Assembly (NCBI RefSeq): GCF_000143415.4
Contig: NW_003314448.1
Coordinates: forward strand, 1 to 64,000
DNA length: 64,000 bases
Reading direction: 5' to 3'
Origin: Selaginella moellendorffii
Taxonomy: Eukaryota; Plantae; Lycopodiophyta
Part shown: in pieces, positions 1 to 64,000 of the stretch
How the letters are laid out: each line of letters opens with the position of its first letter
How positions within the stretch are numbered: position 1 is the first letter of the stretch
Position numbers and translations under genes: made by a program
Notes under the pieces: model-generated
The model's input: only the letters and a program-made list of their open reading frames with translations
What the model was told of the DNA's origin: nothing
Database searches by the model: none

Positions 1-163
1 CCCTAAACCCTAAACCCTAAACCCTAAACCTAAACCCTAAACCCTAAACCCTAAACCCTAAAACCCTAAACCCTAAACCCCATAACCCTAAACCCTAAAC
101 CCTAAACCCTAAACCCTAAACCCTAAACCCTAAACCCTAAACCCTAAACCCTAAACCCTAAAC
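1..163. repeat. Terminal plant-type telomere (CCCTAAA)n, left chromosome end
   Basis: About 23 tandem CCCTAAA units with a few variants, starting at base 1. Confidence 0.97.
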
Positions 164-596
164 CGGTTTGCAGGCACTTTGGGAGGCGCGGAACCACTGT
201 CGCTTTGATGGGCAACAAGCGAGAATATCGGCAGTGGTGGCATCATGGTGGAGACTCACTCTCGCAGCGGTGCGTCTTCACTACACCATCCTGAAAGAGC
301 GGGCGAAACCGAGGCAGCTCGAGGAGTGGAGATCTAGGTGGCTCCCATGCTTCGGCAAATTGGGAGGTGGCGAGATTCGCTGGCAATGGCGCCCCCCAGA
401 CTCTGTTCTAAGGTCAGCTCGTGGGGGAGACTTGGACATCGACATGATTCGCTCGAGACGACCACGTCCACTTCTACTCCAGGACTAGGTCTAGCTGCGG
501 CATATGAGGATCACGTAGAGTAGCTCATGGAGAGGGCGGCACGCCCATTTTTTGTATTAGTCCCATTGGGACATGGGGAATGTACATACACGTTCA
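164..596 (+). mobile_element. 5'-truncated L1/Tx1-like LINE 3' end (ORF2 C-terminus and 3' UTR), capped by telomeric repeats
   Basis: ORF 168-488 has LWEARNHCRF (LWxxRNxxxF-type L1 C-terminal motif) and WQWRPP. It resembles the end of ORF 44087-44836 (LWMIYRERI...WNWKPP). Confidence 0.6.
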
Positions 597-668
597 GCGA
601 TCTCGCCGGATTGCAACACCACGGGGTGTCTTTGACCCTAAACGCCTAAACGCGCCTAAATCCTAAAC
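597..668 (+). repeat. PLE 3'-terminal module (hairpin plus variant telomeric tail), copy 1
   Basis: GCGATCTCGCCGGATTGCAACACCACGGGGTGTCTTTGACCCTAAACGCCTAAACGCGCCTAAA. It recurs at 10768, 23120, 23327 (partial) and 30569. Confidence 0.9.
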
Positions 669-1879
669 TCTCTGCGGTTCAAAAGCATCCGAGCGGGCCT
701 CACCAGCTTTGCTCGGCTGCAAAAGCACATCCCACGCACCAAGTAAGCTTAAGTTCTCACACTGTTTTTATTGTTCCAGAAGAATCCAGTAAATTCAAAC
801 AACAATTTACCGGAATCGGACCTCTTCGCCAATGACAGGCCAAGACAGCTCCATATACGGCTCTAGGACAGGAGAAGCCAGCCACGATGCCCCTCACTCC
901 CTGCGCACAGGTCTGGCACAGCAAATCTCCAGGCCGGGCATTTACGTTGGCCCCTGTGCGCTGCACCTCACCGCCAGGACGCCACAGAAATCCCTGCCTG
1001 GAGCTGCTAACCGCCACTAAGAGTCTGGGAGCTAGCTCGGCATCTCCACCAACAGCTTCTCTGGCGTCTAGCGCAGCCCAGCTCCTCTGACTCACGTCCG
1101 GCACAGCAAGTGCCCCACAAAGGGTTTTTGCCCCCTTTGGTCGCTGCCTCGGCACCACCAAGGGATCTCCAAAAATCCTAAGGGGACTGCTCCCTGCTGT
1201 TGAGAGCATGCGCGCTGCCCAGACATCACCACAGAGCTGCTGAGATCCACCAGAATCCGCCGTAAAAACGCTGCCCGCTCACGCTGCTGTTTTCTCCCCT
1301 TTCTCCCCTCTCGCCCATCCTCCACCGTCAGATCCCCGTGATCTAACGGCCCACAACGCTCAAACACCAAGCGCAAAAAATTCTAAGTCCCAGCACTTAG
1401 ATTTTTTGTCTCTTGCTTTTTGTCCCTTGTGGCTGTGGAGGAGGGAGCAACGGGAGAAAGCACGAGAAAGCACGTGAGCGCAGCAGCTGTTTCTGAGCTT
1501 GCCAGTCTACGGCTCAAGGTCTGCCCTGCCCTCTCCTCCTCTCTGGAGGCAGGGCCTTTTTCGTTTTTCTTGCTTGGGGCTAACAGCAGAAAAAATCGGC
1601 CCTGCCAGCAGCAGCAGCCGGCGACCCAGCCAGCGCCAGCCACAGCCGCTGCCAACGCCAGCAGCTACAGCTGCCGCCAACGCCAGCAGCTGCCGCGGCT
1701 GCCACATCTCGGCCAGCCGCCCGCGGCGGCCACACCCAACGCTTGGGCGAGCACTCGCCGCCCAACGCGCCGCGGCTTGGCCGGCCCAGCAGCGCCAAGC
1801 AGCACCACGGGCTGCTACGCACTGCTGCACGCCGCCCAGGGCCGCTCCACGCGCGCCGCGCACCACCCAGCGACGCGCG

Positions 1880-2000
1880 ACACCGCCCGGTACCGCCCGG
1901 TACCGCCCGGCCTCACCCAGCGACGCGCGGTACCGCTCGTACCGCCCGGCACCGCCCAGTGACGCGCGGTACCGCCCGGTACCGCCCGGTACCGCCCCGC
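1880..2000. repeat. GC-rich short tandem repeat (GGTACCGCCC-like)
   Basis: Repeated ggtaccgccc / gacgcgcggtaccgc units in the PLE 5' region. Confidence 0.75.
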
Positions 2001-2076
2001 GCCGCCCAGCGCCGCGCAGCGTCTCTAGCACCGTGGCTGTCCCCAGCACTACGGCTGCCACCAGTGACGCCCAGTG

Positions 2077-4866
2077 ATGCCAGCGACGCCACTGCCACCT
2101 TTACCATCTGCTGCTCTAGTGCCTATACCAGACAGTCACGACGTCATGGACCCCTCACCGCTCATGCCACCAGGGCCAGCAGCACCAGGGAGCTCCAACC
2201 ACGCCATGACTACTGCAGAGACAGGTTACGCTCCAGTTCCTCCAGCTCCAGTGCTCCAATCTGAGCTGGGAACCACGTCACGAGCTACCTCGTCGCGTGA
2301 ACACTCCCAGCTCCTCGCTGAGGCCATCTACGACGAACGTGCGTCGCACCGACCACTCTCGCCGTACCTCAAGCGAGTTCTGGACACTAGACGTGCGCTG
2401 CGGCTCCGCACTACGCGTGTCATCACGGCTCACATTGAGACGCGTTTGGAGAACCTGGAGCAAGACGACACTCTTTCGAGTGTTGCCAACTTTTTCTGCA
2501 ACGAGGCACTATGTTCGGCATTGCAGCGACCTCCCACCTCCTCTGACACGGCCACACCACAGAACTCCTCGGACTCTGTGGCGTGCAGCCCTGACATGAG
2601 CAGGCTGCAGCAGAGTATGAGACACGGTCCACACTCTGCTGCACAGGAGCGCTGCATGGCAAACACGGCAGCATCACCCACGGCGAATTGCGACAGCCCA
2701 ACATCGGAGCAGGAGGTTTCCCAGGCTGAGGGCACCGAGCACGTGGCGCATGTGGAACACGTGGCTGTCCAGCCAATGCGCCGGTTCCCCATGCCGGATC
2801 TGCCACGTGCACTTCGAGCCCCACGCCATCAGAGAGACCTCCGCTCTTTTTACGTGGCAAACTTTCCATATCGCTACGTCAGATCTCAATTCCAGGATAC
2901 GTTTGAGTCCCTCCTACGGGACCGTGGAGCCTACCCGCACGGGGTCCTCCCTGCCAACCCTGGCCCTTTGACTGCAGAGCTGAGTGCTACAGCGATGCGA
3001 CGGATCTTCCCACCACCTGTGGTGCCGAATCCTGTGTCATCGCTGCCCAGGCCTGCCCTTGCCATGGCAGCAGAGCAGCGACCCCCATCGGAGAGAGGCC
3101 TTCCAGGACCTGGCTCACTGCGACAGCCCCTGCGACAGCCTCCGTCACCCGCGACGCATGGCTCTGTCTCACGACCTGTCCAGCCCAGGCCCACCACGTC
3201 CCACCGACAGGAGCAGCCGGTGTCTACGCCTCCGCACCTGACACCTTCGACGCGGACTCGACGAACGCCTCCTCACAGCTCGATGCCAGAACGGCCGTCC
3301 ACACCTCGCTCTCCGGAGGCTGGACCGCCACCCCTGACACCACGGGCCTCGCCAGCACAGCGGGCACCCTCGACACGCACGACACGGACGCATGCATCTC
3401 CGCGTGCAGCATCGCAGGAGCTGCGACGTCCTCCTCCTGCTCCAGTGGACCCTCCGGTCACTTCGCCACCGCGAGGCCACTTGGCAGCACAGAGGACACG
3501 CACAGATGCTGAGCCCATCCCTCCCCAGCCAGAGCGATGTTCAGGCCAGCCAGCTCCGGGACGCACGCCCGAGCCACCAGCTGCGCCACCTCCGCCACTG
3601 GCTGTTGGAGCAGAAGACGGCTACACGCTTGGAGGCTTCAAGAACATCGATGGAGCCTTCAACAGCATCCTCGCGAGCTCCCTGCAAGAATTTCTGCAGG
3701 AGTACAACACTCTGGTGTCGTCGAGATACGCTCTCCAGGGCCTCAAGGACCTGAAAGAGCAAAAGAAACGCCCGCAGTCGCTCCGCACACGCCCACCGAA
3801 GCTCAAGGTGTCTCGACATGCCCAGGACGGCCTCACGAGCAGAATTGCTGAGGCGCACGAGCGCTACCTCACGGAGCTGCACAACATCCTCATTAAGGCT
3901 CGCGAGGACGAGATCGAGACACTCCAGAAGCTCGTCTCCTCGGGTCTCAGGGATCTCTTTCGCAGCCGACTCGAGGATCTCGTCACCTCCACACTCAGTT
4001 ATTGCAGCGCCACAGAGCATGATGCCGTCTACCACCACCTGCTCGCCCTCAAGCAACGGTGTACCCTCAAGTTCCACACCAAGACATCGTTCTTTATGGC
4101 CGGCAAGGGCATCGAGCACCGAACACAGGCGACGGCGACGCGGAGACTGGAGGAGGCCATCGACGTGGCGAACGCCTCTGCGGATGCCCTCCCTAAGGAG
4201 CAGACCATCGCAGAGCTAGTGGACGCCGCTGTTACGAAGGCCTTCCAAAGCCAGCGACATGCTACGCCGTCACACACAGGAAAAAAGAAGAGAAAGCGAG
4301 AAAAGAAGAACAAAGCGCGAGAGCAACGTGACGGCACACCGGGTAAGCATGCGCAGGATTCGAGCAAGAGGCACCGCGTGTCCTTCGCCGCCAACGCCGA
4401 CGAAGCCGGATCCCGGTCGGCAACACCCACCCGCAACGACCAGGGAAACGGACAGCGGCGGAACGGGACTACTGGGACTCCTCCCACCTGTTCCGCTGCA
4501 TTGGCTTCTTCTTCGAGGGGGACTCCGCGCCGGACATCTCCAGCCCGGCATGGTTCCCACGAAAAGAATGCTGGACACGTTGGCCCTCGCCGCTCCGGCC
4601 GCAGCAGCTCCCCGCAGCGACGCCCACGCTCCACGACACCGGCACCGGTCACCTCAGGTCCCCAGCGACCGCGAGGACGTTCACCGACCAGAGGCAGCAA
4701 GGGAGCTCGCACACGCAGCCCTCGACCTCGCCCTGGACGGAGCCAGACCCCTGCCAGCCGCAGGAGCAGGACCCCAGCACCACGACGCCGCTCACGCTCG
4801 CGCTCACGCTCACCAACCGTCAAAGTCCCTGTGAGGGGAATCCTCAAGACTACTGGTCACCACTGA
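2077..4866 (+). CDS. PLE ORF1: Pro-rich N-terminus, predicted coiled-coil core, basic RS-rich tail
   Basis: 929 aa from the ATG at 2077. The helical core (FNSILASSLQEFLQE...ALPKEQTIAELV) aligns with ORF 23886-26594. Confidence 0.85.
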   Translation: MPATPLPPLPSAALVPIPDSHDVMDPSPLMPPGPAAPGSSNHAMTTAETGYAPVPPAPVLQSELGTTSRATSSREHSQLLAEAIYDERASHRPLSPYLKRVLDTRRALRLRTTRVITAHIETRLENLEQDDTLSSVANFFCNEALCSALQRPPTSSDTATPQNSSDSVACSPDMSRLQQSMRHGPHSAAQERCMANTAASPTANCDSPTSEQEVSQAEGTEHVAHVEHVAVQPMRRFPMPDLPRALRAPRHQRDLRSFYVANFPYRYVRSQFQDTFESLLRDRGAYPHGVLPANPGPLTAELSATAMRRIFPPPVVPNPVSSLPRPALAMAAEQRPPSERGLPGPGSLRQPLRQPPSPATHGSVSRPVQPRPTTSHRQEQPVSTPPHLTPSTRTRRTPPHSSMPERPSTPRSPEAGPPPLTPRASPAQRAPSTRTTRTHASPRAASQELRRPPPAPVDPPVTSPPRGHLAAQRTRTDAEPIPPQPERCSGQPAPGRTPEPPAAPPPPLAVGAEDGYTLGGFKNIDGAFNSILASSLQEFLQEYNTLVSSRYALQGLKDLKEQKKRPQSLRTRPPKLKVSRHAQDGLTSRIAEAHERYLTELHNILIKAREDEIETLQKLVSSGLRDLFRSRLEDLVTSTLSYCSATEHDAVYHHLLALKQRCTLKFHTKTSFFMAGKGIEHRTQATATRRLEEAIDVANASADALPKEQTIAELVDAAVTKAFQSQRHATPSHTGKKKRKREKKNKAREQRDGTPGKHAQDSSKRHRVSFAANADEAGSRSATPTRNDQGNGQRRNGTTGTPPTCSAALASSSRGTPRRTSPARHGSHEKNAGHVGPRRSGRSSSPQRRPRSTTPAPVTSGPQRPRGRSPTRGSKGARTRSPRPRPGRSQTPASRRSRTPAPRRRSRSRSRSPTVKVPVRGILKTTGHH
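4443..4499 (+). promoter_or_regulatory. Predicted -1 programmed ribosomal frameshift signal
   Basis: G_GGA_AAC at 4443-4449 in the ORF1 frame, a 5-nt spacer, a 13-bp stem (4455-4467 with 4487-4499) and an inner TGGGA/TCCCA hairpin. Confidence 0.85.
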
Positions 4867-6710
4867 CCAGTCCGTCTAAGGCCACCCTCGACATCGCAGG
4901 ACAACGGCCAGTCTCGAAGTTCGAGAACCGAGTGGAGACTGGAGCCGTACACAACCTCTCGAGCAGGACTCTCTCAGCTGCCGAGATCCGTCTCCTCTCC
5001 CTCGGCCTGAGGTACATCCCGAACCCGGCACCGCTCAGAGCCCCACAGATCATGGAAAGCTCTGATGCTCTCTGCCGAGCCGTCCGACTCCGTCACCTCT
5101 TCAAGGACGACGACTCAGCCCTGCCGGAGTTCCGAGTACCGAACCCGATCTTCGAGCCGCCTCCAGCACCAGCGCATGTGGAACGACGCCTAGCACACTT
5201 GCGAGGCAGCCTGCTCCACAGGCTTGAAGGAGCACACAAGCCTCGCTCCTTCGCTCACGGTTGGAAGAAGCGTGCCCTCTGCTCTCTCGCGACGGACACC
5301 TCCATCGTCATCAAGCCCGCGGATAAAAACCTTGGAGCGGTGATTCTGGATCGCGATTGGTACACGAAGGAGGCTCTGCGCCAACTGAACGACCCACTCG
5401 TTTATGTGAAGGTCCCCTCCGTGCCATCCAAGGCCCTCCAGGAACGCCTCGCCGAGCTCATCACAAAGTACCGCAGCTGCTCATGGCTCGACAACTCCAC
5501 GCAGCAGTTCCTGCTGCACCAGCCCGCCGTACCCCGGCAAGCTTGCATGCTGTATTTTCTTCCGAAAATACACAAGCAGCCAATAAAGGGCCGGCCAATT
5601 GCGAGCTATATCGGCACTTTGTGGGAGCCCCTCGCGCGGTGGCTTCACCGCCAGCTCTACGACATCCTGCTGAAGCAGCCAACGTTTCTCGCTGATTCGC
5701 TCACGCTGCTACAGGACCTCCTCCACCTACAGCTCCCGCGGGACTGCTGGCTCTTCACGTTCGACGTAGAGAGCCTCTACCCAAGCATCCCCACACGAGA
5801 GGGTCTCCAACGCCTCCGCGACTTTGTGTTTGCCGAGTACGGCAACACCACACGCTCGCGATTCCTCATGGCTGCGGCTGCCCTCGTCCTGGAGCACAAC
5901 TACGTGGAGTTTGACGGTAACATCTACCAGCAGATCCGCGGCACAGCGATGGGCTCCAACTTTGCGGTGGTCTACGCTTGTCTCTTCCTCTGCTCTCTTG
6001 AAGCCGAGTACAAGCACGCCACCAACGACTGGCCCTTCTATCTACGAAGGTACATAGATGACGGAGTGGGCATTTGGACAGGTACACGAGCAGGCCTCGA
6101 ACGATGGCTCCGAGGATACGGCACGCTGTGTCCTTCGATCAAGATCACCTCGGTGATCTCGCTCGAAGAGTTGGATATCCTCGATATCCACTTCTTCAAA
6201 GGCCCTCGCTTTGAAGAGACAGGCTGCCTCGACTCGTCCACGTTCCAGAAGCCCCTCAATGCCTACCAGTACCTCCCCTGGACGTCGGTTCACCCACGGC
6301 ACCAGAAGGTGGCATTCATCCGCAGCGAGCTCCGCAGATACCTCCTCCGCGAGAGCACGGCCGATGGATTCCACACCATGCGCACGCGGTTCTACCACCA
6401 CCTCCGTGCCCGGGGATACCCGACCTCCTTCCTCCATCACTGCTTCTCCGGCATCTCCTACGACCAGCGACATCAAGCTCTCCTTGCACGTTCGCGCCGC
6501 TCTAGCGACGCCTGTCGACGGGCCCCCCTCGCCTTCAAGCTGCCTTACACACTCCACAGCGCGCAGCTAGGCTTGGGGGACATCCTAAACCCTAAACAGG
6601 TGATGGATGAAGCTCCCGCAGACACACTCCCCCGAGTGATTACGTGTTGGAGACGCTCCCCGAACCTCGGTTCGTTCCTGGTCAGGGCCAAGCTCCCTCC
6701 GCGAGCTTAG
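4449..6710 (+). CDS. PLE reverse transcriptase in the -1 frame (no endonuclease); predicted ORF1-RT fusion of ~1544 aa
   Basis: KPADKN, LPKIHK, FDVESLYPSI, GTAMGSNFA and RYIDDG motifs. The frame is stop-free from 4449 (translated by hand). No GIY-YIG domain before the stop. Confidence 0.93.
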   Translation, partial: RTAAERDYWDSSHLFRCIGFFFEGDSAPDISSPAWFPRKECWTRWPSPLRPQQLPAATPTLHDTGTGHLRSPATARTFTDQRQQGSSHTQPSTSPWTEPDPCQPQEQDPSTTTPLTLALTLTNRQSPCEGNPQDYWSPLTSPSKATLDIAGQRPVSKFENRVETGAVHNLSSRTLSAAEIRLLSLGLRYIPNPAPLRAPQIMESSDALCRAVRLRHLFKDDDSALPEFRVPNPIFEPPPAPAHVERRLAHLRGSLLHRLEGAHKPRSFAHGWKKRALCSLATDTSIVIKPADKNLGAVILDRDWYTKEALRQLNDPLVYVKVPSVPSKALQERLAELITKYRSCSWLDNSTQQFLLHQPAVPRQACMLYFLPKIHKQPIKGRPIASYIGTLWEPLARWLHRQLYDILLKQPTFLADSLTLLQDLLHLQLPRDCWLFTFDVESLYPSIPTREGLQRLRDFVFAEYGNTTRSRFLMAAAALVLEHNYVEFDGNIYQQIRGTAMGSNFAVVYACLFLCSLEAEYKHATNDWPFYLRRYIDDGVGIWTGTRAGLERWLRGYGTLCPSIKITSVISLEELDILDIHFFKGPRFEETGCLDSSTFQKPLNAYQYLPWTSVHPRHQKVAFIRSELRRYLLRESTADGFHTMRTRFYHHLRARGYPTSFLHHCFSGISYDQRHQALLARSRRSSDACRRAPLAFKLPYTLHSAQLGLGDILNPKQVMDEAPADTLPRVITCWRRSPNLGSFLVRAKLPPRA

Positions 6711-8888
6711 CCACGTCTTGTACCACACTTTGCAAGACACGGAAGCATATGTTTGCATCCCTCTCCGCATACCCTATGACTCCCAGGGTCTGGCCGATGG
6801 ACTTCAGGTATGTCCCAAGTCACTCCAGGCCACCCCCCTTTCGAGTCAACGCCAGGTCAACGCGGAGTCAACGGTCAGAACGGAATATTCCCCAATATTC
6901 CGACTGTATCCCTGTTGACCGAGTCAAAACGGCATATACCGTTGGATTCCGCTCTTCCTTCCGATCGTGAATATGTGAGTTTCAACTCTGAACTCCACAC
7001 ATGACTCGTGGAAAAGCGTGTATTCCGTTAAAACGGTGCCGCTCCCTCGACATCGGCGACACACGCCGACAGCTCGCGGGATGGCTCTCCCCGACACAAC
7101 CGCTGGACTCCGAGTATGTATGAGTGACCTCAGGCCCTCCACCACCACAGTCCACACACGGTCAACGCGGGGTCAACGGTCAACGACGGAATATTCCGAG
7201 AATATTCCCTGCAAAGTGAACCACGTTTTTTCGTCGCCGGGTACGTACAAGTGATACAAGCATTGTGGACGTAATGCATGCATCATATCATGCCGCGTTC
7301 ACAAGTTATCTCGCGTCAAAGGTACATCACCCGCCGGACGAACGCTTACTGTCTTCGGCGATCCGCCGAAGTCATTCTCCGCGACTACCACTGCTGTGGA
7401 GTAACCAACACCAGCTGTGCTACGTTCGCACCCTTGCGAGCCAACGCTGCCACGCCACTTCGCATGGCCGCCACACGGACTCGCGCCACGTGACAGAGCC
7501 AAAATATAAGTAGAGTCGGCACCGAGCTAGGGTTAAGGTAGACACTAGATGACTACACTCGACTCGTCCACGTTCCAGAAGCCCCTCAATGCCTACCAGT
7601 ACCTCCCCTGGACGTCGGTTCACCCACGGCACCAGAAGGTGGCATTCATCCGCAGCGAGCTCCGGAGATACCTCCTCCGCGAGAGCACGGCCGATGGATT
7701 CCACACCATGCGCACGCGGTTCTACCACCACCTCCGTGCCCGGGGATACCCGCCCTCCTTCCTCCATCACTGCTTCTCCGGCATCTCCTACGACCAGCGA
7801 CATCAAGCTCTCCTTGCACGTTCGCGCCGCTCTAGCGACGCCTGTCGACGGGCCCCCCTCGCCTTCAAGCTGCCTTACACACTCCACAGCGCGCAGCTAG
7901 GCTTGGGGGACATCCTAAACCCTAAACAGGTGATGGATGAAGCTCCCGCAGACACACTCCCCCGAGTGATTACGTGTTGGAGACGCTCCCCGAACCTCGG
8001 TTCGTTCCTGGTCAGGGCCAAGCTCCCTCCGCGAGCTTAGCCACGTCTTGTACCACACTTTGCAAGACACGGAAGCATATGTTTGCATCCCTCTCCGCAT
8101 ACCCTATGACTCCCAGGGTCTGGCCGATGGACTTCAGGTATGTCCCAAGTCACTCCAGGCCACCCCCCTTTCGAGTCAACGCCAGGTCAACGCGGAGTCA
8201 ACGGTCAGAACGGAATATTCCCCAATATTCCGACTGTATCCCTGTTGACCGAGTCAAAACGGCATATACCGTTGGATTCCGCTCTTCCTTCCGATCGTGA
8301 ATATGTGAGTTTCAACTCTGAACTCCACACATGACTCGTGGAAAAGCGTGTATTCCGTTAAAACGGTGCCGCTCCCTCGACATCGGCGACACACGCCGAC
8401 AGCTCGCGGGATGGCTCTCCCCGACACAACCGCTGGACTCCGAGTATGTATGAGTGACCTCAGGCCCTCCACCACCACAGTCCACACACGGTCAACGCGG
8501 GGTCAACGGTCAACGACGGAATATTCCGAGAATATTCCCTGCAAAGTGAACCACGTTTTTTCGTCGCCGGGTACGTACAAGTGATACAAGCATTGTGGAC
8601 GTAATGCATGCATCATATCATGCCGCGTTCACAAGTTATCTCGCGTCAAAGGTACATCACCCGCCGGACGAACGCTTACTGTCTTCGGCGATCCGCCGAA
8701 GTCATTCTCCGCGACTACCACTGCTGTGGAGTAACCAACACCAGCTGTGCTACGTTCGCACCCTTGCGAGCCAACGCTGCCACGCCACTTCGCATGGCCG
8801 CCACACGGACTCGCGCCACGTGACAGAGCCAAAATATAAGTAGAGTCGGCACCGAGCTAGGGTTAAGGTAGACACTAGATGACTACAC
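6228..8888 (+). repeat. 1330-bp tandem duplication (pseudo-LTR): 6228-7558 and 7558-8888
   Basis: Near-identical copies of the RT C-terminus plus 3' UTR at a constant offset of 1330, with a 1-nt junction overlap. Confidence 0.95.
8815..8840 (+). promoter_or_regulatory. Putative Pol II promoter in the PLE 3' UTR (G-box GCCACGTG plus TATAAG)
   Basis: Motifs lie ~50-75 nt upstream of the hammerhead. Also present at ~7485-7510 and ~21220-21245. Confidence 0.45.
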
Positions 8889-8929
8889 CCGGCTGATGAG
8901 TCCCAAAAAGGACGAAACCGGTCTCGGGT
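8887..8929 (+). ncRNA. Minimal type I hammerhead ribozyme
   Basis: Stem I ACCCGG/TCGGGT, CTGATGA core, stem II GTCC-CAAAAA-GGAC, GAAA, palindromic stem III ACCGGT, GTC cleavage triplet at 8921-8923. Confidence 0.92.
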
Positions 8930-9074
8930 TGTCTCTTGTCCTCTCCCTCGCTCACGAATGAATGAAAATTCATTCCTTTGCCTCCTCTACTTGCTCTCAA
9001 TCATGCCGTTTCGACAACGGCACACGGAGAATGTGGATTGCACAAAGTGGTGCCGCGATCTCGCCGGATTGCAA

Positions 9075-10767
9075 GGATTGCCCTAAGTTGTTTGAGGAGA
9101 GAGCTCGAAGGCGCTAGAGAGAGAGTGTGAGAAAGAGGGAGGGAGCGAGCGTCCAGGGCGGCACAAGCATCGCAGACCGCGGCAGCAACACACGGAGCTC
9201 GTCTCCCTCCTCTTTCTCCTCTTTTCTCTCGCTCTCTGTCGTTTTTATCGATATCTCCCAAACGGCTGGGAGAAACCTCGATTCCTTCGACGGGGGGCTT
9301 CTAGGAGTGTAGATTCTCATCCTCCTAGAAGGCCGCGGCGAGATCTGCCACGGATCTGGAGATCTCGCTGGCCCTAGGTCGCTGCTGTTTCTAGGGTTCT
9401 TCGGCGGCGGCTAGGGTTTTTCGGGGCTTAGAGATTTGGAGGAGTGGAGAGGGCAGCTAGGAACACCACGGCTGCAGCAGCTGGACGCTCTCCTCTCCTC
9501 CTCTTCTTTTTTCGCTTCTCATGGTTTCAAGTTTTTTGGGAGCTCATAACTCCTAAACGGCTTGGAATGTTTCCACAAAAATTCACAGGGGGATAGCTGG
9601 GAGGGAGCCTCACACCCTCCCAGAAGCGCAGGCAAAAATTCTTCACGGTCTCAGAGTTCTCACCTGCCCTAATTCGTGGCTAGGGTTAGGGTTCTTGGCT
9701 AGCTTTTGCCCTAACTGCGGTTAGGGCAGGACTTAGGGTGGCGGCGGGATCTTCGATCCGGCCACTCTAAGTGTCAGGGATCTTCGTTGCATGTGGTTGG
9801 CACGGCAGCAACATGGTGGAAACGCGACGGTTGCTGGTCTCGCAGCTTCGAGCGGGATTTCTCGCCTTAGGTCGGGCCATGCAAGGTGGTGACTAAGGTA
9901 CGGAGAGCGTGAAGCTGCATGTGTCGGAGGTTCTTGGCGACTTGAGTCGTGGAAACACGACCAAGTCATGGGAATTTTGTTGACTGGTGGAGGACAGTTT
10001 GGGACGACATCCCGACATAGCGAAGTGTCCGCAGTGGATGGACGTGGAGGACACTATGGGCGCATTTTTGGATCTAGTGACAGGGGAGTGCTGTCACAAA
10101 GGGGGCCAGTGGCAGATGGCCGAGTTGGTTTGCTCGCGGAGGGGATCCCACATGGTTCTTGCTTCAGGGCTAGTCCTTTGAGGAGGTTCGCGGAGGCTTG
10201 CAAGTCTTGTGATTGTCGCGATGCCGGCAACGGGGGCTCGTATATCATTGAAGGGGGCCAGCGCACTTGTCTAGTGTGGGAGGCAAGGTAGCACGCTCTA
10301 GTCTAGAGCTCGAGGAGGCTCACACCTCGCTTGTTCTACGCCTTGGAGTTTGTTCGCAATGGGCACCGACTTAGTGCTGGAAGTACACTGGGGAGGTAGG
10401 CGCTCCAAGACACAGCATCACGTCTTGGGGCGTAACAGGTGGCTTCAGCTTGTGCAGTGGAGTCACCTTGGAGGCGAGTGACCCATGAGCGACGCCGGGT
10501 CATCGTGCTCGAGTTGGACCGCTTGGCTGCGACGACGTCGAGCTAGATCGACATGGTGTTCGTCTGGCCTGACATCATTGTGACCGAGTGGAGGAGTGGC
10601 AAGGCGAAGCAGGTGGCTTCAAGCTCCGCGGTGGAGTCACCTGGGAGGCGGACGGCCCAAGAGCAGCGCCGGGCGTTCGTGCTCATAGTTTCACTAGTTT
10701 CTTCGAGAGTGCGCTCTCAATGTTGTTTTGATCCCTTTGGGATTGGGGTAATGTACATATATGTTTA
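9075..10767 (+). mobile_element. 1.7-kb non-coding insert in the PLE terminal hairpin, copy 1
   Basis: Flanked by GCGATCTCGCCGGATTGCAA at 9055-9074 and 10768-10787. Its last ~45 nt resemble the LINE 3' UTR at ~551-596. Confidence 0.7.
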
Positions 10768-10806
10768 GCGATCTCGCCGGATTGCAACACCACGGGGTGT
10801 CTTTGA

Positions 10807-10902
10807 CCCTAAACGCCTAAACGCGCCTAAACCCTAAACCCTAAACCCTAAACGCCTAAACGCGCCTAAACCCTAAACCCTAAACCCTAAACCCTAAACC
10901 CT
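10807..10902. repeat. Interstitial telomeric tract with embedded CGCCTAAACGCGCCTAAA variants
   Basis: Read directly from the sequence. Confidence 0.95.
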
Positions 10903-12438
10903 GCCCAGTACCGCCTGGTACCGCCCAGTGCCGCCCAGCAGCTCCAGGCCGGGCATTTACGTTGGCCCCCCTGTGCTGCACCTCACCGCCAGGACGCCAC
11001 AGAAATCCCTGCCTGGAGCCACTAAGAGTCTCGAAGCTAGCTCTGCATCTCCACACAGCAGCTTTTCTGGCGTCTGGTGCGGCCCAGCTCCCCTGACTCA
11101 GGTCCGGCATAGCAAATGCCCCACAAAGGCTTTTTGGTCCCCCCTTGGCGGCTGCTTCGGCACCACCAAGGGATTTCCAAAAATGCTAGGGGGATTGCTC
11201 CCTGCTGTTGAGAGCGCCTGTGCCACCCAGACATCACCACAAAGCTGCTGTGATCTCTGGCATGATGCCCCTCACTCCCCTCGCACAGGTTTGGCACAGC
11301 ATGTCTCCAGGCCGGGCATTTGCACTGGCCTCTGCGCGCTGTGTTCCGCCGCCAGAGCGCCACAAATAATCCCCACCTGGAGCTGCTTACGGCCACTAAG
11401 AGTTTGGGAGCTAGCTTGATATCTCCACTCAGCAGTCTTTCCGACGTCTAGCGCAGCCCAGCCCCCCTGACTTGGGTCTGGTACAGCAAATCCCTCACAA
11501 CGGCTTTTTGTCCCCCTCTGGTATGTTGCCTTGGCACCACCAAAGGATCACCAAAGATGCCAATGGGAATGCTCCCTGCCACTCCGAGCACCCAAGCTGC
11601 CTAGACATCGCCACAACACTGCCAAAAATCGACCTAATCTGCCATGGAAGCACAAAACCAACTTTGCATGCCAGCACTGGCCCTGCTACTGCAGAGCCAG
11701 ACACTATGCCGATGGCACGGGCTCTCTCACCACCTCTGGTGCCAGATCCCTTGCAATCGCCACCCAGGCCAGCCCTTGCCACTGGAACAGAGCAGCGAGC
11801 CCTCTCGCCTTAATGCTCTCCAGGACCTGGCCCAGCGCAGCAGCCACTGTCACCTTTGCACTTGGCTCTGCTCTGCGTGTCCATGACACCACACTCAACA
11901 CTCTCGACGAGTGCCTCGACACAACCAACAAATTGCCCTTCTATCGACAGAGGTACACAGATGACGGAGGGACAGGTACACGAGCAGGCCTCGAACGATG
12001 GCTCCGAGGATATGGCACGCTACGTCCCTCGATCAAGATCACCTCGGTGATCTCGCTCGAGGAGTTGGATATCCTTGATATCCACTTCTTCAAAGGCCCT
12101 CGCTTTGAAGAGACACGCTGCCTCGACTCGTCCACGTTCCAGAAGCCGCTCAATGCCTACCAGTACCTCCCCTGGACGTCAGTTCACCCATGGCACCAGA
12201 AAGTGGCATTTATCCACAGCGAACTCCGGAGATACCTCCTCCGCGAGAGCACGGCCGATGGATTCCATGCCATGCGCATGCGGTTCTACCACCGCCTCTG
12301 TGCCCAGGGATACCTGATCTCCTTCCTCCAACACTGCCTCTCCAGCATCTCCTCTGACCAGTGACATCAAGCTCTCCTTGCACGCTTGCGCCGCTCTAGT
12401 GACGCTTGTCGACGGGCCCCCCTCGCCTTTAAGCTGCC

Positions 12439-13585
12439 TGTAAGCCACAATTTTTCCTTTCCAATTTGCCAGCTTACCTCGTCTATCCGTCCAACACTGC
12501 CTTGGCTTTTGCTAAGTTCCCTTGCCAAGGTTCTCGCCTATGGTACCAGCCCCTACTTGGTTTCAGCTACTCACTGCACGAGCAACGGAGTGTTAGCCAT
12601 CCTTCCACGGATTCCCAAATCACTCCCAATCCCCCTCCCCGGGTTAGACTGGACTTAAGGTTCGGCTACACTCCCCGCAAGCACAAGCAGCCAAGCACAC
12701 CAAGCTTCCAGGTTCCTAACATCCCTTGGTACCACAAGACTTGATCATGGGACCCTCTAAATCCCAAGTCTTGAGTGCAACACTTGCTTCGGGACGCCGG
12801 GGCGAAACACCGTGGCCTAACGGCCCGGTATGGGTACCTCTCGCTCCCCACTTCCATCCCGAAGGAAGGCCCAAGCCCCTTGGAAGGGCGAGGACCAATG
12901 AGCCGCATGGTACTCAAGTGGGGCACCACTCCACATGAGCCGGGAGCACCGCAATCGGTTTCCCTTTCGGGAGTGGGAGCTGCTCTTGAGCACTTCCTTG
13001 GATGGCCCCTCCGGCACCAGCCAAGTCCATGCTCACTCCCACCCAAGGCCCCTTAGTCCCAGTCCCAACCTCAAGTCGGTTTGGAAGCCCAACTGGAGAG
13101 TCCCTTCAAAACTGGTTCCTGGACCTCACTATCCCTACTATACTTTTGGAACCCCCTGCAGCCCCCCCCCCCTGGGGGACGCACGCTTTGGGCTTTCACC
13201 CCTTGACCCGTATTAGTATTTGGACTTAGTCTCTGGCTCGATCTCGGATCCGATTTCGGATCCGACTTCGGATTCGGTCTCGGACTCGATCGCGGACTCG
13301 ATCTCGGACCCGATCTCGGGCCCGACCTCGGACTCGACTTCGGACTCGGTCTCGGACCCGATTTCGGATCTCGGACTCCGTCTCGAACTCGGTCTCGAAC
13401 TCGGACTCGAACTCGGTCCCCGAGTCGGTCTCGGACTCGATTCCGGACTCGATCTCGAACTCGGTCCTAGAGTCGGTCTTGGACTCGATCTTTGACTTGG
13501 TCCCATCCGATGAACTCTTTGTCATTTTGGTCATGCTTTCGGGGTTCCCTTAGCCTACGACACCTCGGCGAGTTGGTTCCTTACA
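12439..13585 (-). repeat. 3' LTR of the Gypsy element, containing a TCTCGG/ACTCGG microsatellite-like block
   Basis: Copy of 18822-19968 at offset 6383. Confidence 0.95.
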
Positions 13586-13989
13586 ACTCCACCACCCATA
13601 GAAGAAGTTCGATGCCCACATCGAACGTCTCTTTTTTATCCTACGACTTGTTGACCATGTCTCCGGGGGCATCCCCCCACTTAGCGGTGTGCCTAAGTTA
13701 GCCTCCCCGGCCAAGAGCTCATGACAACGGAATATAGGTGTCCCTATACTCCACCCCTCACCACGCCCTAGTATGGGGTCGGGACTTGAACCCAGCCTTG
13801 CTTTACTAGGGGGTTGGGACTCGAACCCAACCTCCGTAGAATACGTCTACGGTTTCGACATCCCCGCAGGGAGTCGGGCGTAGCTCCCTACGCCTGGTCG
13901 ACCTAGCTAACCCATGCTAATTAGCTCACCTTTGGCGCGCCTTCGGGTCCCAACATATGCCACTTGCTCAACTTTGCAAATTGATATTT

Positions 13990-16900
13990 TTAATTGAACT
14001 TTGCATAAGTACATAGAGTTCTGCCTTGCAGAAATTCCTCCACTAGATCTCGCGCGTTCGCTAGGTTCTCCTCCGGTTCCCATGTTGCTTCGCAGTGTGG
14101 AAATCCTTTCCACTTCACATGGAACTCTCTCACCTCGCGTCCTTGTCGCTTGCTCTTGCGCGCATTGAGGATGGCCTCGACTTCGTATTCCTCTTCCCCT
14201 TGGATAACCTCAGGTAAAGGTCTTACTTGGTCTTTGCGAAGCGGATCCTCAAAGTACGGCTTGAGTAAGTTCACATGGAACACTGGGTGCATCTTCCCCA
14301 TCTCTCGAGGAAGTCGGAGTCGGTAAGCCACTTTACCGATTCGTGCCTCAATCTCGTAAGGCCCCGCGAACCTGCTCAAGGAACTCAAGATCAATTCATT
14401 TACAGGAATACATGCATTTTTACCTTTGGGTCAACTTTCGGCTGATCCCACTTGGTAGCCTAAGGTTCTTGGTGTTCAGCCACACCTTCTCCCCAGCTTG
14501 GAACTCTACGTCCCGGCGCTTTAGGTTCGCGTACTTGGTTTGCCTTTGTTGAGCCCGTTCCAAGGAATCCCTCACTAGATTCCAAATGTTGAGTCTTTCC
14601 GCCGTGAATGCCTCCACTGCGGGTAACTCTCCATGATACTCGGCCACGCCAAGTTCCACAGGACCTTCAATAGCTCGCCCATTGATGACTTCCCATGGAC
14701 TCACCCCGATACTCGAATGTGGTGAGTTGTTATAACACATTTCCGCAAGTCCCAAATGACTTACCCAATCGGTCTGGTCTCCCGAGACATAGCATCGCAA
14801 ATAATCCTCCAGCTGCCTATTCACCCTTTCCGTTTGTCCGTCTGTCAAGAAGTGTTAGGACCACCAAACTTGACTTAATACCCCATACCTGTCTGTGGGT
14901 GATAGGCTGTGCTGAATTTCAACTTGGTGCGATACTGTTCCAGGAGGGTCCTCCAGAACCTACTAGTGAAGATCTTATCTCGGTCTGAGATAATCTCCTC
15001 TGGCCTTCCCCGCACTCGAACCACTTGTTCGAAGAACAGTTTCGCCACACCTTCCGCATCCACCTCCGTTGTGGTGGGTATGAAATGTGCCATCTTCGAA
15101 AATCGGTCCACCACCACGAATATCGCATCGAACCCCTCGCTTGGGGGTAGTCCCGTGATGAAGTCCATCGTGAGACATTTCCACGGACGATCTGGAATGG
15201 GGATGCTTTGCAACAAGCCCCCACTAGCCTTAGTCACGGCTTTGACCTGCTGACATGTTGGACATGTCTTTACATAGTCTTGGACGTCCTTAGCCATATC
15301 TGGCCAATGGTACTTCCTCTTGAGTAAGCCCATCGTCTTGGGCACTCCGCCGTGTCCCGCAAGAGGTCCGTCATGACACTCTTCTAAGGCTACCTTCCTT
15401 AGTCCACCTTCTGGAACATACACCCTCGTTTGCTTGTAATAAATGAGTCCATTGCGTTCCGCATAGCCCGTTTTCTCTTCCGTTGGCGGCTCACCTCTCT
15501 GGTGAGCTTCCCGTGCCTCCAGATTCCTCAACAACACTTCTTGTGCTAGACCATCGTTCTCATATGCTGTCCGCACATCGTCCCAGAAGGTTGCTGTTGC
15601 GCTGGAGATCGCCAACCTCAAGCTCGCTTTTCGACTTAGCGCATCTGCCACGATGTTGCTCTTCCCAGGCTTGTACAGGATCTCGCAATCAAACTCGGCC
15701 AAGGCATTGGCCCACCGACCTTGTTTCCCTCTCAGGTCGGGTTGTGACAAGAAGTGTTTCGTTGCCACATTGTCCGTGTAAACCTTGAAGTGTCTCCCAA
15801 GGTAGTGTCGCCACTCCTTGAGCGCCTTGACCACCGCAAACAATTCCTTCTCGTGGGCAGGCCACTTCCGTTGAGCCTTGTCCAGCTTCTTCGAGAAGAA
15901 CGCTACTGGATGGTTGTCTTGCTTCAAAACTGCGCCTAACGCAAAGTCCGAAGCATCCGTGTCTACCTCAAAGTCCTTACCAAAGTCCGGTAATGCCAAC
16001 ACCGGAGCCTTCCTCAACTTCCCTTTGAGGTGGACGAATGCCGCCTCGCATTCCGCTGTCCATACCATCTTCCCTTTTCCCGTTTGATCCGTTAAGGGTA
16101 GGGCTACTCTCGAATAGTGTCTGATAAACTTTCGATAGTAGTTGCATAGCCCCAAGAACGCCCTCAACTCATGTACATTCGATGGTCGCTCCCATTCCTG
16201 GATCGCTTGGACCTTCTCCGGGTCCACCTTGAGCCCATCCTGGCCCACCACATGCCCGAGAAACTTTACCTCTTGCTGAGCAAAGTCACATTTGCTCTCT
16301 TTAGCATACAGTTTATGTTCCCTTAGTTTCTCAAACACCTTCGCCAAGTGTTCGGCATGCTCCTCTAGCGTCTCGCTATAGATCAGGATGTCGTCAATAT
16401 AGACGACCACAAAGTGATCCAGATAGGGTACAAAGACGTGGTTCATCAACGCCGAAAACGTTGCCGGCGCATTGCACAGCCCAAAGGGCATCACCAAAAA
16501 CTCAAAGCTCCCATACCTCGTTCGACAGGTTGTCTTCTCGACATCTTCCTCGGCTACCCTGATCTGGTAGTATCCTGACCTTAGGTCAATCCTCGAGAAG
16601 TATTTTGCCTTTCCCAACCTATCGAACAGGTCCTCAATCCTTGGCAACGGGTACTTGTTCTTCTTGGTATACTTGTTGAGCAACCGGTAATCTATGCACA
16701 TGCGCATAGATCCATCTTTCTTTTTCACAAATAATACCGGCGCCCCATACGGCGACTTGCTCAACCTAACATACCCTTTGCCCACCAACTCCTCTAGTTG
16801 GCACTTGAGCTCCTTGAGTTCTTTTTCGTTCAAACGATAGGGGGGACGAACCACCGCCTCAGCGCCCTCGACAAGCTCAATCTTATGTTCTATCGGTCGT

Positions 16901-18762
16901 GCGGGGGGCAACCCCGCCGGTAGCTCCTCCGGCATGGTATCCTGGAATTGGTCCAACACTCGCTGGATCACTAAAGGCACTTCTTCCGTTCTTGTCTTTT
17001 TGTCACTCTTCACCGAGAGTAAGCACAAAAAGGCTGCCTTAGTTCCTTTAGTGAGTTGTCCTCTCGTGGACACCAGGTTCAAGCATGACTCTTTGGCCTT
17101 GCTTTGCCCTACCTTTAGATCCTGGGCCTCCACCCTAGATCTTCTTCCTTGGGCATTCGCCAATACCACAAGGTTCCTACCTTGTCCATGCAGGGCTACC
17201 ACGAACCGATTAAACCAATCCATTCCGAAGATCACGTCAAATCCCGCCATATCCAAGACGGTGAAATCCATGTCCACTTTCCATGTCCCCACTTCGACTC
17301 TCGCTTGTCGAAGTACCTCATCGGTGCTTTGGCTACCCTGAACAAACTCTATAGTCCTTGGTTCGCCTAGCCGCTGCACCGTTAGTCCGGCTTGCCGGAC
17401 TATGTCTGCAGCCACAAAATTATCCGAAGCACCCGTGTCAATAAGGATCTTAACAAAGCTACCTCCGAGCTTCCCTCGGAGGGCTAGTAGATGTCGCGAA
17501 CGACTCTCTACCAAAGTTGCTCGTGTAATGAGTAACTTTGAGTTAGGGACTGGATCACATACCTCAGTTTGGACTTCACCCGACTTGATGGCCATATTGG
17601 CTCTGGCCTTCTTCGGGTAGGGACATTCCCTCGAGAAGTGTCCCGCTTCGCCGCAGTTGTAGCATACGTTGTTTCCCACGCTGCTATACGACTTGACCTT
17701 CTTATCCGTGGGTTTGTCCTTTTTCGCTTGACTCCCCCACGTACTCGCTCGCTGGCCACCGGATTTGCCTTTCCGGAACCCCGAGGACTCATTCTTAGAG
17801 AAACTCCTTTTGAATTTCCCCTTGCTATACGTTCCCCTTGGTTTGGCCCCTTTGCTAAATGTGGATCCCGACCCCGTCGTGTTCCCCTTTCGCAGGTTAT
17901 CGTTGAAATGCACCTTGATGGCCGCATCCAACGCTTCCTTGTAGTTGGTCGGGTTCCACCTCATCACCTCGCCGCGAGCCCAGGTTTGCAAACCTGATAT
18001 GAAGGCATGGAACGCATCCATATCCCCCATGTCCGTGACAAGTATCCTCTTTGCCATGAACCCATTCACATATTCCTGGATGGTTCCTGTCTGTTTCAGC
18101 CTACTCAGTTCATCCCTCAGATGCAGAGTGGCATTCGGAGGGACATATGTTGCGCGGATCCTCGCCTTCATCATGTCCCAAGTGACCACCGGTCCTTCGT
18201 TGGCCTCCGTTGTTCTCCACCAAGACTTGGCATTATCTGCCAAGTATGGTTTTGCACATGGGACCTTCTCCGAGCTTGGTAACCGCAACGCTCGGAAGTA
18301 GTCCTCCATATCGTAAAACCAATCCTCCACCACCTTATAGTCATTCACTCCCTTGAAGACCGGTGGGGGCTTTGGTTTGTACTTGGGAACTGCCTGAGGG
18401 ACTGATTCCACTTCGGTCTGTTCGACCTTGTCTGGTTTTGCCTCAGTCCCGGCCGAAAGATCCGCACCTTCTGCGCTGCCAGCATCCGCAGTCTTTTTCT
18501 TTTTCTTCCGCCTCTCGTCACGCTTTAGCTTGCGTACGAGAGTTTCCAGCAGGGCATTGGTCTGTGCCAACTGTCCTTCTAGCACGTCCAATCGAGCCTT
18601 GGACGACCGAACCTCGCCACCGGACTCCTGTTTGGAGGTTTCCTCACTGGAGTCCTCCTCATGCAAGGATTCCTCATCCATAGCCTCTTGTTCGACCGGA
18701 GGCTCCAGCTCTGGCGGAGGTTCCGTCTCCGCTTGGGTTTGCTTACGCCCTGCCCTTGCCAT
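13990..18762 (-). CDS. Gag-Pol (Gag, CCHC, protease, RT, RNase H, integrase, chromodomain); join(18762-14889,14841-14424,14371-13990), 1557 aa
   Basis: [33 protein letters not shown] and SDRD motifs. Splicing restores HPQTDGQTER and QRFAGPY. Chromodomain EYEVEAIL...VKWKG...TWEP. Confidence 0.9.
14372..14423 (-). other. 52-nt GT-AG intron in the integrase C-terminal region
   Basis: AG|GTAAAA...TTGAGCAG|G. Removal joins KLTQR to FAGPY in frame. Confidence 0.85.
14842..14888 (-). other. 47-nt GT-AG intron in the integrase catalytic core
   Basis: AG|GTATGG...CTAAC...TGACAG|AC. Removal restores HPQT-D-GQTER. Confidence 0.9.
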
Positions 18763-18821
18763 CTCCCAGCAATCCGCCTCTATCCTTCGCTAGAACTGAG
18801 GAAAAGGCTCCGATACCAAAT

Positions 18822-19968
18822 TGTAAGCCACAATTTTTCCTTTCCAATTTGCCAGCTTACCTCGTCTATCCGTCCAACACTGCCTTGGCTTTTGCTAAGT
18901 TCCCTTGCCAAGGTTCTCGCCTATGGTACCAGCCCCTACTTGGTTTCAGCTACTCACTGCACGAGCAACGGAGTGTTAGCCATCCTTCCACGGATTCCCA
19001 AATCACTCCCAATCCCCCTCCCCGGGTTAGACTGGACTTAAGGTTCGGCTACACTCCCCGCAAGCACAAGCAGCCAAGCACACCAAGCTTCCAGGTTCCT
19101 AACATCCCTTGGTACCACAAGACTTGATCATGGGACCCTCTAAATCCCAAGTCTTGAGTGCAACACTTGCTTCGGGACGCCGGGGCGAAACACCGTGGCC
19201 TAACGGCCCGGTATGGGTACCTCTCGCTCCCCACTTCCATCCCGAAGGAAGGCCCAAGCCCCTTGGAAGGGCGAGGACCAATGAGCCGCATGGTACTCAA
19301 GTGGGGCACCACTCCACATGAGCCGGGAGCACCGCAATCGGTTTCCCTTTCGGGAGTGGGAGCTGCTCTTGAGCACTTCCTTGGATGGCCCCTCCGGCAC
19401 CAGCCAAGTCCATGCTCACTCCCACCCAAGGCCCCTTAGTCCCAGTCCCAACCTCAAGTCGGTTTGGAAGCCCAACTGGAGAGTCCCTTCAAAACTGGTT
19501 CCTGGACCTCACTATCCCTACTATACTTTTGGAACCCCCTGCAGCCCCCCCCCCCTGGGGGACGCACGCTTTGGGCTTTCACCCCTTGACCCGTATTAGT
19601 ATTTGGACTTAGTCTCTGGCTCGATCTCGGATCCGATTTCGGATCCGACTTCGGATTCGGTCTCGGACTCGATCGCGGACTCGATCTCGGACCCGATCTC
19701 GGGCCCGACCTCGGACTCGACTTCGGACTCGGTCTCGGACCCGATTTCGGATCTCGGACTCCGTCTCGAACTCGGTCTCGAACTCGGACTCGAACTCGGT
19801 CCCCGAGTCGGTCTCGGACTCGATTCCGGACTCGATCTCGAACTCGGTCCTAGAGTCGGTCTTGGACTCGATCTTTGACTTGGTCCCATCCGATGAACTC
19901 TTTGTCATTTTGGTCATGCTTTCGGGGTTCCCTTAGCCTACGACACCTCGGCGAGTTGGTTCCTTACA
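18822..19968 (-). repeat. 5' LTR of the Gypsy element
   Basis: Adjacent to the PBS TGGTATCGGAGCC on the minus strand. Confidence 0.95.
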
Positions 19969-21291
19969 CTGCCCTACACGCTTCACAGCATGCAGCTAGG
20001 CTTGGGGGACATCCTAAACCCTAAACAGGTGATGGATGAAGCTCCCGCAGACGCACTCCCCTGAGTGATCACGTGCTGGAGATGCCTCCCGAACCCCAGT
20101 TCGTTCCTGGTCAGGGCTAAACTCGCGTTGCGAGCTCAGCCACATCTTCTACCGCACTTTGCAAGAGACGGAAGCATATGATTGCATCCTTCTCCGCATG
20201 ACCGATGACCTTCAGGGTCTGGCCAATGGACTCTAGGTATGTCCCAGTCACCCCAGGTCGTCCCCCACCGGTCAACGCCCGGTCAACGCCCAGTCTACTG
20301 TCCAAACAGGAGTATTCCCGAATATTCCCTGACAGTCAGATTGTTGACCGAGTCAACGAGGCCTACACCATTCGATTCTGCACCCCTTTCCAAGTGTGAC
20401 TACGTTGGTCTCATCTCCTTACGATGGACACCACACCTTGGAAAGCTTGCGAATCTCATAATGGTGCCATGCGACGACGTCGACGCCACACGTGCCGACA
20501 CCGCATACCCTATGACTCCCAGGGTCTGGCTGATGGACTTCAGGTATGTCCCAAGTCACTCCAGGCCACCCCCCTTTCGAGTCAACGCCAGGTCAACGCG
20601 GAGTCAACGGTCAGAACAAAATATTCCCCAATATTCCGACTGTATCCCTGTTGACCGAGTCAAAACGGCATATACCGTTGGATTCCGCTCTTCCTTCCGA
20701 TCGTGAATATGTGAGTTTCAACTCTGAACTCCACACACGACTCATGGAAAAGCGTGTATTCCGTTAAAACGGTGCCGCTCCCTCGACATCGGCGACACAC
20801 GCCGACAGCTCGTGGGATGGCTCTCCCCGACGCAACCGCTGGACTCCGGGTATGTATGAGTGAGCTCAGGCCCTCCACCACCACAGTCCACACACGGTCA
20901 ACGCGGGGCCAACGGTCAACGACGGAATATTCCGAGAATATTCCATGCAAAGTGAACCACGTTTTTCGTTGCCAGGTACGTACAAGAGACACAAGCATTG
21001 TGGACGTAATGCATGCATCATATCATGCCGCGTTCACAAGTTACCTCGCGCCAAAGGTACGTCACCCGCCGGACGAACGCTTACTGTCTTCGGCAATCCG
21101 CCGAAGTCATTCTCCACGACTACCACTGCTGTGGAGTAACCAACACCAGCTGTGCTACGTTCGCACCCTCGCGAGCCAACGCTGCCACGCCACTTCGCAT
21201 GGCCGCCACACGGACTCGCGCCACGTGACAGAGCCAAAATATAAGTAGAGCTGGCGCCGAGCTAGGGTTAGGGTAGACACTAGACGACTAC

Positions 21292-21334
21292 ACCCGGCTG
21301 ATGAGTCCCAAAAAGGACGAAACCGGTCTCGGGT
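21292..21334 (+). ncRNA. Minimal type I hammerhead ribozyme, second copy
   Basis: Identical to 8887-8929. CTGATGA at 21298-21304, predicted cleavage after C21328. Confidence 0.92.
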
Positions 21335-21478
21335 TGTCTTTTGTCCTCTCCCTCGCTCACGAATGAATGAAAATTCATTCCCTTGCCTCCTCTACTTGCT
21401 CTCGATCATGCCGTCTCGACAACGGCACACGGAGAATGTGGATTGCACAAAGTGGTGCCGCAATCTCGCCGGATTGCA

Positions 21479-23119
21479 GCAAAAGCCCTAAGTTGTTTGA
21501 GGAGAGAGCTCGAAGGCGCTAGAGAGAGAGTGTGAGAAAGAGGGAGGGAGCGAGCGTCCAGGGCGGCACAAGCATCGCAGACCGCGGCAGCAACACATGG
21601 AGCTCGTCTCCCTCCTCTTTCTCCTCTTTTCTCTCGCTCTCTGTCGTTTTTATCGATATCTCCCAAACGGCTGGGAGAAACCTCGATTCCTTCGACAGGG
21701 GGCTTCTAGGAGTGTAGATTCTCATCCTCCTAGAAGGCCGCGGCGAGATCTGCCACGGATCTGGAGATCTCGCTGGCCCTAGGTCGCTGCTGTTTTTAGG
21801 GTTCTTCGGCGGCGGCTAGGGTTTTTCGGGGCTTAGAGATTTGGAGGAGTGGAGAGGACAGCTAGGAACACCACGGCTGCAGCAGCTGGACGCTCTCCTC
21901 TCCTCCTCTTCTTTTTTCGCTTCTCATGGTTTCAAGGTTTTTGGGAGCTCATAACTCCTGAACGGCTTGGAATTTTTCCACAAAAATTCACAGGGGGATA
22001 GCTGGGAGGGAGCCTCACACCCTCCCAGAAGCGCAGGCAAAAATTCTTCACGGTCTCAGAGTTCTCACCTGCCCTAATTCGTGGCTAGGGTTAGGGTTCT
22101 TGGCTGGCTTTTGCCCTAACTACGGTTAGGGCAGGACTTAGGGTGGCAGTGGGATCTCCGATCTGGCCACTCTAAGTGTCAGGGATCTTCGTTGCATGTG
22201 GTTGGCACGGCAGCAACATGGTGGAAACGCGACGGTTGCTGGTCTCGCAGCTTCGAGTGGGATTTCTCGCCTTAGGTCGGGCCATGCAAGGTGGTGACTG
22301 AGGTACGGAGAGCGTGAAGCTGCATGTGTCGGAAGTTCTTGGCGACTTGAGTCGTGGAAACACGACCAAGTCATGGGAACTTTGTTGACTGGTGGAGAAC
22401 AGTTCGGGACGACATCCCGACATAGCGAAGTGTCCGCGGTGGATGGACGTGGAAGACACTATGGGCGCATTTTTGGATCTAGTGACAGGGAAGTGCTGTC
22501 ACAAAGGGGGCCAGTGGCGGATGGCCGAGTTGGTTTGCTCGCGGAGGGGATCCCACATGGTTCTTGCTTCAGGGCTAGTCCTTTGAGGAGGTTCGCGGAG
22601 GCTTGCAAGTCTTGTGATTGTCGCGATGCCGGCAACGGGGGCTCGTATATCATTGAAGGGGGCCAGCGCACTTGTCTAGTGTGGGAGGCAAGGTAGCACG
22701 CTCTAGTCTAGAGCTGGAGGAGGCTCACACCTCGCTTGTTCTACGCCTTGGAGTTTGTTCGCAATGGGCACCGACTTAGTGCTGGAAGTACACTGGGGAG
22801 CTTGTGCAGTGGAGTCACCTTGGAGGCGAGTGACCCATGAGCAACGCCGGGTCATCGTGCTCAAGTTGGACCGCTTGGCTGCGACGACGTCGAGCTAGAT
22901 CGACATGGTGTTTGTCTGGCTTGTCATCATTGTGACCGAGTGGAGGAGTGGCAAGGCGAAGCAGGTGGCTTCAAGCTCCGCGGTGGAGTCACCTGGGAGG
23001 TGGACGGCCCAAGAGCAGCGCCGGGCGTTCGCGCTCATAGTTTCACTAGTTTCTTCGAGAGTGCGCTCTCAATGTTGTTTTGATCCCTTTGGGATTGGGG
23101 TAATGTACATATATGTTTA
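21479..23119 (+). mobile_element. 1.65-kb non-coding insert, copy 2
   Basis: Flanked by GCAATCTCGCCGGATTGCA at 21460-21478 and 23120-23138. Confidence 0.7.
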
Positions 23120-23158
23120 GCAATCTCGCCGGATTGCAACACCACGGGGTGTCTTTGA

Positions 23159-23410
23159 CCCTAAACGCCTAAACGCGCCTAAACTCTAAACCTAAACCCT
23201 AAACCCTAAACCCTAAACGCGCCTAAACCCTAAACCCTAAACCCTAAACCTAAACCCTAAACCCTAAACCCGTAAACCCTAACCCCTAAACCCTAAACCC
23301 TAAACCTAAACCCTAAACCCTAAAACCGCCGGATTGCAGCACCGCGGGGTGTCTTTGACCCTAAACGCCTAAACGCGCCTAAATCCTAAACCCTAAACCC
23401 TAAACCCTAA
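23159..23410. repeat. Interstitial telomeric tract with a ~57-nt truncated terminal module at 23327-23383
   Basis: CCCTAAA arrays on both sides of CGCCGGATTGCAGCACCGCGGGGTGTCTTTGACCCTAAACGCC... Confidence 0.95.
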
Positions 23411-23885
23411 TCCAGAAAAAGCTCAATCTAGCTCTTTATGGGACGCCCAAAAAAGGAGCCCTGCACACCAGCACTACCAGCAGAGAATCGGCCCAGAATC
23501 TAGGGCTACAAAGAATGGGTGTAACTTAGTCAAGGATGTCCTGCTCTCAACCTTGACCGTCTGGAGGCTTGAGGGTGGATTTCTTGCACTAGTTCCCTGT
23601 GAAGAATTTATGGGTGTAACTCAGAGAAGGATCTCCTGCTCTTCTGCTGACCGTCTGGAGGCTTAAGAACAGATTTCTTTCACTAGCTCCCCATGAAGGA
23701 TGCAACGTGGATCTACACTCTCACCAAATGACTTCATTATGACTCACCAAATGGCTGAAACCCTTCACCAAATGGCTGATCGTATGTTGCCACGTAGAAT
23801 TAATCATCCATGTATATATATTTCTTCTTAGGTATCTCAATCCCTTACACTTTCTGCTCGCTGTGACGGTCTGTGAGTAGTAGGC

Positions 23886-26594
23886 ATGCAAGCTTCTAGC
23901 CCTTTTTCTTCATCTTCATCGCCACTTAGTCATAGTTTAAGTGCTGGAGTGCCCTTGAATCTCATCTGTTCTATCAACGCTGCTGCAGATCAGGAGATAC
24001 CAACGAATTCCCGGTCCCCCACACCGGAATTCTCACCTCCTGAGTCAAGGCAGAACACACACGACACGCTCGTCTTGCCTTCCCAACAGACACTTGTCTT
24101 GCCTTCTCAGCGTGCACAAGCTCCTCAATCTCATCGTGGACTGTGGCCGAATTTCTCTCACCGGGACGTTCGCTCATACTTCATCCGGGACTCTGGTCCA
24201 GGACCGATTGAGATTGAAGACACAGCTGCAACTTCTGGAGTAATGCATGACCAGTGTTCTCTTCCTCTTATGGCAAATGCTCCTCCATCACCTCCTCACA
24301 TTGCTTCATCATCTCGTCAAACACCAAATCCTCCACCATCCAATTCCATTCATGGATCAGCCCCTATTCACGGATTTACACTCTCATCTCGTATCATACC
24401 ATCTTCTTCCTCCACACCAAATACAACGCTGTCTTCCATACCAATTACAACGCTTACTACCATACAAACGTCCTGCTCTGCACCAGTTCCAACACCACTA
24501 CCACGCACTCTACCACCTCAAACGTCAGTTCCAACACCACTACCACGCACTCTACCACCTCAAACGTCAGTTCCAACACCACTACCACGCACTCTACCAC
24601 CTCAAACGTCAGTTCCAACACCACTACCACGCACTCTACCACCTCAAACGTCAGTATATGCACTCACGACCGAGTCTCCTCCAGCTTCTCCTGAATTCTT
24701 GAGGGAACTGGCACTTACAGAGGAACGACACTTGGCTGAACGACACTTGGCTTCACGACCTGTCTCAGCACCACTGTCAACGGCTACATGGTCCACTGTA
24801 GCATCAGTGACAGATATGCAGCCCACTCTGCCTCCAGCAACTGCCCCAGTAGCAACTATGCCGCCTAGGAGATCCGTTGTGCCACCTGTGACCACCTCTA
24901 CATCCCCTATGGCTGTGCCTACAACAAACTCACTCTCACCACATGCACCAGCATATACACCCATGTCTACGCTTGCATGTACCTCTGTGCTCACAACTAC
25001 AACCATCCATACACCTACTCCATCGACAACTAGCCCTCCTCTCTTTGCTACAACACCTCATACTCCACCAACTTTCTCCATCTCGCCTCCTGTTCCATTA
25101 ACCTTCTCCACCACACCACCTTTCTCCATGGCCTCAACTTTACCAACACTCTTTTCATCAACAACTTCAATCCCACCACCTTTTTCATCCCCAGCTGTGC
25201 CATCATCTACTCCATTCTCTGGATTGGTAGACCTCTTCACAGTGTTGCAGAATAGTGCTGGCATTTCTGCTACTGGAAACACTCTTCCACAGCAGTTGCC
25301 ACCTTTCCTTGCCCCTGGCAATGCCCTCACTAGCTCCTCGACTGAGGGACTTGGTAGGCTTGATGAGGCTCTTTCTGCCATCCTTGAATGCTCGATCAAG
25401 GAATTCATGAACGAGCTCAAGTCTCTAAATCAAGCTCACAAGGCTGTGAAGAGATTGACTCAGCTCCGTGATAAAAAGCAGTTCCCTCAAGACCTTCGCA
25501 TTCGTGTGCCAAAGCTTGAGGTGACCTCTCACGGTCAGGAACTTCTTGATACCAGCATCAAAGCAATCCACGAACAATACTTGAAGGACCTTCTTGATTC
25601 TCTGCTCAAGGCACGAGAGGCTGAGGCTGCTACCCTTGCGGATCTCATCAACCATGGACTCTCTCAACGTTTTAATGATCGAATGGATGATTTTGTTCAC
25701 TGTGCTTTGCAGGCTTGTGGCAATGCACAACGAGAGGCTGTCACACATACTCTCAATGCCCGCAAGCATCAGTTGATAGCTGAATACCAACGTGCGACTG
25801 CAATTGGAGCAGTGGCATATGGAGTTGAGGAGAGCAAAAAGGAAAATGCTCGCAAGCAAAGGGAAGCTGCAGAGGATGCTGCACGAGCCAAGGCGGAGAC
25901 ACTGCCCAAGGAAGACACTGTTAAGATGCTTGTCCAGAGCTGCTTTGACAAGATGTGGAAGGAGAGGGAGCGTGGAATTCCGAGACAACACCACGAAGAT
26001 GCTGGCAGAGGCACCAGATCACAAGGCAAACGACAGCAAAGGACGGATACCTCACTCCACATACGTGAAGCAGGCTCTTCAAAGACACGCAAGGTTTCTC
26101 TCCCCAGTGGTGAACGTGACGTTACCCATGGACGGCAGGGAAACGAGCAGGGGCGGAATGTGGTTACTGGGACTCCTCCCACCCATTCCGATGCCCCGGG
26201 TTTTTCTTCAAGGGGTCCCTTGCACCGGCAATCTCCAACCGTGCTTGGTTCCCAGCCAGCCATGACTGGCAGAGGTGGCCAACGCCAGTCTCGAGGAAAC
26301 GGTCGACCCCCACGGTCCCAACCGAACTGGCCAAGCGGCCGAGGGCGCCAGACTACACCACGACCTCCTCCAGCAGCCCAACAACGCCAGCCAACTCAGA
26401 ACCAGAAACCACCTTCACCTCCCAGAGGACAAGAGATGCAGCCCTCACAGCACCACAACAACACCCCACTCCACGAACGAACCCAACGCTATGGCTTGGG
26501 AAGAAACTCGCCTCCACAGCAACGCCCGCACTCTCCAGTTACGGCAGTGCCTGTGGACAGAAAAGGCAAGGCAAAAGTTTCTGGCTACCTTTGA
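23886..26594 (+). CDS. PLE family-2 ORF1 (Pro/Thr-rich plus coiled-coil)
   Basis: 902 aa, homologous to the core of 2077-4866. Confidence 0.85.
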   Translation: MQASSPFSSSSSPLSHSLSAGVPLNLICSINAAADQEIPTNSRSPTPEFSPPESRQNTHDTLVLPSQQTLVLPSQRAQAPQSHRGLWPNFSHRDVRSYFIRDSGPGPIEIEDTAATSGVMHDQCSLPLMANAPPSPPHIASSSRQTPNPPPSNSIHGSAPIHGFTLSSRIIPSSSSTPNTTLSSIPITTLTTIQTSCSAPVPTPLPRTLPPQTSVPTPLPRTLPPQTSVPTPLPRTLPPQTSVPTPLPRTLPPQTSVYALTTESPPASPEFLRELALTEERHLAERHLASRPVSAPLSTATWSTVASVTDMQPTLPPATAPVATMPPRRSVVPPVTTSTSPMAVPTTNSLSPHAPAYTPMSTLACTSVLTTTTIHTPTPSTTSPPLFATTPHTPPTFSISPPVPLTFSTTPPFSMASTLPTLFSSTTSIPPPFSSPAVPSSTPFSGLVDLFTVLQNSAGISATGNTLPQQLPPFLAPGNALTSSSTEGLGRLDEALSAILECSIKEFMNELKSLNQAHKAVKRLTQLRDKKQFPQDLRIRVPKLEVTSHGQELLDTSIKAIHEQYLKDLLDSLLKAREAEAATLADLINHGLSQRFNDRMDDFVHCALQACGNAQREAVTHTLNARKHQLIAEYQRATAIGAVAYGVEESKKENARKQREAAEDAARAKAETLPKEDTVKMLVQSCFDKMWKERERGIPRQHHEDAGRGTRSQGKRQQRTDTSLHIREAGSSKTRKVSLPSGERDVTHGRQGNEQGRNVVTGTPPTHSDAPGFSSRGPLHRQSPTVLGSQPAMTGRGGQRQSRGNGRPPRSQPNWPSGRGRQTTPRPPPAAQQRQPTQNQKPPSPPRGQEMQPSQHHNNTPLHERTQRYGLGRNSPPQQRPHSPVTAVPVDRKGKAKVSGYL
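24484..24654 (+). repeat. 42-bp x4 in-frame tandem repeat (VPTPLPRTLPPQTS)
   Basis: Read directly from the sequence. Confidence 0.9.
26138..26197 (+). promoter_or_regulatory. Predicted -1 frameshift signal, family 2
   Basis: G_GGA_AAC at 26138-26144, a 5-nt spacer, then stems GGGGC/GCCCC, GGAATG/CATTCC and TGGGA/TCCCA. Confidence 0.85.
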
Positions 26595-28438
26595 TTGCCC
26601 CGCATGAAGCTTTACTTCATTTTGCCGGCAATCAAAAAGTTTCCCAGCTAGAAAATAGAGTGGAGATTGGTGCTGTTCACAATTTGTCTTCTCGCATGTT
26701 GAGTGCCGCTGAAAAGCGCCTCCTTGCTCTTGGGCTCTCATTCATTCCTAATCCAGTGCCTCTCACGGCCAAAAAGATTATGGAATGCTTAGATGACTTT
26801 CAATGCTCAGTCCGTCTTCGTAATTCGTTTAAGGACAGCAACAGTCTTATACCAGAGTTTCGGGTTCCCAACCCAAACTTTGATCCTCCCCCTGCTTCCT
26901 GGCACATGGAGTCACGAGTTGCCCGCATTCGAGAGCACCTTCTCCAACGTCTTTCCTGTTGTAAAAGACCTCGATCTTTTCTAAGAGGATGGAGACGTGA
27001 TGCAGTCCTTGCGCTGCGACACGATCATAGTATTGTGATTAAGCCAGCCGACAAAAACCTTGGCGTAGTTGTTCTGGACCGCACGTGGTACATTCAAGAG
27101 GCTATGCGCCAACTCAATGATCCTCTTGTCTACAAGAGAGTTGAGTCGATTCCACATCAACCCATGCATGAGCGCCTCCTCGAACTTCTCCTGAAGTATA
27201 AATCTTGCTCATGGCTGGACAAGAACACAGCCAAGTACCTCATCACTTTGCCCTCACCTCCACGTAAAGCTTGTTTGTTGTATTTTCTTCCAAAAATACA
27301 CAAGCAGCCAATTCGTGGGAGACCAATTGCTAGCTATGTTGGCTACATTTGGGAGCCACTTGCAAAATGGCTCCACCGCCAACTTTTTGGCATTCTCCTC
27401 CAACAGGAAACCTTTCTTATGGACTCCCACACTCTCCTTCATGATCTTCATAAACAACAGCTCCCAAAAGACTGCCTCCTCTTCACTTTTGATGTGGAGT
27501 CGCTCTACCCGAGCATTTCCACACGTGAAGGGCTCTATCGCCTCCATAAATTTGTATATAGAAATTTTGGAGATTCGATGCAAGCACGCTTTATCATGGC
27601 TGCTGCAGGACTCATCCTTGAACACAATTATGTTGAGTTCGATGGGAGTTATTTCCTTCAAATCCGAGGCACTGCTATGGGGTCAAACTTTGCTGTGGTG
27701 TATGCTTGCCTTTTTCTTTGTTCCCTCGAGGACGAATTTAAGGCCACCTCTTCTAAATGGCCAATATATCTTAAGAGATATATTGACGATGGTGTTGGAA
27801 TTTGGGATGGATCAAAAGAGAGCTTGGAATGCTGGTTGGCTAGCTATGGAAGCCTCTGCAATTCTATAAAGATCACCTCAGTGATCTCATTTGAATCTAT
27901 GGATATTCTAGACATCCATTTTTTCAAAGGCCCACGTTTTGAGAAATGCAGGTGCCTAGACTCCACCACCTTTCAAAAGCCACTAAATGCATACCAATAT
28001 CTTCCATGGAACTCAACGCATCCTCGACACCAAAAGATTGCCTTCATTCGTGCTGAACTTCGGCGTTACCTCCTACGAGAGAGTAACCCTGAGAGCTTCT
28101 GTGCAATTCGCAAGCTTTTCTATACTCGTCTCCATGCACGTGGATACCCAAGAGCCTTCCTTATTGAAGCTTTCCGGACAATCCATTATACGGACCGAGA
28201 TAATGTGCTCTACTCTCCATCACGCAAATCCAGTAGCAATAGTCTACAGGCCCCCCTCATTTTCAAGCTGCCTTATACTCTCCATAGTGCGGCACTTGAT
28301 GTGGGGAACACCCTAAACCCTAAACAGGTGATTTCTGAAGTTCCATCAGACTCACTCCTCAGAGTGATCACATGCTGGACACGGTCCCCAAACCTTGCTT
28401 CCCACTTGGTTTCAGCGAGACTCCCACCATATGGATAA
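26144..28438 (+). CDS. PLE family-2 reverse transcriptase in the -1 frame; predicted fusion of ~1517 aa
   Basis: Same PLE RT motifs (KPADKN, GTAMGSNFA, RYIDDG). The frame is open from 26144. Confidence 0.93.
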   Translation, partial: RAGAECGYWDSSHPFRCPGFFFKGSLAPAISNRAWFPASHDWQRWPTPVSRKRSTPTVPTELAKRPRAPDYTTTSSSSPTTPANSEPETTFTSQRTRDAALTAPQQHPTPRTNPTLWLGKKLASTATPALSSYGSACGQKRQGKSFWLPLIAPHEALLHFAGNQKVSQLENRVEIGAVHNLSSRMLSAAEKRLLALGLSFIPNPVPLTAKKIMECLDDFQCSVRLRNSFKDSNSLIPEFRVPNPNFDPPPASWHMESRVARIREHLLQRLSCCKRPRSFLRGWRRDAVLALRHDHSIVIKPADKNLGVVVLDRTWYIQEAMRQLNDPLVYKRVESIPHQPMHERLLELLLKYKSCSWLDKNTAKYLITLPSPPRKACLLYFLPKIHKQPIRGRPIASYVGYIWEPLAKWLHRQLFGILLQQETFLMDSHTLLHDLHKQQLPKDCLLFTFDVESLYPSISTREGLYRLHKFVYRNFGDSMQARFIMAAAGLILEHNYVEFDGSYFLQIRGTAMGSNFAVVYACLFLCSLEDEFKATSSKWPIYLKRYIDDGVGIWDGSKESLECWLASYGSLCNSIKITSVISFESMDILDIHFFKGPRFEKCRCLDSTTFQKPLNAYQYLPWNSTHPRHQKIAFIRAELRRYLLRESNPESFCAIRKLFYTRLHARGYPRAFLIEAFRTIHYTDRDNVLYSPSRKSSSNSLQAPLIFKLPYTLHSAALDVGNTLNPKQVISEVPSDSLLRVITCWTRSPNLASHLVSARLPPYG

Positions 28439-28457
28439 GCTACCTTGGACTTGCCCA

Positions 28458-28780
28458 AAGCTACCTCTTGCAAACTCAGAGTGGAATATTCCTGGAATAT
28501 TCTGATGCTTTGAAATATTTTTTGAGGTTAGCTATTAAACATGATGAGGAACAATTAGGACGTGCTGCATGGCTGATATCCATCACCATCACCGTTCACA
28601 ATATACTGCTATGAATAAGCTACCTCTTGCAAAGTCGGAGTGGAATATTCCTGGAATATTCTGATGCTTTGAAATAATTTTTGAGGTTGGCTATTAAACA
28701 TGATAAGGAACAATTAGGACGTGCTGCATGGCTGATATCCATCACCATCACCGTTCACAATATACTGCTATGAATAAGCT
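28458..28780 (+). repeat. 159-bp tandem duplication in the family-2 3' UTR
   Basis: aagctacctcttgcaaa...gctatgaataagc occurs twice at offset 159. Confidence 0.85.
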
Positions 28781-28928
28781 TCACACCACTAAGCTTGTTT
28801 ATTTCCTGACCACTAAATGAAAATTCACTCCCTCGCCTCCTCTACTTGCTCTCGATCACGCCGTTTCGACAACGGCACACGGAGAATGTGGATTGCACAA
28901 AGTGGTGCCGCGATCTCGCCGGATTGCA

Positions 28929-30568
28929 AAAAAGCCCTAAGTTGTTTGAGGAGAGAGCTCGAAGGCGCTAGAGAGAGAGTGTGAGAAAGAGGGAGGGAGC
29001 GAGCGTCCAGGGCGGCACAAGCATCGCAGACCGCGGCAGCAACACACGGAGCTCGTCTCCCTCCTCTTTCTCCTCTTTTCTCTCGCTCTCTGTCGTTTTT
29101 ATCGATATCTCCCAAACGGCTGGGAGAAACCTCGATTCCTTCGACGGGGGGCTTCTAGGAGTGTAGATTCTCATCCTCCTAGAAGGCCGCGGCGAGATCT
29201 GCCACGGATCTGGAGATCTCGCTGGCCCTAGGTCGCTGCTGTTTTTAGGGTTCTTCGGCGGCGGCTAGGGTTTTTCGGGGCTTAGAGATTTGGAGGAGTG
29301 GAGAGGACAGCTAGGAACACCACGGCTGCAGCAGCTGGACGCTCTCCTCTCCTCCTCTTCTTTTTTCGCTTCTCATGGTTTCAAGTTTTTTGGGAGCTCA
29401 TAACTCCTGAACGGCTTGGAATTTTTCCACAAAAATTCACAGGGGGATAGCTGGGAGGGAGCCTCACACCCTCCCAGAAGCGCAGGCAAAAATTCTTCAC
29501 GGTCTCAGAGTTCTCACCTGCCCTAATTCGTGGCTAGGGTTAGGGTTCTTGGCTGGCTTTTGCCCTAACTACGGTTAGGGCAGGACTTAGGGTGGCAGTG
29601 GGATCTCCGATCTGGCCACTCTAAGTGTCAGGGATCTTCGTTGCATGTGGTTGGCACGGCAGCAACATGGTGGAAACGCGACGGTTGCTGGTCTCGCAGC
29701 TTCGAGTGGGATTTCTCGCCTTAGGTCGGGCCATGCAAGGTGGTGACTGAGGTACGGAGAGCGTGAAGCTGCATGTGTCGGAAGTTCTTGGCGACTTGAG
29801 TCGTGGAAACACGACCAAGTCATGGGAACTTTGTTGACTGGTGGAGAACAGTTCGGGACGACATCCCGACATAGCGAAGTGTCCGCGGTGGATGGACGTG
29901 GAAGACACTATGGGCGCATTTTTGGATCTAGTGACAGGGAAGTGCTGTCACAAAGGGGGCCAGTGGCGGATGGCCGAGTTGGTTTGCTCGCGGAGGGGAT
30001 CCCACATGGTTCTTGCTTCAGGGCTAGTCCTTTGAGGAGGTTCGCGGAGGCTTGCAAGTCTTGTGATTGTCGCGATGCCGGCAACGGGGGCTCGTATATC
30101 ATTGAAGGGGGCCAGCGCACTTGTCTAGTGTGGGAGGCAAGGTAGCACGCTCTAGTCTAGAGCTGGAGGAGGCTCACACCTCGCTTGTTCTACGCCTTGG
30201 AGTTTGTTCGCAATGGGCACCGACTTAGTGCTGGAAGTACACTGGGGAGCTTGTGCAGTGGAGTCACCTTGGAGGCGAGTGACCCATGAGCAACGCCGGG
30301 TCATCGTGCTCAAGTTGGACCGCTTGGCTGCGACGACGTCGAGCTAGATCGACATGGTGTTCGTCTGGCTTGTCATCATTGTGACCGAGTGGAGGAGTGG
30401 CAAGGCGAAGCAGGTGGCTTCAAGCTCCGCGGTGGAGTCACCTGGGAGGTGGACGGCCCAAGAGCAGCGCCGGGCGTTCGCGCTCATAGTTTCACTAGTT
30501 TCTTCGAGAGTGCGCTCTCAATGTTGTTTTGATCCCTTTGGGATTGGGGTAATGTACATATATGTTTA
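28929..30568 (+). mobile_element. 1.65-kb non-coding insert, copy 3
   Basis: Flanked by GCGATCTCGCCGGATTGCA at 28910-28928 and 30569-30587. Near-identical to copy 2. Confidence 0.7.
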
Positions 30569-30607
30569 GCGATCTCGCCGGATTGCAGCACCGCGGGGTG
30601 TCTTTGA

Positions 30608-31048
<441 letters not shown>

Positions 31049-32294
31049 TGTAAGCAACTAATTTTTCCTAGTCCTAGTCTTTGCCAGAATCGTTGATGAC
31101 TTTTTGAGGATGGTCTTCAATGTTTTGTTCGTTGCTTCTACTTGACTGTTGCCTTGAGGATAGTGTCGATAATGATTTTGCGGTAGAAATTGGTGAAGCT
31201 AAGGCAAACCTGAATGTCTGACATTGATTGTGAAGGCTCCCATTCGAGAATAGTCCTAACTTTGGCAGGATTCATTGTGATACCTGTAAGCGACTAATTT
31301 TTCCATTTTACTTTAGTCACTTAACCACACCTCCGACCACTTGGAGGAGTCTCATTCACCACCTCCATAAGTCTAATTCAGGACTTGGGACTTGTTAGCC
31401 CCGAGAATGGCATCTATGCCACTCAATATTTGCACTTGGTCCAAGTGCTCCATGTGTCCGATCCCATGACCGACACTCAAAGGTACCACCGACATGGCAG
31501 CCTGTTATGCTAACGCCATGCCCAATCACCTTTGCCACACTGGTAGTCCAATACCACTTGCATCACAATCTTGGCTCCCCAAGACTAGGCAATCCATCCA
31601 TGAGTGGTCATCTCAGATCCACTCCTTAGCATCCTTAGGATGCCCACCGACAAGGGGAATAGCCTTCCCCAATATCCCTCTGTCAGTCTCCCCTAAGTCC
31701 CTTTCTGCCTCTGACCATGTTTGCCAACACTGCCACTGGATCGAGGCCCACAGCCCCGACCACTAAGTCCCACGGTCCTCTGGGACTTCCTCACCACACG
31801 ACTGTGTCCTTGGTCACTACCCTAGAGGACTGCTCCTCTTCCTTTCCACAGTCTGGGCCTTTGGGACAACATTTCGGAACACCGTGGCCTTACGCGAGCC
31901 ACCTGGGTACTCTCCCCGCCTTCTGCCCTTGGGTGCTCTAGCCATGGGCTTAGAGCGAGGTTCCGTTGAGCCACGCCTGGTATCCAAGTAGGTAGTGCCA
32001 CCCACACTTGGACTGGGAGCATCGGCCAGTCGATCTCCCGGGGGAACTAGAACCGGCTCTTGAACACTTCACCAAGCTACCCCGCTTGTCGGTCCATGTT
32101 CACTCTAGTCTTGGACTTCCCAGTGGTCAGCTCATCACCCAACACTGGGTCTGGCCTTCCTGGGCCAAACTGGCTCCACTGGGCTCCAACCCCCACACTC
32201 TCCTTACTATACTTTTGGAACCCCCCGCAGCCCCCCCCCCCCCCCCCCTGGGGGACGATCGCTTTGGGCTTTCACCCAACTGCCTGTATTAGTA

Positions 32295-32940
32295 TTCGGA
32301 CTCGGACTCGGGCTCGAACTCGGACTCGGACTCGGTCTCGGTCTTGGTTTCGGACTCGGACTCGGTCTCGGTCTCGACTTCGGCCTCGGTCTCGGTCTCG
32401 ACTTCGGCCTCGGTCTCGGTCTCGACTTCGGCCTCGGTCTCGGTCTCGACTTCGGCCTCAGTCTCGGTCTCGGTCTCGTGTCCATCTCGGACTCCATCTC
32501 GGACTCCATCTCGGGTCCATCTCGGGTCCATCTCGGACTCCATCTCGGGTCCATCTCGGGTCCATCTCGGACTCCATCTCGGACTCCATCTTGGGTCCAT
32601 CTCGGACTCCATCTCGGGTCCATCTCAGACTCCATCTCGGGTCCATCTCAGACTCCATCTCGGGTCCATCTCGGGTCCATCTTGGACTCCATCTCGGACT
32701 CCATCTCGGGTCCATCTCGGACTCCATCTCGGGTCCATCTCGGACTCCATCTCGGGTCCATCTCGGACTCCATCTCGGGTCCATCTCGGTTCCATCTCGG
32801 ACTCCATCTCGGACTCCATCTCGGATCCATCTCGGACTCCATCTCGGGTCCATCTCGGACTCCATCTCGGACTCCATCTCGGGTCCATCTCGGGTCCAAC
32901 TCGGACTCCATCTCGGACTCCATCTTGGGTCCATCTCGGG
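32295..32940. repeat. Expanded GACTCG/GTCTCG and TCCATCTCGG(AC/G) minisatellite inside the LTR
   Basis: Read directly from the sequence. Confidence 0.9.
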
Positions 32941-33242
32941 TCCCTTTTGGAGCCTCGCTTATTGCTCGTTTCGTGCTCATTCCTCGAGCACTTCGTTAGG
33001 AGTTCCACTCCCGCTCTCGACCTTTCAAGTTGGAGCTTTTGGCCCAAACGTGTTACACTCGTTTGGCTTTCGCTTTGGCCACTACCACGTGGCACCCTTC
33101 CGGCTCCACTTTGGGGCCTAGGGATTTTGTGTCTCACAACTCCACCACCCATAGACGAAGTTCGATGTCCTCATCAAACGGTAAACCCTTTTATAAAGTA
33201 ACACCCATATGTATTACCGTTTCCATCCTTGGCCCCCGGCCA

Positions 33243-33372
33243 ATATTTGTCTATGGTTTGACATTGAAGGCTCACCATGCCTTCTCCATATTTGTCAATG
33301 GTTTGACATTGAAGGCTCACCATACCTTCTCCATATTCGTCAATGGTTTGACACCAAAGGCTCACCATGCCC
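33243..33372. repeat. ~45-bp x3 tandem repeat
   Basis: atatttgtcaatggtttgacattgaaggctcaccatgccttctcc units. Confidence 0.8.
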
Positions 33373-35977
33373 TACCCATCCTCTAAGGAGGGTAGTCTCT
33401 CCAACTTAGAGACTAATTGAACCACAGGTAGTGGTTCTCTCCTTTTATTGATTTAGTTCTCGCTAAACCTCTTAGAGACCCTTCTCTAAGTCAATACCAC
33501 TACTCCTTCTCGAGTAGTCTCAATTTCCATTGATTGAACGTTTGCACCTTGGAACTTTTACTCTTTGACTTCTGGAAGTCAATTCCCTAGGTGTCTCCAA
33601 CACCTTGCATTGCACATATTGTGCAACTCCACTCCCTCTTCCTAGGAAGTTCTCTACTTGAGGGCACCATCATCCTCTCTTTTATTTCGTGCCACCTTGG
33701 GCACTAAGTTCCAGTTATCATACTTTGTGCTAGGGCTGTCCATGGCCCTATCATTTGGCTACCTTACCGCTACCTCCCTCGGAACTTCCCCTTTCGCCAA
33801 ATCGGAGCAATTCCGAATCCATTCTTGGAAACTCGTTTCCTTTCCCGCAATTTGTTAGCATCCAACACATTAGTGTTCCTCGCCTAACTTTGCCACTTGG
33901 ATTCCTTCCAAGGGATTCCACGGCCCTATCTTGGCCACTCATCTTTTACTCCTATCCGTTGATTGTTGCACCAAGCAACACCGAATCTCTACCTCCCTCC
34001 TTGAGGTATTCTTTTGATTCCATAGCAAAGGCTCGGCTTTGCCAAAACTAGGGTGTTCACCCCTAGTAAGTCTCTTTAGCATTTTCTGTTGTGGGCTCTA
34101 TCCATGGCCCAACTTTGTGACCCTCTCATGGGTCTCTTATAGAGACTACTTTCTTGGACACACTATGCCATCGCAATGACATAGCTCATTTCCCTAAGGT
34201 GCTTTTCCCCACTTGGTCACCTTGACCAAGCCACACCATCCTCAATAGTTCAAATCAACACTTTAAACTAAGGACCTTATTCCTTACCCCAAACAAGGAC
34301 CTTGTCCTTATTTAGCCACAAGATCACCTAGTGATCTCACCTCGGCACCTTAACAGGTTTGCTAATAGGTACTAGGTCTTCCAGACCTTTAACTTGTTAA
34401 CTACGACCCCAGGGGCATCCCCCACACTTGGCGGTGCGCCCAAGCCAGCCCTTCTGGCCAAGGGTTCATAGCAACTGAGACTGAGTGTCCCCATCTCATT
34501 CACCACATCCTTGGTGCCACTTGCACCAAAGTGTTCAAGTTAGATATGCTGAGCCACACTAAGCAATCTAACCGTGCATCACGACTCCGAGGCATCCCTC
34601 GCTTGGCGGTGTGCCCAAACCAGTCTCCACATTGAGAGTCCATGACCACCGAAAAATGAGTGTCCTCATATTCCAAACCATCACCACGCCCTAGTGAGTT
34701 GGGACTCGAACCCAAGCACTAGAGGGTCGGGACTCGAACCCAACCTCCATATATGGGCGGCATCACCCAGGATGCCTAGCGTGACTCCCCACGCCGGTGC
34801 ACCAACTTTTACTCAAAGCGCGCTATAGATCACAGCTTAGGAACCTAGTTCCTCCACACTGTCAAGTCCTCTCACTTGACAAGTCTGTGATCATGCATGG
34901 ACTCCTCCACGCTTGGCCCCATGGCCCACCCTTTTTGAAGTTGTCACCTTCAACTAGGGTATTTATTCCCCTGACTTGCCAATCTCGCTTGGCAAGTCCT
35001 CTAACCACTGTAACATGGTTCTTGCACAAGCATGAAAGTCCTTGACCATCGACTTTCGTTCAAAGCCCTCTCTTTGAACACTCGGGAACTACTTCCCTAA
35101 CCTTGATAGCCTTGCCTCATGGCAAGCTTCAAGACCACGCTTCTGCTGCGCCACTCTGATTTCGCGCATTCTATGAACCATTTACGCTTGGCCTTTCTAG
35201 GTACTAAGCTACCTAAAATCATCTTTGGGAACCTTGAAGGAACTCTGTCCCTTAGCTTGCTAAGGCCTCCCTTTTTACAAACTTTCCAATTGCCACATAG
35301 TCTAACATGGACAATTCCATATTTTAGACTCTCCACGGCATCACGGTTGCTAGCAGCAACAACCCTCAAGCCCCCACTTGATTCTCCCCTCCCAGCTGGC
35401 ATAACCAACCTTGGTTATGCCCTTCGATTCTTATGGTTCGGTTCTATCCCCTTACTTCTTGCTTTTGGCTTCGCACCTTTCCTTTGGTCCTCTAGACCAG
35501 GAGGATAGCTTTGCACTTTCTATCATGCCTTAGCAAGTATTCCTAGGGATGAACCTACCCAATAGCCCAGGGAGTGGTTCCTCAATCCGGGTATGCTCAC
35601 CTTATAATCCCACACACTGGGATTATATTGTTGTTTATGGGTCTTTACATACCCGTCACTAGCCTTGCCAAAATTCCATTTTTGGCTTTGTCCAACTTGG
35701 GTAGACAGTCTTCTCCTGTCTCTGCAACCTTGGACATTTGGATAGCACCTTCTATCCATCATTCGCTAGGGACTTAATCCCTTGGGCCTTATCCATTGCC
35801 TTCGCAACATCAAACACCACCTTCTTGTGTTCTAGAGTGTTCGGGTGTCCCAATGATGGCTTTCTTGACAATGAGTATTTCCTTTTATGACATTGACTTA
35901 CTATATCGCAACACAAGCAACTTATCCCCCGTAAGGGTATATCCAACTTCCCTATGCTATTAAGAAGTCTTGGGTAG

Positions 35978-36572
35978 TGTAAGCTCCTGAGTTTTGGACT
36001 TCCCGGGAGGTCACCCAGCCCAGTACTATTCAAACCCAAGGACGCTTAACCCCAAATATCCCAAGACCCTTAACCGATTGGAAAAGGGGGTGCACTCTTA
36101 TTCATGGGCCCTTTCCCTCTATATTTGAACCCCATGGATCGTCTCTCAAGTCGTTCCCTTTGGTTGCTTACAATCCACCACGCTTCCCTGCAAGTTCACG
36201 CCCTCGTGAACGGAAGCTGAGAGCCGCAGCTCTCCCGAGAGCCCCGCTCTCTTGACACCCTACCCCTCGGGTCGAGCCCAGCGGGAGCAAACTGGACCAG
36301 CCAGATGTCAATCAACATGTGGTGCGATTCCCCTAGCCAACCAACAGAGTCGGACCCGAGACCGCTCCGATACCAAATGTAAACTCCTGAGTTTTGGACT
36401 TCCCGGGAGGTCACCCAGCCCAGTACTATTCAAACCCAAGGACGCTTAACCCCAAATATCCCAAGACCCTTAACCGATTGGAAAAGGGGGTGCACTCTTA
36501 TTCATGGGCCCTTTCCCTCTATATTTGAACCCCATGGATCGTCTCTCAAGTCGTTCCCTTTGGTTGCTTACA
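35978..36572 (-). mobile_element. Cassandra-type TRIM with 5S rRNA-derived LTRs
   Basis: 195-bp LTRs at 35978-36172 and 36378-36572, TSD GGTAG, PBS 36364-36375. The minus strand reads GTTAAGCGTCCTTGGG...TAGTACTGGGCTGGGTGACCTCCCGGGAAGTCC (5S A/C-box region). Confidence 0.93.
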
Positions 36573-39500
36573 GGTAGCTACCTTCTACCCGTTTAACTAG
36601 TTATTCTGCACCTCTTGCTTAGTTGCCTCATAGTTGTCAAGTCCTACAACTCATTGCTTGGTGCTTCCACACCTCCATCATTATCTGGGTCACCACACTC
36701 CAATTGCATGCTCTATAGCTTAGGCTATGCCATTCCCATTTCCATTGGGATTCCTTTGGCAAAGGGTTCTCATGAACCCACGAACATAGCCTCAAGGTAT
36801 CACACCTTGGCACATTTGGTGTCTCCACACCATCGGCTCCACGAGCCTACCTCTATGACACTTCCCCTTTGTGTCTAAGTCTTTGCCAAGACTAACACCG
36901 CTCTTTCTCATGCCAACCATCCGTTAGCATTGCACCATAGAGGTCACACACAACTTTGTGTCAAAGTTGTTTTCTTCTGGGAACACCTTTCCCATAACTT
37001 TAACATGGCACATTTTGCCATCGATGAGATACCCTCTGTTCTCATCCTTGGATCCTATGATCCCCCCCATCCTTCGTGGGGTACAACACACCTCAGTCCA
37101 AATGCTTCCATCAGTCCTTTTAGGACCATTCCTTGACTCTACTTGAGTCATCCAGCAGTTTTGGACTTGGTTAATCCACAGACCCGTAAGGTCCCACTTG
37201 TGAGGCACTAGCTCACTGGATTACACTTCCTGCATTCCTGTCCTACTCAGAAGGACTATTTTCACAAGTGTTACTAAACCCTGTAAGCGACTAATTTTTC
37301 CATTTTACTTTAGTCACTTAACCACACCTCCGACCACTTGGAGGAGTCTCATTCACCACCTCCATAAGTCCAATTCAGGACTTGGGACTTGCTAGCCCCG
37401 AGAATGGCATCTATGCAACTCAACATTTGCACTTGGTCCAAGTGCTCCATGTGTTTGATCCCATGACCGACACTCAAAGGTACCACCGACATGGCAGCCT
37501 GTTATGCTAACGCCATGCCCAATCACCTTTGCCACACTGGTAGTCCAATACCACTTGCATCACAATCTTGGCTCCCCAAGACTAGGCAATCCATCCGTGA
37601 GTGGTCATCTCAGATCCACTCCTTAGCATCCTTAGGATGCCCACCGACAAGGGGAATAGCCTTCCCCAATATCCCTCTGTCAGTCTCCCCTAAGTCCCTT
37701 TCTGCCTCTGACCGTGTTTGCCAACACTGCCACTGGATCGAGGCCCACAGCCCCGACCACTAAGTCCCACGGTCCTCTGGGACTTCCTCACCACACAACT
37801 GTGTCCTTGGTCACTACCCCAGAGGACTGCTCCTCTTCCTTTCCACAGTCTGGGCCTTTGGGACAACATTTCGGAACACCGTGGCCTTACGCGAGCCACC
37901 TGGGTACTCTCCCCGCCTTCCGCCCTTGGGTGCTCTAGCCATGGGCTTAGAGCGAGGTTCCGTTGAGCCACGCCTGGTATCCAAGTAGGTAGTGCCACCC
38001 ACACTTGGACTGGGAGCATCGGCCAGTCGATCTCCCGGGGGAACTAGAACCGGCTCTTGAACACTTCACCAAGCTACCCCGCTTGTCGGTCCGTGTTCAC
38101 TCTAGTCTTGGATTTCCTAGTGGTCAGCTCATCACCCAACACTGGGTCTGGCCTTCCTGGGAGGATTTGAGATGACCACTCACGGATGGATTGCCTAGTC
38201 TTGGGGAGCCAAAACTGTGATGCAAGTGGTATTCGACTACCAGTGTGGCAAAGGTGATTGGGCATGGCGTTAGCATAACAGGCTGCCATGTCGGTGGTAC
38301 CTTTGAGTGTCGGTCATGAGATCGGACACGTGGAGCACTTGGACTAAGTGCAAATGTTGAGTGGCATAGATGCCATTCTCGGGGCTAGCAAGTCCCAAGT
38401 CCTTAATTGGACTTATGGAGGTGGTGAATGAGACTCCTCCAAGTGGTCGGAGGTGTGGTTAAGTGACTAAAATAAAATGGAAAAATTAGTCGCTTACAAT
38501 TTGGTATCGGAGCTGTTCCTTAATCCGACTTTTATTGGTGCTCAAGTATATCACCATTGATATTGGCATCGGAAGGTCCTAGGAGTGGGCCTATCCTTGA
38601 GGAGTAGCACGTCGAGAGGACATGGCTCTCCACTCGAGTTCATACATGAACTTGGGCGCGATGTGGTGGATAGAAAAAGGGGCCAGTAAGGGAACAACTT
38701 TGGGATTTTGGGAACAGTATATGGTTTTCCTCAGAGAGTTGAGGATGTGACCCAGATGAGCGTTTGACTTAGCAAACTGGCTAATGTAGTTGTGGTAAAC
38801 AACTACAGTTGGGATCACGGGAAAGAGAAAGACTCCAAAGCAATAAAGGAGTCACAAAATTATCCTCATATAGTTGAGGTTGGTGCTCATAAATGTGAGA
38901 CCAGAAGTAATGACCATGGGAGGTCAAATACGGAAGAGGACTCAAGTCCTTGAAATGGTAACCAGGGCTACCTTTAATAAATGCTGGAACAACCCAAGGG
39001 CAGAAGGCGGGGAGATTACCCAAGTGGCTCGCGTAAGGCCACGGTGTTCCAAAATGTTGTCCCAAAGGCCCAGACTGTGGAAAGGAAGAGGAGCAGTCCT
39101 CTGGGGTAGTGACCAAGGACACAGTCGTGTGGTGAGGAAGTCCCAGAGGACCGTGGGACTTAGTGGTCGGGCCTGTGAACCTCGATCCAGTGGCAGTGTT
39201 GGCAAACACGGTCAGAGGCAGAAAGGGACTTAGGGGAGACTGACAGAGGGATATTGGGGAAGGCTATTCCCCTTGTCGGTGGGCATCCTAAAGATGCTAA
39301 GGAGTGGATCTGAGATGACCACTCACGGATGGATTGCCTAGTCTTGGGGAGCCAAGATTGTGATGCAAGTGGTATTCGACTACCAGTGTGGCAAAGGTGA
39401 TTGGGCATGGCCTTAGCATAATAGGCTGCCATGTCGGTGGTACCTTTGAGTGTCGGTCATGGGATCGGACACATGGAGCACTTGGACCAAGTGCAAATAT

Positions 39501-39641
39501 TGAGTGGCATAGATGCCATTCTCGGGGCTAACAAGTCCCAAGTCCTGAATTAGACTTATGAAGGTGGTGAATGAGACTCCTCCAAGTGGTCGGAGGTGTG
39601 GTTAAGTGACTAAAGTAAAATGGAAAAATTAGTCGCTTACA

Positions 39642-40432
39642 GGTATCACAATGAATCCTGCCAAAGTCAGGACTATTCTCGAATGGGAGCCTTCACAATC
39701 AATGTCAGACATTCAGGTTTGCCTTAGCTTCACCAATTTCTACCGCAAATTCATTATCGACACTATCCTCAAGGCAACAGTCAAGTAGAAGCAACGAACA
39801 AAACATTGAAGACCATCCTCAAAAAGTCATCAACGATTCTGGCAAAGACTAGGACAACAAACTTCTCAATGTACTTTGGGCCTATCGAACTGCATATAAA
39901 GTCACCACCGACATGACACTATTGAAACTCACCTTCGGAACAGAAGCCATCACACCAATCGAATTCATCGTCCCGAGCTTGTGAGTCACCGTCAAGTATA
40001 ATCTCAACACACGACATGCTATTCAAGAAAGGCTTTAGCAACTCGAACGTCTCGAAGAACTTCGACTCAACACCCTCTGGACACTTCACGCTATCCAGAA
40101 ACAGAGAAAAGCTCGGCACAACCGACAAGCATCCTGGCACAACATTCCAGACATACAGCGTCGACGATCATGTTCTCTGGTACCAGGGACCCATCGGCAA
40201 ACTTGGTCAAAAACTCCACACTAACTGGCAAGGACCTTTCAAAATCATTGCACTCTACCCCAACGGCACTGCCAAAGTCGGCACACTCACCAAAGACTTC
40301 ACTGAGATCGTCAACCTCAACAAGCTTCGACCATATCACATCAACATGTTCAGCATCAGCACCTCAGCACATTTCCAACCCAAACCAACAAACACCCCAA
40401 AACCAACAATCACCCTGGCAGGCAAACTTTAA
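39642..40432 (+). pseudogene. Gypsy RT-end and integrase fragments
   Basis: FTNFYRKFI, then HYPQGNSQVEATNKTLKTILKK, WAYRT and WQGPFKI. Confidence 0.8.
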
Positions 40433-41399
40433 CTCAACTCAGTTTGACATAACTCAACTTGACTCAACACGAACTCATCCACCAACTTCAGCAACAAACA
40501 GCAGCAAAAATCTCAAAGTCCCAAGCTACCGTTGGATCAATGCCACCTCAGCAGATATCAACAGTTGAACTTGAGTTAGCTTCATCAGCAATATCCACCA
40601 TTGATCTTCAATCAAGCCAAGTCAAACCAGATCAATTCGGTCAACAAATCTCTACCTAGCAATCAAGCGCCACATGATCAGCCAACCAACAGTTACGGGT
40701 CTCAAGAACCCTAATGGGGCTAGCACTTCGATCACAGAAAATGAAGAGAAAGATGCCAGCTCATCCACCCTAGTGCCTCAGATACGTCATACACCATATT
40801 CCTAGGCTTCCCAGCAACAACACAACCACCTGGCTCAAGGACCATGGATTCAAGCTCCTCCACAAGGCCTTTTCAACACACCCTGACCAAAAACTGGTGA
40901 GGAAGCTGGCTGCCTCCTTCAACCCCAAGAACAGCACCATAACCGACGGTGCCAACAAGATCACCTCAGCCCAGCAAGAATCTCTTCCGTTTTCAAAAAT
41001 TCCAAGAAGCATCACCTCTATCGACTTGAGCAGCAGCAACAACAAGTGATGGAAACTGACTATGTTCGCACCAAGGACAGTGTCTAGTTCTGTCAAGGGA
41101 GCAGAGTGTATCAACCAAAAACCCAGGCTCAGGGGACTCGATTTTGAACCCAGGCTGCATCGGAGCCATAGATTGAATCATGCACAGCATATACCATTCA
41201 GTAGCATATGCTGGCAATTAGAACAGCCAACCTTTTAAAGGGGGGAATCCAAATTGTGGATCCCCATCTTCATTTATCATTTTCTTATTAATACACAACA
41301 TTCTTTCACTCATCTTTCTTCTCAGCCCTTGGAGATCGGGCCCTTTTCTCTTTTGTTTTCTCACTAGCAATAGATTTGCAGCTAAGAGGAGTATCCACA

Positions 41400-41990
41400 C
41401 CTCTTCAGTAACTTCATCAACATCTCCATGGTGAGTGTAAGCATTGATCAAAGTATTGCACGAAACCACGCTCTTGAACGGCATGCCGTGAAATGCAGCT
41501 CTCGCCTCCTCCAAGCTCACCACACCTCCTGTACATGTTCATGATCGAGTTACTGATCTGTTCTGAAACAATCCCGCTTAATACCACCCACTGTTCTCTG
41601 TTTCAAGTCTGGAGCATTGATGTTTCGAAAACACTGATGAACGTGATATCGCTTGCTCGCAGTCCATCTTCTGGAACAGCACCACGCCTTCCTTCTGATG
41701 TCCCTGCTGACAACATGCTAGGTGTTCTTGATGCTCATCTCCCCGAAAACAGATCTCACATCCTCAAAACTCCCGCAGTTCACGTACATGCAGATCAAAG
41801 CCGTGATGTGAGATTCCCGAACTTCAAAAATCGAGCGTGGAGCTGCTTCCAGCAAGTTCTTCTCGGTCCAGTTCAATGCAAGCTTCCAGTGCACGAACGT
41901 GCTGATCCTCTCATCAAGTTCTTTTCAATCAAGCTTCAAGTGCATGAACGAAAGTCATGCATACAACTTCCAGAGCTGAATCACTCTCTC
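41400..41990 (-). pseudogene. PPR protein pseudogene fragment
   Basis: MYRRCG / SLEEARAAFHGMPFKSVVSCNTLINAYTHHG PPR-like motifs, with frameshifts. Confidence 0.7.
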
Positions 41991-42508
41991 CATTGTTGAC
42001 ATATCCTAGCAGCAAAACATTCAAGGCTAGCAAGCTCCGTGAAATCATCCCGTCAAAAAACACATCAAACTCTTCACGTTTCACTCGCTTACTTCTCAAA
42101 CCTTGGTTGGTGTAGTCTTCCTGATAAGATTGTCGACAACGTCAGATTTGATGGCGGAGATGAAATCGCATAGGTTGGACAAAAATATCTCCTCGACCTC
42201 TTCTTTACCTAGATAGCCTACCAGTCTTTTCTGACTTTTCACCCACTTAGAATACTCATGCATCTATTATGGCATGCCTCCTGTAGCTTCTGGTAAGAAA
42301 CCGTCTTCACTTCCTCTGACGTCCTTGAGTACATGCACTTGGGATTTGTTATCCCCTTTACCTGATCCTATTCTATCTGATTCCTCAACGTCAACTGCAA
42401 GAACACAGAAATCAGCACCTTATTCCTCTTCATAAAGCACATCACGTCTAGACTCAATAGGCTTGTATACATGAAAAATATAAGTTACTTATCTGAATGT
42501 CGTTGGAA

Positions 42509-43059
42509 ATATTCAAATAATGAAGTTTATAAGTTTTCCCTCCACATAATTATGACATTCCCCACAATACTTGGCTTATAATTTGTCCCAATATGTTAAA
42601 CTGTATGTTTTAAAAACAACATCAATTTTTTAACGACTTCTCCTTATCAAATATGCATGATAAATGAAAAATATTACGTTTCTATAAATGTTTCCACAAC
42701 GAAACGAATTATTCTTCAACCTCTCCATCAAACTGAAAAAGATGCCCCTTCACATGTTTCGATTCAAGATTTGATTCAGATGTGAAGGGACATTTTTTAA
42801 TTTGATGGAGATATATAATAAATGTCCATCTAACTGTGGAAACATTTATAAGAGATCAATAGTTCTTCATTTATCATGCATCTTCGATGAGGAAAAGTCA
42901 CAAAAAAATTAATACTGTTTCCAAAACATGCAGTTTAATGAATTAGAAACGACGTTGGAAGAAATTAGGGTTCTTGGGCGCGATGGAACTAAAAACCAAA
43001 TATTTTGGGAATGTCATGTTTGTGTGAAAGAAAGCCTGCAAACTTACTTATCTGAATAT
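42509..43059. mobile_element. ~550-bp AT-rich imperfect palindrome (foldback or MITE-like)
   Basis: Arms match as reverse complements (ATATTCAAATAA...ATGACATTCCC vs GGGAATGTCAT...TTATCTGAATAT; CCCTTCACAT vs ATGTGAAGGG at the centre). Confidence 0.7.
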
Positions 43060-44007
43060 ACGAAGTATTAGATGGAATGGGATCAAGCAAGGGGACAACG
43101 AATCCTAAGTGCATGTACTCAATGACATCAGAGAAAGTGACAATGACTTCTTACCCAGAGTACTGTGAAACTGCCCTTCCCAATCTGAAAGAATTGAGCT
43201 ACCAGCGTATATAGGGACATCCTGTAGTCACTGGAATCCCAGGTCGTGAGTTGAGCATAGAAGTCGTCCACAATGGATTCGCTCCAGCTTCCATTTTTCA
43301 TCAACAGCTCCAAACAAGTCACCAACCAATGCTTTCTACCCTTAAACTTTTCAAACAGTCTGCTGCAGTTGGCTGTTGTAAGGCCAAGCATCTTCAAATA
43401 CTTTTCACAGAAGTTGTAGATCTCCCATTTGTCGAAGATTGTTACGAATCCAGGGGGCCCGTTCGCAGTTTTGGCCACACTGGACATGATATAACTATCC
43501 AGTTCCATCTGCAGGACGCTGATGCTCGTCCCTGCAACGCAGACCGCTGTACCGAGCCTCCCGTCAAGCAGCACCTCCATAATCATAGACTTTACGAGTT
43601 TTACCACAGCCATTGACCCCCATAAGCAGAATGCATCCAGATACACCCGATTGTTTCACCCTCTCCACGAGTTTCCAAGCATCAGAAGTCTGATGAGATA
43701 ATAGGAGGAAATCATACCTGAGGAAGAGGGTCTTTGAATCATGACATAATACACTGAGTCATTTGTGAGAGGTTCTTGGGTGAAAGGAACCCAGAAGAAC
43801 TCTGGAGCGGCAGACCCAAATCGCAGCTCCCGCAAGCTAGAGAACTGGGATCCTTGTTGCGCAAGACCTAGAGACAGAAGATGCTGCTGCAATGAGACAT
43901 AGTCATGAATCATCCGAAAGAACACCAACTCGTCCTTGAGCTATCCTCGCCCGCCTTGACCTCCACCTCTCATTCTGAAAGGTTGTTCAGACTATGAACT
44001 AAGTTCA

Positions 44008-44041
44008 CTCACACGCTTGAGGTCCCCGGTTCGAACCCGGG
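44008..44041 (+). other. 3' half of a tRNA-Val(CAC)-like sequence
   Basis: CTCACACGCTTGAGGTCCCCGGTTCGAACCCGGG gives an anticodon loop and T-arm. No recognisable D-arm or 5' half. Confidence 0.6.
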
Positions 44042-44086
44042 GCTTAATCAGACTAGGTGAAATTCACAGAAAAACAGGAGAACATT

Positions 44087-44836
44087 TCAGGCTGTTCTTC
44101 TACCACTCAAAGTCCATGGCGGCTTCCAATTCCAAGTGACACCGGAAGGTCTGACGTTCCTGAAAGTCCTCATTACCAGCCACGTGCCAAGGAACTGCTG
44201 CTGCTTTTTTGCTGACCTGTGCTTGATCCTCTTCCATCGAGACGCGAGTGAAACCAAGAGATCCAACCAAAAGCTGACAGCGGCTCTGATGTCGTTCGGC
44301 TGAGTCCTGCAGTGATATAAGACGTCAATTCTTTCTCTGTAGATCATCCATAGAGTCAAGATCCGAATGACGTCCCAGAGTTCTGTGTTCAGGTTGGTGT
44401 TTGCAGCCACAAGCGGAAGATGTTGTTGCTGCCAAGTTCGATGACGAAGACGGATGACAAAAGCATCTGCGGGCGGAAAGCTATGCTTGGTGCCGTACTT
44501 GATCACTTCCCACGTAATATCAGTTGCACCCGGAACTACCAGAGGCTCAATCTCAAGAATGGGTGTACCGTTGTCGTGTACCCGCAGGAAGTCTCCACCG
44601 TTCATGCGATCCAAGAGTCCCAGGCTGGCCAAACTCCATAGATCAAGCCAGGCATCTGTTCTCCCAGAGCTTTGCCGTTGTGAACAAACAAACGATTGAA
44701 GAAGATCGGCTGGCGTGCAGGTCAATCTGGGGTTGTAACCTAACAAAGTCCTAATCAGACTAGGTTTGATGTGATGGTGAGGAAATCCTTTTTGTTGGTG
44801 TAGAGGCAAAATATTTGATGTAGCTTTTAGAGGCAA
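44087..44836 (-). pseudogene. L1-like LINE ORF2 C-terminal remnant
   Basis: LWMIYRERI and WNWKPPW. Similar to ORF 168-488. Confidence 0.55.
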
Positions 44837-45748
44837 TTTTGTAGATGCATATTATTTGTGGCAAGCTTGAGGCGAATTTGTAGCAAATTCATGAATTTTA
44901 GCCTTACAATTTGCATTGCAGCATCTGCTGGGGGATTATCCGAAACAGCAACCGAAGCAGCTCTTCTGAGCCATTCGCGTACCCCTGCAAGCAGGAAGAA
45001 CATTCCAGCCTCTTCCTCTGTCTTGGTCAAGTCAATTTCTTCGTCATCGGTGGCAGAAACAGTAGCAAATGCGCTTCAAGCTGAGGTTTCTTAGCCTCAG
45101 GCCCGGCTGTATCTCTGGATCAGCAATCTCCGCGACCGGCTGGATCTCAGTATCAGCCATCTCCAAAGCAGCAGAATCAGCAGAGAAAGCAAAAGAAGCA
45201 GAATCAAAATTCAAAAATTGATTATAATGGGCATAATCGGCTTAACTCCCTTAACCTGACCTGTGTTCTTTCATTTGAGTGACCAGTCTGCGTTTAGTTT
45301 AAATGTTCGGTTTATGATTTTTGATTTGACACGTGTCATTCATCCAATTGCCAAAGTATGTGAGCGAGTGAAACGTGTAGAGCTTTGGAATGATGAAGAA
45401 GAAACGAGTATGCTGCCCTGGCTGTATAATGGTTTTTAAACGGAATAATGTTCGCTTCAGCCTGACTCTAATTCTTAATCCTTAACTGAATCTCGCTATG
45501 AATATCCTTTGCTCAGCGGGAGTTTCTTCACAACCTAACGGGCTGGCTAATCTGCCTCTGGAGATGGAAAGCAACAGCCTTCTTGGATCTCAGCTTCTGG
45601 AGCAAGTCCTGGATATTCTGGTATATTTTTAGAATGTTACACTTTGATGTATATCGTAAGATCGATCTATGATCTTGCAGTTCAAAGGTGAATATTAAGG
45701 TACATACTAGAGGACATACTCTTTTAACAGCTTCTTGTTACATAGCTC

Positions 45749-46090
45749 TCAAGCCTTCAACAAACAACTCCAGGTTTGCAGAAGACGAACCCCCTTGCAC
45801 AACGGCCCTCTTGGCATCCCTGCCAAGCTCACCCAAATTTCGTCATATCTCCTTCCCTTCCCATTAATCAGAACTCTGCCAGCCTCCTCGATCACTGCCT
45901 TGTCAATAACTCCGTCTTGTCTCCTTCGCAGGCTCAATGCGAGCTTCTTCTCCACCAGAAACGCACAGTTCAGATTCTGCTCGGATAAACACGGCCAGCC
46001 AATCATTGCCACGCCCGTGCAAACACTCTCCAGTGTCGAGTTCCACCCACAGTGAGTGATGAATCGACCCACAGCAGGATGCCTCAAAAC
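45749..46090 (-). pseudogene. UDP-glycosyltransferase fragment (PSPG box)
   Basis: HPAVGRFITHCGWNSTLESVCTGVAMIGWPCLSEQ. Truncated by retroelement sequence. Confidence 0.88.
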
Positions 46091-47080
46091 ATGATCAAAT
46101 TCATGATCACTAACAGCATTTACTCGAGGCTCATGAATGTCACAAACTCGCTTCTGATCGACATCGCCTCACGGCTTCTGAGTTCAAGGTTGGTGATCAA
46201 ATTTGGTTATTTCAGCATAACATTCAGACTACTTGTCTATTTGGTAAATTTGACTATCAATGCCTCAGTCCCTTTTGCATCTCTGATTGCATTCATGAGG
46301 TTGCATATCAGTTGTATCTTCCTTTGACCATCTGTTTTCATCCTGTCTTCCACGTTTCTTTGCTTGAACCATACATTGTTAACGACATCCCAGGTTGAGT
46401 CATCCCACTAGCTCCCCAAGTCCAGATCGATGGTCACTCTGAGTACGAAGTTGTTGGGATCCTAGATTCCAAGATCCTTCACCATCGACTGTACTACTTC
46501 GTTGACTGGGTTGGCTAATCCTCAAGTGATTGGACATGGGAACCCTCAGGAAATTTAATAAATGTTTCAAGTAAACTATCTGACTTCCACATGTGGTACC
46601 CACTCAAACCAGGACCAATGATTTGTGGAATTCGTCATGGAAAAGGGGAATAATGTCACGGAACCAGTATATATGGACACATTCTGTCTAACACTCCGGT
46701 ACATTCTTTAAAAAAATTTCTCCGTAAGATTCCTTGAATATTCCATCATACTCGGAAGCTTTTCAAGCAAGGCTCCAAAAGCTTCCTCAGTTTCTTCATA
46801 CAGAAGACTTCCCAAAATAGCAAATGTAAGTTTAAGTCCAATGTAACCGCCACATTCTCAATTTAGCAAGTTCGTCTTCAGCAAGTTCCGAAACCTTCCA
46901 GTGCACCTTCCGTGAAGCTTCCTAGCACGCTGAGGGAGACTATATAAGGAGAGCCCCAGCGAGAGTTTTAATATTCCTGTTCAACACCAATTTCAGGCTT
47001 CCGTCTCCAGTCTTCAGCATAGGGTCTTCCTTCTTGTGCTGGCTCTTGTTCTTGTACTTCTTGTTGCTCGTAATCCTATT
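46091..47080 (+). mobile_element. Gypsy chromovirus 3' end remnant plus LTR
   Basis: HPVFHVSLLEPY, a decayed chromodomain (EYEVVGILDS, VDWVG), PPT GGAAAAGGGG, then TGTCAC at ~46654. Confidence 0.7.
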
Positions 47081-47311
47081 CTCGTTCCTGTGGCGACCGC
47101 TGCAACACACTTTTCTCACTCCATAAGTGCAATCTGGAATGATTGTGCTGTGCTGGCATCGGCATTCTCATGGGGAACTCCCGTAGGTGGTTCTCCCATG
47201 GTGATGCGGCTCATATAATCGGCTTGCTTGTTGTCAGCGTATGATCTGAAAGTCAAGTTCTTGCAACAACAAGGAACCATCACGTCAGTCTTCCTGTGTG
47301 CCTCGTTTTCT

Positions 47312-64000: not shown

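What the first reader, a model, noticed from the sequence alone, without database searches (positions are those of the whole stretch)
164..620. L1-like LINE 3' end joined at exactly the same target nucleotide: the likely autonomous partner
Seen: a LINE-like ORF2 C-terminus and UTR end ...TCCCATTGGGACATGGGGAATGTACATACACGTTCA|GCGATCTCGCCGG. The non-coding insert ends ...TCCCTTTGGGATTGGGGTAATGTACATATATGTTTA|GCGATCTCGCCGG. The 3' ends are homologous and the junction is the same. Established: LINE/non-autonomous pairs share 3' ends, and Tx1-type L1 elements target specific multicopy sequences. Inference: a three-tier telomeric system of telomerase, PLE, and a PLE-targeting LINE with its satellite. 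The outermost unit is a 5'-truncated LINE plus PLE end added at the tip.
Basis: partly seen in the sequence, partly recalled or inferred. Interest (0 to 1): 0.82.

Follow-up and report, generated by a model that had tools for sequence, protein, structure and literature searches.

The report
LINE tail riding a telomeric Penelope element
At a chromosome tip of the spikemoss Selaginella moellendorffii sits the broken-off end of a LINE jumping gene that lands at one exact nucleotide in the tail of a telomere-extending Penelope-like element. It shares its last ~47 bases with a non-coding hitch-hiker that lands at the same spot. I found no paper describing this nested parasitism, although this scan has met it before on other pieces of the genome.

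Summary
Window 164-596 holds 107 open codons plus a 108-nt 3' UTR and ends ...GTTCA|GCGATCTCGCCGG. The 1.64-1.69 kb non-coding insert ends three times at the same nucleotide and shares only its last ~47 nt with the fragment (35/47), including a hairpin kept by one compensatory change.

The window is GL377752.1:1-64000 of Selaginella moellendorffii.

Evidence that the fragment is a LINE:
- The ORF is under purifying selection against a 54%-identical relative found in GL377659.1.
- Reciprocal profile searches link it only to C-terminal tails of L1-type ORF2s (APE+RT+zf-RVT) of the same genome.
- Public contigs continue at least 1.5 kb upstream, in frame as far as shown.

Evidence for repeated targeting:
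- A second LINE copy (GL377664.1) abuts a diverged tail.
- The insert sits in two different PLE families.
- Empty sites exist.

The tip copy has no upstream target or duplication and abuts telomere repeats. It was probably added passively as a 5'-truncated LINE-plus-PLE-tail cDNA.

Not shown here: a full-length copy, and hence APE and RT.

This scan had already noted the same system on other pieces of this genome. I found no publication of it.

The parts
1..163 (+). Terminal telomere tract (CCCTAAA)n, C-strand reading inward from the chromosome end
   Evidence: Read directly; repeat family D3.
164..168 (+). Junction bases CGGTT between the telomere repeats and the LINE-A sequence
   Evidence: Contigs of three public runs match from 169 onward and carry different, non-telomeric sequence before it.
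165..488 (+). Last 107 codons plus stop of the LINE-A ORF2 (5'-truncated). Motifs LWEARNxxxF and WQWRPP.
   Evidence: Listed as ORF 168-488. 54% aa identity to LINE-B, with codon-position differences 0.36/0.30/0.65. BLASTP E 4e-5 to P0125 residues 610-686, downstream of its zf-RVT. hhalign E 2e-4. Reciprocal local HMM searches. The frame continues upstream in other copies.
489..596 (+). LINE-A 3' UTR, with no poly(A). The last ~47 nt (550-596) form the tail shared with the non-coding element and LINE-B.
   Evidence: The upstream UTR does not align with LINE-B, while the last 48 nt are 85% identical.
560..572 (+). Hairpin GUCCC-AUU-GGGAC in the shared 3' tail. The non-coding element has AUCCC-UUU-GGGAU at 10731-10743.
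   Evidence: Present in the minimum-free-energy folds of both tails. The stem is kept with a G-C to A-U double change and three different loops (AUU, UUU, UAA).
597..672 (+). 3' remainder of the PLE tail: target GCGATCTCGCCGGATTGCA(A), a small hairpin, and variant telomere repeats CCCTAAACGCCTAAACGCGCCTAAA
   Evidence: 94-97% identical to tails in the window and in L002.
9055..9074 (+). Left target-site duplication of non-coding copy 1
9075..10767 (+). Non-coding partner element, copy 1 (1693 nt), in a PLE family 1 tail
   Evidence: No Pfam, tRNA or Rfam match.
10768..10787 (+). Right target-site duplication of copy 1, followed by the rest of the PLE tail
21460..21478 (+). Left duplication of copy 2 (GCAATC variant)
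21479..23119 (+). Non-coding partner element, copy 2
23120..23138 (+). Right duplication of copy 2 (GCAATC variant again)
28910..28928 (+). Left duplication of copy 3
28929..30568 (+). Non-coding partner element, copy 3, in a PLE family 2 tail
   Evidence: 99.8% identical to copy 2. The host shares only the last 94 nt upstream of the target with the hosts of copies 1 and 2.
30569..30587 (+). Right duplication of copy 3
8887..8929 (+). Type I hammerhead ribozyme of the host PLE, 126 nt upstream of the target (second copy at 21292-21334)
   Evidence: Rfam RF00163, 40.5 bits against a gathering score of 34.

Best explanation
Window 164-596 is the last 433 nt (107 codons of ORF2 plus a 108-nt poly(A)-less 3' UTR) of an L1-type LINE, here called LINE-A.

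LINE-A integrates by target-primed reverse transcription at one nucleotide of the 3' tail of the endonuclease-less, telomere-attached Penelope-like elements (PLEs) of Selaginella moellendorffii.

Inferred steps of integration:
- Its endonuclease nicks the bottom strand between ...GTGGTGCC and GCGATCTCG...
- The top strand is cut 19-20 bp downstream, giving the 19-20 bp duplication seen around the partner.

The 1.64-1.69 kb non-coding element is its non-autonomous partner. It shares only the last ~47 nt: a 5-bp hairpin with a 3-nt loop, followed by a GGGG-AATGTACATA box. This is what is expected if the LINE-A ORF2 protein picks its template RNA through this tail (stringent recognition).

The tip copy itself did not integrate where it lies. 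It has no upstream half of the target and no duplication, and it abuts telomere repeats. It was most likely laid down as a 5'-truncated cDNA of a chimeric RNA (LINE-A 3' part plus PLE tail). That cDNA would have been primed on the G-overhang through the tail's telomere-complementary repeats, presumably by the PLE RT, and then capped by telomerase.

Shown:
- the anatomy, the junctions and the empty sites;
- independent insertions;
- selection on the ORF and on the tail;
- homology of the ORF to L1-type ORF2 tails;
- the existence of longer copies.

Inferred:
- APE and RT in the full element;
- which RT made the tip unit;
- that the partner uses LINE-A's proteins.
For: Identity of the DNA: L001 from GL377752.1 matches window 16696-38438 at 100% with identical record coordinates. 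PLE RT paralogues are named as S. moellendorffii proteins.

Junctions and tail.

Empty targets...AAAGTGGTGCC|GC(G/A)ATCTCGCCGG is present in four public runs and three times in L002.

Independent insertions of LINE-A: the window and L002 copies differ at 1 of 235 nt, but the adjoining tails differ at 6 of 72 nt (Fisher p 8e-4).

Independent insertions of the partner:
- Copies 2 and 3 are 99.8% alike but sit in PLE families that share only 94 nt upstream of the site.
- Copy 2 carries the GCAATC variant in both duplications, and that variant also exists in empty sites.
- The 5' junctions differ between copies.

Coding and LINE nature:
- LINE-B (L005:1717-2190, minus strand) is 54-56% identical in protein, with third codon positions near saturation (0.65) against 0.36 and 0.30 at positions 1 and 2.
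- LINE-B has a 16-bp duplication.
- The LINE-A/B profile, searched over 3286 six-frame ORFs, next hits only L1-type ORF2 tails (E 5.6e-6 to 0.05; noise starts at 0.55). The reverse search hits LINE-A at 8.5e-4.
- BLASTP gives E 4e-5 and hhalign E 2e-4.
- Those ORF2s carry APE, RVT_1 and zf-RVT.
- Contigs of runs X1, X3 and X15 continue upstream of 169; the 30 bases shown are in frame. X3 has 1545 nt more.

Constraint on the tail: the LINE-A and LINE-B UTRs align only in the last 48 nt (85%). The hairpin stem is kept with three different loops and one compensatory pair.

Passive addition:
- Both LINE-A fragments are truncated at different points (169 and 362) and abut (CCCTAAA)n.
- The same arrays hold tail-only units of 40-100 nt between telomere tracts.
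Against: - No full-length LINE-A was recovered, so APE and RT are not seen.
- Protein homology to L1 tails is weak (21-25% identity; hhalign probability 35-46%).
- phmmer against 1.84 billion representatives gave only two spurious repeat-protein hits. Pfam and the Atlas gave nothing firm.
- Only one compensatory pair supports the hairpin, and its fold z-scores are unremarkable.
- The 5' junction of a LINE-A insertion was never observed, so its own duplication is unknown.
- The window and L002 fragments might stem from one insertion, with later gene conversion of the tails.
- One X3 contig leaves the element after 594 into unrelated sequence, so targeting is not absolute.
- Erosion followed by telomerase healing would give the same tip structure.
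Confidence: 0.7

Rival explanations
1. Same LINE and same targeting, but the tip structure arose by loss rather than addition. A PLE carrying a full LINE-A insertion was the terminal unit. The end eroded or broke inside the LINE, and telomerase healed it at 164-168.
For: The end product is identical. L002:12859-14208 shows an unrelated L1-type LINE that is also cut off directly against telomere repeats without a PLE tail. This looks like healing of a break.
Against: It would have to happen twice at LINE-bearing termini (window and L002). The same arrays contain several tail-only units of 40-100 nt separated by telomere tracts. Abortive reverse transcription explains these more easily than repeated erosion that stops just inside the tail.
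Confidence: 0.25
2. The fragment comes from a dead or non-autonomous element that merely retains an old ORF2 tail. The enzyme that moves both it and the 1.7 kb element is encoded by another LINE that is not seen here.
For: No APE or RT was seen for LINE-A, and only 3' fragments are in hand. The partner's tail differs from LINE-A's at 12 of 47 positions.
Against: The LINE-A copies are 99.6% identical, so they are young. The ORF shows purifying selection against LINE-B. Contigs extend at least 1545 nt upstream. Earlier notes of this scan report full-length copies with LINE domains elsewhere in the genome; these are leads that were not checked here.
Confidence: 0.1
3. The common junction and tail are not due to targeting. 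One ancestral insertion was copied along with its PLE host, and the bodies were later exchanged by recombination. Alternatively, the tail resemblance is chance.
For: PLE units are copied as wholes onto chromosome ends, so inserts can spread passively. The hosts of copies 1 and 2 are 96-97% alike, close to the inserts' 97.9%.
Against: Copy 3 lies in a different PLE family. The variant duplication is matched on both sides of copy 2. LINE identity is far higher than the identity of the adjoining tails. The tail match has P about 4e-10. The same tail is conserved in LINE-B at a non-PLE site that has its own duplication.
Confidence: 0.04

Closest known systems
Tx1L in Tx1D of Xenopus, and other Tx1-group site-specific L1-clade LINEs (own knowledge; group named in PMC4494074 and PMC4640811)
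   Same: An APE-type LINE that inserts at one sequence inside another multicopy mobile element or repeat, with precise 3' junctions and target duplications.
   Different: The target here is the tail of a telomere-attached endonuclease-less Penelope-like retroelement in a land plant. Membership in the Tx1 group could not be tested because no RT was recovered.
Stringent plant L1 lineage with SINE partners: maize LINE1-1_ZM with ZmSINE2 and ZmSINE3 (PMC3472496)
   Same: A plant L1-clade LINE and a non-autonomous element share a conserved, structured 3' end instead of relying on poly(A).
   Different: The partner here is 1.7 kb long and has no tRNA, 5S or 7SL head, so it is not a SINE in the strict sense. 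Both LINE and partner are site-specific.
Athena/Coprina endonuclease-less PLEs at telomeres, with hammerhead ribozymes (PMC8557442, PMC4209133)
   Same: The host elements and the way the tip unit seems to have been added: a tail with reverse-complement telomere repeats priming on the G-overhang, 5'-truncated units, and a hammerhead upstream.
   Different: Here the added unit carries foreign (LINE) sequence. None of the papers searched mentions a dedicated LINE parasite of the tail.
R1/R2 rDNA-specific LINEs, and the Selaginella L1-type LINE abutting antisense 28S rDNA in L005
   Same: Repeated use of one nucleotide of a multicopy target, with no poly(A). The Selaginella rDNA element has the ORF2 tail to which LINE-A is weakly homologous.
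   Different: A different target (PLE tail). LINE-A and LINE-B form their own family with a distinct 3' tail.
SART1/TRAS1 of Bombyx (PMC7265360, PMC2868851)
   Same: Site-specific LINEs living in the telomere region.
   Different: Those elements cut the telomeric repeat itself. LINE-A cuts a unique sequence inside another retroelement.

Membership tests
L1-clade (plant L1-type) LINE | N-terminal apurinic/apyrimidinic-type endonuclease (Exo_endo_phos) in ORF2 | not testable with these tools
   Only 3' fragments of LINE-A are held (window 164-596, L002:8727-8961). The longer contigs seen cannot be fetched.
L1-clade (plant L1-type) LINE | L1-type reverse transcriptase domain, followed by a zf-RVT or Cys-rich domain | not testable with these tools
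   The fragment starts downstream of where zf-RVT lies in relatives (P0125: zf-RVT at 468-536, alignment at 610-686).
L1-clade (plant L1-type) LINE | ORF2 C-terminal tail homologous to that of L1-type elements | tested here: met
   BLASTP E 4e-5. hhalign E 2e-4, probability 46%. Reciprocal HMM searches over 3286 ORFs pick only L1-type tails. Those ORF2s carry APE+RVT_1+zf-RVT. The support is weak but consistent.
L1-clade (plant L1-type) LINE | Target-site duplication and frequent 5' truncation (TPRT hallmarks) | tested here: met
   19-20 bp duplications around the partner. 16-bp duplication around the 5'-truncated LINE-B. The 5' junction of LINE-A itself was not observed.
L1-clade (plant L1-type) LINE | 3' poly(A) tail (relaxed L1s) | tested here: not met
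   LINE-A ends ...ACACGTTCA, LINE-B ...ACACGTTGCA and the partner ...ATATGTTTA, each directly against the target. This fits stringent or site-specific lineages.
Site-specific LINE (Tx1-like behaviour) | Independent insertions at the same nucleotide of a multicopy target, with empty sites present | tested here: met
   Two LINE-A junctions lie next to diverged tails (p 8e-4). The partner sits in two PLE families. Empty sites are seen. Exceptions: LINE-B in a microsatellite, and one X3 contig that diverges after 594.
Site-specific LINE (Tx1-like behaviour) | RT phylogeny placing it in the Tx1 group | not testable with these tools
   No RT sequence of LINE-A is available.
Stringent LINE / non-autonomous partner pair | Shared 3'-terminal sequence confined to the tail | tested here: met
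   35/47 matches counted back from the junction, with nothing shared elsewhere.
Stringent LINE / non-autonomous partner pair | Conserved RNA structure in the shared tail | tested here: inconclusive
   A 5-bp hairpin is present in all three tails, with loops AUU, UUU and UAA and one G-C to A-U compensatory change. There is only one covarying pair, and fold z-scores are -0.4 to -1.7.
Stringent LINE / non-autonomous partner pair | Partner is a SINE with a pol III head (tRNA, 5S or 7SL) | tested here: not met
   No tRNA. No Rfam family other than the host's hammerhead. The element is 1.64-1.69 kb long with no Pfam hit. It is a long non-autonomous element, not a classical SINE.
EN-minus PLE terminal addition (Athena/Coprina mode) | Unit ends in a tail with reverse-complement telomere repeats, its 5' end is variable and capped by telomere repeats, and it is sense-oriented on the C-strand | tested here: met
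   Window 164-672 and L002:8727-9033. The host PLE has an RT without an endonuclease domain (PF28514, PF26215, RVT_1) and a hammerhead.

The most novel reading that the evidence does not exclude
A land-plant telomere hosts a three-level retroelement hierarchy. An L1-type LINE uses the tail of the telomere-extending Penelope-like element both as its landing site and as a vehicle. Transcripts that run from the LINE into the PLE tail are copied onto chromosome ends by the PLE reverse transcriptase. In this way LINE sequence itself becomes part of the chromosome cap and spreads without its own endonuclease step.
Probability: 0.35. Interest if true: 0.75.

Novelty: new variant of a known kind. Interest (0 to 1): 0.62.

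Why it matters
Site-specific LINEs are known mainly from animals (R1, R2, Tx1, SART/TRAS). Plant L1s are usually treated as poly(A)-dependent and unspecific.

What this system offers:
- A lycophyte L1-type lineage with a precise target, a structured 3' tail and a dedicated non-autonomous partner. This supports the idea that stringent template recognition is ancestral in green-plant L1s (PMC3472496).
- A natural endonuclease with a long, defined recognition site.
- A parasite-on-parasite relationship at telomeres. Telomerase, an endonuclease-less PLE and an endonuclease-bearing LINE all act on the same few hundred bases, so competition and hitch-hiking between reverse transcriptases can be tested directly.

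Tried and rejected
- phmmer of the 106-aa ORF against 1.84 billion representatives gave only two repeat-protein artefacts.
- Pfam gave nothing for the ORF.
- The ESM Atlas gave only sub-threshold leads: zf-RVT clusters at 0.79-0.80.
- The exact ORF is not in the protein collection.
- I tried to reach a full-length LINE-A through annotated PLE RT paralogues and through L1-type gene models. This gave a second truncated LINE-A and the relative LINE-B, but no full copy.
- An exact-pattern scan of metagenome contigs for the LINE tail was blank.
- A look-up of earlier findings by sequence was blank.
- The 254-aa frame at 44090-44851(-) was tested as a possible LINE in the window. It has a weak L1-tail match but no RT upstream; a UGT fragment and a gypsy element lie there instead. 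It is an unrelated remnant.
- Loose-end sequences from the read lay-out were not found in any held locus.
- A structure prediction of the tail was considered and dropped. The alignment holds only about three distinct families, so a model would be unreliable.
- Gladyshev & Arkhipova 2007 could not be read because it is not held.

Full report
WHERE WE ARE

The window starts with 163 nt of (CCCTAAA)n, so it begins at a chromosome end.

A locus fetched through an annotated PLE reverse transcriptase (GL377752.1:16696-38438, assembly GCA_000143415.2) equals window 16696-38438 at 100%. The window is therefore the first 64 kb of that Selaginella moellendorffii scaffold. The paralogues are named S. moellendorffii proteins.

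Behind the telomere lies a chain of sense-oriented Penelope-like elements. They have an RT without an endonuclease domain, type I hammerheads at 8887-8929 and 21292-21334, and tails ending in variant telomere repeats. This element class, its telomeric habit and its hammerheads are published for this species (PMC8557442, PMC4209133).

THE OBSERVATION

It holds. GCGATCTCGCCGG occurs seven times, against 0.05 expected:
- once at 597, directly after ...TGTACATACACGTTCA;
- as three pairs that flank a 1.64-1.69 kb insert, which always ends ...TGTACATATATGTTTA.

The pairs are 19-20 bp target-site duplications, GC(G/A)ATCTCGCCGGATTGCA(A).

Counting back from the junction, 35 of 47 bases agree between 550-596 and the insert's end (P about 4e-10). 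Nothing else is shared.

IS 164-596 A LINE 3' END?

Direct database evidence is thin:
- no Pfam hit;
- only two artefacts in a phmmer search of 1.84 billion representatives;
- sub-threshold Atlas leads to zf-RVT clusters.

Four other lines of evidence support it.

(i) Longer copies exist. Contigs of three public runs cover 169-626 and continue leftwards with non-telomeric sequence. One continues for 1545 nt. The 30 bases shown keep the frame open (...RWSIWRATG-LQALWEARN).

(ii) A relative turned up by chance in GL377659.1: LINE-B, at L005:1717-2190 on the minus strand. It is 54-56% identical over the last 107 codons. Differences per codon position are 0.36, 0.30 and 0.65, the signature of purifying selection on a real protein. 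It is 5'-truncated and flanked by a 16-bp duplication, TCGAACTCGAACTCGG. That is a TPRT hallmark.

(iii) The protein aligns colinearly with the extreme C-terminal tail of S. moellendorffii L1-type ORF2s, about 75 residues after their zf-RVT domain. The anchor motifs are W-x-A-R-x-x-x-F and W-x-W-[KR]-P-P.
- BLASTP gives E 4e-5 and hhalign E 2e-4.
- In a controlled local test over 3286 six-frame ORFs from 244 kb, a LINE-A/B profile finds only such tails after itself (E 5.6e-6 to 0.05, noise from 0.55).
- The reverse profile finds LINE-A at 8.5e-4.

(iv) One of those relatives is a complete 1542-aa ORF2 with Exo_endo_phos, RVT_1 and zf-RVT.

I therefore accept 'L1-type LINE 3' end'. APE and RT of LINE-A itself were never seen.

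IS THE SITE REALLY TARGETED?

Empty sites (...AAAGTGGTGCC|GCGATC or GCAATC) occur in four runs and three times in L002.

A second LINE-A fragment lies in GL377664.1 (L002:8727-8961). It differs from the window copy at 1 of 235 nt, while the adjoining PLE tails differ at 6 of 72 nt (Fisher p 8e-4). Young LINE copies therefore sit in older, diverged tails at the same nucleotide.

For the non-coding element:
- Copies 2 and 3 are 99.8% alike, but their hosts share only the last 94 nt before the site, so they belong to two PLE families.
- Copy 2 has the GCAATC variant in both duplications.
- The 5' junctions differ (AGGATTGCCC, GCAAAAGCCC, AAAAAGCCC).

Targeting is not absolute. LINE-B sits in a (CGAACT/CGGACT)n microsatellite, and one X3 contig leaves the element after 594. 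The PLE site and the LINE-B site share C^NCGAWCTCG at the nick (7 of the first 9 bases), which suggests related endonuclease specificities.

THE SHARED TAIL

The LINE-A and LINE-B 3' UTRs cannot be aligned except for the last 48 nt, which are 85% identical.

All three tails contain a 5-bp hairpin: GUCCC-AUU-GGGAC, GUCCC-UAA-GGGAC and AUCCC-UUU-GGGAU. The loops differ and one G-C to A-U compensatory change keeps the stem. AAUGUACAUA follows in all three.

This is the pattern of stringent LINE/non-autonomous pairs described for one maize L1 lineage (PMC3472496).

The partner has no tRNA or other Rfam head and no Pfam match. It is a long non-autonomous element rather than a SINE.

HOW THE TIP UNIT AROSE

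Neither LINE-A fragment has the upstream half of the target or a duplication on its 5' side. Both abut (CCCTAAA)n, at different truncation points (169 and 362).

The same arrays contain tail-only units of 40-100 nt between telomere tracts.

The simplest reading is that chimeric RNAs (LINE-A 3' part plus PLE tail) were copied onto the G-overhang in the PLE manner. Reverse transcription stopped early and telomerase then capped the end. Erosion into a LINE-bearing terminal PLE followed by healing gives the same structure, and I rate it at about one in four.

COMPARISON AND NOVELTY

The system works like Tx1L in Tx1D, R1/R2 or SART/TRAS: site-specific, APE-type and without poly(A). It also works like stringent LINE/SINE pairs.

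Membership of the L1 clade rests only on the tail homology. Tx1-group membership is untested.

Four full-text searches found no description of a LINE targeting a PLE tail or of site-specific L1s in Selaginella. The 2007 paper on telomeric PLEs is not held.

Earlier notes of this scan describe the same LINE and passenger on other pieces of this genome, and the insert in this window. I used them as leads only. Their claim of full-length copies with LINE domains was not checked here.

VERDICT

The feature is real and the interpretation largely right. It is a new variant of a known kind. The 433-nt fragment is informative mainly because it ties the non-coding insert to a coding LINE and shows LINE sequence being carried to the very tip.

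Noticed in passing
L005:1717-2190 (minus strand), GL377659.1: LINE-B is a 5'-truncated relative of LINE-A (54-56% aa identity, same 3' tail hairpin). It is inserted with a 16-bp duplication at the edge of a (CGAACT/CGGACT)n hexamer microsatellite, and its nick-site core resembles the PLE target.
   Followed up: partly
L005:5244-9869 and 9870-10270: A complete 1542-aa L1-type ORF2 (APE, RVT_1, zf-RVT). Its short poly(A)-less 3' UTR abuts an antisense 28S rDNA fragment, which agrees with earlier notes of rDNA-specific LINEs in this genome.
   Followed up: partly
L002:12810-14208, end of GL377664.1: An unrelated L1-type LINE (P0125 family) is cut off inside its RT (FADD motif) directly against an internal telomere tract, with no PLE tail. 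It looks like a healed break or another terminal addition.
   Followed up: no
window 160-168; L002:8675-8683, 8720-8727, 9040-9048, 12837-12845: Many 5' borders of terminal units read CCCTAAACCGG. This may reflect a preferred register of telomerase restart or added bases, and is unexplained.
   Followed up: no
window 6228-8887: A 1330-bp tandem duplication (99-100% identical) in the 3' region of the first PLE, upstream of the hammerhead.
   Followed up: no
window 44090-44851 (minus strand) and 51543-51800 (minus strand): Two open frames give weak matches to the L1-type ORF2 tail profile (E 2.5e-5 and 1.1e-3 in the local search). No RT lies upstream; a UDP-glycosyltransferase fragment and gypsy RT/RNase H pieces lie nearby.
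   Followed up: partly
window 577-596 versus 10748-10767: All three differences in the last 20 nt between LINE-A and the non-coding element are C to T in the latter (ACACGTTCA against ATATGTTTA). This may be methylation-driven decay or tolerated variation in the tail.
   Followed up: no
window 594 and 613 (contigs of runs X3 and X1): One contig leaves the LINE tail after 594 into TATCAATCAAAAG..., a possible off-target copy. Another leaves the target after 613 into TCTTCGACGC..., a possible 5' end of a stacked insertion. Neither sequence is present in any held locus.
   Followed up: partly
window 169-393 (runs X15, X16): Contigs of two runs guessed to be RNA cover parts of the LINE-A coding region. 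This hints that LINE-A is transcribed, but the library type is not on record.
   Followed up: no

What the first reader, a model, noticed from the sequence alone, without database searches (positions are those of the whole stretch)
9047..10793. 1.7-kb insert sits in the PLE terminal hairpin with a 19-20 bp target duplication: candidate site-specific parasite of the telomeric element
Seen: the segment is flanked by GC(G/A)ATCTCGCCGGATTGCA in all three copies. Deleting it and one repeat rebuilds the hairpin GTGGTG-CC-GCGATCT-CGCC-GGATTGC-AA-CACCAC, and the variant GTGGTGC/GCACCGC also pairs. The 5' junctions differ between copies (aggatt, gcaaaa, aaaaa before GCCCTAAG). Both flanks of copy 2 share the A variant. 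The insert has no credible ORF, many hairpins and no poly(A). Inference: a non-autonomous, target-specific retroelement that inserts immediately upstream of the telomere-annealing tail, so it is carried to chromosome ends.
Basis: partly seen in the sequence, partly recalled or inferred. Interest (0 to 1): 0.85.

Follow-up and report, generated by a model that had tools for sequence, protein, structure and literature searches.

The report
Site-specific parasite of telomeric Penelope element
In the spikemoss Selaginella moellendorffii, a 1.7-kb non-coding jumping element lands again and again at one exact spot inside the end hairpin of the Penelope-like retroelements that sit at chromosome ends; none of the papers I searched describes this nested parasitism.

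Summary
The window is the left end of S. moellendorffii scaffold GL377752.1, a chain of endonuclease-less Penelope-like elements (PLEs) and telomere tracts. In three PLE 3' ends a 1,635-1,688-bp non-coding segment splits the terminal hairpin. Each copy is flanked by a 19-bp direct duplication of the inner stem-loop, with 5-6 unrelated filler bases at the 5' junction.

The refutation test failed:
- Uninterrupted ("empty") hairpins exist in the same genome, three in scaffold GL377664.1, two of them on PLE 3' UTRs 96.5% identical to the filled one.
- Empty hairpins also appear in contigs of three public runs.

Inserts 2 and 3 differ at 4 of 1,635 bases, but their flanks differ at 9 of 181 (p = 4e-7). 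They therefore entered different targets.

A second body with a related 3' end stops at the same nucleotide. One run shows insert-19mer-insert tandems.

Best reading: a non-autonomous, site-specific retroelement inserted by target-primed reverse transcription, probably using a sibling LINE's enzymes. Read-through RNAs borrow the PLE tail to reach chromosome ends. I could not verify here that the sibling is a LINE.

Other agents of this scan found the same system on other pieces of this genome. Five literature searches found no published description.

The parts
8887..8929 (+). Hammerhead ribozyme of PLE copy A, 125 nt upstream of the target hairpin
   Evidence: Rfam Hammerhead_1, 40.5 bits against a gathering score of 34, E = 4e-7
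9047..9054 (+). Left outer arm of the PLE terminal hairpin (GTGGTG plus CC)
   Evidence: Sequence; pairs with 10788-10793 in the rebuilt hairpin
9055..9073 (+). Upstream copy of the 19-bp target duplication (the inner stem-loop), G variant
9074..9079 (+). 5' junction filler AGGATT, which partly repeats the preceding GGATT
   Evidence: a contig of run X1 lacks these 6 bases (table 4)
9080..10767 (+). Insert copy 1, 1,688 bp and non-coding. It starts GCCCTAAG and ends ATGTACATATATGTTTA.
10768..10786 (+). Downstream copy of the 19-bp duplication, G variant
10787..10836 (+). Right outer arm (ACACCAC) and the telomere-complementary PLE tail, followed by telomere repeats to about 10905
21460..21478 (+). 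Copy 2 upstream 19-mer, A variant. The filler GCAAAA follows at 21479-21484.
21485..23119 (+). Insert copy 2, 1,635 bp, in PLE copy B (family A type)
23120..23138 (+). Copy 2 downstream 19-mer, A variant, followed by the tail
28910..28928 (+). Copy 3 upstream 19-mer, G variant. The filler AAAAA follows at 28929-28933.
28934..30568 (+). Insert copy 3, 1,635 bp, 99.76% identical to copy 2. It lies in a chimeric PLE of family C.
30569..30587 (+). Copy 3 downstream 19-mer, followed by the tail variant with arm GCACCGC
165..596 (+). 5'-truncated sibling element. Earlier scan notes call it an L1/Tx1-type LINE. An ORF is open from the truncation point to the stop at 486-488, and the last ~70 nt resemble the insert's 3' end. 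It is joined at its 5' side to the terminal telomere tract.
597..672 (+). 19-mer plus right arm plus tail after the sibling element. The junction nucleotide is the same as for the insert.
23328..23385 (+). Tail-only mini-copy that starts inside the 19-mer, within a telomere tract. It shows telomere-primed, 5'-truncated copying of the tail.

Best explanation
The 1.7-kb segment is a discrete, non-autonomous, non-coding retroelement. It integrates sequence-specifically into the 3' terminal hairpin of the endonuclease-less telomeric Penelope-like elements of Selaginella moellendorffii.

Shown:
- It has fixed ends.
- It sits at one nucleotide position, always in the PLE's sense orientation.
- It duplicates exactly the 19-bp inner stem-loop of the hairpin.
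- It carries 0-6 extra bases at the 5' junction.
- It has entered different target copies, while uninterrupted targets persist.

Inferred mechanism:
- Integration is by target-primed reverse transcription. The bottom strand is nicked just 5' of the 19-mer and the top strand just 3' of it.
- The enzymes come from a sibling autonomous element, reported elsewhere in this scan as an L1/Tx1-type LINE. That sibling ends in a related 3' stem-loop and stops at the same nucleotide.
- The element has no poly(A). Its RNA probably reads through into the downstream 19-mer and tail, and that stretch can anneal to the nicked target.
- The same read-through gives the RNA the PLE's telomere-complementary tail. 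Insert- or LINE-containing RNAs can therefore also be copied onto chromosome ends by telomere-primed reverse transcription.
- The duplication leaves an inner stem-loop on both sides of the insert. The tail-proximal half of the docking signal may therefore survive.
For: - Empty sites. Contigs join 9054 to 10768 with 19 shared bases in runs X13 and X20, and contig 3 of X1 runs from 9074 into CACCACGGGG. In scaffold GL377664.1 (L002), two PLE 3' UTRs 96.4-96.6% identical to window 8095-9073 carry an uninterrupted hairpin and tail. A third, 5'-truncated unit does too.
- Independent insertion. Inserts 2 and 3 differ at 4 of 1,635 positions and their flanks at 9 of 181 (Fisher p = 4e-7). Their hosts are PLE family A and a family C chimera, which are 69% identical in the RT region.
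- Junctions. There are three different 5' fillers, plus a fourth junction with no filler in run X1.
- Target variants. The G and A variants of the 19-mer both occur in empty sites, and each insert's two flanks match.
- Tandem. Run X1 holds the insert's 3' end, then the 19-mer, then the insert's 5' end. This is what re-insertion into a duplicated target would give (loose ends and record 5).
- Sibling. A different body (window 165-596; L002 8727-8961) ends at the same nucleotide. Its last ~70 nt are 70% identical to the insert's, with a small hairpin kept by a G-C to A-U change on both sides. Its two copies differ at 1 of 235 bases, but their tails differ at 5 of 58 (p = 0.0013). The tail therefore belongs to the target, not to the element.
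- Element ends. Relatives of the insert's 5' end and 3' end occur next to unrelated sequence exactly at these boundaries (loose ends in X13 and X20).
- Other classes excluded. There is no terminal inverted repeat, no ORF with a family match and no RNA-gene head.
Against: - The 106-aa ORF remnant at 168-488 matches no Pfam family, no protein in two large protein searches and nothing convincing in the ESM Atlas. Its LINE identity and any endonuclease rest on unchecked notes from other windows.
- The flanks of filled copies 1 and 2 group together against the two empty copies at 20 of 52 variable sites. Those two could descend from one insertion, so only copies 2 and 3 give hard evidence of independence.
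- No 5'-truncated insert copy was seen.
- Two contigs suggest that relatives also sit outside the hairpin, so specificity may not be absolute.
- Logan contigs cannot show transcription, and no RNA ends were observed.
Confidence: 0.75

Rival explanations
1. Tail-carrying element added at chromosome ends. On this view the insert natively owns the 19-mer and tail as a captured 3' cassette. The PLE reverse transcriptase copies it onto chromosome ends, and the upstream PLE plus 19-mer is a later end addition or template switch, not a target duplication.
For: 5'-truncated sibling-plus-tail units and tail-only units lie inside telomere tracts, so RNAs carrying the tail are copied from the tail inward. 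The fillers partly repeat template bases (GGATT, GCA), as in template jumps.
Against: - The upstream PLE would have to end at exactly the same internal nucleotide, inside its own hairpin and without its tail, in at least four separate junctions.
- The insert-19mer-insert tandem lacks any tail between the units.
- Tails diverge about 20 times more than the bodies they follow.
- A relative of the insert's 3' end is followed by unrelated sequence at the same boundary.
Confidence: 0.1
2. Endonuclease-independent insertion. On this view the palindromic 19-mer extrudes as a cruciform and host nucleases nick it at its base. The PLE reverse transcriptase, not a LINE, then primes on read-through RNAs.
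For: The duplication equals the inner stem-loop almost exactly, so the two nicks lie at the base of the palindrome. The PLE RT ORF shows only a reverse-transcriptase match and no GIY-YIG domain, and nothing in this window encodes an endonuclease for the insert.
Against: The insert shares its 3' terminal stem-loop with a sibling that has a coding remnant, as in the usual LINE/non-autonomous partner relation. Earlier scan reports describe that sibling as an L1/Tx1-type LINE that lands repeatedly at this nucleotide.
Confidence: 0.08
3. One ancient insertion later spread among PLE tails by gene conversion or segmental duplication, with no continuing mobility.
For: Subtelomeres recombine often. The flanks of copies 1 and 2 are each other's closest relatives among four UTRs. 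Copy 3 sits in a chimeric element.
Against: Conversion tracts would have to stop exactly at the insert's ends while leaving flanks 5% diverged. The junction fillers differ. A second element occupies the same site, and tandem copies are separated by only the 19-mer.
Confidence: 0.04
4. The segment is an integral part of the PLE 3' UTR, and the empty forms are deletions between its 19-bp repeats.
For: All three A-type 3' ends in this window are filled.
Against: - Empty forms rebuild a coherent two-stem hairpin and are at least as deep as filled forms in the runs.
- Both A-type 3' UTRs in L002 are empty.
- The fillers differ, and insert and flank ages disagree.
Confidence: 0.03

Closest known systems
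Tx1L LINE, which inserts specifically into the Tx1D DNA transposon of Xenopus, and other Tx1-clade sequence-specific L1-type LINEs (my own knowledge; the clade is discussed in PMC4640811 and PMC4494074)
   Same: A retroelement whose specific target lies inside another mobile element. The position and orientation are exact, the target duplication is constant, and non-autonomous partners share the LINE's 3' end.
   Different: Here the target is the functional 3' RNA hairpin of a telomeric, endonuclease-less Penelope-like element in a plant. The inserted unit is a 1.7-kb non-coding partner, and the LINE itself was not verified here.
R1/R2 in 28S rDNA and TRAS1/SART1 in silkworm telomere repeats (R1Bm: PMC1919474; SART1: PMC7265360)
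   Same: Site-specific target-primed reverse transcription and tandem stacking at one site. Target-derived sequence at the RNA 3' end is used for precise priming, and a safe multicopy niche is exploited.
   Different: Those targets are host genes or the telomere repeat itself. Here the target is another retroelement's docking signal, and the duplication is 19 bp covering a palindromic stem-loop.
Athena, Coprina and Terminon endonuclease-less PLEs at telomeres, including those of S. moellendorffii (Gladyshev and Arkhipova 2007, as cited in PMC8557442, PMC4209133 and PMC12477314)
   Same: This describes the host element: an RT without GIY-YIG, a hammerhead ribozyme, a reverse-complement telomere tail, and chains alternating with telomere tracts.
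   Different: The insert is not part of that element. The papers I could read do not mention a parasite of its 3' hairpin. The 2007 paper itself is not in the library, so I could not check it.
HeT-A, TART and TAHRE of Drosophila telomeres (my own knowledge)
   Same: Coding and non-coding retroelements share a route to chromosome ends and form head-to-tail arrays.
   Different: The Drosophila elements attach to ends themselves and replace telomerase. Here telomerase repeats are present, and the insert reaches ends only by sitting in front of another element's tail.

Membership tests
Sequence-specific non-LTR retrotransposon system (non-autonomous member) | Independent insertions at the same nucleotide in the same orientation | tested here: met
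   There are three window copies plus a run contig, with four different 5' junctions at one position. Copies 2 and 3 sit in diverged flanks (p = 4e-7).
Sequence-specific non-LTR retrotransposon system (non-autonomous member) | Target-site duplication of constant length, and uninterrupted targets elsewhere | tested here: met
   The duplication is 19 bp in 3 of 3 copies. Empty sites occur in L002 three times and in three runs.
Sequence-specific non-LTR retrotransposon system (non-autonomous member) | 3' end shared with an autonomous LINE that encodes reverse transcriptase and endonuclease | tested here: inconclusive
   The 3' similarity and the identical junction with the sibling at 165-596 are shown. 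The sibling's coding remnant matches no family or protein. No full-length copy could be fetched.
Sequence-specific non-LTR retrotransposon system (non-autonomous member) | 5' junction irregularities (extra bases, 5' truncation) | tested here: met
   There are 0-6 extra bases at the 5' junction. No insert copy is 5'-truncated. The sibling is truncated at two different points.
SINE (RNA polymerase III head derived from tRNA, 5S or 7SL) | Small-RNA-derived head with an internal promoter | tested here: not met
   The Rfam E-value scan of 1-33000 finds no such family in the insert, only a chance-level MIR156 hit on its long hairpin. At 1.7 kb it is also too long for a typical SINE.
Integral 3' UTR of the Penelope-like element | Always present in copies of the same PLE family | tested here: not met
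   Two 96.5%-identical UTRs in L002 lack it.
DNA transposon | Terminal inverted repeats and a short duplication | tested here: not met
   The best terminal inverted match is 6 bases, no better than shuffles.
Endonuclease-less telomeric PLE (the host element) | PLE-type RT without GIY-YIG, a hammerhead ribozyme, and a telomere-complementary tail abutting telomere repeats | tested here: met
   The RT ORF gives an RVT_1 match only. Relatives carry DUF8422 and HTH_animal, and GIY-YIG appears only in a distant hit. The hammerhead is, and the tail and repeats.

The most novel reading that the evidence does not exclude
A three-tier retroelement community may operate at plant chromosome ends. A non-coding element uses the enzymes of a site-specific LINE. 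That LINE targets the docking hairpin of a telomerase-related, endonuclease-less Penelope element. Both parasites leave the tail-proximal stem-loop intact, so their read-through RNAs are themselves copied onto chromosome ends and become building blocks of the telomere-adjacent chain, a HeT-A/TART-like arrangement layered on top of telomerase.
Probability: 0.35. Interest if true: 0.8.

Novelty: new variant of a known kind. Interest (0 to 1): 0.62.

Why it matters
Site-specific retroelements are known mainly from animals. Their usual targets are rRNA genes, small-RNA genes, telomere repeats or a DNA transposon.

Here the target is the RNA-level docking hairpin of a telomere-attaching Penelope-like element in a land plant. 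The parasite therefore gains a safe landing site and also a route to chromosome ends.

The finding offers a natural dissection of which part of the PLE 3' signal is needed for telomere priming. It also offers a compact 19-bp palindromic target for studying how a LINE endonuclease reads sequence or structure. Finally, it gives a plant example of layered retroelement parasitism at telomeres.

Tried and rejected
- Recovering the full-length sibling LINE failed.
  - The 106-aa remnant (168-488) gave only two spurious repetitive hits in the 1.84-billion representative library.
  - It gave nothing in the word-indexed protein search, nothing in Pfam even at E = 10, and only a 0.80 feature score in the ESM Atlas.
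  - Exact look-ups of insert and sibling ORFs found no called gene.
  - A protein from the PLE 3' region found only the window's own gene, so no further PLE 3' ends could be surveyed.
- The LINE fragment at L002 12870-14211 is unrelated to the sibling.
- I considered splicing for the 1,713-base skip and rejected it. The ends are GC..TA, 19 bases are shared across the joint, and the same uninterrupted form stands in assembled genomic DNA.
- I considered a DNA transposon, a Helitron and a SINE, and rejected them.
- Copies 1 and 2 cannot be shown independent from their flanks alone.
- The Gladyshev and Arkhipova 2007 paper is not held.

Full report
**Where we are.** The window begins with 165 bases of CCCTAAA repeats. 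An exact protein look-up places it at the start of scaffold GL377752.1 of assembly GCA_000143415.2. Cluster mates of the window's own RT protein are named Selaginella moellendorffii.

The first 31 kb is a chain of Penelope-like elements (PLEs), all in one orientation and separated by telomere tracts.
- Copy A has ORF1 at 2074-4866 and the RT ORF at 4932-6710.
- Copy B is broken by a Gypsy element whose LTRs are identical (12439-13585 and 18822-19968).
- Copy C has ORF1 at 23886-26594 and the RT ORF at 26591-28438. It is only 69% identical to copy A in the RT region.

The RT ORFs give only a weak RVT_1 match and no GIY-YIG domain. Their relatives are plant and algal proteins with the PLE-type domain set. 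Hammerhead ribozymes lie at 8887-8929 and 21279-21348. Endonuclease-less, telomere-attached PLEs with hammerheads are already published for this species (Gladyshev and Arkhipova 2007, as cited in PMC8557442, PMC4209133 and PMC12477314). The host element is therefore known. The question is the 1.7-kb segment inside its 3' end.

**The observation.** It is correct in every detail.
- The 19-mer occurs seven times against none expected. Six occurrences bracket three copies of one segment (9080-10767, 21485-23119, 28934-30568).
- The segment always starts GCCCTAAG and ends ATGTACATATATGTTTA.
- Between the upstream 19-mer and the start lie AGGATT, GCAAAA or AAAAA.
- Copy 2 has the A variant on both sides; copies 1 and 3 have G on both sides.
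- The rebuilt sequence folds into an outer stem of 6-7 bp and an inner stem of 7 bp with a CGCC loop. The 19-bp duplication is exactly that inner stem-loop plus one base.
- The insert has no ORF above 107 aa, no Pfam match in the ORFs of 61 aa or more, no poly(A), no terminal inverted repeats and no RNA-gene head.

**The decisive test: empty sites.** I laid contigs of four public runs on 8400-10835.
- Runs X13 and X20 each hold a contig that joins 9054 to 10768 with 19 shared bases, that is, hammerhead region, uninterrupted hairpin and tail.
- In run X1 a contig runs from 8699 to 9074 and on into CACCACGGGG, which is the same empty form.
- Independently, cluster mates of the family C RT led to scaffold GL377664.1 (L002). 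There, two PLE 3' UTRs 96.4-96.6% identical to window 8095-9073 over 979 bases end in the uninterrupted hairpin and tail (L002 838-1860 and 7626-8650). A third, 5'-truncated unit (9048-9130) does the same.
- These empty sites carry both the G and the A variant of the 19-mer. The matched A/A flanks of copy 2 are what a true target duplication would give.

The 'integral 3' UTR' alternative is therefore rejected.

**Independent insertion.** Inserts 2 and 3 differ at 4 of 1,635 aligned bases and share a 53-bp deletion relative to copy 1. Their immediate flanks (113 bases upstream, 68 downstream) differ at 9 of 181 (Fisher p = 4e-7).

Their hosts also differ. Copy 2 sits in an A-type element. Copy 3 sits in a chimera in which a family C element is joined, after window position 28807, to 113 bases of A-type UTR, the insert and the tail. 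Native family C elements (L002, L003) instead continue for about 700 bases through their own hammerhead to a different tail.

A caution applies to copies 1 and 2. Their flanks group together against the two empty UTRs at 20 of 52 variable sites. Their independence therefore rests only on the different fillers and the concordant G/G versus A/A flanks.

**More signs of a mobile unit.**
- Run X1 holds a contig reading the insert's 3' end, the 19-mer, then the insert's 5' end with no filler. This is a head-to-tail tandem separated only by the duplicated target, as expected if a second copy enters one of the duplicated sites.
- Run X13 holds a 94.5%-identical relative of the insert's first ~300 bases. 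It starts at the same GCCCTAAG but is preceded by unrelated sequence.
- Run X20 holds a relative of the insert's last bases, followed at exactly position 10767 by unrelated sequence.

Both boundaries defined by the duplication are thus real element ends. Targeting may not be absolute.

**The sibling element.** Window 165-596 is a different body. An ORF is open from its 5' truncation point to a stop at 486-488. Its last ~70 bases are 70% identical to the insert's, and the stretch ATGTACATA-YRYGTTYA occurs only at these four 3' ends. Both ends fold a small hairpin in which G-C in one is A-U in the other.

It stops at the same nucleotide before the 19-mer. A second copy (L002 8727-8961), truncated at another point, differs at 1 of 235 bases while the tails behind the two copies differ at 5 of 58 (p = 0.0013). 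The tail again belongs to the target, not to the element.

Both sibling copies are joined at their 5' side directly to telomere repeats. Tail-only mini-copies also occur (window 23328-23385; L002 around 9207). So RNAs that end in the PLE tail are copied from the tail inward onto chromosome ends, often incompletely.

Earlier scan notes on other pieces call the sibling an L1/Tx1-type LINE that lands repeatedly at this nucleotide (s1-419112, s1-434246, s1-385016). I could not confirm its LINE nature. Every protein search with the 106-aa remnant was blank or spurious, and no full-length copy could be fetched.

**Mechanism.**
- Shown: a discrete non-coding unit, one insertion point, one orientation, a 19-bp duplication, variable 5' fillers, persistent empty targets, entry into diverged targets, tandem stacking, and a sibling with a related 3' end at the same point.
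- Inferred:
  - Integration is by target-primed reverse transcription, with the two nicks at the base of the inner stem-loop, using the sibling's enzymes.
  - The RNA has no poly(A) and probably reads through into the downstream 19-mer and tail.
  - That read-through would let the nicked bottom strand anneal and start cDNA exactly at the element's end, as described for R1, R2, TRAS and SART (my own knowledge).
  - It would also give the RNA the PLE's telomere-annealing tail.
  - The duplication leaves an inner stem-loop on each side, so the tail-proximal signal may remain usable.

**Rivals.**
- A tail-owning element added at chromosome ends fails to explain why the upstream PLE ends at one internal base in four junctions, and why tandems lack a tail between units.
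- Nicking of a cruciform by host enzymes, with the PLE RT doing the copying, cannot be excluded. It does not explain the 3' end shared with the sibling.
- Spread by gene conversion does not fit the sharp age contrast at the insert's ends or the differing fillers.

**Novelty.** The kind is known: site-specific non-LTR elements with non-autonomous partners (Tx1L in Tx1D, R1/R2, TRAS/SART). The target is not: the docking hairpin of a telomeric Penelope-like element, in a plant, with hitch-hiking to chromosome ends. Five literature searches found no description of it. Other agents of this scan reached the same reading on other DNA of this genome, so this is the same system seen again, not a separate discovery.

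Noticed in passing
window 28438-28933; L002 11706-12870; L003 about 10471-11620: PLE copy C is a chimera. It matches native family C up to 28807. It then switches to 113 bases of A-type UTR, the insert and the tail, and so loses family C's own hammerhead and its different tail (ending ...CACAATTCCAAAATCC before the telomere repeats).
   Followed up: partly
window 6228-8888: There is a 1,331-bp tandem duplication (99.85% identical) covering the end of the RT ORF and most of the 3' UTR of PLE copy A. Its second unit ends at the first bases of the hammerhead (8887-8888).
   Followed up: no
window 9091-9465 (run X13): A 94.5%-identical relative of the insert's 5' part has contig depth 750-1,200, against 20-35 for the rest of the insert. 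It has a different upstream flank. It is either a much more abundant related repeat or, if the run is RNA, a highly expressed one.
   Followed up: no
window 9080-9270 and 9660-9740: The insert's first 190 nt form a long purine/pyrimidine hairpin (-90.7 kcal/mol, z = -3.8). Rfam gives it a chance-level MIR156 hit. Six telomere-like hexamers occur in the insert against 0.87 expected, five of them clustered at 9667-9738 and partly pairing with each other.
   Followed up: partly
window 12439-19968: A Gypsy-type LTR retrotransposon with 100% identical 1,147-bp LTRs and an intact 1,295-aa gag-pol ORF on the minus strand is inserted in PLE copy B. This is a very recent insertion.
   Followed up: no
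L002 12870-14211: A different LINE, with the FADD motif of its RT, is 5'-truncated and joined directly to telomere repeats. It is unrelated to the sibling element. Other retroelements therefore also end up capped by telomere tracts here.
   Followed up: partly
window 640-672 and L002 1840-1870: The tail is joined to the 5' end of the next PLE through barely one telomere-like repeat. The junction is identical in two scaffolds, so this two-unit arrangement has been duplicated between chromosome ends.
   Followed up: no
window 32190-32950: A tandem array with a short period of about 36 bases shows 75-90% identity between units. Two overlapping ORFs of about 300 aa over it are probably artefacts of the repeat.
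   Followed up: no

What the first reader, a model, noticed from the sequence alone, without database searches (positions are those of the whole stretch)
14372..14888. Two spliceosomal introns inside the integrase of a recently inserted Gypsy chromovirus
Seen: 47-nt (14842-14888, with CTAAC branch point) and 52-nt (14372-14423) GT-AG segments, each frameshifting and containing an in-frame stop. Precise removal restores HPQTDGQTER and RFAGPY and gives a 1557-aa polyprotein. The LTRs appear identical and the TSD is intact. The unspliced RNA stops before the catalytic Glu of D,D35E. Established: retrotransposition normally purges introns, and known LTR-element splicing (copia gag mRNA, Ogre) is not of this form. 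Inference: the unspliced RNA is selectively packaged while splicing gates integrase/chromodomain production.
Basis: partly seen in the sequence, partly recalled or inferred. Interest (0 to 1): 0.85.

Follow-up and report, generated by a model that had tools for sequence, protein, structure and literature searches.

The report
Retrotransposon that inherits introns in integrase
A young, very abundant jumping gene, likely of a spike moss, carries two small introns in the middle of its integrase gene that are cut out of its RNA yet kept in its DNA copies, likely because a further intron removes the copying start site from spliced RNA so that only unspliced RNA would be copied.

Summary
Confirmed and extended. 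The 7,530-bp element has identical 1,147-bp LTRs and a true 5-bp TSD. Its 47- and 52-nt GT-AG segments interrupt the integrase. One RNA-guess contig skips both exactly; one read from a recorded RNA-seq run skips the 47-nt one. A DNA-guess run shows both segments family-wide, with no exact skip among the 15 of 240 joints shown. No intron-sized insert occurs at either site in 80 related loci. One is 157 nt and yields Gag alone; the other is 65 nt and removes the primer-binding site. The element matches SM1-Galahad of Selaginella moellendorffii in its dimensions (ORFs 3,885 and 309 bp). That family was published in 2012 as three broken ORFs with no intact copy; introns were not mentioned. Likely mechanism: spliced RNA makes Gag and full integrase but cannot be primed, so unspliced RNA is copied. 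Packaging is untested and the splice evidence is thin. Ogre, BARE1/EVADE and foamy viruses use related logic; ten literature searches found no introns inside an LTR-element integrase. The scan noted a similar LTR/PBS intron in another genome.

The parts
18822..19968 (-). 5' LTR, 1,147 bp, TG..CA, with an 11-nt poly-G tract and 12-nt tandem repeats
12439..13585 (-). 3' LTR, identical to the 5' LTR
12434..12438 (.). Target-site duplication CTGCC, left copy
19969..19973 (.). Target-site duplication CTGCC, right copy
18796..18860 (-). Leader intron, 65 nt, GT..AG; spans the LTR end and the primer-binding site
   Evidence: X15 contig aligns to 18797 and its loose end maps to 18863-18882; inferred from a loose end, one contig
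18806..18818 (-). 13-nt primer-binding site (tRNA-Met type according to the published family description)
14889..18762 (-). Coding exon 1: Gag with CCHC knuckle, protease, RT, RNase H, integrase zinc finger and core up to HPQT
   Evidence: Pfam; PDB
17406..17562 (-). Alternative 157-nt GT..AG intron after codon 400; skipping it gives a stop one codon later (Gag-only product); when retained it codes the protease start
   Evidence: skipped in one X15 contig; frame
14842..14888 (-). Integrase intron 1, 47 nt, phase 1, just before the catalytic Glu
   Evidence: skipped in the X15 contig and one X22 read; kept in DNA
14424..14841 (-). Coding exon 2: catalytic Glu, rest of the integrase core, start of the SH3-like domain
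14372..14423 (-). Integrase intron 2, 52 nt, phase 2, inside the GPY/F motif region
   Evidence: skipped in the same X15 contig; kept in DNA
13990..14371 (-). Coding exon 3: SH3-like domain and chromodomain, stop
   Evidence: Pfam PF24626, PF00385
13586..13599 (-). Purine-rich tract before the 3' LTR
11924..12433 (+). Interrupted host site: RT end of a telomere-associated, Penelope-like element (label recalled), continuing at 19974-20378
   Evidence: self-BLAST

Best explanation
This is a recently inserted Gypsy chromovirus, likely of the SM1-Galahad family of Selaginella, whose integrase is split by two introns that are cut out of RNA but kept in the family's DNA copies, likely because spliced RNA also loses the primer-binding site and so only unspliced RNA would be reverse-transcribed. 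Shown: the anatomy, exact skipping of the 47- and 52-nt segments in one transcript-type contig, their presence across DNA copies, and third-position bias in the two downstream exons. Inferred: one LTR transcript has three fates. (a) Leader, 157-nt and integrase introns removed: Gag only, giving the capsid excess that a single-ORF element needs. (b) Leader and integrase introns removed, 157-nt intron kept: the full 1,557-residue Gag-Pol with working integrase and chromodomain. (c) Nothing removed: genomic RNA with the primer-binding site and LTR end, which is packaged and copied and so hands all four introns on. The unspliced RNA could at most give an integrase that ends before the catalytic Glu.
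For:: X15 contig 1 (2,500 nt, about 96-97% identical to the window) skips 52 and 47 nt with CT..AC ends; contig 2 skips 157 nt; contig 3 leaves the internal region at 18797 and resumes in the LTR at 18863, a 65-nt GT..AG gap. One read of 11 laid from RNA-seq run X22 skips the 47-nt segment, first mate on + as expected for a minus-strand RNA in a stranded library; in DNA-guess run X1 (93,157 contigs laid), positions inside both introns are covered by 71-88 variant-bearing contigs; X4 contig 13989-14940 has no gap; 14 of 16 listed differences in exons 2-3 fall on third codon positions of the spliced frame (p 1.2e-5); the consensus of hundreds of SM1-Galahad copies has ORF1 3,885 bp/1,295 aa and ORF3 309 bp, as here; no intron-sized insert in 73 loci assessable at junction 1 or 46 at junction 2, of 80.
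Against: Splice evidence is thin. The 52-, 157- and 65-nt skips each rest on one contig of one run whose RNA status is a guess; X23 gave 1 read and X24 none. X17, a second RNA-guess run from another study, shows only unskipped forms, which may be genomic RNA or DNA. Contigs cannot phase the four events, so isoform (b) was never seen whole. Only 15 of 240 X1 joints were shown and the tool warned that some were not counted, so rare intron-less copies are not excluded. X1 depth inside intron 1 (3.2e5) is a third of the bin mean (9.4e5), though some exonic sites are as low. The guard works only if leader splicing is coupled to the others: an RNA keeping the leader but losing the integrase introns would found an intron-less lineage, and the sister SM2-Galahad thrives as one ORF. 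A related LTR end at 38455-38520 lacks the same donor and acceptor. The codon test used the 40 of 158 rows shown.
Confidence: 0.58

Rival explanations
1. The introns are real, but they are inherited because genomic RNA is a separate pool that never meets the spliceosome (another start site, uncapped, or exported by an element protein, as in BARE1), or because an intron holds a packaging signal. The leader intron is then a by-product.
For: BARE1 replicates only unspliced TATA1 RNA, and DNA copies of its spliced RNA were not found. X17 shows wholly unskipped forms and X15 wholly skipped ones, which fits two pools.
Against: No start-site data. No TATA-like match was found in the LTR by a simple scan. 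The introns fold no better than shuffles, and intron 1 varies across the family, which is poor for a fixed packaging signal.
Confidence: 0.24
2. The family is effectively non-autonomous: the insertions crippled its integrase, it spreads with integrase from the intron-free sister SM2-Galahad, and splicing is incidental.
For: The sister family is abundant and has one intact ORF. Expression is very low (11, 1 and 0 reads in three runs).
Against: Exons 2-3 are open and biased to third-position change in the spliced frame; SH3 and chromodomain score well. Non-autonomy would not explain why spliceable introns survive reverse transcription.
Confidence: 0.1
3. The skipped forms come from intron-less genomic copies (DNA in the libraries), not from splicing.
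For: X15 is only guessed to be RNA, its contigs differ from the window by 3-6%, and single intron-less copies could hide among the 225 unshown X1 joints.
Against: Four separate GT..AG skips, one deleting the primer-binding site and one ending the ORF after Gag, are not what a retrotransposed copy would carry. One read comes from a recorded RNA-seq run. Even an intron-less copy with exact ends would imply past splicing.
Confidence: 0.05

Closest known systems
SM1-Galahad (Galadriel-clade chromovirus of Selaginella moellendorffii; Novikov et al. 2012, PMC3350952)
   Same: About 7.5 kb; LTR 1,146 vs 1,147 bp; poly-G tract; 13-nt primer-binding site; ORF1 3,885 bp/1,295 aa; ORF2 316 vs 318 bp; chromodomain ORF3 309 bp; hundreds of copies.
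   Different: Published as three ORFs with no intact copy; the main text has no hit for 'intron' or 'splic'. This copy has identical LTRs and a TSD. No sequence comparison was possible.
Ogre (Tat-lineage Ty3/gypsy)
   Same: A genome-retained intron with stops must be spliced from a subset of transcripts to translate the full polyprotein, integrase included (passages).
   Different: Ogre's single intron lies between the Gag-protease and RT-RH-IN ORFs. Here two short introns interrupt the integrase domain itself.
BARE1, EVADE and Drosophila copia short-Gag splicing (Ty1/copia)
   Same: An alternative intron just after gag shifts the frame to an early stop, like the 157-nt intron; unspliced RNA is the replicated genome.
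   Different: Those are Copia elements whose unspliced RNA encodes the whole Pol. Oberlin et al. saw no such conserved splicing in Arabidopsis Gypsy. Here unspliced RNA cannot encode a whole integrase.
Foamy viruses
   Same: Pol comes from a spliced mRNA and the major splice donor lies inside the LTR, upstream of the primer-binding site.
   Different: Animal retroviruses with a separate pol ORF and no intron inside integrase in the passages read.
Penelope-like elements
   Same: Retain introns after retrotransposition, called highly unusual among retroelements.
   Different: A different class and mechanism, with no tRNA priming or DDE integrase.

Membership tests
Ty3/Gypsy LTR retrotransposon | LTRs with TG..CA ends, TSD, primer-binding site, purine tract | tested here: met
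Ty3/Gypsy LTR retrotransposon | Domain order Gag-PR-RT-RH-IN with D,D(35)E integrase | tested here: met
   (Glu reached only across intron 1)
Chromovirus | Chromodomain at the integrase C-terminus | tested here: met
   PF00385 E 1.7e-16 in exon 3; joined to integrase only after both skips
SM1-Galahad | Element, LTR and ORF dimensions, poly-G, 13-nt primer-binding site | tested here: met
SM1-Galahad | More than 80% nucleotide identity to the family consensus | not testable with these tools
   reference sequence not held; best protein relatives 55% or less
Galadriel clade | Placement in an RT/IN tree | not tested
   taken from PMC3350952 only
U2 spliceosomal intron | GT..AG ends, donor consensus, branch-like site, AT-richer than exons | tested here: met
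   branch site weak for the 52-nt intron
U2 spliceosomal intron | Exact removal in RNA | tested here: met
   one contig for both, one raw read for the 47-nt intron
U2 spliceosomal intron | Joined form absent from DNA | tested here: inconclusive
   absent from the 15 of 240 joints shown
U2 spliceosomal intron | Lariat or spliceosome dependence | not testable with these tools
   needs bench work
Ogre-type intron | Intron lies between Gag-PR and RT-RH-IN ORFs | tested here: not met
   Gag to integrase core is one open frame
Short-Gag (BARE1/EVADE-type) intron | Alternative intron after gag whose removal gives an early stop | tested here: met
   one contig
Short-Gag (BARE1/EVADE-type) intron | Spliced RNA is the main source of Gag protein | not testable with these tools
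   needs polysome or protein data
Introner (transposon-made intron) | Terminal repeats, TSD, many copies elsewhere | tested here: inconclusive
   5- and 4-nt repeats at the two junctions; no terminal inverted repeat seen by eye; genome not held

The most novel reading that the evidence does not exclude
An LTR retrotransposon has evolved a four-intron, gene-like expression programme. A leader intron across the LTR end deletes the primer-binding site from every mRNA, which insulates the genome from intron loss. That let ordinary spliceosomal introns be gained inside the integrase catalytic domain and inherited through hundreds of retrotranspositions, so integrase is made only from RNA that cannot be copied.
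Probability: 0.42. Interest if true: 0.86.

Novelty: new variant of a known kind. Interest (0 to 1): 0.74.

Why it matters
Intron loss on retrotransposition is the textbook proof of an RNA intermediate, and intron retention is treated as a peculiarity of Penelope-like elements. A high-copy LTR family that keeps introns inside an essential enzyme domain must fully separate messenger from genome RNA. It offers a natural test of how that is done in plants, with an intron-free sister family in the same genome as control. It also turns a family published as having no intact copy into a likely autonomous one, and warns that ORF-based annotation will call such elements dead.

Tried and rejected
No whole genome was held, so copies could not be counted. 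No run indexed as RNA held the stretch (no evidence either way). X24 gave 0 reads (no test); X20 (organism B) did not cover the integrase junctions. Folding the three short introns gave z 0.25, 0.38 and -0.19: no structure claim. Three protein searches and the representative search found no close relative. A 1,577-aa hit of the same length as SM2-Galahad was an unrelated Centaurea element. The host lineage could not be confirmed from a host gene: one search was blank and the atlas did not answer; the Selaginella assignment rests on the match to the paper. Ribosomal frameshifting was rejected because each break is a 47- or 52-nt insert with a stop. Assembly error was rejected because the segments are in independent DNA contigs and the 2012 consensus has the same breaks. 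Earlier-findings look-ups by sequence and by place were empty. The Ogre paper was not held. The REXdb supplement search gave 0 hits for Selaginella in 5 short files, so its element table was probably not seen; Repbase and Dfam entries cannot be searched here and might already note these introns.

Full report
Observation. The finding lies in a 7,530-bp minus-strand LTR element, window 12439-19968. The LTRs are 1,147 bp and identical. The 5-bp duplication CTGCC is real, because an uninterrupted copy of the target at 6515-6580 has it once. One frame runs from the ATG at 18762 through Gag, CCHC knuckle, protease, RT, RNase H and integrase core and stops after 1,295 codons at HPQTGMGY. Two further frames hold the rest of the core and the SH3-like and chromo domains. 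The gaps between the frames are the two GT..AG segments of 47 and 52 nt. The exons sum to 1,557 codons. Against Ty3-G Gag-Pol, exon 1 ends at residue 1267 and exon 2 starts at 1269. With X at the break, the second Asp and the Glu are 35 residues apart. 98 of 120 homologues carry HPQ[TS]DGQ[TS]E unbroken.

RNA evidence. Four runs were laid. X15 (contigs, RNA by guess) gave three contigs. One 2,500-nt contig skips both segments exactly. A second skips 157 nt at 17406-17562, GT..AG on the element strand. A third aligns to 18797, and its loose end maps to 18863-18882 in the LTR with 2 mismatches, which is a 65-nt GT..AG gap at 18796-18860. Of three recorded RNA-seq runs (about 12% of each read), X22 gave 11 reads, one of which skips the 47-nt segment; X23 gave 1 read and X24 none. 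Splicing is therefore seen in two studies for intron 1 and in one contig each for the other three. In one search, X17 (RNA by guess, another study) showed only unskipped forms: contig 14419-15027 and contig 18691-19495 run through intron 1 and the leader intron. These may be unspliced RNA or DNA.

DNA evidence. In X1 (DNA by guess), 93,157 contigs were laid, so the family is very abundant (depth is not a copy number). Sites inside both introns are covered by 71-88 variant-bearing contigs. The four intron variants among the 40 of 419 rows shown spare the GT, the AG and the CTAAC. None of the 15 joints shown, of 240, is an exact intron skip, but the tool warned that some were not counted. Depth in intron 1 is a third of the bin mean, as at some exonic sites. 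X4 (kind unknown) has a gap-free 952-nt contig across both introns. Rare intron-less copies remain possible.

Function of the downstream exons. Of the X15 differences listed (40 of 158 rows), 11 of 13 in exon 2 and 3 of 3 in exon 3 fall on third codon positions of the spliced frame (p 1.2e-5), like 21 of 24 in exon 1. This points to purifying selection on protein that can only be made by splicing.

Background. Among 80 related metagenome loci (43-56% identity), junction 1 is contiguous in 70, shifted by one base in 3 and not assessable in 7. Junction 2 is in frame in 45, shifted by one base in 1 and not assessable in 34. None has an intron-sized insert. The introns are lineage-specific gains, most likely. 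Short repeats of 5 and 4 nt flank them, which fits gain by insertion or break repair (inference).

Identity. Section 2.1 and Table 1 of PMC3350952 (read) describe SM1-Galahad of Selaginella moellendorffii: about 7.5 kb, LTR 1,076/1,146 bp, poly-G tracts, a 13-bp tRNA-Met primer site, ORF1 of 3,885 bp and 1,295 aa, and extra ORFs of 316 and 309 bp, the last holding the chromodomain. The window gives 7,530, 1,147, 11 G, 13 nt, 3,885/1,295, 318 and 309. The authors built a consensus from a number of the hundreds of copies, found no intact copy, and the main text has no hit for intron or splicing (supplement not read). The sister SM2-Galahad has one 1,577-aa ORF. The match is by dimensions, not sequence.

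Mechanism. Shown: four GT..AG segments can be skipped, and DNA copies keep the two in the integrase. It follows that the template of this insertion was unspliced. Removing the 157-nt segment after codon 400 gives a stop one codon later, the same outcome as short-Gag splicing in BARE1 and EVADE. The 65-nt leader segment contains the last 39 bases of the LTR and the whole primer-binding site, so a spliced RNA could not be tRNA-primed (established retroelement biology). Inferred: spliced RNAs supply Gag and full Gag-Pol, and unspliced RNA is the genome. The weak link is coupling: the guard fails if integrase introns are removed from RNAs that keep the leader. A BARE1-like separate RNA pool is the main rival. 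Non-autonomy and intron-less DNA copies fit less well.

Prior knowledge. Ten searches turned up no report of introns inside an LTR-element integrase or of introns in SM1-Galahad; I read listings, not every hit. A 2025 review says plant LTR elements generally lack introns, naming Ogre and EVADE as exceptions (PMC12786077, passages). Ogre's intron lies between ORFs (PMC6317226 and PMC4408406, passages; the primary paper was not held). BARE1 (PMC3735527, abstract and most of the Discussion) and EVADE (PMC5580714, passages) splice for Gag. Foamy viruses make Pol from spliced RNA using a donor in the LTR (PMC5035957, passages). Maize LTRs contain introns in non-coding RNAs (PMC13192763, passages). 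Penelope-like elements retain introns (PMC8557442, passages). Passages of PMC2864245, PMC12477816 and PMC9940879 added nothing. Repbase, Dfam and most subscription journals were not searchable. An unchecked note of this scan (e1-9795892) reports a similar 49-nt intron across an LTR/primer-site junction in another genome, without RNA data.

Verdict. A real feature: a known family misread as broken, now with RNA support for introns inside its integrase and a plausible device for inheriting them. New variant of a known kind; interest 0.74.

Noticed in passing
window 1-200, 2068-6710, 23877-28438: The window starts in CCCTAAA telomere repeats, followed by head-to-tail two-ORF RT elements separated by telomere-like repeats; they look like telomere-associated Penelope-like elements (label recalled; weak RVT_1 hits).
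   Followed up: partly
window 12434-12438 / 19969-19973: The chromovirus landed in the RT C-terminus of a 5'-truncated copy of that telomeric element.
   Followed up: yes
window 31071-39855: A nest of related LTRs (73% alike to the focal LTR in part) with primer-binding sites at 36375 (-) and 38502 (+), an RT fragment at 30765-31049 and inverted duplications; the related LTR end lacks the focal leader-intron donor and acceptor.
   Followed up: partly
window 6228-8888, 8961-10902, 20501-23322, 28816-30766: Near-identical subtelomeric repeat blocks (97-99.9%), including a 1,330-bp tandem duplication.
   Followed up: no
window 45752-46168, 52288-52617, 53051-53419, 54973-55431: Host gene fragments: UDP-glycosyltransferase, MiAMP1-type antimicrobial peptide (no homologue found), BAHD-type transferase and an LRR protein.
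   Followed up: partly
window 46270-47680: Decayed Gypsy fragments (RNase H on minus; SH3/chromo-like on plus).
   Followed up: no
run X20 on window 13590-19560: A second organism label holds pieces 95-99% alike to the element, some with LTR-end loose ends; a close relative or a mislabel.
   Followed up: no
window 42292-43155 and 53872-54608 / 63265-64000: Nested inverted repeats around an AT-rich stretch (MITE-like) and a 700-bp perfect inverted pair 8.7 kb apart.
   Followed up: no
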